A stretch of DNA of 64,000 bases, from the NCBI GenBank assembly GCA_965204775.1, contig CBDBFH010000019.1, positions 4,394-68,393 of the forward strand, given 5' to 3'. The translations under genes were made by a program, and so were the position numbers. The notes below the pieces were generated by a model, which made no database searches, was not told the DNA's origin, and worked only from the letters and a program-made list of their open reading frames with translations. The DNA is from Alphaproteobacteria bacterium. Lineage in GTDB: Bacteria > Pseudomonadota > Alphaproteobacteria > JAPOUT01 > G958296285. This document shows positions 1 through 64,000 of this stretch, one piece after another. Every line of letters starts with the position of its first letter. The first letter of the stretch is position 1.

Positions 1-12065: not shown

Positions 12066-13478
12066 ATGGCGGCGGCCCGACCGAGGAGCGGAGCGCAGAC
12101 CAGCCGGCCCCCGGCGGCGGATGGCGATCCGGCGGAGGTTTATGCGCCGCCGGAGGATCTGTCCTGCCGGGAAGCCTTGTTGCGTATCTTGCGCCGGGTG
12201 CGGGCGGATACCGAGGCGTTGTGCGCGCCCTTGAGCGGCGAGGATCAGGCGATTCAGACGATGGCCGATGTCAGCCCGGCGAAATGGCACCGGGCGCATA
12301 CCAGCTGGTTTTTCGAGACGTTCATTCTGGCGCGGTTTTTTGCAGGCTACCGCCTGTTTGATTCTTCCTATCCGTATTTTTTCAACTCTTATTATGAGCA
12401 GATCGGCGCGCCCTATCCGCGGGCGCGGCGGGGGCTTTTGTCGCGGCCCGGGGCCGGCGAGATCGGGCGCTACCGGGAGGCGGTCGATCAGGCGCTGGAA
12501 GATTTCGCCGCGCGCGCGCCGGAGGCGGTCTGGCGGCAGGCCGCGCCCTTGATCGTTTTGGGCCTGCACCATGAGCAGCAGCATCAGGAGCTGATCTTGA
12601 CCGACATCAAACATGTGATGGCGCAAAATCCGTCCAAACCGGCGGTTTATCCGCTGGCGCGGGTCTCCCCGCCGGGACGAGCTTCCCTGCCGGGGCAAGG
12701 CGGGGCGAAGGCGGGGGAAGAGCCGGCCTGTTCCTGGATTGCGTTTGAGGGCGGGCTTTGCGAGATCGGCAGGCAGGAGGGCCAGGCCTCCGGTTTTGCC
12801 TTTGACAATGAGACGCCGCGCCACCGGACATGGCTTGCGCCGTTTCGGCTGGCGGGGCGTCTTGCGACCAATGGCGAGTATCTGGCTTTCATGGAGGATG
12901 GGGGCTATGAGCGGGCCGAGTTCTGGCTGGCCGACGGCTGGGCGGCTTTGGCGGGGGACAAGAGTCATGCGCCGTTATATTGGCGGCGCGGCGCGGATGG
13001 CGGTTGGCATGAGTTCACGCTGGCCGGGGAAAGGCCGCTGGATTTGGCGGCGCCGGTGGTTCATGTCAGCTATTACGAGGCTTCGGCCTATGCGGCCTGG
13101 GCGGGCAAGCGCCTGCCGCGCGAGGCGGAGAGCGAGGTTGCGGCGGTTTCGGTTCCGGTTGCGGGCAATCTGGGGCGGGCGGTTTGGGATGGGTCGGCCT
13201 GTGCGGCGCATCCGCGGGCCGGGGACGGCGCGGGGCTTTCGCAGATTTACGGCGATGTTTGGGAATGGACGATGAGCGCCTACAGCCCCTATCCGGGTTT
13301 CCGGGCGGCGGGCGGGGCGATTGGCGAATATAACGGCAAGTTCATGTGCGGGCAGTATGTCTTGAAGGGGGGCAGTTGCGCGACGGCGCCGGGTCATATG
13401 CGGGCGTCGTACCGGAATTTTTTCCCGCCGGGGGCGCGCTGGCAGTTTTCCGGGATTCGGCTGGCCGAAGACGGATGA
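12066..13478 (+). CDS. egtB: ergothioneine biosynthesis protein EgtB (hercynine sulfoxide synthase; DinB_2 + FGE-sulfatase domains)
   Basis: DinB-like N-terminal domain (HHEQQHQELILTDIKH) and C-terminal FGE-sulfatase-like domain (GDVWEWTMSAY). 470 aa. Confidence 0.85.
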   Translation: MAAARPRSGAQTSRPPAADGDPAEVYAPPEDLSCREALLRILRRVRADTEALCAPLSGEDQAIQTMADVSPAKWHRAHTSWFFETFILARFFAGYRLFDSSYPYFFNSYYEQIGAPYPRARRGLLSRPGAGEIGRYREAVDQALEDFAARAPEAVWRQAAPLIVLGLHHEQQHQELILTDIKHVMAQNPSKPAVYPLARVSPPGRASLPGQGGAKAGEEPACSWIAFEGGLCEIGRQEGQASGFAFDNETPRHRTWLAPFRLAGRLATNGEYLAFMEDGGYERAEFWLADGWAALAGDKSHAPLYWRRGADGGWHEFTLAGERPLDLAAPVVHVSYYEASAYAAWAGKRLPREAESEVAAVSVPVAGNLGRAVWDGSACAAHPRAGDGAGLSQIYGDVWEWTMSAYSPYPGFRAAGGAIGEYNGKFMCGQYVLKGGSCATAPGHMRASYRNFFPPGARWQFSGIRLAEDG

Positions 13479-14458
13479 GCCCTGCGAACGGCACGGCGGC
13501 GGGGCCGGTGGCGTTTTTCGACGACCGGTCTCCGCCCGGCGATGACTTTCTCAGCGACGCGCTGGCGGGTCTGGCGCGCAGGCCCAAGCGGTTGCCGCCG
13601 AAATATTTTTACGATGCGGCGGGCGCGCGCCTGTTTGAGGAGATTTGCCGGACCGAGGAATATTATGTGACGCGCACCGAGACGGCGCTGTTGCGCGCTT
13701 TGGGTCCCGAATTGGCCGAGCTGGCCGGGCCCGGTGCGGTGGCGGTGGAGTTTGGGAGCGGGGCGGGGACCAAGACGCGCCTTTTGCTGGAGGCGCTGGA
13801 CGCGCCCTGCTTTTATATTGCGATTGACATCAGCCGGGCGCAATTGCTGGCGGCGAGCCGCAAGCTGGCGGAGGGGTTTCCGGCGGTGCGGGTCGGGGCG
13901 ATCTGCGCGGATTTCTCCAAGCCGCTGGCCCTGCCGGATCTGGACGGGGGGCGGCGTCTGGGGTTTTTGCCCGGATCGACGATTGGCAATTTTTCGCCGC
14001 CGGAAAGCGTTGCGTTTCTGGCCGGGGTCCGGCGGAGTCTGGGCGCGGGGGGCCGGCTGTTGATCGGGGTGGACCTGAAGAAAGACCGCCGCCTTTTGAC
14101 CCGGGCCTATAATGACGGGGCGGGGCGCACCGCGGCGTTCAATCTCAATATTCTGGCGCGGATGGTTCGCGAGCTGGATGCGCGGCTGGACCTTGCCGGC
14201 TTTGCCCATGAGGCGGTCTATAATGACGGGGCCGGGCGGATGGAAATGCATCTGCGCTCCTTGCGCGCGCAGGAGATTGGCCTGGACGGGCGGCGCTTTC
14301 CGGTGGCCGAGGCGGAGCGGATTCACACCGAGAATTCCTACAAATACGACATTCCCGGCTTTCAGGCTCTGGCGGAACGGGCGGGGTTTGCGCCGCGCCG
14401 GGTGTGGACGGATTCGCAGAATCTTTTCAGCCTGCACTGGCTGGAGGCGGGGGGATGA
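13475..14458 (+). CDS. egtD: L-histidine N-alpha-methyltransferase EgtD
   Basis: SAM-dependent methyltransferase with EgtD-type N-terminus (FFDDRSPPGDDFLSDALAGL.. YFYDAAGARLFEEICRTEEYY). ATGA overlap with the egtB stop. The six-frame ORF starts earlier at 13346, and the overlapping ATG was chosen. Confidence 0.8.
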   Translation: MSPANGTAAGPVAFFDDRSPPGDDFLSDALAGLARRPKRLPPKYFYDAAGARLFEEICRTEEYYVTRTETALLRALGPELAELAGPGAVAVEFGSGAGTKTRLLLEALDAPCFYIAIDISRAQLLAASRKLAEGFPAVRVGAICADFSKPLALPDLDGGRRLGFLPGSTIGNFSPPESVAFLAGVRRSLGAGGRLLIGVDLKKDRRLLTRAYNDGAGRTAAFNLNILARMVRELDARLDLAGFAHEAVYNDGAGRMEMHLRSLRAQEIGLDGRRFPVAEAERIHTENSYKYDIPGFQALAERAGFAPRRVWTDSQNLFSLHWLEAGG

Positions 14459-14838
14459 GGCCGGGGGAGCCGGGCGGATTGCTTGAGCTGATTTTGGCGC
14501 TTCTGGCGCAGGGCAAGGCGCAGGATGTGGTTGCGCTTGACCTGGCCGGGAAGAGCACGCTGGCCGATCACATGGTGATCGCCAGCGCGTCTTCGGCGCG
14601 GGGCGTAACGGGTCTGGCGGGCCGGGTGATGGAAGGGGTGAAGAAGGGGGCGGGACAGGCGGTGCGCAGCGAGGGTTTGGGGGCGGGCGACTGGGTTTTG
14701 ATTGATGCGGGCGATGTGATTGTGCATCTGTTCCGCCCGGAGGTTCGCGCGTTTTACGATCTGGAGAAGATGTGGTCGGCGCAGGAGGCGTCCGGCGGCG
14801 GGCGGGGGCGATTGACAGGGGGCCGGGTTGCGCCCTAG
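14455..14838 (+). CDS. rsfS: ribosomal silencing factor RsfS (Iojap family)
   Basis: LAQGKAQDVVALDLAGKSTLADHMVIASASSARGV...DWVLIDAGDVIVHLF is typical RsfS. ATGA overlap with the egtD stop. Confidence 0.85.
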   Translation: MRPGEPGGLLELILALLAQGKAQDVVALDLAGKSTLADHMVIASASSARGVTGLAGRVMEGVKKGAGQAVRSEGLGAGDWVLIDAGDVIVHLFRPEVRAFYDLEKMWSAQEASGGGRGRLTGGRVAP

Positions 14839-14892
14839 GGTCCGGCCCGGTGCTTGGGAGGCGCGGCGGGCGCGCAGGAGAGGGCGAGCGCG

Positions 14893-15642
14893 ATGAAGAT
14901 TCTGGTCTGCGTCAAGCGGGTGATTGACTATAACGTCAAGCCGCGGGTCAAGCCCGACGGATCGGGGGTTGACTTGGCCAATGTCAAGATGTCGATGAAT
15001 CCGTTTGACGAGATTGCGGTTGAAGAGGCGGTGCGCCTGAAAGAGGCGGGCGCGGCGGAGGAGATTGTGGCGGTTTCGATTGGTCCGGGCGAGGCCGGGG
15101 AGACGATTCGCACCGCGCTGGCGATGGGGGCCGACCGGGGGATTTTGATCAAGACCGGAGAGCGGGTGGAGGCGCTGACCGCGGCGAAATTGCTGCAGGC
15201 GGTGGCCGGAGCGGAAGCGCCGCAGCTGGTGATTTTGGGCAAGCAGGCGATTGACGACGACTGCAACCAGACCGGCCAGATGCTGGCGGCGCTGCTGGGC
15301 TGGGGGCAGGGGACGTTCGCCTCGAAGGTGGAGGTTGGGGAAGATTCGGTTCAGGTCACCCGCGAGATTGACGGCGGGCTGCAGACGGTCCGGCTGAAAC
15401 TGCCGGCGGTGGTGACCACCGATCTGCGGCTGAACGAGCCGCGCTATGCCTCGCTGCCCAACATCATGAAGGCGAAGCGCAAGACGATTGACGAGAAGGA
15501 GCCGCAGGCGTTTGGGGTTGACCTTTCGCCGCGCCTGGAGATCGTCAAGACGTCGCCGCCGCCGGAGCGGGCCGAGGGGATTCGGGTGGACTCGGTGGCC
15601 GCCCTGGTCGACCGGCTGAAGAACGAGGCGGGGGTGATCTGA
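14893..15642 (+). CDS. etfB: electron transfer flavoprotein beta subunit
   Basis: [28 protein letters not shown] is a canonical EtfB N-terminus. Confidence 0.9.
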
Positions 15643-16580
15643 TGAGCGTTTTGCTGCTGGCCGAGCATGACAATGCGCAGGTGAGTCCGGGCCTGGCGAA
15701 GGCGCTGAGCGCGTGCGGCGCGCTAGGCGGGGAGGTTGACATTCTGGTTGCCGGATCGGGCTGTGCGGCGGCGGCGCAGGCGGCGGCGGAACTGGCGGGG
15801 GTGCGCAAGGTTTTGTGCGCGGACGATCCGGCCCTGGAGAAGCAATTGGCCGAGCCGGTGGCGGCGCTGATGGTGGCGCGGGCCGGGGATTATGAGCATA
15901 TCGCCAGCGCGGCGGGGGCGGCGGGCAAGAATGTGATGCCGCGGGTTGCGGCGCTGCTGGATTCGCCGCAGGTCTCCGATGTCAGCGCGATTCTCGCCCC
16001 CGACACGTTTGAGCATCCGATCTATGCCGGCAATGCGATTGAGACCGTGCGCAGTCTGGGCGGCAAGAAGATTTTGACGATTCGCACGACGGCCTTCGCC
16101 GCGGCGGGGGCGGCGGAGTCGCCCGCGCCGGTGGAGGCGATCTCCGCCGCGGCCTGCCCGGCGCTGTCGGAATATGTCGGCGAGGAGCTGACCCGCTCCG
16201 ACCGGCCCGAACTGACGGCGGCGCGGGTGGTGATTTCGGGGGGCCGGGGGATGCAGTCGGGCGAGAATTTTGCGCTGCTGGAGAAGGTCGCCGACAAATT
16301 GGGGGCGGCGGTGGGGGCCTCGCGCGCGGCGGTGGATTCGGGCTTTGTCCCGAACGACTATCAGGTCGGGCAGACCGGCAAGACGGTTGCGCCGGAACTT
16401 TACATCGCGGTGGGGATTTCCGGGGCGATCCAGCATCTGGCGGGGATGAAGGATTCGAAGGTGATCGTGGCGATCAACAAGGACGAGGAAGCGCCGATTT
16501 TTCAAGTGGCCGATTACGGCCTGGTGGCGGATCTGTTCAAGGCGCTTCCGGAACTGGAAGCGGCGCTGGAGAGCAAGTAG
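15642..16580 (+). CDS. etfA: electron transfer flavoprotein alpha subunit
   Basis: [11 protein letters not shown].. followed by a C-terminal FAD-binding region ([23 protein letters not shown]). ATGA overlap with etfB. Confidence 0.9.
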
Positions 16581-16607
16581 CGCCGCCGCCGGGCGGGCGG
16601 GGCGCGG

Positions 16608-16793
16608 TCAGGCGGAGGCGAGCCAGGCGGCCAGCGCGATCAGGAGGAGGGCGGCGGCCTGCATGAGAACCCGCAATCGCATGAAGAATTGGGAGCGGCG
16701 CGCGGAGTCGGTCTGAATCATGGTGAACAGGCCGGCGAAGAGAATGGCGGCGACGGCGGCCAGCGCAACGAGGATGATGAGAGGAGCGGTCAT
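16608..16793 (-). CDS. small two-helix membrane protein (twin transmembrane helix small protein / HIG1-like)
   Basis: 61-aa product MTAPLIILVALAAVAAILFAGLFTMIQTDSARRSQFFMRLRVLMQAAALLLIALAAWLASA has two hydrophobic helices. The rest of the 301-aa six-frame ORF is antisense to the esterase gene. Confidence 0.45.
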   Translation of the reverse strand: MTAPLIILVALAAVAAILFAGLFTMIQTDSARRSQFFMRLRVLMQAAALLLIALAAWLASA

Positions 16794-16902
16794 GGTCAAG
16801 GCTACGGGTATCGGGCGAGGTTTACGCCGGGGCGGGTGTTTCGGCAAGCTGCGCGTTGTGCCGGGGCCGGAAGGGGCCGGGGGCCGGGAGGGGCCGGGAC
16901 TA

Positions 16903-17582
16903 TGAGCGAGCGGATGCTGGACGGCCCGCGGCTGGCGGCGGCGGGGGGCGCGGCGGATCGTTTGATTATCTTGTGTCACGGCTATGGCGCGGACGGGCAG
17001 GACCTGATCGGGCTGGCCGGGGCGTGGCAGCGTCTGATGCCGCGCGCGGCTTTTGCCGCGCCCAACGGGCCGGAGCGCTGCGCGGGCCAGCCTTTGGGCT
17101 ATCAATGGTTTGCGTTGCCGCATGGCGGCGGCGGGGCCGGGCGCGATCCGGCGATCATGCGGAGCGGGGTGGCGCGGGCGGCGGCGGCGCTGGAGCGATT
17201 TATCGAGGCGGAACTGGCCCGGCACGGGCTGGCGGCGAACCGGCTGGCTCTGGTCGGCTTCAGTCAGGGAACGATGACGGCGCTGCAGGCGGGCCTGTGC
17301 GGGCGGGCGAGGCCGGCGGCGATTATCGGCTTTTCCGGGGCGCTGGCGGCGGGGCCGGATTTCGGGGCGCAACTTGCCGCCCGTCCGCCGATCCTGCTGG
17401 TGCATGGCGACGCCGATCCGATGATCCCGCTTGAGGCGATGTATGACGCCGCCCAGCGTCTGGGCGCAGAGGGTCTTCAGGTTCTGTGGCATGTCAGCGC
17501 CGGGGTCGGCCACGGGATTGCGCCGGACGGGATGGAACTGGCCGGGGAATTTCTGGTCCGGGCTTTTGCCCGGGGCGGCTAG
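16903..17582 (+). CDS. phospholipase/carboxylesterase family alpha/beta hydrolase
   Basis: LIILCHGYGADGQDL, nucleophile elbow GFSQG and C-terminal HG motif. Start chosen at MSERMLDG. Confidence 0.8.
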
Positions 17583-18124
17583 AACCGGCTGGAGAGCGCA
17601 ATCGCCGCCCGGGTGACGGCGGCGACCGCGCCGGAGAGGAGGGGGAAGCCGGCGGCCTGGCGCGCGCCGGCGCGCAATGCGAGGTCGCGATGGGCCAGTT
17701 CCTGCGCGCGGAATTTCTCAAGGGTTTTTTTCAGTTCGCCCTGTTCGCGACTGGCGGCAAGTTCGGCGATCTGTTCGGCATAATGGCGGTCGATCACCTC
17801 TTCGACCGCGACGGTGCAGGCCATGGCGGCGCGCGGCGAGATCAGCGCGGTGGCCGCGCCCAGCGCGAAGGCGGCGGCGTGCCAAAGCGGCATAAGCGCG
17901 CTCGGGCGCGCGGCATGGCGCTCGGCGAGGGCGGCGAAACTGGCAAGATGCTCTTTTTCCTCGGCTTCCATCTCTTCGATCAGGCGCAGGGTCCGGGCAT
18001 GGGCCGGGACATGGGCGAAGACGGCGCGCTGGCCGCGATAGATTCGGACCGCGCCATATTCCCCGGCCTGATCGACGCGGATCATGCGATCGAGCGCGGG
18101 CGGCGGCCTGGTGCGGACAGTCAT
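17579..18124 (-). CDS. coq7: demethoxyubiquinone hydroxylase Coq7 (ferritin-like di-iron)
   Basis: RVDQAGEYGAVRIYRGQ and EEKEHL/EEVIDRHY di-iron carboxylate motifs of the COQ7 family. Confidence 0.8.
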   Translation of the reverse strand: MTVRTRPPPALDRMIRVDQAGEYGAVRIYRGQRAVFAHVPAHARTLRLIEEMEAEEKEHLASFAALAERHAARPSALMPLWHAAAFALGAATALISPRAAMACTVAVEEVIDRHYAEQIAELAASREQGELKKTLEKFRAQELAHRDLALRAGARQAAGFPLLSGAVAAVTRAAIALSSRF

Positions 18125-18672
18125 GGCGTGATTATGGAGCGGTTACGGCGGGGGCGGGGGCCGGGGGCCAGCGCCCGGGCAACGCGGAGGGCGAAGACGG
18201 CGGCGGCCAAAGAGAGGAGCGCATTGTACCCGGCGAGCGACAGGCCTGCAACGCGGAAGGGGGCTTGAGCGCAGGAGACCGGGGCGGGGGCGGTTTCCAG
18301 CTGGCGGAGGAGGTCTTCGGCCTGCCAGAGCAGGGGGGCTTGAGCGGTGCAAGAGGCGAGTTCGGGGAAGAGGCCCCATTCGATTCCGGCATGCCAGGCG
18401 CCCAGCCCGGCAGACAGGGTCAAGCTGAGGGCGGCGAGGAGGAAGGCGGCATGGACCGCGGCCGGCGCGCGCGCGCGCCGCGCCGGATGCCAGGCGGCGG
18501 CGGCGAGGAGGAGGACGGCGGCCCAGGGCAGCCGCTGCCAGAGGCACAAGCGGCAGGGGGCGAAGCCGCCGATGATCTCAAGGCCATAGACGGCAAGCAG
18601 GCTGGCGGCGCTGGCCAGAAAGAGAAGGGCGGCGGCCTGCGGCGGGGAACAATGCGGCATGGGGGGCGGCAT
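18121..18672 (-). CDS. dsbB: disulfide bond formation protein B (DsbB family)
   Basis: Four predicted TM helices with cysteine pairs (CRLCLWQR; C..C in the second loop). Overlaps the coq7 start by 4 bp. Start at MPPPMPH chosen. Confidence 0.7.
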   Translation of the reverse strand: MPPPMPHCSPPQAAALLFLASAASLLAVYGLEIIGGFAPCRLCLWQRLPWAAVLLLAAAAWHPARRARAPAAVHAAFLLAALSLTLSAGLGAWHAGIEWGLFPELASCTAQAPLLWQAEDLLRQLETAPAPVSCAQAPFRVAGLSLAGYNALLSLAAAVFALRVARALAPGPRPRRNRSIITP

Positions 18673-18686
18673 GGGGGGGAGCCTCC

Positions 18687-19271
18687 CTAGAGGATCGCGG
18701 CCAGGGCGATGATCAGGGCCAGCGCGGCAAGCGCAGCAAAGAAGAGGGCGGAGGACCACCCCCCTGCCCTTTTGAGCAGCGCTTCGGCGCGCGGTCCGGC
18801 GATGCGGCACACGAGGGCAAGAGCATAGAAGCGCCCTCCCCGCGCAGCAAGACCGGCGAGGACAAACAGGGGCAGGTTCATGCCGGCGGCGCCGGCGGTG
18901 AGGGCGACGATCTTGTAAGGGACGGGGGTCAGGCCGCCGATGAGAACGATCCACAGCCCGTAGCGGTCATAGTTGCGGCGAAAGTCTTCGACCTCCTGGC
19001 CGAGGCCATAGAACGCGATCAGCGGCCCGGCGGCGGCGTCATAGAAGAACTGGCCGATGAAGTATCCGGCGGTTGCCCCGGCGACCGAGAAGAGGGTGGC
19101 CAGGGCGGCGAAGCGCCAGGCGCGGGCCGGGGCGCTGAGGCACATGGGGGCGAGCAGGGCGTCGGGGGGGATCGGGAAGACGACGCTTTCGGTGAAGGCG
19201 ACCAGGCCCAGCAATTGGCTGGCGCGGGGGTGGGCGGCGCTGGCGCGCAAGCTTTCGCGGGAGAAGGTCAT
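18687..19271 (-). CDS. DedA/YqaA family membrane protein
   Basis: Multi-pass membrane protein with a DedA/SNARE-associated-like core (FPIPPDALL... GLWIVLIGGLTPVPYKIV). Confidence 0.7.
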   Translation of the reverse strand: MTFSRESLRASAAHPRASQLLGLVAFTESVVFPIPPDALLAPMCLSAPARAWRFAALATLFSVAGATAGYFIGQFFYDAAAGPLIAFYGLGQEVEDFRRNYDRYGLWIVLIGGLTPVPYKIVALTAGAAGMNLPLFVLAGLAARGGRFYALALVCRIAGPRAEALLKRAGGWSSALFFAALAALALIIALAAIL

Positions 19272-19381
19272 GAGGCGGAAAAGGCGGGGGCAAGGGCGGG
19301 GCGGCGGGGGAAACGCGCTCTTTCCCCGCTGCGGGCAAAGAGGTATTATCGTGTCACGTTCGCGGGCAATGCAAGCGGACG

Positions 19382-19719
19382 GGCGCTGTGGCGGAATTGG
19401 TAGACGCGGCGGACTTCATGCAAAGGGGTTGCTCCGGCGGAAACGCCGGGGACAGAACTCGTCAAATTCGGCGAACGCCTCCGGGCTTGTCCCGAAGCCA
19501 ACGCCGAGCGAAGCCCGGGGGATTTCTTTCGGGAACGTGTAGAGACTAGACGGCGAGCGGCTAAAGCGCCGGTTTTTAATCCGGAGCCAGGCCGAAGGCA
19601 TAGTCCAGCGCACGAAACGGCCGGAGCGGGTCTCCTGGCCGGCGGCGAAAGCCGCAGTGTGACGCAAAATCCGTTGTTCCGTGAGGAACGTGAGAGTTCG
19701 AGTCTCTCCAGCGCCACCA
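19382..19719 (+). tRNA. tRNA-Leu (predicted anticodon CAA) interrupted by a group I intron. Exon 1 is 19382-19415, exon 2 is 19675-19719 including the encoded CCA
   Basis: Class II tRNA-Leu hallmarks are split by 259 nt: D-arm GUGGCGGAAUUGGUAGACGC, anticodon stem GCGGA/UCCGU, variable arm GUUCC-GUGA-GGAAC, T-arm GAGAG-UUCGAGU-CUCUC, and acceptor GGCGCUG/CAGCGCC-ACCA. Joining after U33 gives the loop CUCAAAA. Confidence 0.8.
19416..19674 (+). ncRNA. group I self-splicing intron (IC3-like, tRNA-type) inside the tRNA-Leu anticodon loop
   Basis: P2 with GAAA loop (CUCCGGCG-GAAA-CGCCGGGG), GUCAAAUUCGGCG (J3/4-P4), CAACGCCGAG (P4'), R-like GUGUAGAGACUAGACGG, S-like AAGGCAUAGUCC, P9 hairpins including GCGGC-GAAA-GCCGC, and a terminal G. 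Close resemblance to the Azoarcus tRNA-Ile intron as recalled from memory. Boundaries +/-1 nt. Confidence 0.75.
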
Positions 19720-19794
19720 TTTTTTGCGGGCTTGACCCTGTCGGGCGGCGGGCTAGTATTGGCGTTTGAGGGATGGGGGCGACAGGGGGCGAAG

Positions 19795-21594
19795 ATGGGT
19801 GTCATCAAGCGGCTGCGCAATGAGCTGGCGACGCTGGCCAGCGGGATTCGGCTTCAGCGCCGGCTGAAGGAGATTCGCGAAAATCCGGCTTTGACCTTTT
19901 CGGAGCGGATTGCGGCGCGGGCGGCGCAGACGCCGGATGCGCCGGCGATTTTTTACGAAGACGACGTCATGACCTACCGCGCCTACAATGCGCGCAGCGA
20001 TGCCTATGCCCACTGGCTCAGGTCGCAGGGTCTGGCGGCGGGCGAGGTGGTTGCCCTGAACATGGAGAACCGGCCCGATTATCTGTGCGCCTGGCTGGGG
20101 ATCGTCCGGGCCGGGGGGACGGCGGCGCTGATCAACACCAACCAGACGGGGCGGGTTCTGGCCCATTCGCTGAACATTTCGGGGGCGCGGCGTCTGATTT
20201 TGGGGGCGGAGATGGCGCACAATCATGCGACGTGCACCGGCGAGCTGGAGCGCGAGATGGAGGTCTGGGCCCAGGGGGGTGCGATTCAGGGCATGAAGGA
20301 TCTGGACGCGGCCCTGGCCGAGCAGCCGCAGGAGGCTTTTGCCGCCGACGCGGCCCACACGCCCGCGCCAACCGATGTTGCGCTTTATATTTACACCAGC
20401 GGGACGACGGGCCTGCCGAAAGCGGCGAAGATTTCACATTTCCGCCTGCTCAACATGATGGGCGGCTTTGCCACGATCAGCCGCGCCGGCCCCAGGGACC
20501 GGGTTTATATCGTTCTGCCGCTTTATCATTCGGCGGGCGGGGTGTGCGCGGTGGGGATGGGGCTGTTGAGCGGCGGGGCGGTGATTTTGCGCCGGCGCTT
20601 TTCGGCCTCGGCCTTCTGGGAGGACGCGGTGCGCTATCAAGCGACAATTTTTCAGTATATCGGCGAGTTGTGCCGCTACATGCTCAATGCGCCGCCGCAC
20701 CCGCAGGAGGGCGCGCACGCGATTCGGCTGGCGGTGGGCAACGGCTTGCGGCCCGAGATCTGGCCGAAGTTTCAGGAGCGCTTCCGGATTCCGAAGATTC
20801 TCGAGTTTTACGGGGCGACGGAGGGCAATGTGGCCCTGATGAATTTTGACGGCACGGTGGGGGCGGTTGGCCGGATTCCGGGATGGGCGAAGAAGATGTC
20901 GGAAGTCGAGCTGGTGCGCTTTGACACCGAGCGCGAAGAGGTCGTGCGCAACGCGCAGGGCCTGTGCGAGCTGTGCGGCGACGGCGAGACGGGCGAAGCG
21001 GTCGGCAAGATCATCACCGACGATCCGGAGCGCGCGGCGACCCGTTTTGAAGGCTATGCCGATGCGGCGGCGACGCAAAAGAAGCTTCTGCGCGACGTCT
21101 GCGAGAAGGGGGACACCTGGTTTCGCACCGGCGATCTGCTGCGCCGCGACCGGCAGGGCTATTACTATTTTGTTGACCGGATCGGCGACACCTTTCGCTG
21201 GAAGGGGGAGAATGTCGCGACCTCGGAAGTGGCCGAGGCGATTGCGACCTTTCCCGGGGTTGACGAGGTGAATGTTTACGGCGTTGCGGTTCCCGGCGCG
21301 GACGGGCGCGCCGGGATGGCGGCGATTGTCGCGCCGGAGCTGGACCTGGCGAAGTTCCAGACCTATCTGGACGGCCAGCTGCCGGCCTATGCCCGGCCCG
21401 TGTTTTTGCGCCTGCAGGAGAAGATCGAGATTACGGTGACCTTCAAGCACCGCAAGGTCGATCTGGTCAAGGAAGGGTTTGATCCGGAGGCAATCGGCGA
21501 ACCGCTCTATTTTGCCGATCCGCAGGCGAAGGCCTATGTCCGTCTGGACGCGGCGCTTTACCGGCGGATCACCGGGGGCGAGGTCCGGCTTTGA
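19795..21594 (+). CDS. long-chain/very-long-chain fatty-acid-CoA ligase (AMP-dependent synthetase, FATP-like)
   Basis: AMP-binding motif YTSGTTGLPKAA and an adenylate-forming enzyme core. Start chosen at MGVIKRL downstream of the tRNA, because the six-frame ORF starts inside the tRNA. Confidence 0.85.
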   Translation: MGVIKRLRNELATLASGIRLQRRLKEIRENPALTFSERIAARAAQTPDAPAIFYEDDVMTYRAYNARSDAYAHWLRSQGLAAGEVVALNMENRPDYLCAWLGIVRAGGTAALINTNQTGRVLAHSLNISGARRLILGAEMAHNHATCTGELEREMEVWAQGGAIQGMKDLDAALAEQPQEAFAADAAHTPAPTDVALYIYTSGTTGLPKAAKISHFRLLNMMGGFATISRAGPRDRVYIVLPLYHSAGGVCAVGMGLLSGGAVILRRRFSASAFWEDAVRYQATIFQYIGELCRYMLNAPPHPQEGAHAIRLAVGNGLRPEIWPKFQERFRIPKILEFYGATEGNVALMNFDGTVGAVGRIPGWAKKMSEVELVRFDTEREEVVRNAQGLCELCGDGETGEAVGKIITDDPERAATRFEGYADAAATQKKLLRDVCEKGDTWFRTGDLLRRDRQGYYYFVDRIGDTFRWKGENVATSEVAEAIATFPGVDEVNVYGVAVPGADGRAGMAAIVAPELDLAKFQTYLDGQLPAYARPVFLRLQEKIEITVTFKHRKVDLVKEGFDPEAIGEPLYFADPQAKAYVRLDAALYRRITGGEVRL

Positions 21595-23048
21595 GGGACG
21601 GCGCGGGACCGGCGCCGGGCGAGGTTCTCGATTTCTGGTTTGAGGCCGGCGCCCGGCGCTGGTTCGGTTCTCACCCGGCCTTTGACCGGGCGATTGCTTG
21701 GCGCTTCGGCGGCCTGCTGGCCGCGGCGCGGGGCGATCAGCTGGAGGAGTGGAGGCAGACCCCGCAAGGCGCGCTGGCTTTGGTGATCGTGCTTGACCAA
21801 TTTGCGCGCAACATTGGCCGGGGCACGGCAGAGGCTTTTGCCGCCGACCGGCAGGCGCTGGCGGCGGCGCGCGCGGCGATCGGGCGCAGGCTTGATCTTG
21901 AGATGCCGGAAGCGGCGCGGGTCTGGTTTTACATGCCCTTCATGCATGCCGAGGACCGGGCGGCGCAGGCGGAGGGGCTGCCCTATTTTGCCGAACGGAT
22001 CAGCGCGCCGGAGACGCTGCAATTTGCCCGCCGCCACGCCGAGGTGATTGCCCGTTTTGGCCGCTTCCCCCACCGCAACCGGATTTTGGGGCGGGTGAGC
22101 AGCGCGGCGGAGGCGGATTTTCTGGAATCGGGCGGCGGCTTTGACGCGGATGCCCCCGCCCCGGCCTTTGTCCGCACCGGCCAGGGCGTCCGGCTGGCCT
22201 GCGAGGTCTACGATCCGCCGGAGAAGACGGACAAAGCGCCGGTTTTGCTGATACGCGGTCTGGGAACCCAGCTGATTATGTGGCCCTATGAGCTGATCGA
22301 GGGCTTGTGCCGGACGGGACGGCGGGTGGTGATTTTTGACAACCGGGATTGCGGCCTCTCAGACAGGTGTCCGCAAGGGGGTTATGGGCTGGCCGACATG
22401 GCGGCGGACGCAGCCGGCCTGCTTGACGGGTTGAAGATTCCGGCGGCCCATGTGATCGGCATCTCGATGGGGGGGATGATCGCGCAGCATATGGGGTTCG
22501 GCTTTGGGCCGCGGGTTGTCAGTTTGACCTCGATCATGTCGACGACCGGCAACCGTGGGCTTTCGCGCGCCGCGCCAGAGGTTTTGGCCCGGGTGATGGC
22601 GCCGGGGGCGGCGGGCGAGGGGGCGGCGGCGGCGATTGCCCGCCTGGTCTCAGGTCTGGAGGCGACCGGCTCGCCGGGGTTTGCGACGCCGCCCGATGAG
22701 CTGCGGCGGATGGCGCGGATGGCCTATGAGCGCGCCTGGGCGCCTGAGGGGGTGGCGCGCCAGCTGCGGGCGATTGAGGCCGATGGCGACCGCCGGCAAC
22801 GTCTGGGCGCGATCGGCGCGCCGGCCCTGGTTATACATGGACGTGACGACCGGCTGATTCCGCCGGACGGCGGCGAGGATACGGCGCGCGCGATTCCCGG
22901 GGCGCGGCTTGCGCTGGTGTCCGGCATGGGGCACGATATGGCGCGCGGTCTTGTGCCGCACATTCTGGCGCAGCTTGCGCCCCATCTGGACCGTAGCGAG
23001 GGAGGATCCGGCGATGACGGCGATCAAGGCGAACGGCATCACGATTGA
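21591..23048 (+). CDS. fusion protein: N-terminal DUF924 domain + C-terminal alpha/beta hydrolase
   Basis: The first ~185 aa carry the DUF924 signature (FWF..W.. RFGRFPHRNRILGR). The remainder is an alpha/beta hydrolase (VLLIRGLG, GISMGGMIAQ). Single uninterrupted 485-aa ORF. Confidence 0.7.
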   Translation: MRDGAGPAPGEVLDFWFEAGARRWFGSHPAFDRAIAWRFGGLLAAARGDQLEEWRQTPQGALALVIVLDQFARNIGRGTAEAFAADRQALAAARAAIGRRLDLEMPEAARVWFYMPFMHAEDRAAQAEGLPYFAERISAPETLQFARRHAEVIARFGRFPHRNRILGRVSSAAEADFLESGGGFDADAPAPAFVRTGQGVRLACEVYDPPEKTDKAPVLLIRGLGTQLIMWPYELIEGLCRTGRRVVIFDNRDCGLSDRCPQGGYGLADMAADAAGLLDGLKIPAAHVIGISMGGMIAQHMGFGFGPRVVSLTSIMSTTGNRGLSRAAPEVLARVMAPGAAGEGAAAAIARLVSGLEATGSPGFATPPDELRRMARMAYERAWAPEGVARQLRAIEADGDRRQRLGAIGAPALVIHGRDDRLIPPDGGEDTARAIPGARLALVSGMGHDMARGLVPHILAQLAPHLDRSEGGSGDDGDQGERHHD

Positions 23049-23928
23049 ATACGAGACGTTTGGCGACAGGAGCGATCCGGCGCTTTTGCTGGTGATGGGT
23101 CTGGGGGGGCAGTTGACGCTGTGGCCGGAGGCTTTTTGCCGACTTCTGGCGGACAGGGGCTTTTACGTGATTCGCTATGACAACCGGGACATCGGCCTGT
23201 CGGAGAAGTTTGACAGCGCGGGGCTTCCTGATCTGGCGGCGGCGATGGCGGCGGCCTATGGAGGCAAGAAGCTGACGCCGCCCTATAGTCTGGCCGACAT
23301 GGCGGCGGACGGGATCGGTCTGCTGGATGGGCTGGGGATCGAGCGGGCGCATATTGCCGGGGCCTCGATGGGGGGGATGATTGTTCAGCATATGGGCTTT
23401 GGCTTTCCGGAGCGGGTTTTGAGTTTGACCTCGATCATGTCGACGACGGGCGACTTGTCTTTGCCGCAGCCGTCGCCTGAGGTTTTGGGGGCCTTGCTGG
23501 CCCCGGCGGCGCCGCTGGAGGACCGGGAAGCGGTCATCGCGCAAGGGATCAAGCTGTGGCAGACGATTGGCTCGCCGGGGTATCCGCAGGATGAAGCGGA
23601 GTTGCGCAGGCGGGTTGGCGAGATGGTGGAGCGCTCCTATCACCCTGCCGGGGTTGCGCGGCAGATGGTGGCGATCATGGCGGACGGCTCGCGGCGCGAG
23701 CGTCTGAAGGGCGTGCGTGCGCCCAGCGTTGTTTTGCATGGGCGTGCCGATCCGCTTGTTCTGGTTCAAGGCGGCGAAGACACCGCGGCGCATATTGAGG
23801 GCGCGGAGCTGCGGATGATCGAGGGCTGGGGCCATGATCTGCCGGAGGCTTTGTTTGAGCAGATTGCCGACGGGATTGCGAGCGCGGCGCGGCGGGCGGA
23901 TTCGGCGGCGGGCTTGGCGGCGGAATAG
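23014..23928 (+). CDS. alpha/beta hydrolase (tandem paralog of the hydrolase domain of the upstream gene)
   Basis: Extended near-identical motifs with the upstream gene (ADMAAD..GLLDGL, SMGGMI.QHMGFGF, LTSIMSTTG). Start at MTAIKANG overlaps the upstream gene by 35 bp. Confidence 0.8.
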   Translation: MTAIKANGITIEYETFGDRSDPALLLVMGLGGQLTLWPEAFCRLLADRGFYVIRYDNRDIGLSEKFDSAGLPDLAAAMAAAYGGKKLTPPYSLADMAADGIGLLDGLGIERAHIAGASMGGMIVQHMGFGFPERVLSLTSIMSTTGDLSLPQPSPEVLGALLAPAAPLEDREAVIAQGIKLWQTIGSPGYPQDEAELRRRVGEMVERSYHPAGVARQMVAIMADGSRRERLKGVRAPSVVLHGRADPLVLVQGGEDTAAHIEGAELRMIEGWGHDLPEALFEQIADGIASAARRADSAAGLAAE

Positions 23929-23930
23929 AC

Positions 23931-24007
23931 GCGCCCGTAGCTCAGCCGGATAGAGCACCGGATTCCTAATCCGGGGGCCGCAGGTTCGAATCCTGCCGGG
24001 CGCACCC
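23931..24007 (+). tRNA. tRNA-Arg (anticodon CCU)
   Basis: GCGCCCG acceptor, D-arm UAGCUCAGCCGGAUAGAGCA, anticodon loop UUCCUAA, T-arm GGUUCGAAUCC, 3' CGGGCGC-A-CC. Confidence 0.9.
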
Positions 24008-24029
24008 CTATCCGATCCGAGGAGGCGGC

Positions 24030-25148
24030 ATGAACAACCTGACGCCGGCAGACGACTATCCGCTGCACCAGACCGCCGAGCCGATCGCTTTTGCCGGCGC
24101 GGACCGCAATTTTTACGACCGCTTCTTCTTCAACGGCTATGACGCCGGACAGGATGTCTTTTTTGCCGCGGCGCTGGGCGTCTATCCCCAGCTCAACGTC
24201 ATGGACGCCGCCGTCTGCCTGTCGCTCGACGGGACGCAATACAATCTGCGCGCCTCGAAAGACATGAAGATGGACAGGCTCAATCTTCAAGTCGGGCCGA
24301 TTCGGATCACGCTCGCCCAGCCGCTTGCCCGCACCCTGATTGAGGTCGCCGACAACCCCCACGGACTGAGCGGGCATCTGGAAGCGCGCGCGCGCCACCC
24401 GGCCATTGAAGAGCCGCGCTTCACCCGGCGCATCGGGCCGCGCGGATTTATGGATTACACCCGCCTTACGCAAAACATCAGCTGGCAGGGGTCGCTGACT
24501 CTTAAAGGGCGGAAAATCGATCTCACCGGCTTCCAGGGCACCCGCGACCGCAGCTGGGGGGTGCGCCCGGTCGGGGCAGCCGATCCGCAGCCGCCGTCCC
24601 GGGAGATGCAATTCTACTGGCTGTGGACGCCCGCCAATTTCGCCGGCCACGCCCTGTTCTGCCACAGCAACGACGACGCGCAGGGCGCGGCATGGAACCG
24701 GCGCGCCGTGCTGGCGGATCTGGCGCGGGGCGCGCAGCAGCAAACGCATTTCCGCCGCGTTGCGCTCAGCCCGGCCTACCAAAGCGGCACGCGGCGGATT
24801 GAATCGCTCGGCCTCGAACTGCGCGAAGGGGATCAAAGGATTGAGGCGCAGATGGAAGCGACCGGGCGGCTCTTCTATATGAGCGGGCTAGGCTACACCC
24901 ACCCGCACTGGTCGCATGGTCTTGATCACGGCGCGCTGGAGGTCGGGTTTGACGAGATGGAGCTGGACAAGGCGGAAGCGCAATTGCGCTCCGGCACGAT
25001 GCATCATCTGCATGTGCAGGCTCTGAGCCGGGTCGCGCTGATGCGGGGCGGGGAGCGCTATGAGGGGAGCGGCGTGATTGAGCAGTTGTTCATCGGCCCC
25101 CATGCGCCGAGCGGCTTTGCGGGGCTGCTCGACCGGATCACGGACTGA
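24030..25148 (+). CDS. hypothetical protein (372 aa), conserved-looking but unrecognised
   Basis: High-GC coding-like ORF immediately downstream of tRNA-Arg. Stop overlaps the next gene's start (TGATG). No motif I can name. Confidence 0.5.
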   Translation: MNNLTPADDYPLHQTAEPIAFAGADRNFYDRFFFNGYDAGQDVFFAAALGVYPQLNVMDAAVCLSLDGTQYNLRASKDMKMDRLNLQVGPIRITLAQPLARTLIEVADNPHGLSGHLEARARHPAIEEPRFTRRIGPRGFMDYTRLTQNISWQGSLTLKGRKIDLTGFQGTRDRSWGVRPVGAADPQPPSREMQFYWLWTPANFAGHALFCHSNDDAQGAAWNRRAVLADLARGAQQQTHFRRVALSPAYQSGTRRIESLGLELREGDQRIEAQMEATGRLFYMSGLGYTHPHWSHGLDHGALEVGFDEMELDKAEAQLRSGTMHHLHVQALSRVALMRGGERYEGSGVIEQLFIGPHAPSGFAGLLDRITD

Positions 25149-26188
25149 TGGCGGGGCTTCCCGATCATCCCGACAAATTTGATCCGGACTGGCTGGCGGG
25201 CAAGCTGGGGCGCGCGGCGGGGTCGCTGCGGGGCTGGACGCTTCAGCCGGTCGGCACCGGCCAGATGGGCGACAGTTACCGGCTGGTGCTGGACTGGGCG
25301 GGCGGGTCCGGGCGGCCGGCGACGATCATCGCCAAATGCCCGGCGGCGGACCGGCAAAGCCGCGAGACCGGGCGGCGGCTGCACAGTTATGAGGTTGAGG
25401 TGCGCTGGTATGAGCGGTTTGCGGCGCGGGCGAAGATTCGGGTTCCGCACTGTTATTTCACCCGGCTGGACGCGGCGGGCGATTTTGTTCTTCTGATGGA
25501 GGATGTCGCGCCGGCGCGGGCCGGCGACCAGCTTGCCGGGGGCACGGCGGCGCAGGTGCGTCTGGCGATTTCGGAGATTGCGCATTTGCATAATTTTCGG
25601 TGGAACGATCCGGCTCTGGTCGGGATTGACTGGCTGAATTACACGCGTGGCAACCGCGGATTTTTGCGCGAGTTTATTGCCCAGTGCTATCCGGAATGGC
25701 GGCGGCGCTATGCGGGTCGGCTTGACCGGGAGGTTCTGGAGATGGGGGCGGCGCTGGTGGCACGCCTTGAGCGCTATTTTGGCGATCGCGGTGCGCCGCT
25801 GGCGATCACCCACAATGATTTGCGTCTGGACAATATTCTGTTCACCGACGCGGCGGGGCGGGCGGTGATTGTTGACTGGCAGACGATTGGGGCGGGTGCG
25901 CCGATGAGCGATGTTGCCTATTGCATTGGGACCAGTTTTGCCGATCCGGCTTTGCGGGCGGGTGCGGAAGCGGGTTTGGTGGAGCATTATGTTTCGCTGC
26001 TGACGGGGTCCTATGATGGGGAGCGAGCCTGGCGGGATTACCGCTTTGGGGCCTTTGGCGGTTTTGTGATGGCGGTGGTTGCAGCCCAGCTGGTTGAGCG
26101 GACCGGTCGGGGTGACGAGATGTTTGCGGTGATGGCCGAGCGTTCGGGCTGGCAGGCGCTCCATCTTGACAGCCTCGCGCTGTTGTAG
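25148..26188 (+). CDS. phosphotransferase family protein (APH/ChoK-like kinase fold)
   Basis: Brenner motif HNDLRLDN and DW..IG (metal-binding D) typical of aminoglycoside/choline-kinase-like phosphotransferases. Confidence 0.75.
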   Translation: MAGLPDHPDKFDPDWLAGKLGRAAGSLRGWTLQPVGTGQMGDSYRLVLDWAGGSGRPATIIAKCPAADRQSRETGRRLHSYEVEVRWYERFAARAKIRVPHCYFTRLDAAGDFVLLMEDVAPARAGDQLAGGTAAQVRLAISEIAHLHNFRWNDPALVGIDWLNYTRGNRGFLREFIAQCYPEWRRRYAGRLDREVLEMGAALVARLERYFGDRGAPLAITHNDLRLDNILFTDAAGRAVIVDWQTIGAGAPMSDVAYCIGTSFADPALRAGAEAGLVEHYVSLLTGSYDGERAWRDYRFGAFGGFVMAVVAAQLVERTGRGDEMFAVMAERSGWQALHLDSLALL

Positions 26189-26238
26189 ATTGGAGCTAGC
26201 GCTGTTCAGAAGCTAACGCCCTGCCGACGGACAAACAT

Positions 26239-26274
26239 CAGCCGGATAGAGCATCGGACTCCTAATCTGGGGGC
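26239..26274 (+). pseudogene. decayed partial copy of tRNA-Arg(CCU) (D-arm to variable-loop segment only)
   Basis: CAGCCGGATAGAGCATCGGACTCCTAATCTGGGGGC matches positions ~12-47 of the intact tRNA-Arg at 23931 with 3 mismatches. The acceptor 5' end and T-arm are missing. A GC-poor sequence begins immediately downstream. Confidence 0.55.
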
Positions 26275-27050
26275 GTAAGTGGTGCCCTGTTAGATTGGGG
26301 ACGCAATGCCCATACTCCCACGCCTTTGCCCTCCGGCATGTAGAAGAGGTCTAGACCACCGCGATAGTTATCAGAGTCCGACGAATGATCCTCTAGGGTA
26401 CGTCGCACTACTGCCTCAAGTGTTCTGGGAACTGAACGCCCGGCGTTGCGACGCTCTTTCTTTATTTCGCGGTAAATGCTGTGTAGCGAAGCCTTCCCGC
26501 CGAGGTGCGAAAGGGTGGCCTTTACATCGTCGCGCCAAGTCACGGTCCCGTCCTCTCGAAACGTTTCATCAAACTCTCCAGTTCCTTCCGTATCCACCTC
26601 GCCTGTCGCTATTCCTCGTCTTGTTGCAATCTTCTTCGGGTCACGTAAATCGGCAACGGGCCGACGCCCGCTCAATTGATCACGGTAGAGCCAATTGACC
26701 CATGCGTTTTCAGTCTTTGCGCCTATTGCCCTGCTGAGCTCGTTTAGGCTCCGAAAGACACGTCCATCTCCTTGCAACACCCAACTGCCGTCACGAGCTT
26801 GCGCTCGATACTCAACCCCGAGGTAAGTGCGAAAAATCTCGAACCCTTGTGCGAAGTGGACACCATGCCGAGCGTCGTAGAAACCCATCCCTCCACTCGG
26901 CGGAGTCGGAGGGGCAGAGGAAGAGTCATCCCGCCTAGGTCCTTGGCAACCCAAGAATCTGTGCAGGATTTCATCCTCTGTGTTCTCATCCGCCCTCCTA
27001 AGGGTCCAGATTCTCGCGAACACGTCTGTCGAGACCTGAATGGCGCGCAT
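26262..27050 (-). CDS. hypothetical protein (262 aa) in low-GC insert; C-terminal region resembles Mrr_N/HARE-HTH winged-helix domain
   Basis: GC visibly lower than neighbours. The C-terminal SLHSIYREIKKERRNAGRSVPRTLEAVVRRTLEDHSS...GGLDLFYMPEGKGVGVWALR resembles the N-terminal winged helix of Mrr-type restriction proteins. The 3' end runs into the tRNA remnant, so the true C-terminus is uncertain. Confidence 0.5.
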   Translation of the reverse strand: MRAIQVSTDVFARIWTLRRADENTEDEILHRFLGCQGPRRDDSSSAPPTPPSGGMGFYDARHGVHFAQGFEIFRTYLGVEYRAQARDGSWVLQGDGRVFRSLNELSRAIGAKTENAWVNWLYRDQLSGRRPVADLRDPKKIATRRGIATGEVDTEGTGEFDETFREDGTVTWRDDVKATLSHLGGKASLHSIYREIKKERRNAGRSVPRTLEAVVRRTLEDHSSDSDNYRGGLDLFYMPEGKGVGVWALRPQSNRAPLTPPD

Positions 27051-27095
27051 TCTCTACTACCTCCATTTCCTCTCTTATAACTCCATATATATAGT

Positions 27096-27389
27096 ATGGA
27101 GGTGGGTAGGGTCAAGAAGAAACTTTCCGGGATTCTAGAGGTAGCAGAATCTCAAGTAATACACTATATACGCGAGCAATTTTGGCCTCCACAGCACAAA
27201 GCGGGGCTATTCGACAATTACTCAACGGGCTATGACGAACGCACGGAGAGGTTCCTTGAACGGTGTGTTCAGTATCTTCACCCGCGCTCATATAGCGCGG
27301 TTGACTTCCGCTACCCTCCACGCCTAGCGGCGGCACAGGCTACCGTTTTGCTCTTCGACTCATTTTACAATCGATGCAGGTCGCGATAG
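27096..27389 (+). CDS. small hypothetical ORF (97 aa) in low-GC insert, possibly a gene fragment
   Basis: AT-rich ORF divergent from 26262-27050. Its last ~8 codons overlap the convergent high-GC gene. No recognisable domain. Confidence 0.25.
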   Translation: MEVGRVKKKLSGILEVAESQVIHYIREQFWPPQHKAGLFDNYSTGYDERTERFLERCVQYLHPRSYSAVDFRYPPRLAAAQATVLLFDSFYNRCRSR

Positions 27390-28057
27390 AGCCGGTCAAA
27401 GGCATAGGCCCCCAGTTCCAGCCCCTGCTCGATCTGCCCGCGCTTGCGCGGATTATCCCAGTAAGGCTCCAGAAGAGCGAAAAACTCCTGCGAATGCTGA
27501 ATGTCCAGCTTGGTGTGCAACTTGTAATGCGCCAGATTGTCCTTGCCAACCCAGCCCCGCTCAATGACGATCCGGGCCATCAGCGCGGAAATGTCGGCAT
27601 AGGCCCGCTCGATCACCCCCATGCAGCCAATCGCCACCGGCAGGGCGTCCAGCGCGCAGGAGGCCGCCAGAACGCAGTTGAAGGCGCGAACCGGCGGCGC
27701 AAGCGGCTGCTGCTCAAAGCCCGCCTCGCTGCCGATCGACCGCAAAAAGGCTTTGAAGGTCGTGGCGTGAAACGCCTTCTCCTCCAGATTGCCGTGCTCT
27801 TCGAGAATATTGTGGATGATGTCGAGCCGGTCGCGCGCATGCGGGATTCGCCCGGCCAGCGCCGCCATCGGACGCGAGAAGAAGATCACCGCAAAATAAA
27901 ACTGCTCCTGACTCTCCCGAAACCGCTCAAGCCCGGTGCCGCCGCCGCGCAGGCCGGCAAAATACGGGTTGCGCATAATCGCGACCCTGTCCAATATCTG
28001 CTCGGCGCGCGCGGCGGCGCGCGGCGCGGAATCGGGTTTTGCGGTCATCGTGGTCAT
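27365..28057 (-). CDS. iron-containing redox enzyme family protein (heme-oxygenase-like fold; PqqC/TenA/CADD-like)
   Basis: 230 aa. Helical protein with E..H and HxxxFK-type motifs (EEHGNLEEKAFHATTFKAFL) reminiscent of the TenA/PqqC family. Confidence 0.6.
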   Translation of the reverse strand: MTTMTAKPDSAPRAAARAEQILDRVAIMRNPYFAGLRGGGTGLERFRESQEQFYFAVIFFSRPMAALAGRIPHARDRLDIIHNILEEHGNLEEKAFHATTFKAFLRSIGSEAGFEQQPLAPPVRAFNCVLAASCALDALPVAIGCMGVIERAYADISALMARIVIERGWVGKDNLAHYKLHTKLDIQHSQEFFALLEPYWDNPRKRGQIEQGLELGAYAFDRLYRDLHRL

Positions 28058-28183
28058 GCGTCAATGTCTCCGGTCCTGGGGTGAATGCGTCCGGCCATTT
28101 TGGGCCGCGGCGGGCGGCGGCGGCGATCACATTGGCAACAAGAAATCTTGCGGGGCCGCCCGCCCGCGCCGCAGGCGGGGGCG

Positions 28184-29035
28184 ATGAGGGGGCGGCGGCT
28201 GATCTTCCCGGCGCTGGCGGCAGGCTTGGCCGCGGCGCTGTGGGGCTTTTGGCTGGAGCCTGCGCGGGTGACGATTCGCGAGCACCGGCTGGAACTGGCC
28301 GGATGGCCGGAAGCTTTGTCGGGCCTGCGGGTGGCGCTGCTGACCGATCTGCATATCGGCGCGCTCCATATGACGCCGGAGAAACTGGACCGGATCGTCG
28401 CGCTGACCAATCAGGCGGAGGCGGAGATGATCGTGCTGGCCGGCGATTATGTCGCCGGGCGGGCTTTGGTGGGGGCCTCGTTTGTCGCGCCGGAAGCGAT
28501 TGCCCCGGCGCTGGCGCGGCTGCGCGCGCCGCTTGGGGTCTGGAGCGTTCTGGGCAATCACGACCGGCTGCTGGGCCCGGCGCGGATGGCCGCCGCCTTC
28601 ACCGCCCATGACCTCGCCCTGATTGAGGACCGGGCGGTAAAAATCGCCCGCGGCAATGCGGATTTCTGGCTCTTGGGGATTTCGGATTTTTATACCGGCC
28701 CCCATGATTTCGCCCGCGCGCTGGAGGCGGTGCCCGCGGGCGCGCCGGTTGTGGCCCTGACTCACTCGCCGGATATTTTTCCCGAGCTGCCCCGGCGGAT
28801 CATCCTGACTTTGGCCGGGCACACCCATGGCGGGCAGGTCTATCTGCCGTTTTTGGGCCGGCTGGTGGTGCCCTCGCGCTATGGCCAGCGCTACGCCAGG
28901 GGCTTTGTGCTGGAGAAGGGACATGCGATCTTTGTCGGATCAGGTCTGGGGACGACCCTGCTGCCTGTCCGGTTTTTGACCCCGCCGGAGATCAGTCTGG
29001 TGACCATTGTGCGGGGAGAGGGAGGAGACTCATGA
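28184..29035 (+). CDS. metallophosphoesterase (calcineurin-like phosphoesterase)
   Basis: N-terminal TM/signal-like segment, then the DxH..GDY..GNHD..H..GHTH motif series of calcineurin-like phosphoesterases. Confidence 0.8.
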   Translation: MRGRRLIFPALAAGLAAALWGFWLEPARVTIREHRLELAGWPEALSGLRVALLTDLHIGALHMTPEKLDRIVALTNQAEAEMIVLAGDYVAGRALVGASFVAPEAIAPALARLRAPLGVWSVLGNHDRLLGPARMAAAFTAHDLALIEDRAVKIARGNADFWLLGISDFYTGPHDFARALEAVPAGAPVVALTHSPDIFPELPRRIILTLAGHTHGGQVYLPFLGRLVVPSRYGQRYARGFVLEKGHAIFVGSGLGTTLLPVRFLTPPEISLVTIVRGEGGDS

Positions 29036-29946
29036 GCGAGTTGATTTTGCACCATTATGACGCCTCGCCTTTTTCGGAGAAGGTGCGCCTGGTGATGGGG
29101 CTGAAGGGTCTGGCCTGGCGGTCGGTCGAGATTCCGGTGATCATGCCCAAACCGGATTATGTCGAACTGACCGGCGGCTACCGGCGCACGCCGTCGCTGC
29201 AGATCGGGGCGGATATTTATTGCGACACGAATTTGATTTTGCCGGTTCTGGACAAGATCAAGCCCGCGCCCGGCATCTGTGGCGATGCGCCGCGCGGGGC
29301 GGGGATGGTGGCGGCGGCCTGGGCCGAGGAGAGTCTGTTCTGGCCGGTGGCCAGTTATGTGATCGGCCTGAATGCGGAGTCGATTCCGGCGGCTTTCGCC
29401 GCCGACCGGGCGAAGATGCGCGGGGTTGCGCCGCCGACGGCTGCGGAGGCCCGCGCCGCCGCCCAGCAGGCGGCGCCGGAGATTCGGCGCGGACTGGACT
29501 GGATCGCCTCGATGCTGGAGGCCAGAGCCTGTCTGTTTGGGGCAGAGCCGGGTCTGGCCGATTTTGCGGTCTATCACTGCCTGTGGTTTCTGGCGCGCGC
29601 GCCGCAGGGCAAGGCGGAACTGGCCCGGCACGCAGGCGTCGGGCGCTGGATGGCGCGGATGGCGGAACTGGGACACGGCGCGCGCAAGGCGATGGAGGCG
29701 GGCGAAGCGATTGAGATCGCCAAAGCCGCGCGGCCCGCCGCCCTGGAGCCGGGCGCGGCGGACGAGACGGCGCCGCCGGTCGGGGCGCAGGCGTGCATCC
29801 GGGCGGTGCGCTTCGGGCGCGACCCGGTGAGGGGCGAGATTGTCCATGTCTCGGCGGATGAGATCGCGCTGCGGCGCGAATCGGCGCGGGCGGGCGAGGT
29901 GATTGTCCACTTTCCCCGCCGGGGCTATACTGTTCACCCGGTTTGA
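29032..29946 (+). CDS. glutathione S-transferase family protein (long form)
   Basis: N-terminal thioredoxin-like GST domain (LHHYDASPFSEKVRLVMGLKGL) and a helical C-terminal domain. ATGA overlap with the upstream gene. Confidence 0.8.
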   Translation: MSELILHHYDASPFSEKVRLVMGLKGLAWRSVEIPVIMPKPDYVELTGGYRRTPSLQIGADIYCDTNLILPVLDKIKPAPGICGDAPRGAGMVAAAWAEESLFWPVASYVIGLNAESIPAAFAADRAKMRGVAPPTAAEARAAAQQAAPEIRRGLDWIASMLEARACLFGAEPGLADFAVYHCLWFLARAPQGKAELARHAGVGRWMARMAELGHGARKAMEAGEAIEIAKAARPAALEPGAADETAPPVGAQACIRAVRFGRDPVRGEIVHVSADEIALRRESARAGEVIVHFPRRGYTVHPV

Positions 29947-29972
29947 AAAGATAAGCCGAGGGTCGCTGAAGG

Positions 29973-30491
29973 ATGGTCAAGATGAGAAAAGGGGCGGGCG
30001 GTTTTCTGCTGGCGGCGGCGCTGGGTCTGGCGGCGTGCGGCGGCGAGGACGGGCCGGACGGGGTGGTCGAGATCAAACTTCTGGTCACCAGCGATGCCGG
30101 ACGGGTGATGGGGACGATCAGCTGGCGGGACACGGATGAGGGGATCGTTTTTGCGCCCGATCTGCGCGGGGTTCCGCGCGGGCAACACGGCTTTCACATT
30201 CACGCGTTCCCCGATTGCGGCGATGCGGGCCGGGCGGCGGGGGGCCACTACGACCCGGAAGAGACCGGACGGCATGAAGGGCCGGAGGGCGACGGCCATC
30301 TGGGCGATCTTCCGGCGCTCTTTTCCGATGAGGGGGGCCGGGTGACCCAGGCGGTCACCGCGCCCCGGCTGGCGGGGGTGGATATTCGGGGGCTGTCTTT
30401 GGTGATCCATCTGGGCGGGGATAATTATTCCGACACGCCCCGGCCTCTGGGCGGGGGCGGGGCGCGTCTGGCCTGCGGGGTGATCGAATGA
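29973..30491 (+). CDS. sodC: Cu/Zn superoxide dismutase SodC (lipoprotein-type signal peptide)
   Basis: GFHIHAFPDCG, GGHYDP, GDLPAL and LVIHLGGDNYSD are canonical SodC motifs. N-terminal LAACGG lipobox. Confidence 0.9.
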   Translation: MVKMRKGAGGFLLAAALGLAACGGEDGPDGVVEIKLLVTSDAGRVMGTISWRDTDEGIVFAPDLRGVPRGQHGFHIHAFPDCGDAGRAAGGHYDPEETGRHEGPEGDGHLGDLPALFSDEGGRVTQAVTAPRLAGVDIRGLSLVIHLGGDNYSDTPRPLGGGGARLACGVIE

Positions 30492-30763
30492 GCGGCGCGC
30501 CGCCGCCGGACGGCGCGGCGGGCGGCTATTGGAAGGCGGTGCTGAAACTGACCGCGGGTCTGCTGGCGGTCTGGTTTATGGCCTCCTACGGGGCGGGGAT
30601 TTTGTTCCGCGAGGCTCTGGACCGGTTCCAGCTGGGGGGCGCGCCGCTGGGCTTCTGGTTTGCCCAGAACGGGGCGATCTATATTTTCGTTGCGCTGATC
30701 TTTATCTACTGCCGGGCGATGAAGCGGATCGAACGGCGCTTCGGCATTGAAGACTCGGACTAG
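30488..30763 (+). CDS. DUF4212 small membrane protein (putative small subunit of the downstream solute:sodium symporter)
   Basis: 91 aa with two TM helices. Always-adjacent partner of the ActP/VC_2705-type SSS transporters. ATGA overlap with sodC. Confidence 0.8.
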   Translation: MSGAPPPDGAAGGYWKAVLKLTAGLLAVWFMASYGAGILFREALDRFQLGGAPLGFWFAQNGAIYIFVALIFIYCRAMKRIERRFGIEDSD

Positions 30764-30775
30764 TCCGGCGGCGGT

Positions 30776-32596
30776 TTGATGAGTCAGCTGGTCTGGACGA
30801 TCATCTTTGTCGCCGGGACTTTCGCGCTCTATATCGGGATTGCGGTCTGGGCGCGGGCGGGCTCGACCCGGGAGTTTTACGTAGCCGGGCGCGGCGTCCA
30901 CCCGGTGGTCAACGGCATGGCGACCGCCGCCGACTGGATGTCGGCGGCCTCCTTTCTGTCGATGGCCGGTCTGATCGCCTTTCTGGGCTATGGCGGTTCG
31001 GTCTATCTGATGGGCTGGACGGGGGGCTATGTTTTGCTGGCGCTTTTGCTCGCGCCGTTTTTGCGCAGTTTCGGCAAATTCACGGTGCCCGACTTTGTCG
31101 GCGACCGCTACTACTCAAACTGGGCGCGGGGGATTGCGGTGGTCTGCGCGCTGTTTGTCTCCTTCACCTATATCGCCGGACAGATGCGCGGGGTCGGGGT
31201 GGCCTTTTCCGGCTTTCTGGGGATTCCCTATGAGGCCGGGGTTCTGGCCGGGATGGCGGTGGTGTTTTGCTACACGGTTCTGGGCGGGATGAACGGGATC
31301 ACCTATACGCAGGTTGCGCAATATTGCGTTCTGATTTTCGCCTACACGGTTCCGGCGATTTTCATTTCGCTGATCATCACCGGCAATCCGGTTCCGCAGC
31401 TGGGCTTCATCTCCGATGTGCGGGGCGGCGGGGTTTCGATGCTGGAGAAGCTGAATATGGTTCTGCAGGATCTGGGCTTTCTGGAATACACCTCGACCGA
31501 CAAATCCATGCTTGACGTTCTGTGCATCACGGCGGCGCTGATGTTTGGGACGGCGGGTCTGCCGCATGTGATCATTCGCTTTTTTACGGTGCGCTCGGCG
31601 CAGGCGGCGCGGGTTTCGGCGGGCTGGGCGCTGCTGTTCATCGCCGCGCTTTACACGGCGGCCCCGGCGGTGGGGGCCTTTGCGCGGCTTAATTTTATCG
31701 ATTCGGTGAATGAGGCGTCCTATATCGCGGACGGGGAGGATTATGCGGCGCGGGCGGCGGAGATTCGGGCGGCGGGCGGCAAGCCGGTCCCGGAATGGTA
31801 CAAGTCCTGGGAGAAGACCGGGCTGGTCCGCTATGACGACCGCAACGGCGACGGGGTCATGCAGTATCGCGGGCCGGATGCGCCGGACGGGCTGGCCAAT
31901 GAGGTGGAGCCGAATCGCGACATTTTCGTTCTGGCCAATCCGGAGATTGCGCAGCTGCCGCATTGGGTGATTGCGCTGGTGGTGGCCGGGGGTCTGGCGG
32001 CGGCGCTTTCGACTGCGGCGGGGCTTTTGATGGTGATTTCTTCGGCGGTCAGCCATGACCTGTGCCGGCGGACGCTGTTTACGGGCATGAGCGACGCGGC
32101 GGAGCTGCGGGTTGCGCGGGCTTCGGCGGCGGGGGCGGTTCTGGCCGCCGGGCTGCTGGGGATTTACGCTTCGCAGCTGGGTTTTGTTGCGCAGGTGGTG
32201 GCGTTCGCCTTTGGTCTGGCGGCGGCCTCGCTGTTTCCGGTTTTGTTTCTGGGGATTTTCTGGAAGCGGATGAACCGGGAAGGGGCGATTGCGGCGATGG
32301 TGACGGGGCTGGCCTCGACCTTTTCTTATATTGTTTATTTCAAGTTTCTGGGGGGCGGGCCGGATCAATGGTTTTTGGGGGTGTCGCCGGAGGGGATCGG
32401 TTTTGTCTTTATGTGGCTGGCGCTGGGGGTTGGGGTGATTGTTGCGCTGGCGAGCGCGCCGCCGCCGCGGGCGGTGCAGGATCTGGTTGAGGAGATTCGC
32501 GCGCCCGGCAGGGCGGCCCCGACGCGGGGGGCGGCCCCGGCGCGGGGTGCGGCCCTGGCGCGGGGCGCGGCCCCGGCTCGGGGGGCGGCGGAATGA
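30776..32596 (+). CDS. sodium:solute symporter family transporter (ActP-like cation/acetate symporter subfamily), with repeat-rich C-terminal tail
   Basis: 606 aa, 13-14 TM helices, and SSS family motifs (GRGVHPVVNGMATAADWMSAASFLSMAG). The C-terminal ~30 aa consist of AAPxRG repeats. Confidence 0.85.
   Translation: MMSQLVWTIIFVAGTFALYIGIAVWARAGSTREFYVAGRGVHPVVNGMATAADWMSAASFLSMAGLIAFLGYGGSVYLMGWTGGYVLLALLLAPFLRSFGKFTVPDFVGDRYYSNWARGIAVVCALFVSFTYIAGQMRGVGVAFSGFLGIPYEAGVLAGMAVVFCYTVLGGMNGITYTQVAQYCVLIFAYTVPAIFISLIITGNPVPQLGFISDVRGGGVSMLEKLNMVLQDLGFLEYTSTDKSMLDVLCITAALMFGTAGLPHVIIRFFTVRSAQAARVSAGWALLFIAALYTAAPAVGAFARLNFIDSVNEASYIADGEDYAARAAEIRAAGGKPVPEWYKSWEKTGLVRYDDRNGDGVMQYRGPDAPDGLANEVEPNRDIFVLANPEIAQLPHWVIALVVAGGLAAALSTAAGLLMVISSAVSHDLCRRTLFTGMSDAAELRVARASAAGAVLAAGLLGIYASQLGFVAQVVAFAFGLAAASLFPVLFLGIFWKRMNREGAIAAMVTGLASTFSYIVYFKFLGGGPDQWFLGVSPEGIGFVFMWLALGVGVIVALASAPPPRAVQDLVEEIRAPGRAAPTRGAAPARGAALARGAAPARGAAE
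32513..32584. repeat. 18-bp tandem repeat x4 (GCGGCCCCGGCGCGGGGN) at the 3' end of the symporter gene
   Basis: Four near-identical 18-mers encode (A)APARGA repeats in frame. Confidence 0.8.
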
Positions 32597-32636
32597 GTTT
32601 TATTTCCGGCCTTTGGTTGGGAAGATGATGGCCGCT

Positions 32637-33017
32637 TTATTTTTCGGAGTCCGGGGAAGCGGGGATGTGGAAACGGACGCCGAGGAGTTCGTCGAAGGGC
32701 GGCAGGGGCAATTTTTCCTCTTCGAATTCGAGGTTTTGGGGGGCGGGGGAGATGAGGTGGCTATAGCCGGATTTTTTGAGTTCCTCGCGGATAGCGGTGA
32801 GGAGGTTGCGGCAATATTCGTCCTCCAGGAGGCGGCAGAAGGTATTGAGGTGATCGGTGATGATATAGGGGGCGGATTTCCGGTAGTGCCGGGCGTAGTT
32901 GAGGGCGGCGTCCCGGATTTTACCGGGCGGCGGGGGGCGGGCGGATCGGGGCTGGAGGAAAACGCCGATGACAAAGCCAAAGAATCCTGCGCCGAGGAGA
33001 TAGGCGATGATGTCCAT
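32637..33017 (-). CDS. hypothetical membrane-anchored protein (126 aa)
   Basis: The N-terminal hydrophobic helix MDIIAYLLGAGFFGFVIGVFL is followed by a soluble domain. GC intermediate. No recognisable motif. Confidence 0.4.
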   Translation of the reverse strand: MDIIAYLLGAGFFGFVIGVFLQPRSARPPPPGKIRDAALNYARHYRKSAPYIITDHLNTFCRLLEDEYCRNLLTAIREELKKSGYSHLISPAPQNLEFEEEKLPLPPFDELLGVRFHIPASPDSEK

Positions 33018-33071
33018 TGTGGGCCTCCCGGTTCCCGGCGGGTCTGTTCCCGCGTTTATGTCAGGGTTGTA

Positions 33072-33113
33072 GCATATAAGTATCTACCACTCAAGGGGTT
33101 TTGATACTTATAT
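33072..33113. promoter_or_regulatory. perfect 12-bp inverted repeat CATATAAGTATC-N18-GATACTTATATG upstream of the XRE regulator gene (putative operator)
   Basis: Located 40 bp upstream of the XRE-family gene start in an AT-rich segment. A second short palindrome GGCCAT..ATGGCC overlaps the start codon. Confidence 0.45.
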
Positions 33114-33152
33114 GATGTCGCATATAGTCTACATTTCGGCCATGCAACCAAT

Positions 33153-33386
33153 ATGGCCGATCTGTTGTGGATTATCGGACGCCGGGTCTTCAAGTTCCGG
33201 AAAGAGCGGGAGTGGTCGCAAGAGCGGCTGTCTTTCGAGTCGGGCCTGCACCGCGCCTATATCAGCGGGGTCGAGACCGGGGAGCGGAACCCGACGGCCA
33301 AGACGCTGGCTAAATTAGCGAAAGCGCTGAGGGTCTCGCCCGCCGATTTACTGCCGGGCCACACCAGATGGACGCTTCCCGACTAA
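33153..33386 (+). CDS. XRE-family helix-turn-helix transcriptional regulator (77 aa; controller-protein-like)
   Basis: SQERLSFESGLHRAYISGVETGERNPTAKTLAKLAKAL is a canonical Cro/C1-type HTH. Confidence 0.75.
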   Translation: MADLLWIIGRRVFKFRKEREWSQERLSFESGLHRAYISGVETGERNPTAKTLAKLAKALRVSPADLLPGHTRWTLPD

Positions 33387-33444
33387 AACCAGGGGGTTCA
33401 AGGGGGACGAGTCCCCCTTGAGAAAGAAAACCGAAAACCCGCGC

Positions 33445-34077
33445 CTACCAGATATCCGGCTTGCGCAGTGGCGGGTTTCCCGGAACCGGATTGGGCAATT
33501 GGCAGACTTTCAAGACCCCGGTTCTGATCGGCTTCATACGATTATTGCTGGCTTCACGCAGTTGCCTGGACACATGCCAACGCCTTCTGACAGGCGCAAG
33601 AAGCATGATGGTTTTTTGGGAGTGCGCTTTTTTTGTCAATTCGATTGCCTCGGTAAAATCGCTGTCATTGGAAATAATCACAGCGCAGTCATATTCATCC
33701 CGCCAGCCATCATTTAACAGGTGAACGGCAAGATTGACGTCCGATCCTTTCTCCTCCGTCTTGATGACCCGCACCTTTTCCTGCGGATTATCCGCGCGAG
33801 GCATCCATCTTTTTTCACTCATGAAACTGCCATTATAAATCTCCAATTCCGGGATATGCCGCCTTAATGCAAGCCAGTAGATTTTCTGGCGTTCTGGCTG
33901 TTGAGAATCTCCTTCACGCGGCTTGACCGGAGCGGTGAAGAATTTAATCCTGTCCACCGCGCAGTCCGGGGGAAGCAGACGCAGGCAAAGTTTTTTCAGA
34001 TCAAGCCATTTATATTGGGTGTCTTTGAGCGCTCCATAATAAAGATTAAACCCGTCAACATAGACAAAGGTGCGCAT
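33445..34077 (-). CDS. NYN-domain (LabA-like, PIN-related) putative ribonuclease
   Basis: FVYVDGFNLYY start and EKGSDVNLAVHLLND ... DCAVIISNDSDFTEAI acidic motifs of the NYN/DUF88 fold. Visibly low GC. Confidence 0.75.
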   Translation of the reverse strand: MRTFVYVDGFNLYYGALKDTQYKWLDLKKLCLRLLPPDCAVDRIKFFTAPVKPREGDSQQPERQKIYWLALRRHIPELEIYNGSFMSEKRWMPRADNPQEKVRVIKTEEKGSDVNLAVHLLNDGWRDEYDCAVIISNDSDFTEAIELTKKAHSQKTIMLLAPVRRRWHVSRQLREASNNRMKPIRTGVLKVCQLPNPVPGNPPLRKPDIW

Positions 34078-34116
34078 CGCATAAGGCTCTCTACAATATT
34101 TTCAGGTGCGTCGCGA

Positions 34117-34150
34117 AAATACATCCCTAAAAAGCAGGGGCCCCCCGAAG
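34117..34150 (-). terminator. rho-independent terminator downstream of the monooxygenase gene
   Basis: On the minus strand: GGGGCCCTCTTCGGGGGGCCCC hairpin followed by TGCTTTTTA. Confidence 0.55.
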
Positions 34151-34274
34151 AGGGCCCCGCACCCTGAAGACGAAACAACAGGGGGTATCATTAATGTAAT
34201 AATGGGAGAAGTTGCATTTAAAGTCAACGTCTTTTTCAGGCGAATTTTCCTTGTTTTCCAAGGGTTTGCGGGCT

Positions 34275-35765
34275 TCAGGCGATCAGTTCGTAGTCGGCGA
34301 GGTTGACCGAGGACGTCGCCGCCGCGTAGTCGCGGGTGTGCGAAGACCAGTTCTGGGTGATCTTGCCCTGCGCGTTTTTGTACCATGAGGTGCAGTTGGG
34401 GTCGGCCCAGACGCGCGTGCGCAAATCCTTTTGCAGTTGGGCGTTGAAGCGGGCCTGGGCTTCGGGCGAGGGCATCAGGGCGCGGGCCCCCTTCTCTTCC
34501 AGAAGTTTCAGCGCCTTGACCGCGTAATTCACCTGATCCTCGATCATCACCAGAATCGAGTTGTGGCCCAGATTGGTGTTCGGCCCGTAGAGGACGAAGA
34601 AATTGGGAAAGCCGGAGACGGTGATTCCCAGATAGGCTTCCGGCCCCTCGCGCCAGGCTTCGGCCAGACGGGTTCCGGCGCGGCCCTCGATATCCAGCGA
34701 CCAGTGCCAGCCGGTGGTCTCAAAACCGGTCGCGCAGACCAGAACGTCCAGTTTGTGCAAACTGCCGTCTTGAATCTCGACCCCGTCGGGGACGATGCGC
34801 GTGATTTTTTCCGTCACCAGATCGACATCCTCGCGCAGCAGGCAGGGGTAGAAGTCATCCGAGAAGAGGATTCGCTTGCAGCCGATTGGGTAATCGGGCG
34901 TCAGTTTTTTGCGCAATGCGGGGTCGGAAACCTGCTCCTCCAGATGGGTTTTGGCGAGAAGCGTCTGAAAGTCGCGGCCCTGTTTGGTCCAGGCGAAGGC
35001 CTGCCAGAAAAAATGATCGGCGTTTTCATAGATCATCTGCCGGTTGGCCTGGGCGATGCGCAGGGCGGCTTCGGGATTGGTCGCCATCAGGGCTTTTTCC
35101 TCGTCGCTGATCGGGCGGTCGAGGCGGGGGACGACCCAGTTGGGGGTGCGCTGGAAGACGGTCAGATGGGCGGCTTCCTGCGCGACCTCCGGAATCAGCT
35201 GAACGGCGCTCGCCCCGGAGCCGATCACCCCGACCCGCTTTCCGGCCAGCGCCAGCGCGCGGTCCCAGCGGGCGGAATGCATCACCGGCCCGGCGAAGCG
35301 CGCCAGACCCTCAATGTCGGGCATGACCGGGCGATTGAGCTGGCCAAGCCCGGCGATCACCGCATCGGCCTCGATTTCGCCGCCCGAGGCCAGGGTCAGC
35401 CGCCAGCAGCGCGCGGCTTCGTCCCAGCGCGCCGCGCGAATCTCCTCGGACAGGCGCAGGCGGGGCTTGAGCTGAAAGCGCTCGACCACCTCCTCGGCAT
35501 AGGCCTGAACCTCGTCCGAGCGCGGAAACAGATGACTCCAGCGCCCGCTGGGCGCAAAGGAAAGATGATAGAGGGCGACCGGCACGTCGCAGGCGCAACC
35601 GGGATATTTGTTCTCGTGCCAGACGCCGCCGACTTTCGCGTTGCGGTCGAAGATCAGGAAATCGCCGATGCCGCTTTCCTTCAGCCGGGCCGCCGCGCAC
35701 AAACCGCCGAAGCCCGCGCCGATGATCGCCACGCGCAGTTTTTCATCAGGCTTTTTGCTCATCAC
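34275..35765 (-). CDS. flavin-containing / Baeyer-Villiger-type monooxygenase (NAD(P)/FAD-dependent)
   Basis: Two Rossmann motifs (VAIIGAGFGG and GKRVGVIGSGASA) and FMO-type spacing. 496 aa. Confidence 0.85.
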   Translation of the reverse strand: MMSKKPDEKLRVAIIGAGFGGLCAAARLKESGIGDFLIFDRNAKVGGVWHENKYPGCACDVPVALYHLSFAPSGRWSHLFPRSDEVQAYAEEVVERFQLKPRLRLSEEIRAARWDEAARCWRLTLASGGEIEADAVIAGLGQLNRPVMPDIEGLARFAGPVMHSARWDRALALAGKRVGVIGSGASAVQLIPEVAQEAAHLTVFQRTPNWVVPRLDRPISDEEKALMATNPEAALRIAQANRQMIYENADHFFWQAFAWTKQGRDFQTLLAKTHLEEQVSDPALRKKLTPDYPIGCKRILFSDDFYPCLLREDVDLVTEKITRIVPDGVEIQDGSLHKLDVLVCATGFETTGWHWSLDIEGRAGTRLAEAWREGPEAYLGITVSGFPNFFVLYGPNTNLGHNSILVMIEDQVNYAVKALKLLEEKGARALMPSPEAQARFNAQLQKDLRTRVWADPNCTSWYKNAQGKITQNWSSHTRDYAAATSSVNLADYELIA

Positions 35766-35809
35766 TCTCTCCCCCTTGTCTTTTTGTCCTTCGCGCTACG
35801 CCCGGCGGA

Positions 35810-36223
35810 TCATTGCGGATCCTGCGCGAAGACCGGCAGCGTCTCGTCGATATGGGCCCAGGGCGGCGCCGAGCTTTTCCACAGAGTCATCGACGGCTTG
35901 AGCCAGGAGGCGTCGTCCAGCGTCCCGGCCTTGATCCCCCAGATCGCCGGCGTGGCTTTTATGTCGGAGAAGAGGGGGGTGCCGCATTTGGCGCAGAACC
36001 GGCGGGTGACGATATTGCCTTTCCGGGTTTTGCAGTCATAGGCCTGGGTTTCGCCGCGGGTGAGTTCAAACGCATCACGGGCGACGATCAGCACCGCCGC
36101 GGCATTGCCGCCCGAAACATAGCGGCACTCGCGGCAGTGACAGTTGATGAACGCCATCGGCTCGCCCGTGCAGCGATAGCGCACCGCGCCGCACATGCAG
36201 CCGCCTTCAAACGGGGTGGTCAT
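35810..36223 (-). CDS. GFA family protein (glutathione-dependent formaldehyde-activating / CENP-V-like Zn-binding)
   Basis: CMCGAVRY...CHCRECR...CAKCGTPLF cysteine pattern of the GFA family. Confidence 0.8.
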   Translation of the reverse strand: MTTPFEGGCMCGAVRYRCTGEPMAFINCHCRECRYVSGGNAAAVLIVARDAFELTRGETQAYDCKTRKGNIVTRRFCAKCGTPLFSDIKATPAIWGIKAGTLDDASWLKPSMTLWKSSAPPWAHIDETLPVFAQDPQ

Positions 36224-36286
36224 TTGCGCTCTCCTTCCTTTTCCCTTTGTCCGTCCTTGAGCCTCGTCCGGGACGGGAGCAGTCTA

Positions 36287-37306
36287 TCACGACGTTCCGG
36301 GATTGTCGGCCTCGCCTGCCTCGGCGCTTTCAGCGGCGCTTCTGGCCGCGGCGGCGCTGCGCCGGGCGGCGGCGCGGGCCAGCACCTGACAGAGTTTATC
36401 CGCCGCCGCCGCGACGTCGATCTTCTCGACCGCCGCGACCTCGCGGGCCATGCGCTCCAGCGCCGCCTCAAACAATTGCCGCTCGCTGTAGGACTGCTCC
36501 GGCTGCTGATCGGAGCGGTAGAGGTCGCGCACCACCTCGGCCAGCGCCATCAGGTCGCCGGAGTTGATTTTGCTCTCATATTCCTGGGCGCGGCGGCTCC
36601 ACATGGTGCGCCGAATCCGCGCCCGGCCCTGCAAAATTTTCAGCGCGGCGGCGATCTCGGCGGGCTCGGCCAGTTTGCGCAGCTGCACCGACTCGACTTT
36701 GTCGACCGGAACCGAGAGGCGCATCCGCTCCTGGGTGAAGGCGACGACGAAGAATTCGGTCTCAATCTCGGCGATGCGCTCCGAGCGAATCTCGATCACC
36801 TGTCCAACCCCATGCGAGGGATAGACCACGTAGTCATTGGGCTTGAAGGACAAACGCCGCCGGGGCGCGGCGGCCTGGCGGACGGGGCGGCCCCGAAAGC
36901 GCGGGCCGGAGCCAGAGGCCGGGCTTTTGGCGGCGGACTTCGGCTTTGCCGCCGCGCGCGCCGCGGCCACCCGTGGCATGGTCACGCGGGGCGTAGTCAC
37001 GCGGGGCGTGGTCACGCGTGGCACAGCTGCCTGCGCCGCCGCCTTCTTTTTGGCCGGGGTTGGGGCGGGTTTGCGGGCGGGTTTGGCGCTTTTGGTGTTT
37101 TTGGCGGTTTTGGCCTTCTGGCGGCTTTTGGCGCTTTTTGCCGGTTTCGCGCTCTTTGCCGGGGCGGGGCGGGTCCTGGCGGCGGGCTTTGATGATCCGG
37201 CCGGCTTTTTGCGCGGCGCAGATCGCGCCCGGGATGCCGCTTTTGCGGAACGAGGCTTGACCGGCTGCGCCTTTTTCTTGTCCGCCTTTTTGGCTCTGGC
37301 CGCCAT
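36287..37306 (-). CDS. cdnL: CarD/CdnL-family RNA polymerase-binding transcription factor with ~170-aa N-terminal Lys/Ala/Pro-rich histone-H1-like extension
   Basis: The C-terminal 170 aa contain the CarD_CdnL_TRCF domain (YVVYPSHGVGQVIEIRSERIAEIETEFFVVAF). The N-terminal half is KAP-rich (AKKADKKKAQPVKP..AKPAKSAKS..) and includes a PRVTT repeat. Confidence 0.8.
   Translation of the reverse strand: MAARAKKADKKKAQPVKPRSAKAASRARSAPRKKPAGSSKPAARTRPAPAKSAKPAKSAKSRQKAKTAKNTKSAKPARKPAPTPAKKKAAAQAAVPRVTTPRVTTPRVTMPRVAAARAAAKPKSAAKSPASGSGPRFRGRPVRQAAAPRRRLSFKPNDYVVYPSHGVGQVIEIRSERIAEIETEFFVVAFTQERMRLSVPVDKVESVQLRKLAEPAEIAAALKILQGRARIRRTMWSRRAQEYESKINSGDLMALAEVVRDLYRSDQQPEQSYSERQLFEAALERMAREVAAVEKIDVAAAADKLCQVLARAAARRSAAAARSAAESAEAGEADNPGTS
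36971..37030. repeat. 15-bp tandem repeat x ~4 (CGGGGCGTGGTCACG-like) inside the cdnL N-terminal extension
   Basis: Encodes PRVTTPRVTTPRVTMPRV in frame on the minus strand. Confidence 0.8.
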
Positions 37307-37366
37307 TCCCGAGTCCCCGCAAAGGCCTCTATATCACACCGGCGCGGCGGCGGCAACCGGAGCGGG

Positions 37367-37705
<339 letters not shown>

Positions 37706-37709
37706 GGGG

Positions 37710-38168
37710 TCATGAGCCTCGCCTTTCCAGAACCCGGCGGCGCGCCTCGGCGGCGGCGCGGTCGGGAACATAGAGCAGCCCGGCCAGGCGGCGCAATAAA
37801 TTGGCCTCGAAGTCGTCGAGCCGCCCGTCGGCATAGACCACCTCCCACAGGCGCTCGATCAGTTGGAGTTTGCCGTCCTCGCCCATTTGGTCATTGACCG
37901 TACGTGTCCAGCGATAGAGGTCGGCGGCTTCGGCTTCGGCGCGGGTGGCGCGCGCCAGCAGCCGGGCGCGGTCCGGCGCGGCAAGGCCAAAGCCTTCGCC
38001 CAGAAGCCGGTCGAGCGCGCGCTCCTCTGGCGGACTGATCGCGCCGTCCGCCCGCCCGGCATGGACCAGCAGCGCGGCTTGCGCCAGACGCAAAGCCTCG
38101 CCCGGCGGCGGCGCGGGTGGGGCGGCGGCGGCTTGAGGCCGGAGCAATCTTGTCAGAAACTTAAGCAT
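37710..38168 (-). CDS. TerB-like (tellurite-resistance TerB / DjlA-N family) protein
   Basis: About 150 aa, helical, with the acidic motif [20 protein letters not shown]...[23 protein letters not shown] typical of the TerB fold. Start at MLKFL chosen. Confidence 0.55.
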
Positions 38169-38449
38169 TTTTAAGAGTTCGGTCCGCCCGGTTAAGACAG
38201 GCGCGAAATCCGGAACAAAGCATGTGCGAATCGCTGACCTGGCGCATTCCCCCTTTTGTTCTCTCCCATATGAAGTGGGAGGAGGGCGCGGCCCCCCAAG
38301 GGAATGATTGCCTGCCGGAACAAAACCGCCCTTTATCTGTGCGCAGATTAAGCCTTTTGTCAACCTTGATCGCGGGGGCGGGGGAGGCCAAAGTGCGGAG
38401 CGTCTCGGGTTTTTCTCCGGGGCCGAACAGGAGCCAGCGCCGCTGCCCC

Positions 38450-39415
38450 ATGCGGATCATCCGGGATGAGAGACGTCTGTCCGCGCCGCTTCGCGGCGGG
38501 GTTTATGCGCTGGGCAATTTTGACGGTCTCCATCGGGGCCATCAGGCGGTGATTGCGCAGGCGGTCGCGCAGGCGGCGGCGCGGGGCGCGGTGAGCGGGA
38601 TGATTACGTTTGATCCGCCGCCGGGCGACTATTTCCGGCCCGGCGACCCCCCTGCCCGCCTGACCGGCTTCCGCCTGAAGGCGCAATTGCTGGCGGGTCT
38701 GGGTCTGGACTTGCTGATTTTGCTCCGCTTCGGCCCGGGGCTGGCCCGGATGAGCGCGCAAGCTTTTGCCGAGCGCATTTTGGCCGGGCGGATCGGGGCG
38801 GGCGGTGTTGTGGTCGGGCCGAATTTTCGCTTCGGCAAGGACCGGGGCGGCGACAGCCGGACTTTGCGCGAGATGGGGGCGCGGGCGGGCTTTGCCGTGC
38901 AGGTCGCCGAGCAGGTCGGCGGGGCGGGCGCGCCGGTCTCTTCGACCCGGGTGCGGGCGCTTTTGGGGGCGGGGCGGCTTGCGCCGGCGGCGGAGCTTTT
39001 GGGCCGTTGGTGGGGGTTTTCGGGCCGGGTCCGCCGGGGCGAAGGGCGCGGGGCGCAATTGGGCTTCGCCACCGCCAACCTGCCGGCGGCCCGGCGCATG
39101 CCTTTGGCCTTCGGGGTCTATGCGGCGCGGGTGTGGATCGGGCGCGGAGCGCATCGCGGCTGGCATCAGGCGGTCTTGAATCTGGGCGCACGCCCGACTT
39201 TCGGGCCGGCGGCGCCATTGATGGAGGTGCATCTGCTGGATTTTTCCGCAGACCTTTATGGGGAGCGGCTGAATGTCTTTCCCCTGTTTTTTTTGCGCGC
39301 CGAGCGGCGTTTTTCCGGTCCGGCGGCCTTGCGGGCGCAGATTGCCGAGGACATCCGGGCGGCGCGGCGCGGGCTGGCGCGGGCGGGGCGGGGCAGTTTT
39401 GCGCCCTTTGCCTGA
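38450..39415 (+). CDS. ribF: bifunctional riboflavin kinase / FMN adenylyltransferase RibF
   Basis: YALGNFDGLHRGHQAVI (FAD synthetase) and a C-terminal riboflavin kinase domain. Start at MRIIRDE. Confidence 0.85.
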   Translation: MRIIRDERRLSAPLRGGVYALGNFDGLHRGHQAVIAQAVAQAAARGAVSGMITFDPPPGDYFRPGDPPARLTGFRLKAQLLAGLGLDLLILLRFGPGLARMSAQAFAERILAGRIGAGGVVVGPNFRFGKDRGGDSRTLREMGARAGFAVQVAEQVGGAGAPVSSTRVRALLGAGRLAPAAELLGRWWGFSGRVRRGEGRGAQLGFATANLPAARRMPLAFGVYAARVWIGRGAHRGWHQAVLNLGARPTFGPAAPLMEVHLLDFSADLYGERLNVFPLFFLRAERRFSGPAALRAQIAEDIRAARRGLARAGRGSFAPFA

Positions 39416-39463
39416 GTTGCGCGGCGGCTTGACAGCCCCCGGCCCTTCCTGTTTCTAGGCCCG

Positions 39464-42349
39464 GTGATGAGCGGCGGCAAGACAGGCAAGCGGGCGGGCG
39501 GCGCGGGGAATCGCTATCGCGACACGCTCTTTTTGCCGCGCACCGCGTTTCCGATGAAGGCCGGGCTTCCCGCCCTGGAGGAGAAGCTGCTGGCGCGCTG
39601 GGAGCGGATGGACCTTTACGGGCAACTGCGCCGGGCGGGGCGGGGCCGGGAGAAGTTCGTTTTGCATGACGGCCCGCCTTACGCCAATGGCGCGATTCAT
39701 GCCGGCACCGCCCTCAACAAGATTTTGAAGGATTTCGTCAACCGCTCGCAGCAGATGATGGGGCGCGATGCGGTCTATGTTCCGGGCTGGGACTGCCACG
39801 GCCTTCCGATTGAGTGGCAGGTCGAGGAGGGTTACCGGGCGCGGGGGCGCAAGAAGCCGGAGATTGCGCGCGCCGAGTTGCGGCGCGCCTGCCGGGCTTT
39901 CGCGTCTCGCTGGATGGAAGTTCAGCGCGCCCAGTTTCAGCGTCTGGGGGTGGCCGGCGACTGGGCGCATCCCTACACGACGATGGATTTTGAGGCGGAG
40001 GGGGGGATTGTCGCGGAGTTTTTGAAATTCGCGATGGACGGCTCGCTCTATCGCGGCCTGAAGCCGGTGATGTGGTCGGTGGTCGAGCAGACGGCGCTGG
40101 CCGAGGCCGAGATTGAATACCGGCCGCGGGTTTCGCCGGCCTTGTGGGTGCGCTTTCCGGTGATCGAAGGTTTGGGGGCGGCGGCGGCGAGCGCGGTGAT
40201 CTGGACGACGACGCCCTGGACGCTGCCGGGCAACCGGGCGGTGGCGTTTTCGCCCGCGCTGAGTTACGGGCTTTACCGGGTTCGCGCGGACGCGCCAGGG
40301 CAGAGTCTGGCGCAGACCGGCGAGGTCGTGATTCTCGCCGATGCGCTGGCCGGGGCGGTCGCGCGGGCGGCGGGGCTGCCGCAAGGTTTTGAGCGCATAA
40401 GCGATGCGCCGGAACTGGCCGGACTGGTCTGCGCCCACCCTTTGCGCGGGGCGGGCTATGAGTTTGACGTTCCGCTTCTGGCGGCGGATTTCGTCACCGC
40501 CGAGACGGGGACAGGGCTGGTCCATATCGCGCCCGGTCACGGGCGGGACGACTTTGAGCTGGGCCGGGCGCATGGCCTGGACCTGCCGGAGACGCTGGAC
40601 GCCGACAGCGCCTATACGGGCGAGGCGCCGGGCTTTGCGGGCTTGCGGGTTCTTGATGCGCGGGGCGGCGAGGGCCCGGCCAATGCGCGGGTTTGCGAAG
40701 CGCTGCGGGCGCGCGGGCGGGTGCTGGCGCAAGGCGCGCTGCGCCACGACTATCCGCATTCCTGGCGCTCGAAAGCGCCGGTGCTCTTCCGCGCGACCGC
40801 GCAATGGTTCATCAGCATGGAGAAGACGGGTCTGCGGCGCAAGGCGCTGGCGGCGATTGATGCGGTGCGCTGGCACCCGGCCTCGGCGGGGGCGCGGATT
40901 CGGGCGATGGTCGAAAACCGCCCCGACTGGGTGGTCTCGCGCCAGCGCGTCTGGGGGGTTCCGCTGACGCTGTTCGTCAAGCCGGAGAGCGGCGAGATTT
41001 TGCGTGACCCGCAGGTCAACGCCCGGATCGTTGCGGCGGTCAAACAGGACGGGGCCGACGCCTGGTTTGAGCGCCCGGCGCGCGCCTTTCTGGGCGAGGC
41101 TTACCGGGAAGACGCGTGGGAGAAGGTCGAGGACATTCTGGATGTCTGGTTCGACTCCGGCTCAAGCCATGCGCTGGTTTTGGAGCCGCGGGCGGATTTG
41201 CGCTGGCCGGCCTCGCTCTATCTGGAGGGCTCGGATCAGCACCGGGGCTGGTTTCAGTCTTCGCTGCTGGAATCTTGCGCGACGCGCGGGCGGGCGCCTT
41301 ACGAGGCGGTTTTGACTCACGGCTTTGTGCTCAATGCGCAGGGGCGCAAGATGTCGAAATCGGAGGGCGCGGCGATTTCGCCGCAAAAGATTTGCGGCGC
41401 GCGCGGGGCCGACATTTTGCGGCTGTGGGCGGCGCTCAGCGACTATGGCCAGGATGTCCGGATCGGCGAGGAGAATCTGGCGGCGGCGGGCGAGGCCTAC
41501 CGCAAATTGCGCAACGGGCTTCGCTTTCTTCTGGGCAATTTGAGTCACTGCGGCGCGGGCGGCGGGGCGGCGGTTGCCGAAAGCCGCATGCCGGAACTGG
41601 AGCGGCTGATGCTTCACTATCTGTTCGAGCGGCGCGCGCGGGTGGAGGCGGCCTATGCCGGCTTCGACTTCAAGAGCGCGCTCCAGGAGATTTTATCCTT
41701 CACGCTTCTGGATCTCTCCTCGTTTTATTTCGACATTCGCAAGGATGCGCTTTACTGCGATCCGGCCTCTTCGCTGCGGCGGCGTTCGGCCTGCCGGGTT
41801 TTGGATCACCTGTTTTGTTTTTTGACGGCCTGGCTTGCGCCCCTGCTGTGCTTTACGGCGGAGGAGGCCTGGAGCGCGCGCGGCGGCGGGGATGAGGCGG
41901 ATTCGGTTCATCTGCGCCTGTTCCCGCAGGCACCGGCGGGCTGGCATGATCCGGGGCTGGGCGAGAAATGGGAGCGGGTGCGGCGGGTGCGGCGGGTGAT
42001 TTCGGGGGCGCTGGAGATTGAGCGCAAGGCGGGGCGGATCGGAGCGAGTCTGGACGCCGCGCCTGAGATTTATATTGCCGATCCCGATCTGCTTGCCGAA
42101 TTGTCGGGTCTGGATCTGGCCGAGATTGCGATCACCAGCCAGGCGTCGCTCAAGCCGGGGCGGGGGCCGGCGGGGGCGTTTCGCCTTTCCGATGTTCCGG
42201 CGGTTGCGGTGGCGCCGCGGCTTGCCCAGGGGCGGCGCTGTGCGCGGTCGTGGAAGATTCTGCCGGAGGTCGGCGCGGATCCGGCCTATCCCGATGTGAG
42301 TCGGCGCGATGCGGCGGCGCTGGCCGAGCGGGCGGCGGCGGATGGCTGA
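39464..42349 (+). CDS. ileS: isoleucine-tRNA ligase
   Basis: HDGPPYANGAIHAGTALNK (HIGH), KMSKSEG (KMSKS), ~960 aa. ribF-ileS-lspA synteny. Confidence 0.95.
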   Translation: MMSGGKTGKRAGGAGNRYRDTLFLPRTAFPMKAGLPALEEKLLARWERMDLYGQLRRAGRGREKFVLHDGPPYANGAIHAGTALNKILKDFVNRSQQMMGRDAVYVPGWDCHGLPIEWQVEEGYRARGRKKPEIARAELRRACRAFASRWMEVQRAQFQRLGVAGDWAHPYTTMDFEAEGGIVAEFLKFAMDGSLYRGLKPVMWSVVEQTALAEAEIEYRPRVSPALWVRFPVIEGLGAAAASAVIWTTTPWTLPGNRAVAFSPALSYGLYRVRADAPGQSLAQTGEVVILADALAGAVARAAGLPQGFERISDAPELAGLVCAHPLRGAGYEFDVPLLAADFVTAETGTGLVHIAPGHGRDDFELGRAHGLDLPETLDADSAYTGEAPGFAGLRVLDARGGEGPANARVCEALRARGRVLAQGALRHDYPHSWRSKAPVLFRATAQWFISMEKTGLRRKALAAIDAVRWHPASAGARIRAMVENRPDWVVSRQRVWGVPLTLFVKPESGEILRDPQVNARIVAAVKQDGADAWFERPARAFLGEAYREDAWEKVEDILDVWFDSGSSHALVLEPRADLRWPASLYLEGSDQHRGWFQSSLLESCATRGRAPYEAVLTHGFVLNAQGRKMSKSEGAAISPQKICGARGADILRLWAALSDYGQDVRIGEENLAAAGEAYRKLRNGLRFLLGNLSHCGAGGGAAVAESRMPELERLMLHYLFERRARVEAAYAGFDFKSALQEILSFTLLDLSSFYFDIRKDALYCDPASSLRRRSACRVLDHLFCFLTAWLAPLLCFTAEEAWSARGGGDEADSVHLRLFPQAPAGWHDPGLGEKWERVRRVRRVISGALEIERKAGRIGASLDAAPEIYIADPDLLAELSGLDLAEIAITSQASLKPGRGPAGAFRLSDVPAVAVAPRLAQGRRCARSWKILPEVGADPAYPDVSRRDAAALAERAAADG

Positions 42350-42827
42350 CGCGGGCGCGGGCCGGCGGCGGCTGTGGGGTCTGGGGGCGGGAGCGGCGGC
42401 GCTAGCGCTGGATCAGGCGTCGAAATGGCTGGCGGTCGGGTTTTTGTCCCGGACGGCGGGCGGGCGGATCGAAGTTCTGCCGGTGCTGGATTTTGTCCTG
42501 ATCTGGAACCGGGGGGCGAGTTTCGGCCTGCTCTCCGAGGCCGGGGCGGGGGCGGCGATTGCGGCGGTCACCTGCGCGGTTCTGGTTTTTTGCGCGATCT
42601 GGCTGTGGCGCACCGACAGTTTGACGAAGGCGCTGGCCTTGGGGCTGATTTTGGGCGGTGGGGCGGGCAATCTGCTCGACCGGATTTTCTATGGAGGGGT
42701 AGCCGACTTCATCAGTCTGAAATTGTTCGGCTTTTACTATCCTTATGTGTTCAATCTGGCCGATCTTCTGCTGGGGGCGGGGGCGGGGCTGTTTTTCTGG
42801 TCGGAATGGCGGCGGCGCACCGGGTGA
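42342..42827 (+). CDS. lspA: lipoprotein signal peptidase II
   Basis: LDQASKW, NRGASFG and GNLLDR..GGVADF motifs of LspA. Overlaps the ileS 3' end. Confidence 0.85.
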   Translation: MADAGAGRRRLWGLGAGAAALALDQASKWLAVGFLSRTAGGRIEVLPVLDFVLIWNRGASFGLLSEAGAGAAIAAVTCAVLVFCAIWLWRTDSLTKALALGLILGGGAGNLLDRIFYGGVADFISLKLFGFYYPYVFNLADLLLGAGAGLFFWSEWRRRTG

Positions 42828-42889
42828 GGCGGCGGCTTCCCCTTGGGGGCGCGCCGGGCTATACCGGGAGGGGGCGGGGCGCGCTTAGA

Positions 42890-43324
42890 ATGAGGCGAAA
42901 GGCGATGGAGCGAAGCGGGCAAAGGCGGTTGAGGCAGGCCGGGGCGGGTCTGGCGGTTGTGATGTTGTGCGGCTGTTCGGGGATTCCGGGTTTTTTTACG
43001 CCGTCTCCGGACGCTTTTTTGATTCGCACCACGCCGCCTTTGACGGCGCCGGCCGAGTTGTTTTTGCGCCCGCCGCGCAGCGCGGCGGCGGGGCCGGAGG
43101 GGGGCGGGCCGACGGCGGCGGACATTCTCTATGAGTCGGGTCAGGGGCCGGAGGGGCGGCGGGCGCTGTCCGCCGGGGAGCAGCAATTGTTGCGCGACTT
43201 GGAGGCCGGGCGGCGGCTGAAGAATATTCGCACGTTGATCGACCGCGAGGCGCGCCGGATCGAGCGTCTGGGCGAAGCTTTGACTCGCGCTTTGCTGGAG
43301 CCTGCGGCGCAATCGGACGGCTAG
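42890..43324 (+). CDS. DUF3035-like lipoprotein
   Basis: The signal peptide has a VMLCGCS lipobox. Product ~144 aa. The upstream part of the 316-aa six-frame ORF is judged to be an artefact. Confidence 0.55.
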   Translation: MRRKAMERSGQRRLRQAGAGLAVVMLCGCSGIPGFFTPSPDAFLIRTTPPLTAPAELFLRPPRSAAAGPEGGGPTAADILYESGQGPEGRRALSAGEQQLLRDLEAGRRLKNIRTLIDREARRIERLGEALTRALLEPAAQSDG

Positions 43325-43353
43325 AGGCCGCGGCGGGAAAAGGCGTCGAATCC

Positions 43354-44721
43354 ATGCTGCGCGTTTCCTGGCGGGGTTTCTTTCCCCGGATCTGTTATGC
43401 GCTGGCGCTGCTGGGCGGGGGCTGTGCGCATGAGGGGGAGCGCGCGTCCTGGCGGGCGGAGCGTTTTGTCCTGGCCAACGGGTTGCAGGTGGTTGTGCTG
43501 CCCGACCCGCTCTCGCCGGTGGTCACGCATATGATCTGGCACAAAGTCGGGGCGGCGGATGAGAGTCCGGGCAAAACCGGTTTGGCGCATTTTCTGGAAC
43601 ATTTGATGTTCAAGGACCGGCGGCAAGCGGCGCAGGGGGGCTTTTCAGGGATCGTGGCGCGGGCGGGCGGGCGTGACAATGCGTTTACCTCGCTGGACTA
43701 TACGGCCTATTACCAGCGGATCGGGCGGGAGAAGCTGGATTTGGTGATGGGCCTGGAGGCGGCGCGGCTGCGGGGTCTGGAACTGAGCGCGGCGGCGGTC
43801 GCCGCCGAGCGGGAGGTGGTTTTGGAGGAGCGCGCCCTGCGGCAGGGGCGCGATCCGGGCTGGGCCTTGCACCAGAAGATGCGCGCGGCGCTGTTTGGGG
43901 CGCACCCTTATGCGCGGGAGATCATCGGGCTTGAGGCGGACATTGCCGCTTTGAGTCTGGCCGATGCGCTGGAGTTTCACCGGCGCTATTACGCGCCGCA
44001 GGCGGCGGTGGTGATTCTGGCCGGGGGGGTGGAGGCGGCGCAGGCGCGGGCGCTGGCCGAGAAACATTATGGGGGGATTGCGCGGCGCGGGGCGGGGCGC
44101 GGGGCGCAGTTGGCGCAGGTTGAACGGCGGCGCGGCGGGACGGCGCGGATCATTCATAAGGCGGATGCGGCGCGGGCGGCGGCGTTTTATCGGACATATG
44201 TGCTGCCCAATGCGGTGCGGGCCGGAGCGGATGAGGCGGCGGCGCTGGAAGTTCTGGCCGAGATTTTGGGGGGCGGCCCGCGCAGCCGCCTCTATCGGGA
44301 TTTGGTCCTGGAGGAGAAGGCGGCGGTGAGCGCCTGGGCGAGTCTGTCGCTGGTTCAGCGCGGGCCGGGGCGTCTGTTCATTTCGGCCTCTCCTCCGGCG
44401 GACAGCGCCGATCTGGCGCCGGTCGAGGCGGGGCTGGAGCGCAGTCTGCGCCGCGTGCTGGAGGAAGGGATTCAGGCCGGGGAGCTGGAGCGGGCCCGGA
44501 CCCGGCTGATGGCCGAGGCGGTCTATGCCCGCGACGACCAGCGCCAGATGGCGAATATTTTTGGCCGGGGGCTGGCCGCCGGCCTGTCTGTCGGGGAGAT
44601 CGTCAGCTGGGAGAAGCGGATTGCCGCGGTTGACCGGGAGATGGTCGAGGCGGCGGCGCGCAAATATCTGCGTCCGGAGCGCGCGGTGAGCGGCTGGCTG
44701 CTGCCGGGGGGCGGGGGATGA
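43354..44721 (+). CDS. M16 family zinc peptidase (pitrilysin-like), probable catalytic subunit
   Basis: Inverted zinc motif HFLEHLMFK with downstream E. Signal-peptide-like N-terminus. Confidence 0.85.
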   Translation: MLRVSWRGFFPRICYALALLGGGCAHEGERASWRAERFVLANGLQVVVLPDPLSPVVTHMIWHKVGAADESPGKTGLAHFLEHLMFKDRRQAAQGGFSGIVARAGGRDNAFTSLDYTAYYQRIGREKLDLVMGLEAARLRGLELSAAAVAAEREVVLEERALRQGRDPGWALHQKMRAALFGAHPYAREIIGLEADIAALSLADALEFHRRYYAPQAAVVILAGGVEAAQARALAEKHYGGIARRGAGRGAQLAQVERRRGGTARIIHKADAARAAAFYRTYVLPNAVRAGADEAAALEVLAEILGGGPRSRLYRDLVLEEKAAVSAWASLSLVQRGPGRLFISASPPADSADLAPVEAGLERSLRRVLEEGIQAGELERARTRLMAEAVYARDDQRQMANIFGRGLAAGLSVGEIVSWEKRIAAVDREMVEAAARKYLRPERAVSGWLLPGGGG

Positions 44722-46049
44722 GAGCCGGGGCGGCGCTGGGGGCTTTGATCTGCGCCGGGCTGTTGACGGCTTCGGCGTCTGCGGCGCGGGCGCAACGGGG
44801 GATTGAGATTCAGCCGGTGGTCAGCCCCGGCGGGATTGAAGCCTGGCTGGTCTCCTCGCACCGCGTTCCGGTGATCAACGTCTCGGTGATCTGGAAGGGG
44901 GGCGCGGCGGGCGACCCGCGCGGCAAGGAGGGCTTGACCAATCTGATGAGCGGCCTGCTGGACGAGGGGGCGGGGGCGCTGTCCGCGCAGGCTTTTCAAG
45001 AGCGCCTGAGCGCGCGGGCGATTCGGCTGCGCTTCGACGCCGGGCGCGACGGCTTTTATGCCCGGCTTCGCACCCTGGCCGTCCACCGCCGGGAAGCATT
45101 CGCCCTGCTGCGCGAGGCGATCACCCGCCCGCGCTTTGACCGGGAGCCGGTGGAGCGGGTGCGGGGGCAGGTTCTGGCTTTGTTGCGCGCGCGGGCGAGC
45201 GACCCCGCCGACCGGGCGCGGCGGGCCTGGTTCGAAGCGGCGCTGCCGCCGGGCCATCCTTATGCCCATGCGGTCGAGGGGACGGCGGACAGCGTGGCGG
45301 CGATCACGGCGCGGGACCTGCATCTTCGGCGCGCCGAGGTTTTGACCCGCAAGGATGTGATTGTCGTGGTGGTCGGGGCGATGGACAAGGCGGAGCTGGC
45401 GGGGGCGCTGGACGAAATTTTTGGCGGGCTGGAGCAGACCCGCGCGGGGCGGCGGGAGGCGCGCCCGGCGGTTGGCGCGCCGCAGGCGCGGCGGCTGCGG
45501 CTGGCGCAGGCCGGCGGGCAGACGACGATCATGTTCGGCCATGACGGACTGCGGCGCGATGATCCCGACTTCACCGCCGCCTATGTGATGAATCACATTT
45601 TGGGCAGCGGGGGTTTCGCCTCGCGCCTGATGAAGGAGGCGCGGGCGAAGCGGGGTCTGGTTTATTCGATTCACACGCGTTTGCTGCCGCTGGAATTGGG
45701 GGGTCTGTTCTGGGGGATGGCGGCGACGCGCGACGCGCGGGCGGGCGAGACGCTGGCTTTGATTCGGGCCGAGCTGGAGCGGATGCGGGCCGAAGGGGTC
45801 AGCGCGCGCGAACTGGCCGACGCCAAGGCTTATCTGACCGGGGCCTATGCGCTGCGCTTTGACGGCGGGGCGCGGATTGCCGCACAGCTGGCGGCGATTT
45901 GGCGCGACGGCCTGGGGATCGATTATGTGGCGCGGCGCAACCGCCTGATTGAAGCGGTTCGTCTGGAAGATGTGCGCCGGGCGGCGCGGCGTTTGCTGCA
46001 CCCGGAGCGTCTAGTGGTGGTGACGGTCGGCGGGGAGGCGGAGCCTTGA
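44718..46049 (+). CDS. M16 family peptidase (second subunit/paralog)
   Basis: M16 fold similarity to the upstream gene. ATGA overlap. N-terminal signal peptide. Confidence 0.8.
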   Translation: MRAGAALGALICAGLLTASASAARAQRGIEIQPVVSPGGIEAWLVSSHRVPVINVSVIWKGGAAGDPRGKEGLTNLMSGLLDEGAGALSAQAFQERLSARAIRLRFDAGRDGFYARLRTLAVHRREAFALLREAITRPRFDREPVERVRGQVLALLRARASDPADRARRAWFEAALPPGHPYAHAVEGTADSVAAITARDLHLRRAEVLTRKDVIVVVVGAMDKAELAGALDEIFGGLEQTRAGRREARPAVGAPQARRLRLAQAGGQTTIMFGHDGLRRDDPDFTAAYVMNHILGSGGFASRLMKEARAKRGLVYSIHTRLLPLELGGLFWGMAATRDARAGETLALIRAELERMRAEGVSARELADAKAYLTGAYALRFDGGARIAAQLAAIWRDGLGIDYVARRNRLIEAVRLEDVRRAARRLLHPERLVVVTVGGEAEP

Positions 46050-47275
46050 CGCGCGGCGCGGAAGGGCGGCTCTACCGCCAGGAGATGAGCGCCGCCGGTT
46101 TTGATGCGGGAAAGGAGCGGGCGGCGGCGCAGCTGGCGATGGCCTTCTGGCGGGGGCGGGCGGCGGAGCCTCTCTTCCGCGACCTGATGGAAGAAGACGG
46201 GATCGACCGGCGCAGCGAAGAGACTCTCGCGCGGATCATGGCCGGGGCCAAAGACATTGTCGTGATCGGGATCGGGGGGGCGATATCGGGTCCGGCGGTG
46301 TTTTGCTCGCCGCAGCGCAGGCCGCCCCGGCTCCACTGGCTGGACACGCCGGATCCGGCTTATGTGGAATCGCTGTTTTCGCGCCTGTGTCCGGAGGAGG
46401 CGCGCTTGCTGATTGTGTCGAAATCGGGGGCGACACCGGAAACGCTGGCGCTGGCCCGGGCCGGACTGGACTGGCTGGGGGCGAAACTTGGCGCGCGGGC
46501 GGCGGCGGGCGCGGTGGCCGGGCTGTGCGCGCAAGAGCGCACGCCCTTGCACGCGCTGGCCGCCGGGCGCGGATTTGCGCTTTTGTCCGGCCCGCCGGGG
46601 ATCGACAGCCGCTTTTGTCTGTTCACGATTCTGGGGCTTGCGCCATTGATTGCGCTGGGCGGCAAGGCTGAGCGGGTGCGCGCCGGGGGGCGGGCGGTGC
46701 TGGCCCGGCTGCTTTCGGGCGCGGCGCGGGCCGAAGATTTTCCGCCCGCCGCCGGGGCGGCGCTGCTGGCGGCGGGGGCGAGAGCCGGGCGAATTCATGT
46801 GACGATGGCCGGGGCGGAGCATTTCGCGCCCCTCACCCGGTGGTGGCGTCAGATTGCCGCCGAGAGTCTGGGCAAAGCGGGCAAGGGCGCGCTGCCCGCG
46901 ACCGCCCGCCTGCCCGCCGACCAGCACAGTCAGTTTCAGCTGTATCTGGACGGGCCGGACAGATGCGTCTTCACGCTTATAACCGGGCCGGAGACGGAGC
47001 CGGGAGGGGGCGGCGCGTTGGGCCGCCTTCTTGCGGCGCAAAACCGGGCGGCGATTTCGCAGTTGCGCGCGCGGGGGCGGGTCTTGCGGATTTTGCGCGC
47101 CGGGACAGGCGAAGAGAGTCTGGGGGCGCTGGCGATGCATTTCCTTCTCGAAATTCTGCTGGCGGCGCGCATAATGGGGGTGAATCCTTTTGGCCAGCCT
47201 GCGGTCGAGGCGGGCAAGGCCGCGCTGGCGCCGTTTCTGGCGCAGGCGGCGGAACAGGACGGAGAGCGCAGCTGA
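46046..47275 (+). CDS. glucose-6-phosphate isomerase-family (SIS domain) protein, short form
   Basis: LLIVSKSGATPETL fits the PGI signature (x-S-K-S-G-x-T-x-E-T). 409 aa. Overlaps neighbours by 4 bp and 1 bp. Confidence 0.55.
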   Translation: MTRGAEGRLYRQEMSAAGFDAGKERAAAQLAMAFWRGRAAEPLFRDLMEEDGIDRRSEETLARIMAGAKDIVVIGIGGAISGPAVFCSPQRRPPRLHWLDTPDPAYVESLFSRLCPEEARLLIVSKSGATPETLALARAGLDWLGAKLGARAAAGAVAGLCAQERTPLHALAAGRGFALLSGPPGIDSRFCLFTILGLAPLIALGGKAERVRAGGRAVLARLLSGAARAEDFPPAAGAALLAAGARAGRIHVTMAGAEHFAPLTRWWRQIAAESLGKAGKGALPATARLPADQHSQFQLYLDGPDRCVFTLITGPETEPGGGGALGRLLAAQNRAAISQLRARGRVLRILRAGTGEESLGALAMHFLLEILLAARIMGVNPFGQPAVEAGKAALAPFLAQAAEQDGERS

Positions 47276-49122
47276 TGGGCAAGATTGTCCGCCTTCCGGA
47301 ATCGGTCGTGAACCGGATTGCTGCCGGGGAAGTGATCGAGCGCCCGGCGAGCGTGGTGCGCGAGTTGGTCGAGAACGCGATTGACGCGCAAGCGCGGGCG
47401 ATTCGGATTCGGATCGAGGAGGGCGGGCGCGACTTGATTGAGGTGGTGGACGACGGGCACGGGATGAGCGGGGAAGATCTGGCGCTGGCGACCGAGCGCC
47501 ATGCCACATCGAAACTTTCGCCGCATTCGGCGGGCGACGTCTTGCGCGGGGTTTCGACGCTGGGCTTTCGCGGCGAAGCGCTGCCTTCAATCGGCTCGGT
47601 CAGCCGCCTTGCGATTCGCAGCCGGCGGGCCGAGGACTCCCATGCGCTTCAGATTGAGATGCATTTTGGCCGCAAGCCACCCCCGCCGCGTCCGGCGGCG
47701 GGGGCGCAGGGCACGCAGGTTCTGGTCCGCGATTTGTTTCATGCGCTTCCGGGGCGCCTGAAATTTCTCAAAACGGCGCGCAGCGAAGCGGCGGCGGTGA
47801 TTGATGTGGTCAAGCGCCGGGCGCTGGCGGTTCCGGGCTGCGCGGTCACGCTGACCAGCGGCAAGGCGGCGGTTTTGCGCCTGAGGGCGGAAGGCGGCGC
47901 GGACGGCGCGGCGCGCAGCGCGCGCATTCGGGCGGTGATGGGGGGCGAGTTTTTCGACAACGCCCTTCCCATCGAGATCGCGCATCGGGGGATGAGTCTG
48001 TCCGGCTATGCCGGTCTTCCGACCTATCACCGGGCGACGCTGCAGTGGCAGTTTCTGTTCGTCAACGGGCGTCCGGTTCAAGACCGGCTGCTGGGCGGCG
48101 CGCTGCGCGCAGCCTATGGCGATTTGATGGTCAAGGGGCGTTTTCCGGCGGCGGCGCTGTTTTTGACTCTGCCGCCGGGTGCGGTGGATATAAACGTCCA
48201 CCCGGCCAAGGCCGAGCTTCGCTTCCGCGATGCGCAGGCGGTGCGCGCCCTGGTGATCGGGGCGCTCAAACAGGCCTTTGCGCAGGCCGGGCACCGGGCT
48301 TCGGCGGTTTTGTCCGGTCAGGCGCTGGCGGCGATGCGCCCGGGTTCGGCTGCGCCGGGGGGTCCGGAGTCTTTTGCGGGCGGCCCGGCTCCGGCGGGGT
48401 TGGCGCCCCGGCCCTTGCCGGCGGGAGGGACGGGCGAACTGCCCGGGCTGGGCGGGCACGGCGGACGGGTCGAACCGGCGGCAGGCGGGAATGCGCAGAT
48501 GAGCGGACCGGGCGAGGGGCCCGGGACCGAAGGCGGGCCGGAGCTGCCTTTGGGGGTCGCCCGGGGGCAGCTGCATGAGACGTATATTATTTCCCAGACC
48601 GCGGACGGGATCGTGATTGTCGACCAGCATGCGGCGCACGAGCGGATTGTCCATGAGAAGATGCGCGCGCAGGCGCAGGCGGGCGGGATTGCCCGGCAAA
48701 GCCTGTTGATTCCGGAAGTGGTCGAACTGACCGCCCCGGAGGCCGACCTGCTGATGGCGCGAGCCGGGGAGTGGGCGCAGCTGGGCTTTGTGCTGGACCG
48801 TTATGGACCGGATGCGGTGATCGTGCGCGAGGTTCCGGCGATCTGCCGGAATATGGACATTGGCGGTCTGGTGCGCGATCTGGCCGACGGATTGAGCGAC
48901 GGCGGACGGGGCGGGGCGCTGGCCGAACGTTTGAACGAGATTTCGGGGACGATTGCCTGTCATTCCAGCGTCCGGGGCGGACGCCGCCTGACCGGAGCCG
49001 AGATGGATGCGTTGTTGCGCGAAATGGAGCGCACCCCTCATGCCGGGCAGTGCAATCACGGGCGTCCGACCTATGTCGAGCTGAAACTGGCGGATATCGA
49101 AAGACTATTCGGGCGGCGCTAA
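47275..49122 (+). CDS. mutL: DNA mismatch repair protein MutL
   Basis: IVRLPESVVNRIAAGEVIERPASVVRELVENAIDA (GHKL ATPase Bergerat fold) and a C-terminal dimerisation domain. Confidence 0.9.
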   Translation: MGKIVRLPESVVNRIAAGEVIERPASVVRELVENAIDAQARAIRIRIEEGGRDLIEVVDDGHGMSGEDLALATERHATSKLSPHSAGDVLRGVSTLGFRGEALPSIGSVSRLAIRSRRAEDSHALQIEMHFGRKPPPPRPAAGAQGTQVLVRDLFHALPGRLKFLKTARSEAAAVIDVVKRRALAVPGCAVTLTSGKAAVLRLRAEGGADGAARSARIRAVMGGEFFDNALPIEIAHRGMSLSGYAGLPTYHRATLQWQFLFVNGRPVQDRLLGGALRAAYGDLMVKGRFPAAALFLTLPPGAVDINVHPAKAELRFRDAQAVRALVIGALKQAFAQAGHRASAVLSGQALAAMRPGSAAPGGPESFAGGPAPAGLAPRPLPAGGTGELPGLGGHGGRVEPAAGGNAQMSGPGEGPGTEGGPELPLGVARGQLHETYIISQTADGIVIVDQHAAHERIVHEKMRAQAQAGGIARQSLLIPEVVELTAPEADLLMARAGEWAQLGFVLDRYGPDAVIVREVPAICRNMDIGGLVRDLADGLSDGGRGGALAERLNEISGTIACHSSVRGGRRLTGAEMDALLREMERTPHAGQCNHGRPTYVELKLADIERLFGRR

Positions 49123-49680
49123 GAGCGGGGCGAAGCGCAGGAGAATGAAGCGGGTGCGGGCCTGGAGATGCGCGCTCAGGAAGGTGAAATTTTTCGGCAG
49201 AGTCGGGCGCAGATCTTTGCGCTCCTGAATGACGGCATAAGCGCCGGGGGCGAGCAGGCGCAGGGCGGCCAGAGCGTCGAGTGGGGCGGCGGCGAGGTTT
49301 TGGCCATAGGGCGGATCGGCGAAGACGAGACCGGCGCACAAGGGTTTTGCGGCAAGGCGCGCCGGGCGGGCGCGGATCGGAGTGCGCTGCGGGAGGAGGG
49401 CGAGCCGGGAGGCATTGCGCCGGATCAGGCGGCGGGCCTGCGGGTCGCGTTCGACGAACAGGACGCGGGCGGCCCCGCGCGAGAGCGCCTCGAAGCCCAG
49501 CGCGCCCGATCCGGCGAAGAGGTCGATGACCTCAAGGCCGCCGAGTTCAAGGCGGGGCGGGCCGTGGACGAGGAAATCAAAGAGGCTCCGGCGGGCGCGG
49601 GCGAGGGTGGGCCGGGCGTCGAGACCGGGGCCGGGGCCTTCGAGGCGGCGGCCTTTGAGGAGGCCGGCGGTGATTCGCAT
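49105..49680 (-). CDS. rsmD: 16S rRNA (guanine966-N2)-methyltransferase RsmD
   Basis: DLFAGSGALGFEALSRGA and VFADPPY motifs. Convergent 18-bp overlap with mutL. Confidence 0.8.
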   Translation of the reverse strand: MRITAGLLKGRRLEGPGPGLDARPTLARARRSLFDFLVHGPPRLELGGLEVIDLFAGSGALGFEALSRGAARVLFVERDPQARRLIRRNASRLALLPQRTPIRARPARLAAKPLCAGLVFADPPYGQNLAAAPLDALAALRLLAPGAYAVIQERKDLRPTLPKNFTFLSAHLQARTRFILLRFAPLLAPPE

Positions 49681-49691
49681 GGCCGCGCGCG

Positions 49692-50456
49692 CTACCGCGC
49701 CCCGGCGCAGGCCGCGCGGGCGGGGCCGGGCAGAGTCAGCTTTTGCAATTGGGCGGGCGGGACCTCGCGCCATCGGCCCGGGGCCAGCGCGCCCAGCGCG
49801 AAGGGGCCAAAATGGGTTCGAATCAGGCGGTTGACAATCAGGCCCTGCGCCTCAAGGAGGAGGCGGACTTCGCGGTTTTTTCCCTCGCGCAGGCCGATGG
49901 CGATCCAGCAATTGCGCGCCTGGCGGCGCTCCAGTTTGGCCTGGGCCGGGGCATAGCGCACCCCCTTGAGCGTGAGGCCCTGAGCGAGGCGGTCGAGGTC
50001 TTGCTGGCTGACCTCGCCGAAGGCGCGGACGCGATAGCGGCGCAGGAAGTTGGAGGCAGGCAGTTCCAGGGCGCGGGCCAGGGCGCCGTTATTGGTGAGG
50101 AGGAGGAGGCCCTCGCTGCTCATATCAAGCCGTCCGACCGGGGCGGCGGCGCGCAACAGCGGCGGCAGGTGATCGAAGATCACCGGGCGCTGCTGCGGAT
50201 CGCGCCGCGCGGTGAGCAAGCCGCGCGGCTTGTGATAGCGCCACAGGCGGGGCGGGGGAATTGCGGGCAGGGGCCGGGAGTCCAGTTCGATCCGGTCGCC
50301 GGGGCCGACATTAAGCGCGGGCGAGGCGGCGACCCGGCCATTGACGCGCACCCGCCCGGCCCGAATCATGTCTTCGGCCTGACGGCGCGAAGCGAAACTG
50401 GTGTGAGCGATTCGGCGCGCCAGACGCATGACCTGGCAGGCAGGGGGCGCGCTCAT
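49692..50456 (-). CDS. pseudouridine synthase (RsuA/RluB family)
   Basis: S4 domain N-terminus (AHTSFASRRQAEDMIRAGRVRVNG) and a catalytic core with GRLDMSSEGLLLLTNNG. Confidence 0.8.
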   Translation of the reverse strand: MSAPPACQVMRLARRIAHTSFASRRQAEDMIRAGRVRVNGRVAASPALNVGPGDRIELDSRPLPAIPPPRLWRYHKPRGLLTARRDPQQRPVIFDHLPPLLRAAAPVGRLDMSSEGLLLLTNNGALARALELPASNFLRRYRVRAFGEVSQQDLDRLAQGLTLKGVRYAPAQAKLERRQARNCWIAIGLREGKNREVRLLLEAQGLIVNRLIRTHFGPFALGALAPGRWREVPPAQLQKLTLPGPARAACAGAR

Positions 50457-51064
50457 TGCTCCGGCGGGCGCTCCGGCGGGGGCTCCGGCGGGCCGGAGCC
50501 GGAGCCGAACAAGCCGCGCACGCGGGGGGGTGGGCGGTCTGAGCCTGAAGCCGGGGCCGGGGCTGGAGCTGACAGGCGGCTTTGTCCGGAGACCAGATCG
50601 ATCACCAGCCGCTCGCCGGTCAAAACATGCCGCCCCTGGCGCAAAATGATGCTGCCGCCCATGGTGATCTGGCGGCGGGCTACGTCATATTCGGCCCAGT
50701 CGCCCTGGGCGCGCTGATTGTTTTCGCCGGTGATGCGGACATTGCGGGCGGCGCGCAATCTGGTGATTTTGCCGCGCGGGGCGGAGTCCGCCGCCGATAT
50801 GTCCGGCGGGGGCGCGGCGGCATAAAAGACGGTCGCCCGGGCGGCTTCGAGGCGAAGCGCGCCCTGGGTGATCTGGACATTTCCGGCGAAGACCGCCTGC
50901 CCGGCGGGGCGGTCGACCTGCAGCGAATCGGCTTCGATCGCGACCGGCGCATCGCCGACCCGGGCAAAGCCGGAGAAGACATCGGCGCCGTCTTGCGCGG
51001 CCTGCGCCGGGGCGGCGAGGACCAGCGCAGACACAAGAAGCGCGGCGGTTGGTGTGAGGCTCAT
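50453..51064 (-). CDS. lptA: LPS transport periplasmic protein LptA
   Basis: Signal peptide plus OstA-like beta-jellyroll repeats. Follows lptC on the same strand. Confidence 0.8.
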   Translation of the reverse strand: MSLTPTAALLVSALVLAAPAQAAQDGADVFSGFARVGDAPVAIEADSLQVDRPAGQAVFAGNVQITQGALRLEAARATVFYAAAPPPDISAADSAPRGKITRLRAARNVRITGENNQRAQGDWAEYDVARRQITMGGSIILRQGRHVLTGERLVIDLVSGQSRLSAPAPAPASGSDRPPPRVRGLFGSGSGPPEPPPERPPEQ

Positions 51065-51624
51065 GGTTGCGCGCCCTGCGGGGCGGCGGCGGCGCGGGGC
51101 GGCGGCAGGCGCAGCTGCACTTTGACGCCGCCATGAAAGAGCAGTTGGCGGCCCCGGCCGGCGGCCTTGAGGCCCCCGGCCTCAAAGCGGCCCAGAGGCC
51201 CGTGGCCCCGCACGGCGGCGGGGACGGTCAGTTCGCCTTTTTTCAAATCGATCACGGCGCGGCGGGCATGAAGTTCGTAGCCGGCGGTGGAATAGAGATC
51301 GAGGGGGCGGCCCAGTTCGAGGCGGGCCTGTTTTCGGAGGAACATGCCTTTTCCGGCCCGGGCCAGCAGCCAGCCGCCCGGCTCCAGCTGCAGATCCAGT
51401 TCGAGGACTTCCAGATCGATCTGATCGGGGGTTTCGCGCCCGTGGCTGGCGGCCTGTGCGGTGAGCACATAGGGGGCGGCGTCCTGGGTGCGTCCGGTTA
51501 TGCGCAGATTGACGAGGCGGGAGTCCTCATTGACCGGGGACAATTCGGTGGAGGTCATGACCAGCCCGCTGCGGTTCTCGACCGACAGGGCATAGAAGAC
51601 GAAGAGGGCGAGGACGCCCAGCAC
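51061..51624 (-). CDS. lptC: LPS export protein LptC (start may lie further upstream)
   Basis: N-terminal TM anchor (LGVLALFVFYALS) and LptC-fold periplasmic domain. ATGA overlap with lptA. Confidence 0.65.
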   Translation of the reverse strand: MLGVLALFVFYALSVENRSGLVMTSTELSPVNEDSRLVNLRITGRTQDAAPYVLTAQAASHGRETPDQIDLEVLELDLQLEPGGWLLARAGKGMFLRKQARLELGRPLDLYSTAGYELHARRAVIDLKKGELTVPAAVRGHGPLGRFEAGGLKAAGRGRQLLFHGGVKVQLRLPPPRAAAAPQGAQP

Positions 51625-51682
51625 GCAGGCATAAAGCGCGCGGCGCAGGGCGGCGACGGCGGGGTGGCGGCGGGCGGTTTTT

Positions 51683-52300
51683 TCAATGCGCGAAGATATC
51701 CTCGTCTCTCCATCCGGCCAGATCGAGGCGGGCGCGGGCGGGCAGGAAGTCGAAGCAGGCCTGCGCCCAGTCGCGGCGATTTTCGCGGATCAGCATGGCG
51801 TCGAGTTTTTCGCGGAGGGCGTGGAGGTGGATGACGTCGCGGGCGGCATAGGCGATTTGCTGCGGGGTCAGTTGTCCGGCGCCCCAGTCGGAGGACTGCT
51901 GCTGTTTGGAGATTTCGACGCCCAGCAGATCGCGGCACAGATCTTTGAGGCCGTGGCGGTCGGTGTAGGTGCGGGCGAGGCGGGAGGCGATTTTGGTGCA
52001 ATAGACCGGGGCGGCGGTGATATTGAGGTAATGGCCGAGGGTGGCGAGATCGAAGCGGGCGAAATGGAAGATTTTCTCCCGGGCCGGGTCGGCGAGCAGC
52101 GCCTGAAGATTGGGCGCGCGGTAGCGGCTGCGATCCAGCTGAACGATATGGGCCGCGCCGCGTTGATCGGCCAGTTGCACGAGGCAGAGGGGATCGCGGC
52201 GCGGATCCAGCCCCAGGGTTTCGGTGTCGACCGCCAGCGCCCCGGCCAGATCAAGGCCGGAGGGCAAATCTTTCTGATGGAGGACGGGCGGCGGGGTCAT
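51683..52300 (-). CDS. 3'-5' exonuclease (RNase D-like, DEDDy family, short form)
   Basis: LAVDTETLGLDPRRD (Exo I), FHFARFDLA (Exo II) and YAARDVIHL (Exo III with Tyr). Confidence 0.75.
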   Translation of the reverse strand: MTPPPVLHQKDLPSGLDLAGALAVDTETLGLDPRRDPLCLVQLADQRGAAHIVQLDRSRYRAPNLQALLADPAREKIFHFARFDLATLGHYLNITAAPVYCTKIASRLARTYTDRHGLKDLCRDLLGVEISKQQQSSDWGAGQLTPQQIAYAARDVIHLHALREKLDAMLIRENRRDWAQACFDFLPARARLDLAGWRDEDIFAH

Positions 52301-52350
52301 GGCGGTTGGCAGATTTGCACTCTCGCGGGGCTGTCAGGCCGGGGTGGGGA

Positions 52351-52439
<89 letters not shown>

Positions 52440-52496
52440 GCGGGGGCGCAGTCTAGCGGGTTTTCCGGGCGGGGAAAACCGGCTAGACCGGAGGGC

Positions 52497-53474
52497 ATGA
52501 TGGCGGTGCAGATGACAGGCCCGCGCGCGCGCGGACGGATTGCGGCGGTGATCGGCGCGGGCGGATTTATTGGCCGCCATGTGGTGCGGCGTTTGGCCCG
52601 CGCCGGGTTTCGGGTCAAGGCCGGCGTGCGCCGTCCGGAGCAGGCGCTGTTCTTGAAGCCGATGGGCGAGACCGGCCAGATCGAACTGGCGCGGGCGGAT
52701 TTTGCCGATCCCGATTCGCTCGCCCGCCTGTGCGCCGGGGCGGAGGTGGTGGTCAATGCGGCGGGCATTTTGTATGAGCGCGGCGCGCAGCGTTTCGACC
52801 TGCTGCACCGGCGCGGACCGGCCCAGGCCGCGCGCCGGGCGAAAGAGGGGGGGGCGGCGTGTCTGATTCATCTTTCGGCGCTGGGGGCGGAGCGAAGCAG
52901 CGCAGCGCTTTACGCGCGCTCGAAGGCGGCGGGCGAGGAGGAGGTCCGGCGCGCTTTCGCGCAGGCGCACATCCTGCGCCCCTCCCTCGTCTTTGGCCCG
53001 GAGGATGATTTCTTCAACCGGTTTGCCGGACTGGCGCGGCTGTTTCCGGCCCTGCCGGTGATCGGCGGGGGGACGACACGCTTTCAGCCGGTCTATGTCG
53101 AAGATGTCGCAGGCGCGGTCCTCACGGCGGCGCTGGGCCGGGCCGCGCCCGGCATTTACGAACTGGGCGGGCCGCAGATTTACACGTTCCGCGCGTTGAT
53201 GGCCTTCATTGTGGAGACAATCGGCCGCCGCCGTCTGCTTGCGCCGGTTCCGGTGTTTGCGGCGCGGGCGCTGGCGCTTTTTGCGCAATATATGCCGAAG
53301 CCGCTTTTGACTCCCGATCAGCTGCGTCTTCTTGCGCAGGATTCGGTGGTCAGCGCGGCGGCGGCGCGGCGCGGGCGCGATCTGGCCGGTCTGGGGGTCG
53401 CTGCGCCCGCCTCAATCGAGGCGATTGTGCCGGCCTATTTGAGCCGCTTCCGGCCCGGCGGGGCGGGACCCTAA
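52497..53474 (+). CDS. complex I NDUFA9-subunit-family NAD(P)-binding protein (atypical SDR)
   Basis: VIGAGGFIGRHVVRRLARAG Rossmann motif and NmrA/NDUFA9-like extended SDR architecture. Confidence 0.75.
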   Translation: MMAVQMTGPRARGRIAAVIGAGGFIGRHVVRRLARAGFRVKAGVRRPEQALFLKPMGETGQIELARADFADPDSLARLCAGAEVVVNAAGILYERGAQRFDLLHRRGPAQAARRAKEGGAACLIHLSALGAERSSAALYARSKAAGEEEVRRAFAQAHILRPSLVFGPEDDFFNRFAGLARLFPALPVIGGGTTRFQPVYVEDVAGAVLTAALGRAAPGIYELGGPQIYTFRALMAFIVETIGRRRLLAPVPVFAARALALFAQYMPKPLLTPDQLRLLAQDSVVSAAAARRGRDLAGLGVAAPASIEAIVPAYLSRFRPGGAGP

Positions 53475-54277
53475 AGCGTCCAGATCAAGATGGCGGCGGC
53501 CAGGGCCAGGCGATAGAGGACGAAAGGGGTGAGCGTCCAGCGCCGGGCGAAGCGGACGAAGAGCGCGAGCGCGAGCAGTCCGGCGAGAAAGGAGAGGAGG
53601 ATCACCGCCGCCAGCAATGCGGGGGCGGGGGGCGGGGCGGACGGGAGCGGACGGGCGGCGTCGAGCAGGGTCACAAAGCTTGCCCCCACGATGACGGGCA
53701 GAGCCAGGAGCAGGGCGAAGCGCACCGCGCTTTCGCGCGCAAACCCCAGGGCGCGCGCGGCGGTGATCACGACTCCGGCGCGGCTGGCGCCGGGGATGAA
53801 GGCGCAGGCTTGCGCGCAGCCGATCCAGAAAGATTGGGCGGCGGTCATGCTGGCGAGGCTTCGGGTTGGGCGGCGGGTGCGGTCGGCGAGGAAGAGGAGG
53901 CAGGCGAAGAGGATATTGGCGAGCGCGATCATGGGCAGATTGCGCAAGACCTCGATTCGGCCTGAGGCGAACAGACCGGCCCCGGCGAGCAGGGCAGGCA
54001 GGGTGGCGAGGAGGAGGAGGAGGAGGAGATCGCGTTCCGGCGCGCGGCGGCGGGCGAGGAGGGCGGCGGCGCCGCGCCCCAGCGCGCTCATCTCGCGGCG
54101 GAAATAGACGAGCCCGGCGGCCAGGGTTCCCAGATGGGCGGCGGCTTCGAGGGCGAGTCCGGACTGGCCGGTCAGGCCCAGCCGGGCGAGGAGGATCAGG
54201 TGGCCGGAGGAGGAGATGGGCAGGAATTCGGTCGCCCCCTGAACGAGGGCGATCAAAAGCGCGGTTTCGAGGAGCAT
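53471..54277 (-). CDS. uppP: undecaprenyl-diphosphate phosphatase UppP/BacA
   Basis: GATEFLPISSSGHL and PGASRAGVVI motifs. 8 TM helices. Confidence 0.9.
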   Translation of the reverse strand: MLLETALLIALVQGATEFLPISSSGHLILLARLGLTGQSGLALEAAAHLGTLAAGLVYFRREMSALGRGAAALLARRRAPERDLLLLLLLATLPALLAGAGLFASGRIEVLRNLPMIALANILFACLLFLADRTRRPTRSLASMTAAQSFWIGCAQACAFIPGASRAGVVITAARALGFARESAVRFALLLALPVIVGASFVTLLDAARPLPSAPPPAPALLAAVILLSFLAGLLALALFVRFARRWTLTPFVLYRLALAAAILIWTL

Positions 54278-54339
54278 GAAGGAGGCCGGGGGCTTGCGAA
54301 CAGAAGGCGCGCAAGGGGTTATACTACAGCGCCTGTTGT

Positions 54340-55533
54340 TTGGGAGCGGCTGCGGTGATCAAGGGTGCAAACCGGGGGGCGGCGGCGCGGGGGCGGCGGA
54401 TTGCCGATGAGATTGCGGCGCGGGCGCGCGGCGCGGGCTTTGAGGCGTTCGGGATTGCCGATGCGCGGGCGCTGGCGCGGGTTGCGCGGCGGAGCGGGCC
54501 GGATCTCAAGGCGTTTTTGGCCTCCGGCTATCACGCCGGCATGGACTGGCTGGGGCGCGACCCGGAGCGGCGCAGCGATCCGGCGCGGCGCTGGCCGGAG
54601 GTCAAAAGCGTGATTGCGGTGGGGATGAATTACGGGCCGGAGCGCAATCCTCTGGGCGATCTGGAGCGGAAGGCGCAAGGGGTGATTTCGGTCTACGCGC
54701 GCGGCGAGGACTACCACCGGGTTCTCAAGGAGAAACTGAAGCGGATGGCGCGGGAGATTGAGGCGCTACACGCGGCGCGGGCGCGGGTTGTGGTCGACAC
54801 CGCGCCGGTGATGGAAAAACCGCTGGCGCAGGCCGCCGGTCTGGGCTGGCAGGGCAAGCACACCAATCTGGTTTCGCGCGATTTGGGGTCGTGGTTTTTC
54901 CTGGGCCTGATCCTGACCGATCTGGCGCTGCCCGGGGCGGCGGGGCACGGGGTTCATTGCGGGCGCTGCCGGGCGTGCCTCGACATCTGCCCGACCGGGG
55001 CGTTTCCCGCGCCCTTTCAGCTGGATGCGCGGCGCTGCCTGTCCTATTTGACGATTGAGCACAAGGGGGTGATCGCGCGCCGGCTGCGGCGGGCGATGGG
55101 CAACCGGATTTACGGCTGCGACGATTGTCTGGCGGTATGCCCGTGGAACAAATATGCCCGCCGGGCGAACTGGGCCGGTTTCCACGCCCGGCGCGAATTG
55201 GAGAATCCGGGATTGCGCGATCTGGCCGGGCTGGACGAGGAAGGCTTTCGCCGCCTGTTCGCCCGCTCGCCGGTCAGACGGATCGGGCGGGCGCGCTTTT
55301 TGCGCAATGTTTTGATTGCGATCGGCAATTCGGGCGATTCGGGTCTGGCGGCCAGCGCCGAGCGGCTGTTGCGCGATCGCGCGCCGCTGGTGCGGGGGAT
55401 GGCGGTCTGGGCGCTGGCCTGTCTGCTGGAGGGCGCGCGCTTTGGGCAAGTCCGGGCGGCGCATATGAGCGCGGAGCGAGACCCGGACGTCCTCGCCGAA
55501 TGGCGGGCGGGGCCTGCAGGACACAGCGCCTGA
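54340..55533 (+). CDS. queG: tRNA epoxyqueuosine(34) reductase QueG
   Basis: Two ferredoxin-type Cys clusters (CGRCRACLDICP, CDDCLAVCPWN) and HEAT-like C-terminus. Confidence 0.85.
   Translation: MGAAAVIKGANRGAAARGRRIADEIAARARGAGFEAFGIADARALARVARRSGPDLKAFLASGYHAGMDWLGRDPERRSDPARRWPEVKSVIAVGMNYGPERNPLGDLERKAQGVISVYARGEDYHRVLKEKLKRMAREIEALHAARARVVVDTAPVMEKPLAQAAGLGWQGKHTNLVSRDLGSWFFLGLILTDLALPGAAGHGVHCGRCRACLDICPTGAFPAPFQLDARRCLSYLTIEHKGVIARRLRRAMGNRIYGCDDCLAVCPWNKYARRANWAGFHARRELENPGLRDLAGLDEEGFRRLFARSPVRRIGRARFLRNVLIAIGNSGDSGLAASAERLLRDRAPLVRGMAVWALACLLEGARFGQVRAAHMSAERDPDVLAEWRAGPAGHSA

Positions 55534-64000: not shown

Follow-up and report, generated by a model that had tools for sequence, protein, structure and literature searches.

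Group I introns in bacterial tRNAs are already on record for nearly every position of the anticodon loop. The tRNA-Leu(UAA) introns (Leu.3Ug), found in plastids and in cyanobacteria, Burkholderiales and other bacteria, are inserted between positions 34 and 35 and possess a guide, UUGAG(U), that pairs with A31-U34. The tRNA-fMet intron (fMet.2Ug; cyanobacteria and Patescibacteria, e.g. L017) is inserted at 33/34 with the grammar CU/u...g/C, and the Azoarcus-type tRNA-Ile2(CAU) intron (Ile2.5Ug) at 36/37. Williams (2020; 10.1101/2020.01.27.920355) describes further classes with a tRNA-Leu host: Leu.2Ug, at 33/34 with Eba21.Leu.2Ug as seed, and Leu.3Cg, in tRNA-Leu(CAA), with 72 cases that are all from Proteobacteria and Bba346 as seed.

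The window, by which we mean the whole 64-kb stretch of DNA that was analysed, contains at 19382-19719 of the plus strand a gene for a class II tRNA-Leu, which a complete IC3-type group I intron splits in the anticodon loop. Exon 1 (19382-19415, plus strand) was delimited by sequence, by cloverleaf pairing and by the start that ARAGORN -i places at 19382. It consists of the acceptor 5' strand GGCGCUG (19382-88), the D arm, GCGGA (19409-13) and C32 U33 (19414-15), with U19415, the -1 nucleotide (U33), as its last base. Exon 2 (19665-19719, plus strand) was delimited by sequence, by checking the helices and by comparison with intronless genes at the same place that have the loop CUCAAAA. It encodes C34 A35 A36 (CAA), A37 A38, the anticodon stem 3' strand UCCGU (19670-74), the variable arm GUUCC-GUGA-GGAAC (19676-89), the T arm (19692-19708), the acceptor strand CAGCGCC (19709-15), A73 (19716) and an encoded CCA (19717-19). 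A first-pass annotation of this DNA had given the outer coordinates exactly and quoted sequence blocks that are all present, but it started exon 2 at 19675, which is off by 10 as the sequence places it at 19665, and it gave an intron length of 259 nt where the sequence gives 249 nt (19416-19664).

The exons pair without the intron and have the long variable arm, the A73 and the 11-nt D-loop of a class II tRNA-Leu. All 25 pairs of the cloverleaf across the exons are formed in six homologs (100% paired). Among these homologs the variable arm has changes on both sides of its pairs, compensatory changes were noted in the variable and anticodon stems, and the first pair of the anticodon stem shows a one-sided change from G.U to A-U. 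The spliced tRNA and the intronless gene of L121 share 79% identity, versus 66-67% for betaproteobacterial Leu(UAA) exons. To judge by its orthology with the intronless tRNA-Leu(CAA) genes beside DsbB/DedA, the gene is a tRNA-Leu(CAA) isoacceptor. A scan for promoters and terminators detected neither a consensus promoter ahead of the tRNA nor any terminator.

The upstream neighbour is a DedA/VTT-domain membrane protein (18687-19271, minus strand; Pfam) that is part of a conserved COQ7-DsbB-DedA block, and the downstream neighbour, which served as synteny anchor, is a long-chain acyl-CoA synthetase (19795-21594, plus strand). The order COQ7-DsbB-DedA, split tRNA, acyl-CoA synthetase is present in five lineages (the window, L086/L120, L124/L125, L129 and L133), which have diverged so far that identity in the neighbouring protein is down to about 57-64%. 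In Parvibaculum (L121-123) and in L130, DsbB/DedA adjoins a tRNA-Leu(CAA) that has no intron and has the loop CUCAAAA. The locus offers a clean comparison of filled and empty sites. Proteins of the window are about 60% identical to those of Parvibaculaceae, and the organism is placed as a deep alphaproteobacterial MAG. At homologous loci that are not syntenic (L126-128, L132 and L134-136) the tRNA is absent. A pattern scan of genome contigs returned mostly Burkholderiales Leu(UAA) and Ile2 introns and, among the matches listed, one of the alpha type, L086. Variants that have GGUG in P4, or GACUGG in P7, lay outside the pattern and came to light only via synteny. Two exact-pattern scans of metagenomes for alpha-type relatives gave no matches.

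The intron (19416-19664, plus strand) belongs to the IC3 type of group I, has a length of 249 nt and ends with omegaG (G19664), as identified by RF00028, nhmmer and covariation. It contains no ORF and, as had been noted in the first-pass annotation, is too short for an endonuclease gene. That annotation had also suggested checks with a covariance model and with the intron detection of ARAGORN, and both recovered the locus. Rfam Intron_gpI (RF00028) matched 19407-19624 with 34.6 bits (E=3.8e-7; 601 nt searched), which is under the gathering score, and with the gathering threshold (50 bits) Rfam gave no match at the tRNA site. The gathering score is uninformative for this subgroup, because the classical tRNA introns L001, L015, L097 and L102 score 33.2-48.9 bits; the alpha-type homolog L124 scores 52.9 bits. 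The intron cut-offs used by Williams (2020; 10.1101/2020.01.27.920355) are 18-20 bits. An nhmmer profile built from 37 tRNA-Leu(UAA) introns of other bacteria, with the alpha type left out, gave a single match in the 64-kb window (19411-19673; 135 bits, E=5.5e-41) that is full length (model positions 3-248 of 249). Default ARAGORN called no tRNA at the site, and its intron mode reported a split tRNA with the exact ends 19382-19719, misplaced intron borders and the wrong isotype, Lys(ttt). The misses by default ARAGORN and by Rfam at the gathering threshold were shown to be a problem of sensitivity and not of absence. Folding of the single sequence reproduces P2, P8, P9a and P9b, with a z-score (-2.3) too modest to be decisive.

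The intron has the features that define group I: a U.G wobble in P1, a P3-P8 core with the P3/P7 pseudoknot, and a G-binding site in P7 together with omegaG. All elements are on the plus strand. In the P1 hairpin (19412-19430) GACU/UC (19412-17) and the internal guide GGGGUU (19425-30) form 6 bp, which places the wobble U19415.G19427 at the splice site. This pairing is identical across all alpha-type homologs (five lineages), the column of G19427 is invariant across 43 introns, and the guide abuts P2 as it does in tRNA-Leu(UAA) introns. A P10 is possible in which C34 (19665) replaces U19416 opposite G19426, over 1 bp only. P2 (19431-19453) has 9 bp, a bulged A19452 and a GAAA tetraloop (19440-43), and is supported by changes on both sides at 4 of 9 pairs among alpha-type homologs and at all 8 pairs tested across 43 sequences. 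The stretch 19458-19473 contains the P3 5' strand CUCGUC (19458-63), J3/4 AAA (19464-66) and the P4 5' strand (19468-73); in the 43 sequences all of P3 is paired (100%) and 4/4 of its variable pairs change on both sides, and P4 is 98% paired. It is followed, within 19477-19538, by P5 (19477-98), the P4 3' strand CGCCGA (19502-07) and P6/P6a (19508-38). The P7 5' strand G-(A bulge)-GACUA (19542-48) and the P3 3' strand GA..CGAG (19549-57) make up 19542-19557. P7 pairs with the block AAGGCA-UAGUCC (19595-19606), which comprises J8/7 and the P7 3' strand and is invariant in the alignment. The G-binding pair of P7 is G19544-C19605, beside the bulged A19543 (G19542-(A19543 bulge)-G19544...C19605-C19606). 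P8 (19559-19593) has an outer GGCU/GGCC helix, an inner helix and the loop UUUUUAAU, and 8 of 10 pairs change on both sides in the 43 sequences. The P9 three-way domain (19608-19663) is formed by a stem (19608-13/19657-63), P9a (19618-41), which varies in length, and P9b, GCGGC-GAAA-GCCGC (19642-55); the stem is 91.5% and P9b 93.5% paired, with compensatory changes. Covariation was also found in P6, P8 and P9. P7 is invariant in the 43 sequences; L133 has compensatory changes in P3 (U-A replaced by C-G), P7 (A-U to G-C) and P9. The P3-P8 core with its P3/P7 pseudoknot is conserved and backed by covariation.

Over the 43 sequences the P1-P9b structure is 81.5% paired, compared with at most 40% in slid controls, and has 45 pairs with both-side changes, a number reached by none of 500 shuffles. 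Within the alpha type alone the intron is 89.8% paired, and G19664 is the last base before the exon in 43 of 43 aligned introns. The RF00028 match, the covariation from P2 to P9 and the five syntenic intron-bearing lineages bear out the earlier proposal of a tRNA-Leu split by an IC3-like intron. It could be argued that the locus is a decaying relic that does not splice, with a pseudogene tRNA or an inactive intron, and an Rfam score under the gathering score would fit this. We consider it very unlikely: classical introns of the active type score no better, every core element is kept in five diverged lineages, compensatory changes are present in P2, P3, P7, P8, P9 and the variable and anticodon stems of the tRNA, and the cloverleaf is 100% paired.

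The closest relatives of the intron are the tRNA-Leu(UAA) introns, to which it is about 70% identical over its whole length (best local scores 92-104). They share its P1-P9 architecture and the GAAA loops on P2 and P9b, and the 3' end of the intron of L015, GGCGGCGAAAGCCGCAGUGUGACG, is identical. The differences lie in the host anticodon, CAA instead of UAA, in the junction, 33/34 instead of 34/35, in the guide, GGGGUU pairing G30-U33, and in one extra base (C34) after omegaG. On this comparison of sequences, the intron is a full-length homolog of the Leu.3Ug lineage that falls outside Leu.3Ug by host and site. With the Azoarcus-type tRNA-Ile2(CAU) intron it has the J3/4-P4 block AAAUUCGGCG and the block GUAGAGACUAGACGG in common, but it is not the closest relative; that intron has fewer nucleotides, does not have the P9a/P9b arrangement and is less similar overall, with a median score of 57.5 to the window intron. 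The first-pass annotation had made this comparison. The tRNA-fMet introns use the same 33/34 site and also have a +1 U opposite a guide G, but they are in another host tRNA and their median local score is 47, against 92 for Leu(UAA) introns. The classical tRNA-fMet site also contradicts the earlier statement that position 34 or 36 precedes the insertion in the well-known examples.

The splice site does not follow from P1 alone, because two U.G pairs are adjacent in it, U19415.G19427 and U19416.G19426. Since the +1 U and the +2 C are invariant in the five lineages, natural variation gives no case against U19416 being part of the exon. An enumeration of junctions from the sequence showed that U33/C34 is the only combination of U(-1) and omegaG that gives a 7-nt loop. 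The layout CU/uc...g/CAAAA is identical in the five lineages of the same gene order, and the invariant guide G that pairs with U34 in tRNA-Leu(UAA) introns pairs with U33 here. A junction at U33/C34 with anticodon CAA is a well-supported prediction; the first-pass annotation had arrived at the same one, and the intronless CAA genes at two related loci and the P1/P2 geometry agree with it. The ligated junction is predicted to read ...GGACU-CAAAAUCC..., or in longer form ...GCGGACU-CAAAAUCCGU....

The gene could instead encode tRNA-Leu(UAA) with the classical 34/35 insertion, in which case the 5' site would follow U19416, the 3' site would follow C19665 and the intron would end in C. By exon position, U19416.G19426 does match the U34.G wobble of tRNA-Leu(UAA) introns, and U19416 is invariant in the five lineages. 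Counted from P2, however, it is G19427 that corresponds to the invariant guide G, and this base pairs with U33; a terminal C in place of omegaG contradicts group I chemistry. The nhmmer alignment makes C19665 a single inserted base directly after the conserved omegaG, the intronless genes at the same place carry anticodon CAA, and P10 would be impossible because A19666 would face G19425. This alternative therefore seems highly improbable. Cleavage at U19416 with ligation to C19665, giving a frameshift-type tRNA with the 8-nt anticodon loop CUUCAAAA, would retain the U.G wobble and omegaG without a shift relative to the tRNA-Leu(UAA) intron, but it is extremely unlikely, being implausible in a conserved syntenic gene when a normal tRNA-Leu(CAA) occupies this place at two related loci, and the P1/P2 spacing favours G19427. 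The UAA anticodon with a terminal C, the 8-nt loop and the pseudogene were all rejected.

We conclude that the locus is very probably a functional tRNA-Leu(CAA) gene with a 249-nt IC3 group I intron at U33/C34, which is a relative of the Leu(UAA) introns shifted by one nucleotide and vertically inherited at one locus. We infer that the intron would be self-splicing, that splicing would occur in vivo and that the register would have shifted during evolution. The steps of splicing are drawn from established group I chemistry. The whole pre-tRNA would be transcribed as a single RNA, in which the intron would fold into P1-P9 and the guide GGGGUU (19425-30) would pair with GACU/UC, placing the U19415.G19427 wobble at the active site. 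An external guanosine would attack the bond after U33, the terminal G19664 would enter the G-binding site of P7 (G19544-C19605), and the 3'-OH of U33 would attack the bond after G19664. Joining of the exons would give the loop CUCAAAA in an 89-nt tRNA that already has its CCA. C34 would be supplied by exon 2, and the guide G that pairs with U34 in tRNA-Leu(UAA) introns would pair with U33. The intron itself has most likely been passed down vertically, at a single chromosomal locus, within a deep clade of uncultured Alphaproteobacteria, and Parvibaculum-like relatives retain an intronless gene.

The intron is of a kind that has been catalogued before among bacterial tRNA introns and leaves the general picture of these introns unchanged. 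It has what defines Leu.2Ug, a tRNA-Leu host and, at loop position 2, the only U(-1)/omegaG combination. In Williams (2020; 10.1101/2020.01.27.920355) the seed Eba21 is like it in tRNA-Leu host, 33/34 site, U(-1) and omegaG, with the P1 GGACU/C...GGGUCC. Compared by eye, Eba21 differs in its P4 (GGGG/CCCC), its J8/7 (AAGGGAUAGUCC), large inserts in P6, P8 and P9, and a +1 C instead of U, and would thus appear to be a different sub-lineage. Leu.3Cg shares the Leu(CAA) host, the Leu(UAA)-like intron and the occurrence in Proteobacteria, but its register is still 34/35 and its -1 base forms a Watson-Crick C(-1):G pair (CUC/AG...UUUGAG), whereas the window intron keeps U.G one nucleotide upstream. 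Because of Leu.2Ug and Leu.3Cg, a Leu(CAA) host with a 33/34 insertion is much less unusual than the first-pass annotation had supposed.

It is quite possible, although on balance we do not favour it, that the alpha type is an independent and previously undescribed lineage that arose from a proteobacterial tRNA-Leu(UAA) 34/35 intron by a slide of one nucleotide. U34 of the donor would then have become the intron base +1, the guide would have been re-registered from UUGAG(U) to GGGGUU, and U33 would have taken over the reactive wobble while exon 2 gave C34. If true, this would be a second and chemically orthodox route into tRNA-Leu(CAA), beside the puzzling C(-1) class Leu.3Cg, and the empty site that Parvibaculum-like relatives retain at this locus would allow the gain of the intron to be dated.

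The claim that self-splicing is required to decode UUG was overstated, as this codon can also be read by tRNA-Leu(UAA) if its U34 is modified. Since default tools miss the gene and the intron mode of ARAGORN miscalls it as tRNA-Lys, genomes of the clade could seem to be without tRNA-Leu(CAA), which would distort estimates of completeness and codon capacity. The locus would show, in a natural case, how one ribozyme core can turn from U34 to U33 when its guide is re-registered by one nucleotide, and may be relevant to the transfer of group I introns among closely related tRNA sites and to why Leu.3Cg tolerates a C at -1.

The gene at 19382-19719 on the plus strand reads as a class II tRNA-Leu that is split into two pieces. 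In exon 1 (19382-19415, +), one acceptor strand (GGCGCUG) is followed by U8, G9, the D arm (GCGG-AAUUGGUAGA-CGC), G26, one side of the anticodon stem (GCGGA), C32 and U33. Exon 2 (from 19665, +) opens with CAAAA and the complementary side of that stem (UCCGU), then supplies the variable arm (GUUCC-GUGA-GGAAC), the T arm (GAGAG-UUCGAGU-CUCUC), the second acceptor strand (CAGCGCC), A73 and a CCA encoded in the gene. The outer ends proposed in the first-pass annotation are exact, but its exon 2 start (19675) and intron length (259 nt) were each ten off: the intron occupies 19416-19664 (+) and measures 249 nt. It was also described as too short for a homing endonuclease, and indeed there is no room in it for any protein gene. 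In the alignment of alpha-type introns (the form found in the window and its syntenic homologs), the tRNA cloverleaf joined across both exons is 100% paired; its variable arm shows compensatory changes, and the first pair of the anticodon stem has changed on one side only, from G.U to A-U.

Standard tools handle this gene poorly. At 19382-19719, default ARAGORN reported no tRNA and Rfam at its gathering threshold gave no match. In E-value mode, Rfam matched Intron_gpI at 19407-19624 (34.6 bits, E=3.8e-7), and ARAGORN 1.2.41 in intron mode found a split tRNA ending exactly at 19382 and 19719. The group I assignment and the gene ends held up in these searches, but the score stayed below 50 bits and the anticodon was miscalled: ARAGORN joined the anticodon stem to an incorrect 3' strand and named the gene tRNA-Lys(ttt), placing a 257-nt intron at 35/36. 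Miscalls of split tRNAs of this type are described by Williams (2020; bioRxiv 10.1101/2020.01.27.920355). The main practical consequence is one of annotation, since standard tools overlook this gene or assign it wrongly.

The curated RF00028 threshold of 50 bits, which the window intron does not reach, is uninformative for bacterial tRNA introns. A cyanobacterial tRNA-Leu(UAA) intron (L102) scored 48.9 bits, an Azoarcus-type tRNA-Ile2 intron (L097) 40.1 bits, two betaproteobacterial tRNA-Leu(UAA) introns 37.8 (L015) and 33.2 bits (L001), and a homolog of the window intron (L124) 52.9 bits. A sequence profile built from 37 tRNA-Leu(UAA) introns of other bacteria only gave a single match in the 64-kb window, at 19411-19673 (135 bits, E=5.5e-41), spanning model positions 3-248 of 249. 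Its one notable indel is C19665, an inserted base directly after the conserved terminal G.

The full secondary structure was laid out in window coordinates (all +). It comprises P1 (19412-17/19425-30), P2 with a GAAA loop (19431-53), P3 (19458-63/19549-57), P4 (19468-73/19502-07), P5 (19477-98), P6/P6a (19508-38), P7 (19542-48/19601-06) with a bulged A19543 and the G-binding pair G19544-C19605, P8 (19559-93), and P9, whose closing stem (19608-13/19657-63) carries hairpins P9a and P9b (GCGGC-GAAA-GCCGC), followed by the terminal G (omegaG) at 19664. Across 43 introns (6 alpha-type and 37 tRNA-Leu(UAA) type), standard pairs filled 81.5% of cells, against 36-40% with slid partners, and both sides had changed at 45 pairs; none of 500 shuffles reached the observed values. 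The P3 and P7 pairings first proposed are borne out: P3 is 100% paired in this set with double changes at every variable pair, and the fifth, more diverged homolog (L133) has compensatory changes in P3 (U-A to C-G), P7 (A-U to G-C) and P9. In the alpha-type introns alone, helices are 89.8% paired. Given the pairing and compensatory changes in these three alignments, the core is judged to be intact and under selection.

The U33/C34 junction and anticodon CAA of the first-pass annotation are supported by three independent lines, namely junction grammar, synteny and ribozyme geometry. Firstly, CU/u...g/CAAAA is the sole junction with U at -1, G at the omega position and a 7-nt loop. Secondly, in alpha-type and tRNA-Leu(UAA) introns alike, a 6-nt guide directly abuts a 9-bp P2 with one bulge, and its third base is an invariant G (G19427 in the window). 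The guide reads UUGAG(U) in tRNA-Leu(UAA) introns, where this G pairs with U34; in the window intron it reads GGGGUU, and its invariant G pairs with U33. Below this G are three pairs (C32-G, A31-U, G30.U), as many as the Burkholderia type has, and C34 can pair with G19426 to give a P10 of one base pair. Weak points are a second wobble in P1 (U19416.G19426) and the invariance of +1 U and +2 C in all five lineages. The 33/34 junction is a well-supported prediction, and the group I intron that interrupts this tRNA-Leu(CAA) gene is real, intact and conserved.

Lastly, the gene has a minus-strand COQ7-DsbB-DedA block on one side and a plus-strand gene for a long-chain acyl-CoA synthetase on the other. 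The same gene order, split tRNA and junction recur in L086/L120, L124/L125, L129 and L133; across these loci the adjoining synthetases share only about 57-64% identity. In the Parvibaculum-like loci L121-123 and in L130, DsbB/DedA has beside it an intronless tRNA-Leu(CAA) with loop CUCAAAA, so that a filled-site/empty-site pair is available for comparison. The spliced window tRNA shares 79% identity with the L121 gene and 66-67% with the exons of tRNA-Leu(UAA) genes from betaproteobacteria. The source is an uncultured alphaproteobacterium, represented by a contig of 145 kb; its IleRS and acyl-CoA synthetase are only about 58-63% identical to their nearest database proteins, of which the named ones are mostly from Parvibaculum or Parvibaculaceae.

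About 4 kb downstream of the split gene lies an intronless tRNA-Arg(CCU) (23931-24006, +), a classical intron host (36/37); L124 and L129 have the same tRNA-Arg after the locus, which makes it part of the conserved gene order. Scans of the region found no consensus promoter upstream of the split tRNA and no terminator after it; the sole sigma-70-like site (TTGACC-16-TAGTAT, 19732-19759, +) falls between the tRNA 3' end and the synthetase start codon (19795). The corresponding spacer between tRNA and synthetase gene in L120 (3570-3990) consists of about 430 nt of palindromic repeats built on runs of G and C (GGGGGG..CCCCCC motifs), which the 75-nt spacer of the window lacks. Elsewhere, an 835-aa ORF (165-2672, -) weakly matches, over residues 685-754 only (E=1.8e-7), the IpgD family of inositol phosphate phosphatase effectors, which is surprising on a free-living-type alphaproteobacterial contig.

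A pattern scan with one genome per species yielded at least 119 loci, which were classified together with four matching alpha-type loci added from synteny. Among the matches listed were 59 tRNA-Leu(UAA) 34/35 introns (mostly Burkholderiales, plus cyanobacteria and others), 42 CAU-anticodon 36/37 introns, 9 tRNA-fMet 33/34 introns and 8 unclassified loci; to the five alpha-type loci the listed scan matches contributed only L086. Local-alignment scores against the window intron were 117-128 for the alpha-type, with medians of 92 for Leu(UAA) introns (about 70% identity), 57.5 for the CAU type and 47 for the fMet type. The 3' end of the window intron, GGCGGCGAAAGCCGCAGUGUGACG, is identical to that of the Comamonadaceae tRNA-Leu(UAA) intron L015. 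Most economically, the alpha-type would be an intron of the Leu(UAA) type that sits in a tRNA-Leu(CAA) gene and has had its splice register shifted upstream by one nucleotide; possibly, it forms a new lineage.

Two other forms appeared among the relatives. A Leu(UAA)-type intron (CUU/a..g/AAAA) in a Chthonomonadales MAG (L025:5146-5385, -, with flanks; JBBRKX010000224.1) sits in a tRNA apparently without a long variable arm (...GCAGACUU/.../AAAAUCUGU-ACAGU-GCGGGUUCGAAUCCCGC-CACCCCCA), which would give a tRNA of class I shape carrying the anticodon UAA, an oddity for a bacterial tRNA-Leu. The tRNA-Ile2(CAU) introns of a Rhodocyclaceae MAG (L066:5993-6088) and Uliginosibacterium (L077:7874-7968) separate the guide from the 5' splice site by about 40 extra nt (...ACUCAU/UCGCAGGGCACGACGC...GCAAAUGCCC...AGAGUGCC), a stretch absent from other CAU-type introns.

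Two novelty statements of the first-pass annotation proved wrong in the light of published classes. It placed the well-known introns after position 34 or 36, but PMC13011429 (mSystems 2026), which found 333 group I tRNA introns spread over almost all anticodon-loop positions in 4,934 complete genomes, gives 33/34 as the common tRNA-fMet site and among the main sites in Pseudomonadota. It also called a 33/34 insertion in a Leu(CAA) host unusual. Williams (2020) assigned 5,292 bacterial tRNA genes split by group I introns to 21 classes of host and site, among them Leu.3Cg (72 proteobacterial introns, CUC/..g/AAAA, i.e., Leu(CAA) with C at -1); the seed alignment includes Bba346.Leu.3Cg and, as the precedent, Eba21.Leu.2Ug, a tRNA-Leu 33/34 intron with P1 GGACU/C...GGGUCC. 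Compared by eye with that seed, the window intron appears to belong to a different sub-lineage. Within these sources, a tRNA-Leu with a 33/34 intron is already known; features of note here are the pair of filled- and empty-site loci and the proposed shift of register by one nucleotide compared with the tRNA-Leu(UAA) intron.

Follow-up and report, generated by a model that had tools for sequence, protein, structure and literature searches.

The tRNA-Arg(CCU) gene is a known attachment site for mobile elements, as realized for argW of Escherichia coli, which is used by KplE1 and HK620 (PMC2951348, PMC3509656), and the KplE1 repeat at argW spans the 3'-terminal 16 nt of this tRNA gene (PMC2951348). 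CIMEs (cis-mobilizable elements), described along with the tandem accretion of integrative elements, keep complete att sites, and a related ICE or IME can mobilise them (PMC5704250, PMC6323972). With respect to cargo, Rv3168 and Rv3169 of Mycobacterium tuberculosis form an operon repressed by the TetR-family protein Rv3167c (PMC5340868), while fusions of a winged-helix domain with a nuclease have been described as 6mA-dependent type IV enzymes (PMC11037411).

The locus analysed here, located in a stretch of 64,000 nucleotides of an alphaproteobacterial contig (the window), carries an intact tRNA-Arg(CCU) gene and, 2.3 kb downstream at the edge of GC-poor DNA, a partial copy of the same tRNA (Table 1). 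We tentatively favour to read this tRNA gene as a decayed insertion hotspot devoid of an integrase and the partial copy as a truncated att-type repeat. Nothing mobile is present at the locus today.

Table 1. Coordinates of the features of the tRNA-Arg(CCU) locus in the window
Feature	Position	Strand	Basis or remark
Alpha/beta hydrolase, left synteny anchor	22909..23928	+	Pfam Abhydrolase_1
tRNA-Arg(CCU) gene, intact	23931..24006	+	ARAGORN (anticodon CCT); Rfam RF00005, 74 bits
Lineage-specific variable region, 12.3 kb	24007..36286		tRNA 3' side to carD; absent from L098
Rv3169-family protein, 372 aa	24030..25148	+	NCBIfam NF053593
APH/EcKL-type kinase, 346 aa, second operon gene	25148..26188	+	Pfam APH, EcKL
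GC-poor islet (1.18 kb), between two convergent host genes	26189..27364		composition
Spacer from kinase stop to tRNA fragment, 49 nt	26189..26237		GC 55%; without similarity elsewhere in the window
Partial tRNA-Arg(CCU) copy, non-functional scar	26238..26274	+	tRNA positions 12-48 (D-arm to variable loop)
262-aa protein, uncharacterised conserved family	26262..27050	-	stop codon inside the tRNA fragment
Conserved motif upstream of the 262-aa gene (TTGAC... ACCTCCATA ... ATGGAGGT ... ATG)	27048..27125	-	six-locus alignment
97-aa ORF	27096..27389	+	overlaps the 3' end of the neighbouring gene
Haem-oxygenase-like gene (Haem_oxygenas_2), 230 aa, right islet bound	27365..28057	-	Pfam, 65 bits
Second GC-poor tract in the variable region	33060..34270		GC 51%; NYN gene and small HTH ORF
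NYN-domain gene	33445..34077	-	Pfam NYN; GC3 0.55
carD, right synteny anchor	36287..37306	-	Pfam CarD_C, CarD_TRCF_RID

That the tRNA gene marks an insertion site is seen by comparison with L098, the sole syntenic comparator found (about 60% protein identity). Gene order is shared between Methyltransf_33 and the hydrolase on one side and between carD and ileS on the other, with the hydrolases 61% identical and likewise abutting tRNA-Arg and the CarD proteins 61-65% identical, CarD of L098 being directly beside tRNA-Arg. As only 109 bp holding tRNA-Arg(CCT) alone separate the hydrolase stop from the carD stop in L098, the DNA from 24007 to 36286 counts as extra DNA that starts at the tRNA 3' end; the 20.9 kb of L098 examined encode none of its proteins. 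The locus is thus an insertion site at a tRNA, but because the single comparator is distant and its tRNA-Arg lies on the opposite strand, the 12.3-kb difference could reflect ordinary rearrangement over a long divergence. Furthermore, all window proteins looked up stand alone in their clusters at 90% identity and the events are therefore undatable. The sequence-only reading had expected an insert of about 1.1 kb; the two-gene module and the islet are indeed absent from the relative, but so is the entire remainder of a 12.3-kb mosaic. Within this mosaic, only the islet and the tract at 33060-34270 are atypical (GC about 0.51-0.55, GC3 0.55), while the other genes have a GC3 of 0.73-0.82 and the bulk GC lies merely 3-5 points under the backbone. 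The integrase and the further att repeats that might have been expected were not encountered, as no recombinase Pfam domain occurs in the ORFs of the variable region, tblastn with integrases and the resolvase from related islands gave no match or recombinase fragment, and the far boundary at carD is without a repeat. Absence of a surviving integrase fits an islet that had been called old.

The fragment aligns ungapped to 23942-23978 of the intact gene with 34 of 37 identical positions (92%), all three differences being transitions; an earlier description of this copy with three mismatches holds, with its start to be moved from 26239 to 26238 and its length from 36 to 37 nt. Its lack of acceptor and T-arm is equally confirmed, since no second copy of tRNA positions 49-76 is found anywhere in the window. 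The repeat is specific to tRNA-Arg(CCU) because the anticodon arm is included. Neither ARAGORN under relaxed settings nor Rfam calls the fragment as a tRNA, its RNA fold is nothing exceptional, and it is inert today. Both edges are sharp, with only four of the 11 upstream nucleotides and two of five in the T-stem region matching, and this abrupt loss of identity indicates breakpoints rather than point-mutational decay. Whereas a tRNA pseudogene would show similarity over its whole length with scattered mutations, identity is 92% inside the 37 nt and none outside, so that the gradual decay initially proposed gives way to an internal piece with two sharp edges. Other duplicated segments near the fragment were not found.

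The 372-aa protein between the two tRNA copies, initially considered unrecognised, is a member of the Rv3169 family (333.6 bits against an NF053593 cut-off of 150, E 1e-99, residues 4-355 on profile positions 1-351) with a best homologue of 70% identity, and the subsequent kinase matches APH (55 bits, cut-off 23.2) as well as EcKL (46.7 bits, cut-off 22). Of 80 metagenomic loci, about 40 have homologues of the two next to each other in the same order; the pair is kept together across lineages while the flanking genes vary by lineage, and in other lineages the kinase is found beside tRNA-Thr or tRNA-Ala, which gives the pair the appearance of a mobile unit. The pair is homologous to the M. tuberculosis operon Rv3168-Rv3169, where an APH-type phosphotransferase and a protein of the Rv3169 family are likewise encoded next to each other, but here the order is reversed with the Rv3169-like gene first, a TetR regulator is not adjacent and the pair is located directly behind a tRNA. 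The tRNA gene itself begins 2 nt past the hydrolase stop codon and ends 23 nt ahead of the next start codon; the hydrolase, the tRNA, the Rv3169-family gene and the kinase are probably co-transcribed. The two tRNA copies do bracket this module, as previously stated, but the module is host-like by composition (GC3 0.81 and 0.73, respectively; GC 65%) and a conserved operon.

The AT-richer DNA noted after the remnant up to about 27364 is, on the other hand, foreign. Its GC of 49-56% over 26189-27364 is below the 65% of the two-gene module and the 68-69% of the syntenic backbone, its GC3 of 0.55 below 0.78 ± 0.06, and its gene belongs to a family with integrase, resolvase and Cas1 contexts. GC is uniform (54-60%) over the spacer, the fragment and the 262-aa gene. 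On the right, the islet reaches directly to the stop codon of the haem-oxygenase-like gene, which has a GC3 of 0.79 and, by alignment with homologues (covering residues 7-228 out of 230), an intact C-terminus, and a second repeat flanking the islet was not found. Of the two ORFs noted in this tract, one stands: the 97-aa ORF, with one marginal match (E 5e-4) in 1.84 billion representative proteins, absent from the protein collection and without counterpart at any related locus, is probably not a gene, and the 262-aa protein is encoded by the islet's one credible gene.

This 262-aa protein, composed of an N-terminal two-helix, a RAMA-like and a winged-helix region, has 235 homologues with 44-59% identity and 32 invariant columns, and reaches the threshold of no Pfam, NCBIfam or PADLOC family. 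Its AlphaFold model (pLDDT 84) has sub-threshold Foldseek matches (E 0.02-0.07) to MPND, the CcrM C-terminal domain and forkhead domains, with the MPND-DNA and CcrM-DNA complexes as the best structural matches. A score of 13.6 bits against a cut-off of 35.2 places the protein outside RAMA (PF18755), which was matched by two of 31 family members (best E 0.0012). Compared with RAMA and winged-helix readers of modified DNA such as MPND, the CcrM C-terminal domain and the winged helix of DpnI and HhiV4I, the middle region is weakly RAMA-like, but the protein is without a nuclease, methylase or other catalytic domain. The C-terminal winged helix, which shares 31% identity with a section of a protein annotated as HNH endonuclease, resembles the winged helix-nuclease fusions (PMC11037411). 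The protein may be of a DNA-binding type and may regulate its own gene. The conserved upstream motif, not flagged by a strict sigma-70 scan of the window, is a putative promoter with operator.

Homologues of the 262-aa protein are found directly after an integrase and next to tRNA-Thr (L004), within an integrase island (L091), adjoining a resolvase (L003) and adjoining Cas1/PolB, with a casposon-type Cas1. At five loci (L006, L089, L092, L094 and L097) a homologue stands alone as a low-GC gene amid housekeeping genes, and the islet of L092 has at its flanks a 44/39-nt repeat of the target gene's 3' end (score 42, whereas shuffles reach at most 29). The tRNA-Arg fragment was found at none of the other loci of the family. 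In the favoured reading, the family is cargo typical of islands, which persists once the island itself is lost.

In its general build the locus resembles tRNA-associated islands and cryptic prophages, with extra DNA that runs from the tRNA 3' end and that a syntenic relative lacks, mosaic content of partly atypical GC in a decayed element, and a direct repeat of tRNA sequence inside or edging the inserted DNA; the target tRNA is even identical in type to that of the KplE1/CPS-53 remnant at E. coli argW. However, the sole repeat here is internal (positions 12-48) and not a direct repeat of the tRNA 3' end such as the 3'-terminal core of KplE1, neither integrase nor excisionase is present, and most of the 12.3 kb is host-like in codon usage with a repeat-less boundary at carD. 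With CIMEs the locus shares a short cargo between two att-like direct repeats without recombination genes, and with tandem arrays an internal repeat that parts two unlike segments. As one repeat is truncated, lacking the 3' third of the tRNA, two complete att sites are not available and mobilisation as a CIME is unlikely; equally, a related complete element is not known for this genome.

In the favoured reading, an element would have recombined with tRNA-Arg(CCU) and left an att-type direct repeat. The left edge of the fragment at tRNA position 12 would represent the limit of homology between attP and the tRNA, and the right edge at position 48 a later deletion that might have taken the T-arm, the acceptor part and the recombinase genes, so that the scar would now join two unlike segments, the host-like Rv3169-family/APH-kinase operon and the GC-poor islet. 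We infer this order of events, as well as the att origin of the repeat. The hotspot is supported by the extra DNA located 3' of the tRNA, the side that tRNA-targeting elements use for insertion, by the 262-aa homologues beside integrases, resolvase and Cas1/PolB together with the target-gene repeat in L092, and by the mobile-looking Rv3169/kinase pair with neighbours that vary by lineage. Further support comes from 32 contigs of IMG/VR that carry an intact tRNA-Arg(CCT), many near the contig end; against the favoured reading, a partial copy covering the part seen in the fragment occurs in none of these 32 viral-contig matches. The att-type nature of the repeat is weakened by its internal position in place of the 3' terminus of canonical tRNA att repeats, which demands one extra deletion, by the absence of a second repeat at the islet, and by a module between the repeats that is host-like in GC3, without spare DNA and packed against the tRNA, unlike a recent element.

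The sequence-only reading had left the choice between an att site and a second tRNA-Arg copy, of which the insertion site at a tRNA stands. A second complete tRNA-Arg(CCU) downstream of the kinase, into which a GC-poor element integrated before the redundant gene decayed to a fragment, would explain why foreign DNA begins directly 3' of the fragment, where integration takes place; relatives of the kinase locus do have a tRNA (Thr) downstream of the kinase with variable DNA 3' of it, and the intact copy at 23931 would render a second one dispensable. This course of events is nevertheless unlikely. Decay by point mutation should be graded, whereas the 34/37 identity stops sharply on both sides; an earlier tRNA duplication plus two separate deletions are needed, more events than for a truncated att repeat, L098 has one tRNA-Arg at the locus, and a displaced 3' tRNA piece is not found at the far end of the islet.

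With a similarly low probability, the fragment was imported with the foreign DNA, as a piece of a donor tRNA-Arg(CCU) or of an attP joined to the 262-aa gene, into the vicinity of an Rv3169/kinase operon that is native and never was an element. The host-like codon usage of that operon and the uniform GC of spacer, fragment and gene are in line with this possibility, as are the three positions at which the fragment differs from the L107 tRNA-Arg(CCU), equal in number to its differences from the resident gene, and the occurrence of both its T27 and T41 in natural tRNA-Arg(CCU) variants. An arrival 2.3 kb away from the resident tRNA-Arg(CCU) would, however, be a coincidence unless tRNA-directed, in which case import merges with the favoured reading. 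Moreover, the conserved gene end (WALR) is only 26 nt away from tRNA position 48, so that an intact tRNA and the gene could not have coexisted in a donor and the joint must be a secondary breakpoint, and the other loci of the family speak against a tRNA-Arg fragment travelling with the gene.

Still less probable is that the 262-aa family constitutes a compact, self-promoted and autoregulated single-gene unit, selectively kept or self-spreading after loss of its carrier, for example as a modified-DNA reader with addictive or defensive action, with the tRNA fragment and the L092 repeat as footprints of entry. Five independent solo low-GC insertions that extend from the -35 box through the stop codon, an upstream motif seemingly better conserved than the coding sequence and neighbours including integrases, a resolvase and a casposon-type Cas1 form the basis of this proposal. 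Slightly more doubtful again is an origin without site-specific recombination, by tandem duplication from inside the tRNA with subsequent deletion, or by use of a tRNA piece as filler in illegitimate repair upon insertion of the islet. The edges at positions without known integrase role (12 in the D-stem, 48 at the border of variable loop and T-stem) and the absence of an integrase and a second repeat would agree with such an origin, but the event count is equal to or above that of the other models, the independent evidence for the tRNA as insertion point is left unused, and no further segments are duplicated nearby. Chance or generic tRNA sequence, for which nothing speaks except D-arm sequences common to many tRNAs, is refuted by 34/37 identity including the CCU anticodon arm, a blastn-short E-value of 8e-10 (within 13.6 kb) and not a single second match in 100 dinucleotide-preserving shuffles.

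If the favoured reading is correct, the locus would be a further example of a decayed tRNA-gene insertion hotspot, of an ordinary kind and with little import for the genome, and its internal tRNA scar would be missed by annotation rules that seek 3'-terminal tRNA repeats alone. Its single unusual feature would be the uncharacterised gene for a predicted DNA-binding-type protein on a foreign piece. The family of this protein is widespread (at least 235 members), without a Pfam family or annotated function in the databases searched, and recurs as a surviving solitary foreign gene amid housekeeping genes. By model it seems to pair RAMA-like and winged-helix domains, which elsewhere are readers of DNA adenine methylation, and should its role be to sense modified DNA or to control mobile elements, it would make an inexpensive target for experiments.

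With regard to introns, the tRNA-Arg gene is uninterrupted, as stated before, but the intron assigned to a tRNA-Leu gene is not borne out, as tRNA-Leu(CAG) at 52351-52439 is a plain class II tRNA of 89 nt, uninterrupted as well, and Rfam gives no group I intron match within the window. The hydrolase upstream of tRNA-Arg is 304 aa long in the source's own gene call.

Downstream of the single intact tRNA-Arg(CCU) gene of the window, on which ARAGORN and Rfam agree, lies a 37-nt fragment that repeats window positions 23942-23978 within this gene ungapped with 34 of 37 nucleotides identical, as recovered by a repeat finder and by local alignment. The fragment corresponds to tRNA positions 12-48, comprising the second half of the D-stem, the D-loop, the entire anticodon arm and the variable loop, and its edges are sharp, with identity falling to 4/11 in the 11 nt of the left flank compared with the acceptor/D-stem and to 2/5 in the T-stem region. 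The sequence-only reading had thus rightly described a partial copy devoid of the acceptor 5' end and the T-arm, with a start off by one nucleotide (26239 instead of 26238). Chance similarity as the origin is excluded; a degenerate pattern of the block has just two sites in the window and a second site arose in none of 100 shuffles. Equally, a merely generic D-arm similarity, which would have undermined the reading, does not apply, since the CCU anticodon arm is part of the match. All three differences to the intact tRNA are transitions, two of which convert anticodon-stem G-C pairs into G-U pairs. No tRNA is called at the fragment by Rfam at E <= 1 or by relaxed ARAGORN, and the region folds no better than shuffled sequence on either strand (z-scores -0.9 and +1.2), so that a structured RNA or a terminator, of which none was found at the site, has been rejected. 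With its sharp edges, the included anticodon arm and the lack of a tRNA call and of a special fold, the fragment is real, specific and non-functional. A copy of the T-arm or the acceptor 3' strand was found nowhere in the window, including a T-arm past the islet, and further tRNA pieces are absent from 23800-37400. The tRNA-Leu gene believed to carry an intron encodes an ordinary 89-nt class II tRNA, and the whole window is free of group I introns according to Rfam.

Coordinates of the features at the tRNA-Arg(CCU) locus and at related loci (in the window unless another locus is named)
Feature	Coordinates	Strand	Remarks
Tandem alpha/beta hydrolase duplication	21591-23928		repeats at 901-bp spacing
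tRNA-Arg(CCU), intact	23931-24006	+	
Variable region	24007-36286		Rv3169-like/kinase pair, fragment and islet, second GC-poor tract; genes for haem-oxygenase-like protein, metallophosphoesterase, GST, Cu/Zn SOD, sodium:solute symporter, FMO-like oxidoreductase, GFA family
Rv3169-family protein gene	24030-25148		372 aa
APH/EcKL-type kinase gene	25148-26188		346 aa
GC-poor islet	26189-27364		
tRNA-Arg(CCU) fragment	26238-26274		
262-aa ORF	26262-27050	-	sole credible islet gene
12-codon extension of 262-aa ORF	26262-26300		
Upstream motif	27048-27125		
97-aa ORF	27096-27389		rejected as gene
Second GC-poor tract	33060-34270		GC 0.51; no recombinase
Small XRE-like HTH ORF	33144-33386	+	adjoins NYN-domain ORF
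NYN-domain ORF	33445-34077	-	GC3 0.55; in second GC-poor tract
tRNA-Leu(CAG)	52351-52439		
L098, 3-hydroxyacyl-CoA dehydrogenase gene	3639-4532		after ETF-alpha
L098, DUF924 and hydrolase genes	9448-10894		
L098, tRNA-Arg(CCT)	10908-10982		strand opposite to window
L092, direct repeat	4854-4897, 5846-5884		44/39 nt
L092, upstream motif	4925-5003		
L006, upstream motif	5935-6003		
L097, upstream motif	805-877		
L004 and L003, upstream motif	5925-6003		

The fragment is situated in the GC-poor islet, where GC amounts to 49-56% between the kinase stop (26188) and the stop of the convergent haem-oxygenase-like gene (27365), compared to 65% in the preceding two-gene module and 68-69% in the syntenic backbone. 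Windowed GC and codon usage thus confirm the suspected compositional drop, with a GC3 of 0.55 for the islet gene against 0.78, about four standard deviations under the window mean (61 ORFs). Among the two ORFs assigned to the insert, the 262-aa gene is credible, while the 97-aa ORF, absent from the protein collection and from every related locus and with a single marginal match among 1.84 billion representatives, is not counted as a gene. The 262-aa protein has 235 homologues of 44-59% identity and, as all 32 invariant columns are kept in the window copy, is probably functional. The stop codon of its gene falls within the tRNA fragment; the family C-terminus is usually WALR, and the window copy continues 12 codons beyond, into the fragment. 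The breakpoint at the fragment edge may also have cost the gene its native 3' end. A contig search with the haem-oxygenase-like protein gave just two matches (49% identity) without synteny.

The module bracketed by the tRNA copies is of a different nature. Both genes belong to known families: the 372-aa protein, previously called unrecognised, is a full-length match to the NCBIfam Rv3169 family (334 bits, cut-off 150), and its partner, as already proposed, is an APH-like kinase. In Mycobacterium tuberculosis, the APH-like kinase gene Rv3168 and Rv3169 constitute an operon under Rv3167c repression (PMC5340868). Searching metagenomes with the kinase gave 80 loci, in about 40 of which an Rv3169 homologue is located directly upstream in the same orientation, with no further neighbour in common with the window; the two genes therefore form a conserved unit. 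This unit resembles the host in codon usage (GC3 0.81 for the Rv3169-like gene and 0.73 for the kinase gene, compared to 0.78 +/- 0.06 for the 61 window ORFs) and is tightly packed, with 2 nt from the hydrolase stop to the tRNA and 23 nt from the tRNA to the Rv3169-like gene. Kinase homologues in the metagenome scan reach at most 58% identity, share no flanks and come without a tRNA-Arg. In other lineages they are likewise found beside tRNA genes (L009, L011, L013, L029, L033 and similar loci), either tRNA-Thr(GGT) with its 3' end toward the kinase at distances from 83 nt to 2.3 kb or tRNA-Ala(GGC) 0.4-1.5 kb upstream, which suggests that the module often resides at tRNA-linked variable spots.

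Exact-protein look-ups of window genes gave no matches, all window proteins looked up are singletons at 90% identity and a close relative of the source genome was not found; a protein 70% identical to the Rv3169-like protein (P0246) is encoded on a 1.85-Mb contig of a possibly closer genome. Synteny was assessed against one distant comparator, L098, reached via the best long-contig homologue of the upstream hydrolase, with a protein identity of about 60% and Parvibaculum as nearest named relatives. On the left, both loci share the order Methyltransf_33, RsfS, ETF beta and alpha, Abhydrolase_2, COQ7, DsbB, VTT, acyl-CoA synthetase, DUF924 and hydrolase, and on the right carD, ferredoxin, TerB, ribF and ileS. 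From hydrolase stop to carD stop, L098 has 109 bp containing tRNA-Arg(CCT) alone, whereas these anchors are 12.3 kb apart in the window; the additional DNA is located 3' of the tRNA-Arg and none of its proteins is encoded in the L098 DNA examined. At this locus, the DNA between tRNA and fragment is thus absent from a related genome, with respect to a single comparator at about 60% protein identity. The search for an integrase gave another result, as neither integrase nor resolvase nor a remnant of either is present in 24007-36286; equally, further att repeats were not detected, the islet being unflanked by a repeat on both sides and the window devoid of a T-arm copy. The second GC-poor tract is possibly another small foreign module.

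Several differences between the two loci accompany the anchors. The tRNA is on opposite strands in the window and in L098 while both flanks are collinear, indicating at least one inversion between the lineages or a tRNA replacement in one of them, and it is squeezed against a gene in each case, carD being 20 nt away in L098 and the hydrolase gene 2 nt away in the window. The window has two hydrolase copies in tandem, the first of them fused to DUF924 in one 485-aa ORF, while in L098 the DUF924 gene is separate and the hydrolase single. The 3-hydroxyacyl-CoA dehydrogenase gene of L098 has no counterpart at window positions 16568-16917.

The sharp fragment edges point to breakpoints rather than gradual gene decay, and a decayed integration hotspot with a truncated att repeat is the tentatively favoured origin, at somewhat less than even chance. 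The attP of an incoming element would have been homologous to tRNA-Arg from position 12 to the 3' end, such that integration would leave a downstream copy beginning where this homology begins, creating the left edge. A single later deletion would then have taken positions 49-76 with the following DNA, plausibly including the recombinase genes, creating the right edge and leaving no more than 26 nt between the fragment and the end of the 262-aa gene. Consistent with such a history, 12.3 kb of lineage-specific DNA begin at the tRNA, elements are known to use tRNA-Arg(CCU) as an att site, as with argW in Escherichia coli (PMC2951348, PMC3509656), 32 viral contigs carry an intact tRNA-Arg(CCT), many near the contig end, and the gene family of the islet is island cargo. 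On the other hand, canonical repeats at this tRNA are 3'-terminal, with 16 nt in KplE1 (PMC2951348), partial copies of the tRNA region in question are missing among the 32 viral-contig matches, and the segment bracketed by the tRNA copies has a native, streamlined look. A second tRNA gene that later decayed, as the sequence-only reading had it, is unlikely, as it requires an extra tRNA duplication plus two deletions; the reading's observation stands with small corrections and its interpretation in part. Joint import of fragment and islet is improbable to the same degree: GC is uniform across spacer, fragment and 262-aa gene, and foreign variants match the fragment at least as well as the resident tRNA does, but the nearness of the fragment to the resident tRNA would lack an explanation if integration was not tRNA-directed. 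A duplication that was not site-specific, or the capture of filler DNA, is very unlikely; the 49-nt spacer and the 26-nt joint show no patchwork duplication of other window sequence.

In its workings the locus is comparable to a cryptic tRNA island devoid of an integrase, or to several accreted islands, and it has in common with a CIME that att-like repeats enclose cargo while recombination genes are lacking (PMC5704250). As it differs from the canonical tRNA island in two defining features, the 3'-terminal repeat and the integrase, and from a CIME in lacking complete att sites, it is described as a decayed member of the tRNA-island kind, an ordinary kind rather than a new system.

Nine genomic contexts of the 262-aa family have been recovered, three of them mobile-element settings: a tRNA-Thr followed by an integrase and the homologue (L004/L005, without an attR repeat within the DNA examined at L004), an integrase island (L091) and a position adjoining a serine resolvase with Abi and type I R-M genes nearby (L003). 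The gene of the 59% identical homologue P0007 (JGI sample 3300047160) has a PolB-like gene on one side and Cas1 plus HNH on the other, with McrBC close by, a casposon-like setting. In five contexts the homologue stands solo between housekeeping genes, that is between a GcvT-type oxidoreductase gene and the his operon (L006), inside a cobalamin cluster (L089), between yqeY and a GIDA-family gene (L092), between SDR and thiF (L094) and between a phosphatase gene and argC (L097), and each time the low-GC tract spans just the promoter-like TTGACA box to the stop codon. The L092 islet has an imperfect direct repeat at both sides, a duplicate of the neighbouring GIDA-family gene's 3' end (score 42, shuffle maximum 29). 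A repeat of the target gene's 3' end is the classical footprint of site-specific integration into that end, and the L092 repeat is such an att-like footprint, with no integrase present. An origin of the gene from phages or plasmids has been rejected, with no phage matches, one partial plasmid match and one partial viral contig, and both are essentially free of the family; PADLOC and PHROGs gave no usable match for islet genes. The family is uncharacterised, and its repeated solo survival might be the only feature worth a specialist's second look. It seems quite improbable that the gene represents a self-sufficient unit which is kept by selection or spreads by itself and which reads modified DNA.

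An AlphaFold model built on 31 sequences (mean pLDDT 84) predicts two helices in a short N-terminus, a middle domain rich in beta structure (56-135) and a winged helix at the C-terminus (170-250), with a pTM of only 0.45 that makes relative domain placement unreliable. The best Foldseek matches in the PDB are an MPND-DNA complex, a CcrM-DNA complex and forkhead domains, all weak (E 0.02-0.5); a PDB sequence search returned spurious matches alone. Sub-threshold Pfam matches are RAMA in the middle region, DUF7557 and SeqA_N, the latter two presumably at the N-terminus given the nature of these families, as the scan listed no positions for them. The protein did not qualify as a RAMA family member and contains no catalytic domain; the sole plasmid match aligns residues 125-250 at 31% identity to part of an annotated HNH endonuclease. 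Adenine-methylated DNA is, according to published descriptions, read by RAMA and by winged helices of this sort (PMC4738411, PMC9963953, PMC11037411). As a best guess, a lead rather than a result, the predicted fold might belong to a regulator or sensor that binds DNA and travels with mobile elements.

Upstream of the gene, TTGACA, ACCTCCATACCTCTATA and ATGGAGGT precede the ATG in this order, with ATGGAGGT a few bases before it. A strict sigma-70 scan did not flag the window copy of this motif, which is common to loci whose proteins are only about 55% identical and, by eye, is apparently better conserved across distant hosts than the coding sequence. The half-sites CCTCCATA and TATGGAGG represent an inverted repeat around the -10 region, and the motif might constitute a promoter with a putative operator for autoregulation.

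Follow-up and report, generated by a model that had tools for sequence, protein, structure and literature searches.

Proteins with a RAMA domain (PF18755), of which MPND (7YDT/7YDW) and the C-terminal domain of CcrM (6PBD) have been solved, are among the closest described systems to the protein considered here. RAMA was defined through its fusions to N6A methyltransferases, restriction nucleases and SeqA (PMC4738411), and it is partly matched by DUF2924 (PMC11342252). MPND RAMA and HARE-HTH pulled down 6mA DNA in one study (PMC6591016); in a later structural study the 6mA preference of MPND RAMA was not reproduced, and binding to the DNA backbone was sequence-independent (PMC9963953). Winged helices fused to nucleases also act as 6mA sensors (PMC11037411). 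SeqA consists of an N-terminal oligomerisation domain and a C-terminal domain that binds hemimethylated GATC. The SeqA_N domain forms filaments. Classical RHH autorepressors (CopG, Arc/Mnt, omega of omega-epsilon-zeta, RHH antitoxins) are 45–100 aa in length, with a single domain or a toxin-binding tail, and known excisionases are small winged-helix DNA benders.

The window, that is, the whole stretch of DNA analyzed, has a length of 64,000 nt and encodes a protein of 262 aa that combines features of these systems. On balance, with slightly better than even chances, we take this protein to be a self-repressing, non-enzymatic, multivalent DNA-binding regulator left behind by a decayed tRNA-targeting integrative element. 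The gene and the parts of its product are as follows.

26262..27050, minus strand: family open reading frame (from the ORF list), 262 aa, ATG to stop; N-M-C family (RHH-like motif, RAMA-like domain, winged helix)
26943..27050, minus strand: N module, residues 1-36, RHH/SeqA_N-like (MRxIxVSTDVFARIW..GE.TED.IL.R.L), from sub-threshold Pfam matches and the AF2 model
26625..26897, minus strand: M module, residues ~52-142, RAMA-like alpha+beta (..FRxY.G..Y.A....G.W.L...G....SLN.LS..IG...ENAW.NW.Y), from Pfam and a fold match
26295..26549, minus strand: C module, residues ~168-252, winged helix H1-S1-H2-H3-wing, from the domain model and Foldseek
26265..26300, minus strand: C-terminal tail of 12 residues, PQSNRAPLTPPD, absent from the homologs in the alignment

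Every invariant residue is kept in the full-length alignment with 47 homologs, and judged by its sequence the ORF is a real, intact gene. An AF2 model of the full 262 aa (mean pLDDT 84) shows three confident domains with pLDDT values above 90, connected by disordered linkers with values below 50. The M and C modules each carry a net charge of +4, and the protein as a whole is only mildly basic (pI 8.7). No catalytic, effector or other enzymatic domain was found in the 262 aa by Pfam scan or in the AF2 model. An acidic auto-inhibitory linker as in MPND was considered and rejected; the linker is acidic here (-5) but this is not conserved family-wide.

The N module is the sole module common to all three architectures of the family (N-M-C, N-M and N-C). 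Pfam places DUF7557 on it in 15 of 48 members (best 3.8e-5) and 13 of 144 representatives, SeqA_N in 12 of 144 (best 4.2e-5), RHH_1 in 2 of 144 and VapB in 1 of 48; all of these matches for which a score is printed fall below their cutoff. The SeqA_N matches span model positions 1-36 of 36, so that the motif covers the whole model in these relatives, and the general logic is also that of SeqA: a small N-terminal self-association motif, a flexible linker and then one or more DNA-binding domains. The protein differs from SeqA in that it lacks the SeqA C-terminal domain and in that no GANTC enrichment is seen at the sites of the family gene; SeqA is a core gene, whereas the family gene is island-borne and sporadic, with hosts mostly among the Alphaproteobacteria. 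With the RHH autorepressors it shares a short motif at the N-terminus that is strand-helix-helix-like and whose turn reads G-x-[ST]-E-[DN], although the RHH models are matched below threshold only and two DNA-binding-type domains have been added. In the monomer model, residues 1-7 are extended and helices span residues 8-16 and 25-32, and the strand is not formed. From these resemblances we infer that the N module may dimerise and possibly reads DNA.

The M module matches RAMA over residues 74-136 (model positions 39-98; 13.6 bits, E 0.067). RAMA is also matched in 5 of 48 and 21 of 144 relatives, with a best E of 1.9e-7, and DUF2924 matches the same region in 16 of 144 (best E 9.4e-10). As for the N module, these Pfam assignments lie below the gathering thresholds wherever a score is printed, and no RAMA match with a printed score (13.3-21.3 bits) reaches the 35.2 bits required. 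The top PDB fold match of the full-length model is the RAMA domain of MPND in complex with DNA (7ydw_B; prob 1.0 with a weak E of 0.015), which aligns over 76 columns with a TM on target of 0.51. Because 7ydw_B does not rank in the top 50 of a search with the C domain alone, the match maps to the N/M part. Like RAMA proteins, the M module gives RAMA and DUF2924 matches on one stretch, has the typical motif in which a helix follows a beta-hairpin, along with an aromatic 'NAW.NW' segment that is conserved, and also occurs in mobile-element contexts (PMC11342252). It differs from them in that the 262-aa protein remains sub-threshold and has no PDB sequence match, and in that the module is neither fused to nor located beside a methyltransferase or nuclease; no RAMA-style fusion or operon with an adenine methyltransferase or restriction nuclease occurs in the window or recurs near the 18 full-length loci. 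The M module instead stands between an RHH-like N-terminus and a winged helix; we found no description of this architecture. The sequence-only reading had left the N-terminal ~190 aa unrecognised, a statement that falls because two further modules, the RHH/SeqA_N-like motif and the RAMA-like domain, are recognisable there.

The same reading had likened the C-terminal region to an Mrr_N/HARE-HTH winged helix. Its fold assignment holds: the region, of ~85 residues, is predicted to fold as a canonical winged helix (domain-only AF2 model, pLDDT 89, pTM 0.76), and Foldseek retrieves the winged helices of forkhead, H1, DpnI-C, ORC and SspB (TM 0.5-0.6, prob up to 1.0), with an RNAP-complex chain (8x6g_E) as only a mid-rank match. 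Membership in either named family does not. Mrr_N (PF14338, gathering score 29.5 bits) gives no match at E<=1 in the 262-aa protein and 47 homologs, no Mrr structure is among the Foldseek top 50 of the C domain, and hhalign aligns the two over 35 columns with a probability of 2.6%, the Mrr_N profile consisting of 2 sequences only. The single Mrr_N match among 144 members (P0234, residues 218-284, 33.6 bits) is separate from and downstream of the family winged helix at ~92-176, so that this protein carries the family domain and a true Mrr_N side by side. HARE-HTH (PF05066) is likewise unmatched in the 262-aa protein, in members scanned singly, in 48 members at E<=1 and in 144 members at E<=0.1, among the top 25 of 41 families. 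An extra helix in the HTH is said to typify HARE-HTH (PMC11037411); by DSSP, the C-domain model has three helices (8-18, 25-38, 47-57) and no fourth.

Both families share with the C module the winged-helix fold, a C-terminal 'G.W.L' hairpin and a place as terminal (N- or C-) DNA-binding modules in restriction-related proteins, but neither Pfam model recognises the C domain in the 192 family members. No other Pfam family covers it either, in the 262-aa protein or in the 48 and 144 members scanned, and PDB sequence searches with the protein, the family profile and two domain profiles returned noise only (a lectin heptad repeat, T4 lysozyme, V-ATPase). A Foldseek search of viral structures had no meaningful match. 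The C module has a family-specific sequence (W.DDV..AL..LGG.A.L..IY..V...R....RS.P....A.VR..LE.HSSDS..Y.GG.DLF....GKG.G.W.LR) and is thus a distinct winged-helix domain family without an existing model, which also occurs in tandem in HNH nucleases. Tandem copies are fused to HNH in P0229 and in a Priestia plasmid gene within a restriction island, and one relative has three copies ahead of an unassigned C-terminal domain. The C-terminal region of P0206 has no Pfam match; our impression is that it is PD-(D/E)xK-like.

The protein had been called an orphan. It is not, since the exhaustive profile search gives 1,555 protein clusters at 50% identity; 235 homologs are found at E<=1e-3, most with 95% length coverage and 45-59% identity. 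The family is large, unnamed, unannotated and mostly alphaproteobacterial. Among 264 proteins, 144 are N-M-C, 68 are N-M and 38 are N-C, and ~3 are fused to nucleases. The family is nearly absent from phages and plasmids. Searches of NCBIfam, PADLOC and PHROGs returned no usable matches. Two-domain relatives come first in mobile cassettes, where they overlap a HigB-like toxin gene by 4 nt or lie 27-59 nt upstream of it, a further likeness to the RHH autorepressors; N-M relatives are also found 6-13 nt upstream of large serine recombinases. First place in a mobile cassette is the position of a cassette regulator. No conserved partner gene is present at the family loci (18 full-length loci; 78 loci examined), and the neighbours at the 18 loci are mostly unrelated housekeeping genes.

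The composition of the two C-terminal modules raises the alternative that the protein reads modified DNA, the RAMA-like and winged-helix modules sensing a base modification such as N6-methyladenine in a protein without a nuclease. It might then regulate according to methylation state, shield DNA from modification-dependent restriction, or bind (hemi)methylated DNA in the manner of SeqA. The fusions by which RAMA was defined (PMC4738411), the 6mA pull-down with MPND RAMA and HARE-HTH (PMC6591016) and the 6mA-sensing winged helices of nucleases (PMC11037411) all fit such a role, as do the tandem family winged helices fused to HNH, once in a restriction island, and the three copies ahead of an unassigned domain. 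In the type IV sensors (the DpnI C-terminal domain, wH-HNH, PUA-wH-HNH), the winged helix is likewise canonical (PMC11037411), and the family sequence itself occurs as 2-3 tandem copies fused to HNH or to an unassigned C-terminal domain. The fold matches include the methyl-sensing winged helix of DpnI, the N module bears a resemblance to SeqA_N, and one relative has been named 'negative regulator of replication initiation' by JGI. The DpnI match is, however, no better than that to forkhead or H1, and a sequence-level link to DpnI is absent. The 262-aa protein has no nuclease, and nuclease fusions are a small minority of the family (~3 of 264). The 6mA preference of MPND RAMA was not reproduced (PMC9963953), methyltransferases and nucleases neither adjoin the gene here nor recur near homologs, and GANTC, the CcrM site, is not enriched upstream (0.44 versus 0.43 expected per 120 nt), with GATC only mildly enriched in full-length loci. 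We regard this alternative as unlikely.

The favoured explanation of a regulator left by an integrative element draws on the surroundings of the gene, which comprise the following features.

26189..27364, no strand: GC-poor islet, GC 0.54, lying between the stop codons of the genes on either side, which both have normal composition
26238..26274, plus strand: tRNA-Arg(CCT) fragment, positions 12-48 (D arm and anticodon arm, without acceptor stem and T arm), at one edge of the islet
23931..24006, plus strand: complete resident tRNA-Arg(CCT) gene (ARAGORN), direct-repeat partner of the fragment

The sequence-only reading had placed the ORF in a GC-poor insert, and both its coordinates on the minus strand and the dip in GC (0.52-0.56 versus about 0.65-0.70 around) are confirmed. 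The composition is foreign: the islet has a GC of 0.54 versus 0.674 for the window, and the gene has a GC of 0.558 and a GC3 of 0.551 versus 0.73-0.81 for the GC3 of its neighbours. Similarly, family genes lie ~11 GC points below their flanks in 16 of the 18 full-length loci. The neighbouring genes (an APH/EcKL-type kinase-like gene, a Haem_oxygenas_2 gene and a metallophosphoesterase) include no nuclease or methylase, as had been noted before. The flanking pair of a 372-aa ORF and the kinase-like gene is conserved, and the family gene is not found downstream of it in 80 of 80 related loci. No empty site was found, and no clean insertion junction can be drawn because the nearest orthologs of the kinase-like gene are ~58% identical and the downstream haem-oxygenase-like gene is not kept.

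The tRNA fragment of 37 nt is identical to 23942-23978 at 34 of 37 positions (E 3.6e-9 over the whole window), and it encodes the last codons of the PQSNRAPLTPPD tail together with the stop codon of the 262-aa ORF. The repeat is atypical in that it comprises the middle, not the 3' part, of a tRNA and is present at only one of the islet's two sides; the fragment is not called a tRNA by ARAGORN or Rfam, and the Rfam scan of the islet is empty. Other terminal inverted or direct repeats around the islet are short and at chance level. From the sequence match, the fragment is read as a relic att/tRNA junction that marks the edge of the islet. No integrase was found in 26189-27364, and the islet is called a relic because it has no integrase and because its remaining 220 bp have no translated similarity to the compared loci.

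Among the homologous loci, a 10-kb island (L006) bounded by perfect 47-nt repeats of a tRNA-Glu 3' end contains an integrase and the family gene, and in L020 the family gene stands alone between repeats of a tRNA-Met 3' end that are 1.29 kb apart. The gene lies 178-230 bp from a tRNA in L018 and L025, follows a tRNA-Thr and an integrase in L001, and is accompanied by an integrase in L007/8, in a P4-like satellite context with AlpA, Prim-Pol and a large helicase-like cargo. The islet is thus most likely the relic of a decayed tRNA-targeting integrative element. The earlier suggestion of a relic of a defence or mobile module survives in its mobile half, through the tRNA-Arg fragment and the tRNA-integrated islands of the homologs; the defence half is not borne out.

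These same contexts could suit an excision or recombination directionality factor, or an att-site architectural protein, kept after loss of the integrase. In L001 and L007/8 the gene directly follows a tyrosine integrase gene; in L018, L020, L025 and the window it sits at the edge of an island or tRNA, with att-like repeats retained in L020 around the gene by itself. The N-M relatives upstream of large serine recombinases, together with the winged helix of known excisionases, point the same way. Against it, ~14 of the 18 full-length loci have no recombinase within 3 kb, a protein of ~250 aa with three modules is unlike known RDFs, and the conserved repeats of the family lie at its own promoter rather than near integrase genes or att repeats within the 10-17 kb flanks. 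This makes a directionality factor quite improbable. The control region of the family gene contains the features below.

27088..27115, minus strand: putative sigma-70-type promoter read from the sequence (-35 TTGACC at 27115-27110, 16-nt spacer, -10 TATATA at 27093-27088)
27057..27066, plus strand: putative operator half-site CTACCTCCAT (ATGGAGGTAG on the gene strand), overlapping the Shine-Dalgarno GGAGG at 27060-27064
27081..27087, plus strand: putative inner half-site CTCCATA (TATGGAG on the gene strand), directly after the -10 and paired with 27096-27102 in a predicted hairpin
27096..27103, minus strand: putative half-site ACCTCCAT, located in the spacer between -35 and -10 and paired as an inverted repeat with 27059-27066
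27134..27144, minus strand: putative distal half-site CTACCTCTAGA, upstream of the -35
27096..27389, plus strand: 97-aa ORF, the 5' end of which is the promoter/operator of the family gene and the 3' end of which overlaps the neighbouring gene

The layout of a TTGAC, a spacer and a TA-rich hexamer is also present upstream of homologs; a stricter consensus promoter scan reported nothing at 27088-27115. The divergent 97-aa ORF had been taken for a fragment, yet it is not recognisable as a fragment of anything. It has no family match in four libraries and no homolog beside the 78 family loci, its product is absent from the protein collection, and over 27105-27364 no similarity to the compared family loci is seen, in nucleotides or in translation. 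It is probably not a gene.

The repeats are conserved and specific to the promoter. CTACCTCYA occurs twice in the 64 kb, both times at the family-gene promoter, with 0.16 occurrences expected and none of 100 shuffles reaching 2. The half-site CTACCTCCAT is conserved in L001, L009, L012 and L019, and both the window and these four loci have the ACCTCCAT/ATGGAGGT pair upstream of the gene; with ACCTCCAT also in L013, this amounts to six independent loci, the homologs concerned coming from five other genomes. The proteins of the loci that share the repeat are only ~55-60% identical, and in the homolog loci these 8-mers are, over 10-17 kb, virtually confined to the promoter of the gene itself. Three loci have tandem direct ACCTCCAT-ACCTCTA repeats, and other clades have different palindromes at the same upstream position. 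Upstream inverted repeats outscore at least 95% of same-locus controls in 19 of 65 loci, where ~3 are expected; the window taken by itself does not stand out, as 15% of control windows score as well as its best inverted repeat. Between loci, 0 to 29 nt separate the arms, a variation that a simple dyad operator would not usually show. Part of the conservation of the right arm has another cause, since that arm contains the Shine-Dalgarno. Within the ACCTCCAT group, no covariation was found between the beta-strand residues of the N motif and the operator type.

An inverted repeat of this kind could also act at the RNA level. In read-through or long-leader transcripts, an anti-Shine-Dalgarno arm would base-pair with the ribosome-binding site and hold translation down, which would make protein binding unnecessary. 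The right arm is the Shine-Dalgarno and the left arm its complement, the variable spacing of 0-29 nt would be tolerated as a loop length, and read-through into the family gene is possible because the gene upstream runs in the same direction. The left arm, however, falls inside the -35/-10 spacer at four loci (the window, L009, L012 and L019) and would therefore not be transcribed from the gene's own promoter. The fold of the RNA has a z-score of -1.55, 15 of 200 shuffles fold as well, and the minimum free energy structure lacks the pairing between the distal arm and the Shine-Dalgarno; the tandem direct repeats of three loci fit protein half-sites better. We consider control at the RNA level very unlikely.

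A self-repressing regulator accommodates these observations as follows. The RHH/SeqA_N-like N-termini would pair, and two disordered linkers would tether them to the RAMA-like domain and the winged helix, both net positive. The gene would carry its own promoter with four CTACCTCCAT-type half-sites, positioned upstream of the -35, in the spacer, after the -10 and over the ribosome-binding site; repeated half-sites that overlap the own promoter are a feature of RHH autorepressors as well. One of the modules would read the repeat, and the bound protein would repress its own transcription; from the position of the half-sites, the 262-aa protein probably shuts off its own promoter, and it may have targets beyond it. 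The family gene is a typical cargo of tRNA-targeting integrative islands in Alphaproteobacteria; in the window, a 1.2-kb relic of such an island would be left, made up of the gene with its control region, a tRNA-Arg fragment and ~220 bp of unique DNA, without an integrase. Against this reading, a regulator that controls only itself offers the host no obvious benefit.

The same anatomy might serve a nucleoid-associated or silencer-like protein of a mobile element that coats or bridges foreign DNA, as do H-NS paralogs, Rok and SeqA filaments, with an oligomerising N-terminus, flexible linkers and DNA-binding domains of low specificity doing the coating. The order of oligomerisation motif, disordered linker and DNA-binding domain parallels H-NS and Rok, the N motif resembles the filament-forming SeqA_N, backbone binding by RAMA is non-specific (PMC9963953), the gene is GC-poor and island-borne throughout, and the DNA-binding domain of Rok is a weak fold match (rank 34). 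The conserved, specific half-sites argue for sequence-specific binding instead, the low basicity of the protein (pI 8.7) speaks against coating, and oligomerisation beyond the presumed dimer lacks support; a silencer-like role is highly improbable. Least probable is a stand-alone anti-phage defence protein or the remnant of a restriction-type system, as the sequence-only reading had proposed: both C-terminal modules are of kinds that serve as DNA sensors in restriction enzymes (PMC4738411, PMC11037411), one N-M relative adjoins an Mrr_cat/NOV_C protein and the L007/8 gene sits among satellite cargo, but PADLOC-DB v2 has no match at E<=1, the 262 aa hold no catalytic or effector domain, conserved partners are lacking among the mostly housekeeping neighbours and the family hardly occurs in phages and plasmids, so that the protein gives no sign of being a defence system.

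An apparent orphan thus becomes a member of a very large unannotated family with a three-module anatomy and three recurrent architectures. The CTACCTCCAT-type half-sites at its own promoter provide a testable candidate DNA target for the family, and the gene is a candidate marker for tRNA-targeting islands and their relics in Alphaproteobacteria. A broader proposition, which we put forward as unlikely, is that N-M-C, N-M and N-C proteins are widespread, island-borne, nuclease-free 'readers', mainly of Alphaproteobacteria, that sense the methylation state of DNA to set the expression of their element or to shield DNA from modification-dependent restriction. Such a class would combine a SeqA_N/RHH-like self-association motif with one or two modules that serve elsewhere as modification sensors (RAMA, the wH-HNH-type winged helix). 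If this were true, the readers could tell newly arrived or newly replicated element DNA apart and would be a functional analogue of SeqA/Dam-type epigenetic control in lineages without it. If the RAMA-like domain and the winged helix do read methylation, the dispute over the biochemistry of RAMA could be settled in this family, as a simple bacterial system.

On the minus strand, the family gene occupies 26262..27050 from its ATG to its stop codon and specifies a protein of 262 aa, in agreement with the sequence-only reading. As that reading had noted, it lies in a GC-poor stretch, here a dip to 0.52–0.56 versus about 0.65–0.70 on both sides. Its composition is foreign: GC is 0.558 and GC3 0.551, against a GC3 of 0.73–0.81 in the neighbours, and the islet between the flanking stop codons (26189–27364) has a GC of 0.54 in a window of 0.674. 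The surrounding genes are ordinary by Pfam (APH/EcKL-type kinase-like, Haem_oxygenas_2, metallophosphoesterase). The divergent 97-aa ORF, earlier taken for a fragment, is most likely not a gene: four libraries gave no match, its product is unrecorded in the protein collection, and no homolog lies beside any of 78 family loci. The window has a second GC-poor islet (33000–34500, GC 0.48–0.55), perhaps likewise a small insert gained by horizontal transfer; it contains a 210-aa ORF with an NYN domain (33445–34077, minus strand; PIN-like nuclease fold, Pfam E 3.8e-10) and an adjoining 126-aa ORF with no family match. At the C-terminus of a 606-aa transporter-like ORF (30776–32596), a short peptide is repeated in tandem (window 32480–32596; APTRGAAPARGAALARGAAPARGAA), a sign that the DNA there may be repetitive and GC-rich.

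A 48-member alignment of the protein and its homologs shows three conserved blocks separated by variable stretches. The AlphaFold2 model derived from it (mean pLDDT 84) has confident folds at residues 1–37, about 52–140 and about 168–252, with disorder at 38–50 and 146–167; the pTM of only 0.44 fits domains that are independent of one another. The modules are as follows.

Residues 1–36: N module, motif MRxIxVSTDVFARIW..GE.TED.IL.R.L
Residues 52–142: M module, with RAMA and DUF2924 matches and the 7ydw_B fold match
Residues 168–252: C module, a winged helix ordered H1-S1-H2-H3-wing

The N module gives sub-threshold matches to DUF7557 (15 of 48 members, best 3.8e-5), to SeqA_N (12 of 144, best 4.2e-5, spanning all 36 model positions), and to RHH_1 and VapB, and its predicted structure is an extended segment with two helices after it. 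Ribbon-helix-helix folds, whose strand forms only in the dimer, have this pattern, and the N motif would dimerise the protein. In the M module, RAMA scores 13.6 bits in the window protein (residues 74–136) and is found in 21 of 144 relatives (best E 1.9e-7); DUF2924, which RAMA partly matches (PMC11342252), covers the same stretch (16 of 144, best 9.4e-10). Among solved structures, the full model is closest to the MPND RAMA–DNA complex 7ydw_B (probability 1.0, weak E of 0.015), which is missing from the top 50 of a search with the C domain only, and the match therefore belongs to the N/M part; the RAMA fold is unrelated to the winged helix (PMC11037411, PMC9963953). Modelled alone (pLDDT 89, pTM 0.76), the C module resembles the forkhead, linker histone, DpnI C-terminal, ORC and SspB winged helices with TM values of 0.5–0.6; the probabilities reach 1.0, but no E-value is below 0.065. 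Net charge is +4 for the M module and +4 for the C module, and the 262-aa protein has no catalytic domain. All three folds, and the logic of an island-borne autoregulator, are already familiar; no description of the RHH-like, RAMA-like and winged-helix combination was found in the literature, where Iyer et al. mention RAMA-SeqA fusions (PMC4738411).

The C-terminus had been likened to an Mrr_N/HARE-HTH winged helix. The winged-helix fold is borne out by the model and the fold matches, but membership of either family is not. Neither Pfam model matches the C domain of the window protein or, at E≤1, of 47 aligned homologs, and neither is among the families reported for that domain in 144 diverse representatives. 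Alignment of the C-domain profile with verified Mrr_N sequences by hhalign, in which the Mrr_N profile was shallow, gave a probability of 2.6%. As for HARE-HTH, the C domain is modelled with three helices and not the four described for that family (PMC11037411). Pfam has no model for the family's winged helix, the sole signal being a faint DUF7669. The single Mrr_N match is in the related protein P0234 (288 aa; residues 218–284, 33.6 bits versus a cutoff of 29.5), in which the N motif and the family's winged helix (~92–176) are joined by a separate, genuine Mrr_N. Because it carries both separately, the two are distinct domain families, here used side by side in one protein. The suggested restriction-type link stands in so far as the same winged helix occurs in nuclease fusions, but these are rare (about 3 of 264 proteins). 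P0229 has two tandem copies and an HNH nuclease, as does a 340-aa gene of Priestia filamentosa plasmid pBEH1 (L159, 6133–7155), whose island also holds dcm, restriction endonucleases and a DGQHR protein; P0206 has three copies followed by a ~200-aa C-terminal region with no Pfam match. All three are candidates for uncharacterised modification-dependent nucleases.

The protein is covered by no curated family, and yet it is far from the orphan it had been called. A word-indexed search returned 235 homologs at E≤1e-3, most of them of 236–262 aa with 45–59% identity and 95% query coverage, and all of them uninformatively named and free of Pfam annotation. When 1.84 billion cluster representatives were searched exhaustively with a profile, 1,555 scored E≤1e-3, of which 685 reached E≤1e-10 and 179 E≤1e-30. 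Domain-specific HMMs divided 264 retrieved proteins into N-M-C (144), N-M (68), N-C (38) and a few other architectures. The 64 family loci found in a scan of one genome per species are nearly all alphaproteobacterial (Rhodospirillales, Hyphomicrobiales, Rhodobacterales, Sphingomonadales, Caulobacterales, Kiloniellales), the others belonging to a few gammaproteobacterial MAGs and one Marinimicrobia MAG. The family is almost missing from viral contigs (3 loci), no member was found in sequenced phages, and the Priestia HNH fusion is the only plasmid match.

The 3' end of the family gene records a junction. A 37-nt stretch (26238–26274) repeats positions 12–48 of tRNA-Arg(CCT) with 34 of 37 identities (E 3.6e-9 over the whole window); the tRNA gene itself (23931–24006) lies 2.3 kb away. 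The fragment keeps the anticodon, has lost the acceptor stem and T arm, and encodes the last four codons and TAG stop (26264–26262) of the ORF. The 12-residue C-terminal tail PQSNRAPLTPPD is missing in homologs that end at 'WALR', and this together with the tRNA-encoded end places the junction directly after the winged helix. The stop is the reverse complement of bases in the fragment's anticodon loop (CTCCTAA, 26259–26265), so that the junction created the present C-terminus. The opposite side of the islet yielded no tRNA piece, and the remaining ~220 bp (27145–27364) resemble nothing else fetched.

Several homologs lie in tRNA-bounded islands or close to a tRNA gene. The edges of an intact island of ~10 kb in locus L006 (3517–13552) are perfect 47-nt direct repeats of the tRNA-Glu 3' end. 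Its integrase lies at one edge; inside are the family gene, a gene with a Fic domain and several ORFs lacking annotation. In L020 (1–1346), tRNA-Met 3'-end repeats of 50–56 nt, spaced by 1.29 kb, have only the family gene between them. This minimal islet is att-flanked, lacks an integrase and resembles a cis-mobilisable element; the locus begins at a contig end, and its left repeat may belong to a full tRNA. A tRNA lies 178–230 bp upstream of the family gene in L018 and L025, and in L001 a tRNA-Thr is followed first by an integrase and then by the family gene. Given this pattern and the tRNA-Arg fragment, the window copy is best read as the relic of a tRNA-targeting element, as the mobile-module suggestion had anticipated, although a fragment from the middle and not the 3' part of a tRNA is atypical. 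Exactly between the tRNA-Arg gene and the repeat lies a pair of genes with a one-base overlap (24030–26188, plus strand), encoding a 372-aa protein with no Pfam match and the APH/EcKL kinase-like protein; the pair could therefore itself be an older island inserted at tRNA-Arg. Of 80 related metagenomic loci, mostly marine, 38 keep the pair, and in none of them does the family gene follow it; in L083, tRNA-Thr lies 84 nt after the pair.

Full-length family genes keep no constant partner. Within 3 kb at 18 non-redundant loci, Phage_integrase is the one Pfam family that recurs (4 of 94 ORFs), and the remaining neighbours are unrelated housekeeping genes. GC is below that of the flanks in 16 of 18 full-length, 7 of 7 N-C and 28 of 39 N-M loci, with a mean deficit of about 11 points. 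Two-domain relatives are often the first gene of small mobile cassettes. N-C genes are found 3' of uvrB, sharing 4 nt with the start of a HigB-like toxin gene; in some loci N-M genes sit 3' of ruvB with the same toxin pair, and others are 6–13 nt upstream of large serine recombinases or adjoin an Mrr_cat/NOV_C protein. The toxin cassette comprises a two-domain relative (N-C or N-M), the toxin gene and an ORF of ~105 aa, three genes in all, and is inserted immediately 3' of DNA-repair genes (uvrB in L069–L072 and L061, ruvB in L049 and L065) in sphingomonads, Shimia and Rhizobiaceae; the 4-nt overlap is seen in three loci. In L007/L008 (3599–16662), the family gene has a P4-like satellite setting (AlpA, Prim-Pol, AAA_25, truncated integrase), with very large unannotated ORFs downstream (about 900 and 1,200–1,400 aa, faint helicase signals) that may be defence cargo.

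Upstream of the ATG at 27050, the control region reads as follows.

27144–27134, gene strand: distal half-site, CTACCTCTAGA
27115–27110, gene strand: putative -35, TTGACC
27103–27096, gene strand: half-site in the 16-nt spacer, ACCTCCAT
27093–27088, gene strand: putative -10, TATATA
27087–27081, gene strand: inner half-site, TATGGAG
27066–27057, gene strand: half-site over the Shine-Dalgarno (SD) sequence (GGAGG), ATGGAGGTAG

The layout of TTGAC, spacer and TA-rich hexamer recurs upstream of homologs. ACCTCCAT precedes the family gene in L001, L009, L012, L013 and L019, whose proteins are only ~55–60% identical to that of the window, and its inverted partner ATGGAGGT covers the ribosome-binding site in four of these five; within 10–17 kb at those loci, both are essentially confined to the family promoter. 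In the 64-kb window, CTACCTCYA has two copies, both at this promoter (0.16 expected; 0 of 100 shuffles reach two), and ACCTCCAT has four (1.03 expected), two of which form the repeat. Over all architectures, the best inverted repeat upstream of the gene outscores at least 95% of same-locus controls in 19 of 65 loci, where about 3 are expected. Other clades have different palindromes at the same position (CTACCTCTAG/GGAGGTAG, ATCTAGAT, CTATCTA, ATAGCA). Outside the SD zone, ACCTC-type motifs are present in 11 of 26 winged-helix-encoding loci versus 3 of 38 N-M loci (Fisher p=0.0017), which may reflect relatedness and not the reading module. In the window alone the repeat is unexceptional, with 15% of controls scoring equally well; the argument rests on conservation and promoter specificity.

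On the best-supported reading, the protein came with an integrative element, binds DNA multivalently as a regulator or architectural protein and represses its own gene; here it is a single-gene relic. What the data show is the domain anatomy, the family, the foreign composition, the tRNA fragment and the conserved repeats specific to the promoter. Beyond this, the protein would bind the putative half-sites at its own promoter, and this binding would repress its own gene; it may also have roles other than autoregulation. The main competing reading makes it a sensor of DNA modification: RAMA and similar winged helices have been proposed or shown to sense N6-methyladenine (PMC4738411, PMC6591016, PMC11037411). 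However, the 6mA preference of RAMA failed to reproduce (PMC9963953), the control regions show no enrichment of GANTC sites, and neither a methyltransferase nor a nuclease accompanies the family gene, as had been noted from the sequence. A role as excision factor is weakened because the repeats are missing near integrase genes and att sites. An anti-SD hairpin acting at the RNA level is less likely, as its left arm lies inside the promoter spacer, the RNA fold has a z-score of -1.55, and the distal arm does not sequester the SD in the MFE structure. For the proposed stand-alone defence protein there is no positive evidence, the 18 loci having no conserved partner. The chief value of the finding is a large family that has so far gone without annotation and whose DNA target is precise and open to testing.

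Follow-up and report, generated by a model that had tools for sequence, protein, structure and literature searches.

The CdnL/CarD proteins are global, often essential regulators of sigma-70 open-complex stability, and alphaproteobacterial promoters are unusually dependent on them. In the usual view of the field, CdnL has no DNA-binding domain and reaches promoters through RNA polymerase (RNAP). The standalone members, such as those of Caulobacter crescentus, Rhodobacter sphaeroides, Mycobacterium tuberculosis, Thermus thermophilus and Myxococcus xanthus, are about 160-200 aa long and combine a Tudor-like RNAP-interacting domain (RID) with a helical C-terminal domain. The family has been described as having no identifiable DNA-binding domain (PMC2919716), and tail-less CdnL binds DNA weakly, at 5-10 uM (PMC5324124). 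The RID/beta1-lobe site adjoins the upstream part of the bubble (PMC4593161), and the role of a Trp and a basic patch in CdnL/CarD has also been described (PMC4593161, PMC5324124). More than 80% of alphaproteobacterial CdnLs carry a C-terminal AA/VA ClpXP degron (PMC5324124), and the C-terminal degron of CdnL was described in a further study as well (PMC11034885). Myxobacterial CarD, of which those of Anaeromyxobacter dehalogenans and Vulgatibacter incomptus have a K/A/P-rich, H1-like domain, is built from a CdnL-like module and a C-terminal basic disordered domain; this domain binds DNA, brings activity to its maximum and can be exchanged for other basic disordered domains (PMC4374960, PMC9304148).

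The gene described here is located on the reverse strand of an alphaproteobacterial contig, in a window of 64,000 nucleotides; its features are listed in Table 1. The open reading frame claimed in the preliminary description, 36287..37306, was confirmed exactly by the ORF listing, with an ATG start and 339 aa plus stop. ATG 37306 is the first possible start, with an in-frame TGA 10 codons upstream. The fdxA gene, in which the FdxA equivalog match spans 37370-37705, lies directly upstream on the same strand, and this synteny recurs in alphaproteobacterial relatives, fdxA being found upstream of cdnL in 46 of 80 related loci. The gene downstream of cdnL encodes a GFA-family protein (PF04828). 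A promoter and terminator scan of the fdxA-cdnL spacer gave no sigma-70-like promoter and no convincing terminator, and an Rfam search of 35500-38600 returned 0 matches. The plus-strand ORF 36837..37601 (254 aa) was dismissed as a shadow ORF, since it continues antisense across fdxA as well.

Table 1. Features of the long-form cdnL gene and its upstream neighbour (window coordinates)
Feature	Coordinates	Strand	Evidence
fdxA ferredoxin, conserved upstream neighbour of cdnL	37367..37705	-	NF045490 FdxA_Protbact, E 1e-49
fdxA-cdnL spacer, 60 nt from fdxA stop to cdnL ATG; weak GGGGA 7 nt upstream of ATG	37307..37366	-	sequence
cdnL (CarD-family RNAP-binding factor), long form	36287..37306	-	ORF listing; Pfam RID + CarD_C; PDB sequence matches; Foldseek
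N-terminal basic disordered tail, aa 1-152	36851..37306	-	composition; AlphaFold; no Pfam family; similar tails in relatives
Degenerate 9/18/27-bp in-frame repeats encoding AKSAKPAKSAKSRQKAKTAKNTKSAKP	37076..37162	-	TRF periods 9, 27, 18
15-bp in-frame tandem repeat, PRVTT-PRVTT-PRVTM-PRVAA, aa 96-115	36962..37021	-	TRF; residue mapping; codon shuffles
RNAP-interacting Tudor-like domain (RID), aa 154-211	36674..36847	-	PF02559 (CarD_TRCF_RID), E 8.7e-15
W236-S-R238-R239 codons: wedge Trp and basic pair, inside invariant motif RTMWSRRAQEY	36590..36601	-	W236 aligned with M. tuberculosis CarD W85
CarD C-terminal helical domain (CarD_C), aa 221-304	36395..36646	-	PF21095, E 4.6e-24
C-terminal end, Ala-rich then acidic, aa 305-339 (~35 aa), ending ...ADNPGTS	36290..36394	-	sequence

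Judged by sequence and structural model, the protein is a bona fide CdnL (CarD-family) factor, with a predicted role as a general transcription factor. In phmmer searches the core (aa 153-312) aligned with residues 2-161 of M. tuberculosis CarD (query 153 = CarD 2), and it also matched M. xanthus CdnL and the CarD proteins of Streptomyces and Thermus; sequence matches to CdnL/CarD in the PDB had E values of 2e-22 to 6e-17. AlphaFold gave the core a pLDDT of 85-95, with the five beta strands of the RID (159-200) above 90 and the CarD_C helices at about 90. In Foldseek the whole core matched Thermus CarD (4l5g) and CarD in the M. tuberculosis open complex (6edt_M) with a TM of 0.84 and an rmsd of 2.6 A, the RID also matched CdnL/CarD RIDs, and the predicted fold superposes on RPo-bound CarD. 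The Tudor-like RID and helical C-terminal domain of the standalone proteins are both present, together with the wedge Trp, the RR basic pair and the Y and R of the basic-hydrophobic patch. W236, R238, R239, Y273, R276 and P200 were invariant among 44 homologues and correspond to the functionally tested Caulobacter residues W90, R92, R93, Y127, R130 and P54 (PMC5324124), with the numbering matched through a constant offset of 146; the counterpart of Caulobacter R52 is Ser198. By homology, the core RID would dock on the RNAP beta1-lobe.

Compared with standalone CdnL/CarD, the protein has 152 extra N-terminal residues, predicted to be disordered and polycationic. The preliminary description of a CarD/CdnL-family factor with a long, low-complexity N-terminal extension rich in K, A and P was borne out by Pfam and composition; the extension is indeed long, but measures about 152 aa and not the ~170 aa first given (query 153 = M. 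tuberculosis CarD residue 2). The tail consists of 27% A, 17% K, 14% R, 14% P, 9% S and 0.7% D+E (one acidic residue), with a net charge of about +43 and a pI of about 12; in six verified neighbouring genes the corresponding values are K 3%, R 9.5%, A 14%, P 6% and D+E 12%. Its pLDDT of 47-58 and the lack of secondary structure in the AlphaFold model predict disorder. A Pfam search with the tail alone gave no family (the sole match was a chance one to IER, E 6.3), neither the full protein nor the tail matched a histone family or the winged-helix H1 domain (PF00538), and no RGRP AT-hooks were found in the protein sequence. The 15-bp repeat encoding PRVTT was present as noted earlier, with its coordinates off by ~9 nt from the 36971-37030 then assigned. 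TRF detected it at 36981-37022 (period 15, 2.8 copies, 92% match), and its lag-15 score of 19 was equalled by 0 of 2000 codon shuffles (5.8 +/- 1.4). The 9-bp and 27-bp KSAKP-type arrays, reached by 11% and 4% of codon shuffles, were not clearly above low-complexity expectation. The 15- and 18-bp TRF periods, which are without indels, are multiples of 3.

K/A/P-rich tails also occur in mycobacterial HupB/MDP1 and topoisomerase I, Pseudomonas AlgP and Chlamydia Hc1/Hc2. Such tails are low-complexity, disordered and built from repeats, and they lend non-specific DNA affinity to the folded DNA- or RNAP-related domain that carries them. The folded partner in the present protein differs from all of these, and its tail is richer in Arg and poorer in Lys than the classic PAKK/KAAK tails. 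The label 'histone-H1-like' can refer to composition at most: in being K/A/P-rich, highly basic and predicted to be disordered the tail is similar in kind to the C-terminal domain of eukaryotic linker histone H1, but there is no homology, no winged-helix globular domain and no Pfam match, and only one S/TPxK-type motif was found (TPAK at aa 83). The Lys content is also lower, about half of typical H1 C-terminal domain values.

The spread of the extension was followed by comparing homologues, as had been proposed, and in-frame basic extensions were found in most of the nearest homologue clusters. A search with the core only, in which the 149 representatives were those of the nearest 50%-identity clusters, found 121 of them to carry an N-terminal extension of at least 50 aa (range 50-377 aa), while the full-length query gave 97 of 120 matches with an in-frame extension of at least 50 aa. 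The top-scoring matches P0001 and P0002 were set aside as short-contig proteins with a duplicated C-terminal domain. The long-form architecture spans Parvibaculaceae, Hyphomicrobiales and many uncultured alphaproteobacterial lineages. The extension had been regarded as unusual, which these counts contradict, and lengths of 143-456 aa for the alphaproteobacterial family were already tabulated, without comment, in a 2010 survey (PMC2919716). A normal CdnL length of ~160-170 aa, as first supposed, is only partly right, since the short alphaproteobacterial forms in this comparison have 177-200 aa and long forms are frequent. The customary description of CdnL (standalone, ~125-200 aa, without DNA-binding appendage) does not hold for a protein of 339 aa with a 152-aa basic tail; because most nearest homologue clusters are equally long, it is the size descriptor that is too narrow, and the protein does not stand outside the family. 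In the literature, no description of an N-terminal, lysine-rich or disordered CdnL/CarD extension was found beyond that tabulated length range (PMC2919716). A length filter of 120-200 aa in surveys (PMC4593161), together with the fact that every model CdnL/CarD is a short form, may be why the long-form class has escaped study.

The combination of a CdnL-like module with a disordered basic domain is shared with myxobacterial CarD. As recognised in the preliminary description, the layout is reversed, the basic domain being N-terminal here and C-terminal in CarD (PMC4374960, PMC9304148). The tail also differs from the myxobacterial domain in having neither the acidic segment of the HMGA type nor AT-hooks, no carG-like gene is adjacent (the neighbours are fdxA and the GFA-family gene), the core resembles CdnL of the sigma-A housekeeping type and not CarDNt, and the lineage is alphaproteobacterial and not Cystobacterineae. 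Our preferred reading, to which we give a probability of roughly 0.55, is a canonical CdnL whose fused tail tethers it to DNA by non-specific electrostatic contacts. Tail and core would form one polypeptide, with the 152 residues intrinsically disordered and polycationic. We infer that the tail binds DNA and affects transcription, most likely as a sequence-non-specific electrostatic tether to DNA (the nucleoid). CdnL would then be more concentrated locally at promoters and dwell there longer, and the tail may touch flanking DNA near the beta1-lobe. A tail acting as a DNA tether would therefore fill, from the opposite end, the role of the C-terminal HMGA-/H1-like disordered domain of myxobacterial CarD.

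Many alphaproteobacterial CdnLs have N-terminal basic tails of this kind, which have gone unstudied and whose probable role is to tether the factor to DNA. If the tail does bind DNA, many alphaproteobacteria (Parvibaculaceae, Hyphomicrobiales and many uncultured lineages) would use a mechanistically different, DNA-tethered CdnL. This would be a natural counterpart of the CarD HMGA/H1-like fusion in reversed orientation, and would offer a simple setting in which to ask how a general transcription factor is tuned by disordered polycationic tails. More tentatively, and with some doubt on our side, a large share of alphaproteobacterial CdnLs could have independently re-created at the N-terminus the CarD design of an RNAP module with a disordered basic DNA-binding domain, yielding a DNA-tethered, nucleoid-associated general activator in which tail length, set by repeats that expand and contract in frame, would tune global open-complex stabilisation at promoters.

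The tail might instead be translated with little or no specific function. On this view, which we regard as unlikely, slippage during replication of a GC-rich gene would have expanded the short basic leader of the short forms into a nearly neutral low-complexity stretch, tolerated because the CdnL core is undisturbed. In its favour are the tandem repeats inside the tail, the lack of conserved tail residues in the 44-homologue alignment and a tail length of 0-377 aa that differs even among related lineages, the nearest relative (P0019/L001) having a basic leader of 21-28 aa only. Other long-form genes, aligned at the DNA level in three independent related pairs, had tail dN/dS values of 0.48, 0.22 and 0.29 against 0.035-0.087 for the core, or 5-14 times higher. 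However, these values are still below 1, and 9 of 9 tail indels in the same pairs were multiples of 3; such tails are therefore translated and weakly constrained. Both figures were obtained on the tails of those other long-form genes; for the 36287..37306 gene, no relative with more than 64% core identity was found among 5.8 billion proteins and the GTDB genomes. Tail dN/dS of 0.2-0.5 represents relaxed constraint, a range that nearly neutral low-complexity expansion would also give.

The charge of the tails speaks against neutral expansion. Median contents of the extensions were 0.21 for K+R, 0.23 for A and 0.05 for D+E, and net charge per residue exceeded +0.1 in 88% of long tails across very different GC contents, which indicates selection on charge. 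The tails are K/T/S-rich in low-GC lineages and A/P/K/R-rich in high-GC lineages, so that charge is kept and sequence is not; among the homologues, P0074 has a precomputed Pfam match to HC2, which the tail studied here does not. The persistence of the architecture across the lineages named above is a further point against neutrality. Under the DNA-tether reading, the tail appears to have arisen by 'accordion' evolution through in-frame slippage and duplication, with selection that appears to act on charge and disorder and not on sequence.

A functional tail whose ligand is not DNA, serving in RNA or polyphosphate binding, in RNAP/CdnL condensates or in control of protein stability, seems to us rather improbable. 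A polycationic disordered region can bind any polyanion, and a role in stability deserves attention since this protein is without the usual C-terminal AA ClpXP degron: it ends ...NPGTS, in contrast to alphaproteobacterial CdnLs generally, an AA terminus being found in 103 of the 149 homologue representatives, and the AA degron governs CdnL clearance in starvation (PMC11034885). However, tail and terminal AA occur together in most long-form homologues, so that the tail does not generally stand in for the degron, and the only experimentally studied basic disordered domains of the family act via DNA (PMC4374960). For the DNA-tether reading there is still the caveat that a disordered polycation might just as well bind RNA, polyphosphate or acidic proteins.

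As the genome has no close relative, the start codon of this gene, and with it the translation of its tail from ATG 37306, is something we infer rather than show. The SD-like signal at this ATG is weak, but the internal start candidates have no SD-like sequence at all. The annotated frame has the highest GC3, but the shadow frame on the antisense strand appears just as coding, and codon-position GC does not separate the two. The distance from fdxA to the core is about 300 nt in short-form genomes and 700-1280 nt in long-form genomes, where an open frame fills the gap. An untranslated tail, with an internal true start (e.g. TTG at codon 152, or ATG110/GTG113) and an upstream frame that is a by-product of GC-rich, T-poor sequence, would agree with the weak SD, the rarity of stop codons in 70% GC DNA, the internal starts that gene callers sometimes pick in homologous genes and a terminator-like hairpin at the tail/core junction (although the region's 5 such sites are within the shuffle expectation of 3.7 +/- 2.2), but it is very improbable, as it leaves unexplained the extreme A-over-T strand bias (AT skew down to -0.76), the near-absence of acidic codons, the in-frame repeat periods, the in-frame basic extensions of more than 100 homologue clusters, the multiple-of-3 indels and dN/dS below 0.5 in related pairs, and a spacer of ~500 nt after fdxA. 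The same extensions, indels and dN/dS values, and an architecture conserved in relatives, argue against the antisense or GC artefact once raised as an alternative. An N-terminal 'MAARKK' motif seen at several GTDB loci was dropped as support for the start codon, being present in 4 of 198 long forms only.

The description of CdnL as essential is not general, since Caulobacter CdnL is non-essential (PMC5324124). For annotation, long-form cdnL genes easily receive a wrong start call or are split by frameshifts at homopolymers, and the long-form homologues carry no annotation beyond 'CarD family transcriptional regulator'.

The cdnL ORF was found on the minus strand at 36287..37306, exactly where the preliminary description had placed it, and encodes a product of 339 aa. 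Its ATG, 60 nt past the stop of the upstream gene, is the earliest possible start, with an in-frame TGA 10 codons upstream. Comparison with PDB sequences revealed similarity to M. xanthus CdnL (E 2e-22) and also to CarD of M. tuberculosis (Mtb), Streptomyces and Thermus, and residues 153-312 were aligned to residues 2-161 of Mtb CarD. AlphaFold, with a 44-sequence alignment, gave pLDDT values of 85-95 for aa 151-330, and the predicted core could be overlaid on the structures of Thermus CarD and of CarD within the M. tuberculosis open complex, with TM 0.84 and rmsd 2.6 A. W236, R238, R239, Y273, R276 and P200 are invariant in this alignment; W236 is aligned with Mtb W85, and by a constant offset of 146, not by alignment, the residues correspond to W90, R92, R93, Y127, R130 and P54 of Caulobacter CdnL, which have been mutationally tested (PMC5324124). 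In CarD/CdnL the RNAP-interacting domain (RID) sits on the beta1-lobe and the C-terminal domain forms a wedge at the upstream bubble edge, -14 to -10 (PMC4593161). Therefore, from the conserved tested residues and the fold superposition, we conclude that the core is a complete, canonical CdnL. By all the sequence and structure criteria tested, the protein belongs to the CarD_CdnL_TRCF family; what it does not fit is the usual picture of a standalone protein of about 160-200 aa with no DNA-binding domain.

Coordinates of the CdnL domains, the tail repeat and the neighbouring genes
Feature	Position	Strand	Evidence
CarD_TRCF_RID	aa 154-211 of cdnL product		Pfam, E 8.7e-15
CarD_C	aa 221-304 of cdnL product		Pfam, E 4.6e-24
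PRVTT-PRVTT-PRVTM-PRVAA repeat	aa 96-115, nt 36962-37021	-	residue mapping
fdxA, directly upstream of cdnL	37370-37705	-	
GFA-family gene, downstream of cdnL	35810-36223	-	
TerB-family gene	37713-38165	-	
ribF	38447-39415	+	
ileS	39464-42349	+	

Since the Mtb CarD alignment begins at residue 153, the N-terminal extension is 152 residues long, shorter than the ~170 aa first estimated. It consists of 27% A, 17% K, 14% R, 14% P and 9% S with one acidic residue (net charge about +43, pI about 12), against 3% K, 14% A, 6% P and 12% D+E in six verified neighbouring genes, and no other K/A/P-rich coding segment was found in the 64-kb window. Residues 1-150 are predicted to be disordered (pLDDT 47-58, without secondary structure, same alignment), and no Pfam family was found for the tail. 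The label 'H1-like' points to a resemblance in composition only, the tail not being an H1 homologue; its Lys content is about half that typical of H1 C-terminal domains, and the classic Lys/Ala/Pro-rich tails, as on HupB, TopA, AlgP and Hc1, have more Lys and less Arg. The in-frame 15-bp PRVTT repeat does exist, about 9 nt from the position originally given; at 36981-37022 TRF detected 2.8 copies of a 15-bp unit that match at 92%, and the lag-15 signal of the tail exceeded that of all 2000 codon-order shuffles. The 9- and 27-bp KSAKP-type arrays beside it were not clearly above the composition expectation from codon-order shuffles. Right where tail and core meet (codons AAAPRRRLSF), a terminator-like GC-rich hairpin is followed by GTTTGTCCTT at 36856-36874 (-); such sites are not in excess in the region (5 versus 3.7 +/- 2.2 in shuffles).

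Among the 120 best homologues of the full-length query, 97 have an in-frame N-terminal extension of at least 50 aa (K+R 0.2-0.3, A about 0.3, P 0.1-0.2, D/E almost nil). Because the tail itself could bias this ranking, a second search used the core alone (aa 146-339) as query, in a set of 1.84 billion representatives at 50% identity. Among the 149 best core-realignable representatives, 121 had an extension of 50 aa or more (median 191, maximum 377), with medians of K+R 0.21, A 0.23, P 0.09 and D+E 0.05, and the net charge per residue was above +0.1 in 88% of long tails. The extension is thus widespread, with the reservation that 50% clustering inflates fast-evolving long forms and gives a prevalence above that by species: long basic tails occur at ~13 of 80 GTDB species loci. 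At one further locus (L026, 2085-3060, long-read MAG) the K/A/P-rich tail ORF and the CarD core lie in successive frames, split by a frameshift near the junction that is probably a homopolymer error. In 46 of the 80 loci, cdnL is preceded by fdxA. Between fdxA and the CarD core there are about 300 nt in short-form genomes; in long-form ones the interval is 700-1280 nt and is taken up by the open frame. In frame-blind DNA alignments of three independent related long-form pairs (L004/L006, L007/L023 and L030/L079), all nine tail indels were multiples of three, and tail dN/dS was 0.48, 0.22 and 0.29, versus 0.035-0.087 for the core. Judged from these sequence comparisons, which are the decisive evidence for tail coding in the relatives, long-form tails are translated and subject to weak purifying selection. 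With the architecture recurring, indels in register and tail dN/dS below 0.5, an antisense or GC artefact can be set aside.

We infer that the tail would bind DNA electrostatically and non-specifically; this would anchor CdnL on the nucleoid or on DNA flanking promoters and thereby increase its occupancy of open complexes. The analogy is with myxobacterial CarD, whose disordered HMGA-like domain binds DNA, maximises activity and is exchangeable for other basic disordered domains, the corresponding domain in Anaeromyxobacter and Vulgatibacter CarD being H1-like and K/A/P-rich (PMC4374960, PMC9304148). Caulobacter CdnL, which has no tail, binds DNA weakly, at 5-10 uM (PMC5324124). The window protein is not itself a myxobacterial CarD, as its basic domain is at the opposite end, the N-terminus, and it has neither AT-hooks nor an adjacent carG.

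No residue is conserved across tails in the homologue alignment. The nearest relative (P0019/P0391; locus L001, 1.73-Mb chromosome OY282459.1) has only a 21-28-aa K/A/P-rich leader; this short leader and the tandem repeats inside the window protein's tail suggest that the tail lengthened through in-frame slippage. Tails are A/P/K/R-rich in high-GC lineages and K/T/S-rich in low-GC ones, as in the 65-85-aa tails of L030, L031 and L079 (e.g. KKPVAKKPVAKKPVAKK), which are not A/P-rich; evidently, charge and disorder are maintained, not sequence, and composition tracks genome GC. A nearly neutral low-complexity expansion would fit the absence of conserved positions but is unlikely, given the maintained charge and the coding constraint in the related pairs. 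A polycationic disordered tail would equally suit a ligand other than DNA, the formation of condensates or a part in protein stability; with the CarD precedent pointing to DNA, we consider this rather improbable.

For the window's cdnL, coding evidence from its own sequence is weak: open frames arise easily in T-poor DNA of 70% GC, and GC3 peaks in the annotated frame, yet the antisense shadow frame scores equally well. A weak Shine-Dalgarno-like signal (GGGGA, 7 nt upstream) precedes the ATG, and none was found at internal candidate starts. Because the nearest sequence in the protein collection and GTDB reaches 64% core identity at most, we infer translation of this tail from its relatives, whose in-frame constraint makes an untranslated tail with an internal true start very improbable. 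A 254-aa ORF at 36837..37601 (+), antisense to the tail and also crossing fdxA antisense, was rejected as a shadow ORF; its hydrophobic-looking poly L/F/A/G product mirrors K/A-rich codons.

In a 2010 family survey, a length range of 143-456 aa for Alphaproteobacteria was tabulated and left unremarked, and CdnL homologues were described as lacking an identifiable DNA-binding domain (PMC2919716), and a 2015 survey limited homologues to 120-200 aa (PMC4593161). Full-text literature searches aimed at the extension found no published description. The window gene is therefore an ordinary representative of a widespread long-form variant, visible in databases but apparently uncharacterised.

The window CdnL ends in ...ADNPGTS (36290-36310, -) and, like P0019, has no C-terminal AA/VA ClpXP degron, a signal that is present in >80% of alphaproteobacterial CdnLs and governs CdnL clearance in starvation (PMC5324124, PMC11034885). 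A terminal AA was found in 103 of the 149 representatives. No sigma-70-like promoter, convincing terminator or Rfam element was found around cdnL. Apart from its own genome's copy, IleS of the window is at most 63% identical to any sequence, the named matches being mostly Parvibaculum or Parvibaculaceae, and the window is therefore from a deep-branching alphaproteobacterial MAG. The same genome's IleS is in the protein collection (P0270, 100% identical, 145,288-nt NCBI/ENA contig); its CdnL was found neither by the homology search nor by an exact look-up.

Several homologues are irregular. Long-form cdnL genes are prone to splitting in assemblies; in P0396, too, the reading frame shifts after the tail, at a poly-Pro run. 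Within one 90% cluster (P0097/P0398/P0400) the same gene is called 334, 221 or 214 aa as pipelines choose internal starts, so public start annotation of long forms is inconsistent. The top-scoring matches, P0001 and P0002, are CdnL proteins in which the C-terminal domain is duplicated in tandem; their contigs measure 1.2 and 1.7 kb, and they are probably assembly chimeras. A Hyphomicrobiales-type long-form subset (P0003, P0014, P0043 and P0088) shares, within tails that are otherwise unconserved, the motif AQPKISAPVTPKD(I/V)A, missing from the window protein. One of these, P0014, is a typical alphaproteobacterial long form (344 aa, 873-kb contig) labelled Leptospira interrogans, and its assembly is probably contaminated or mislabelled.
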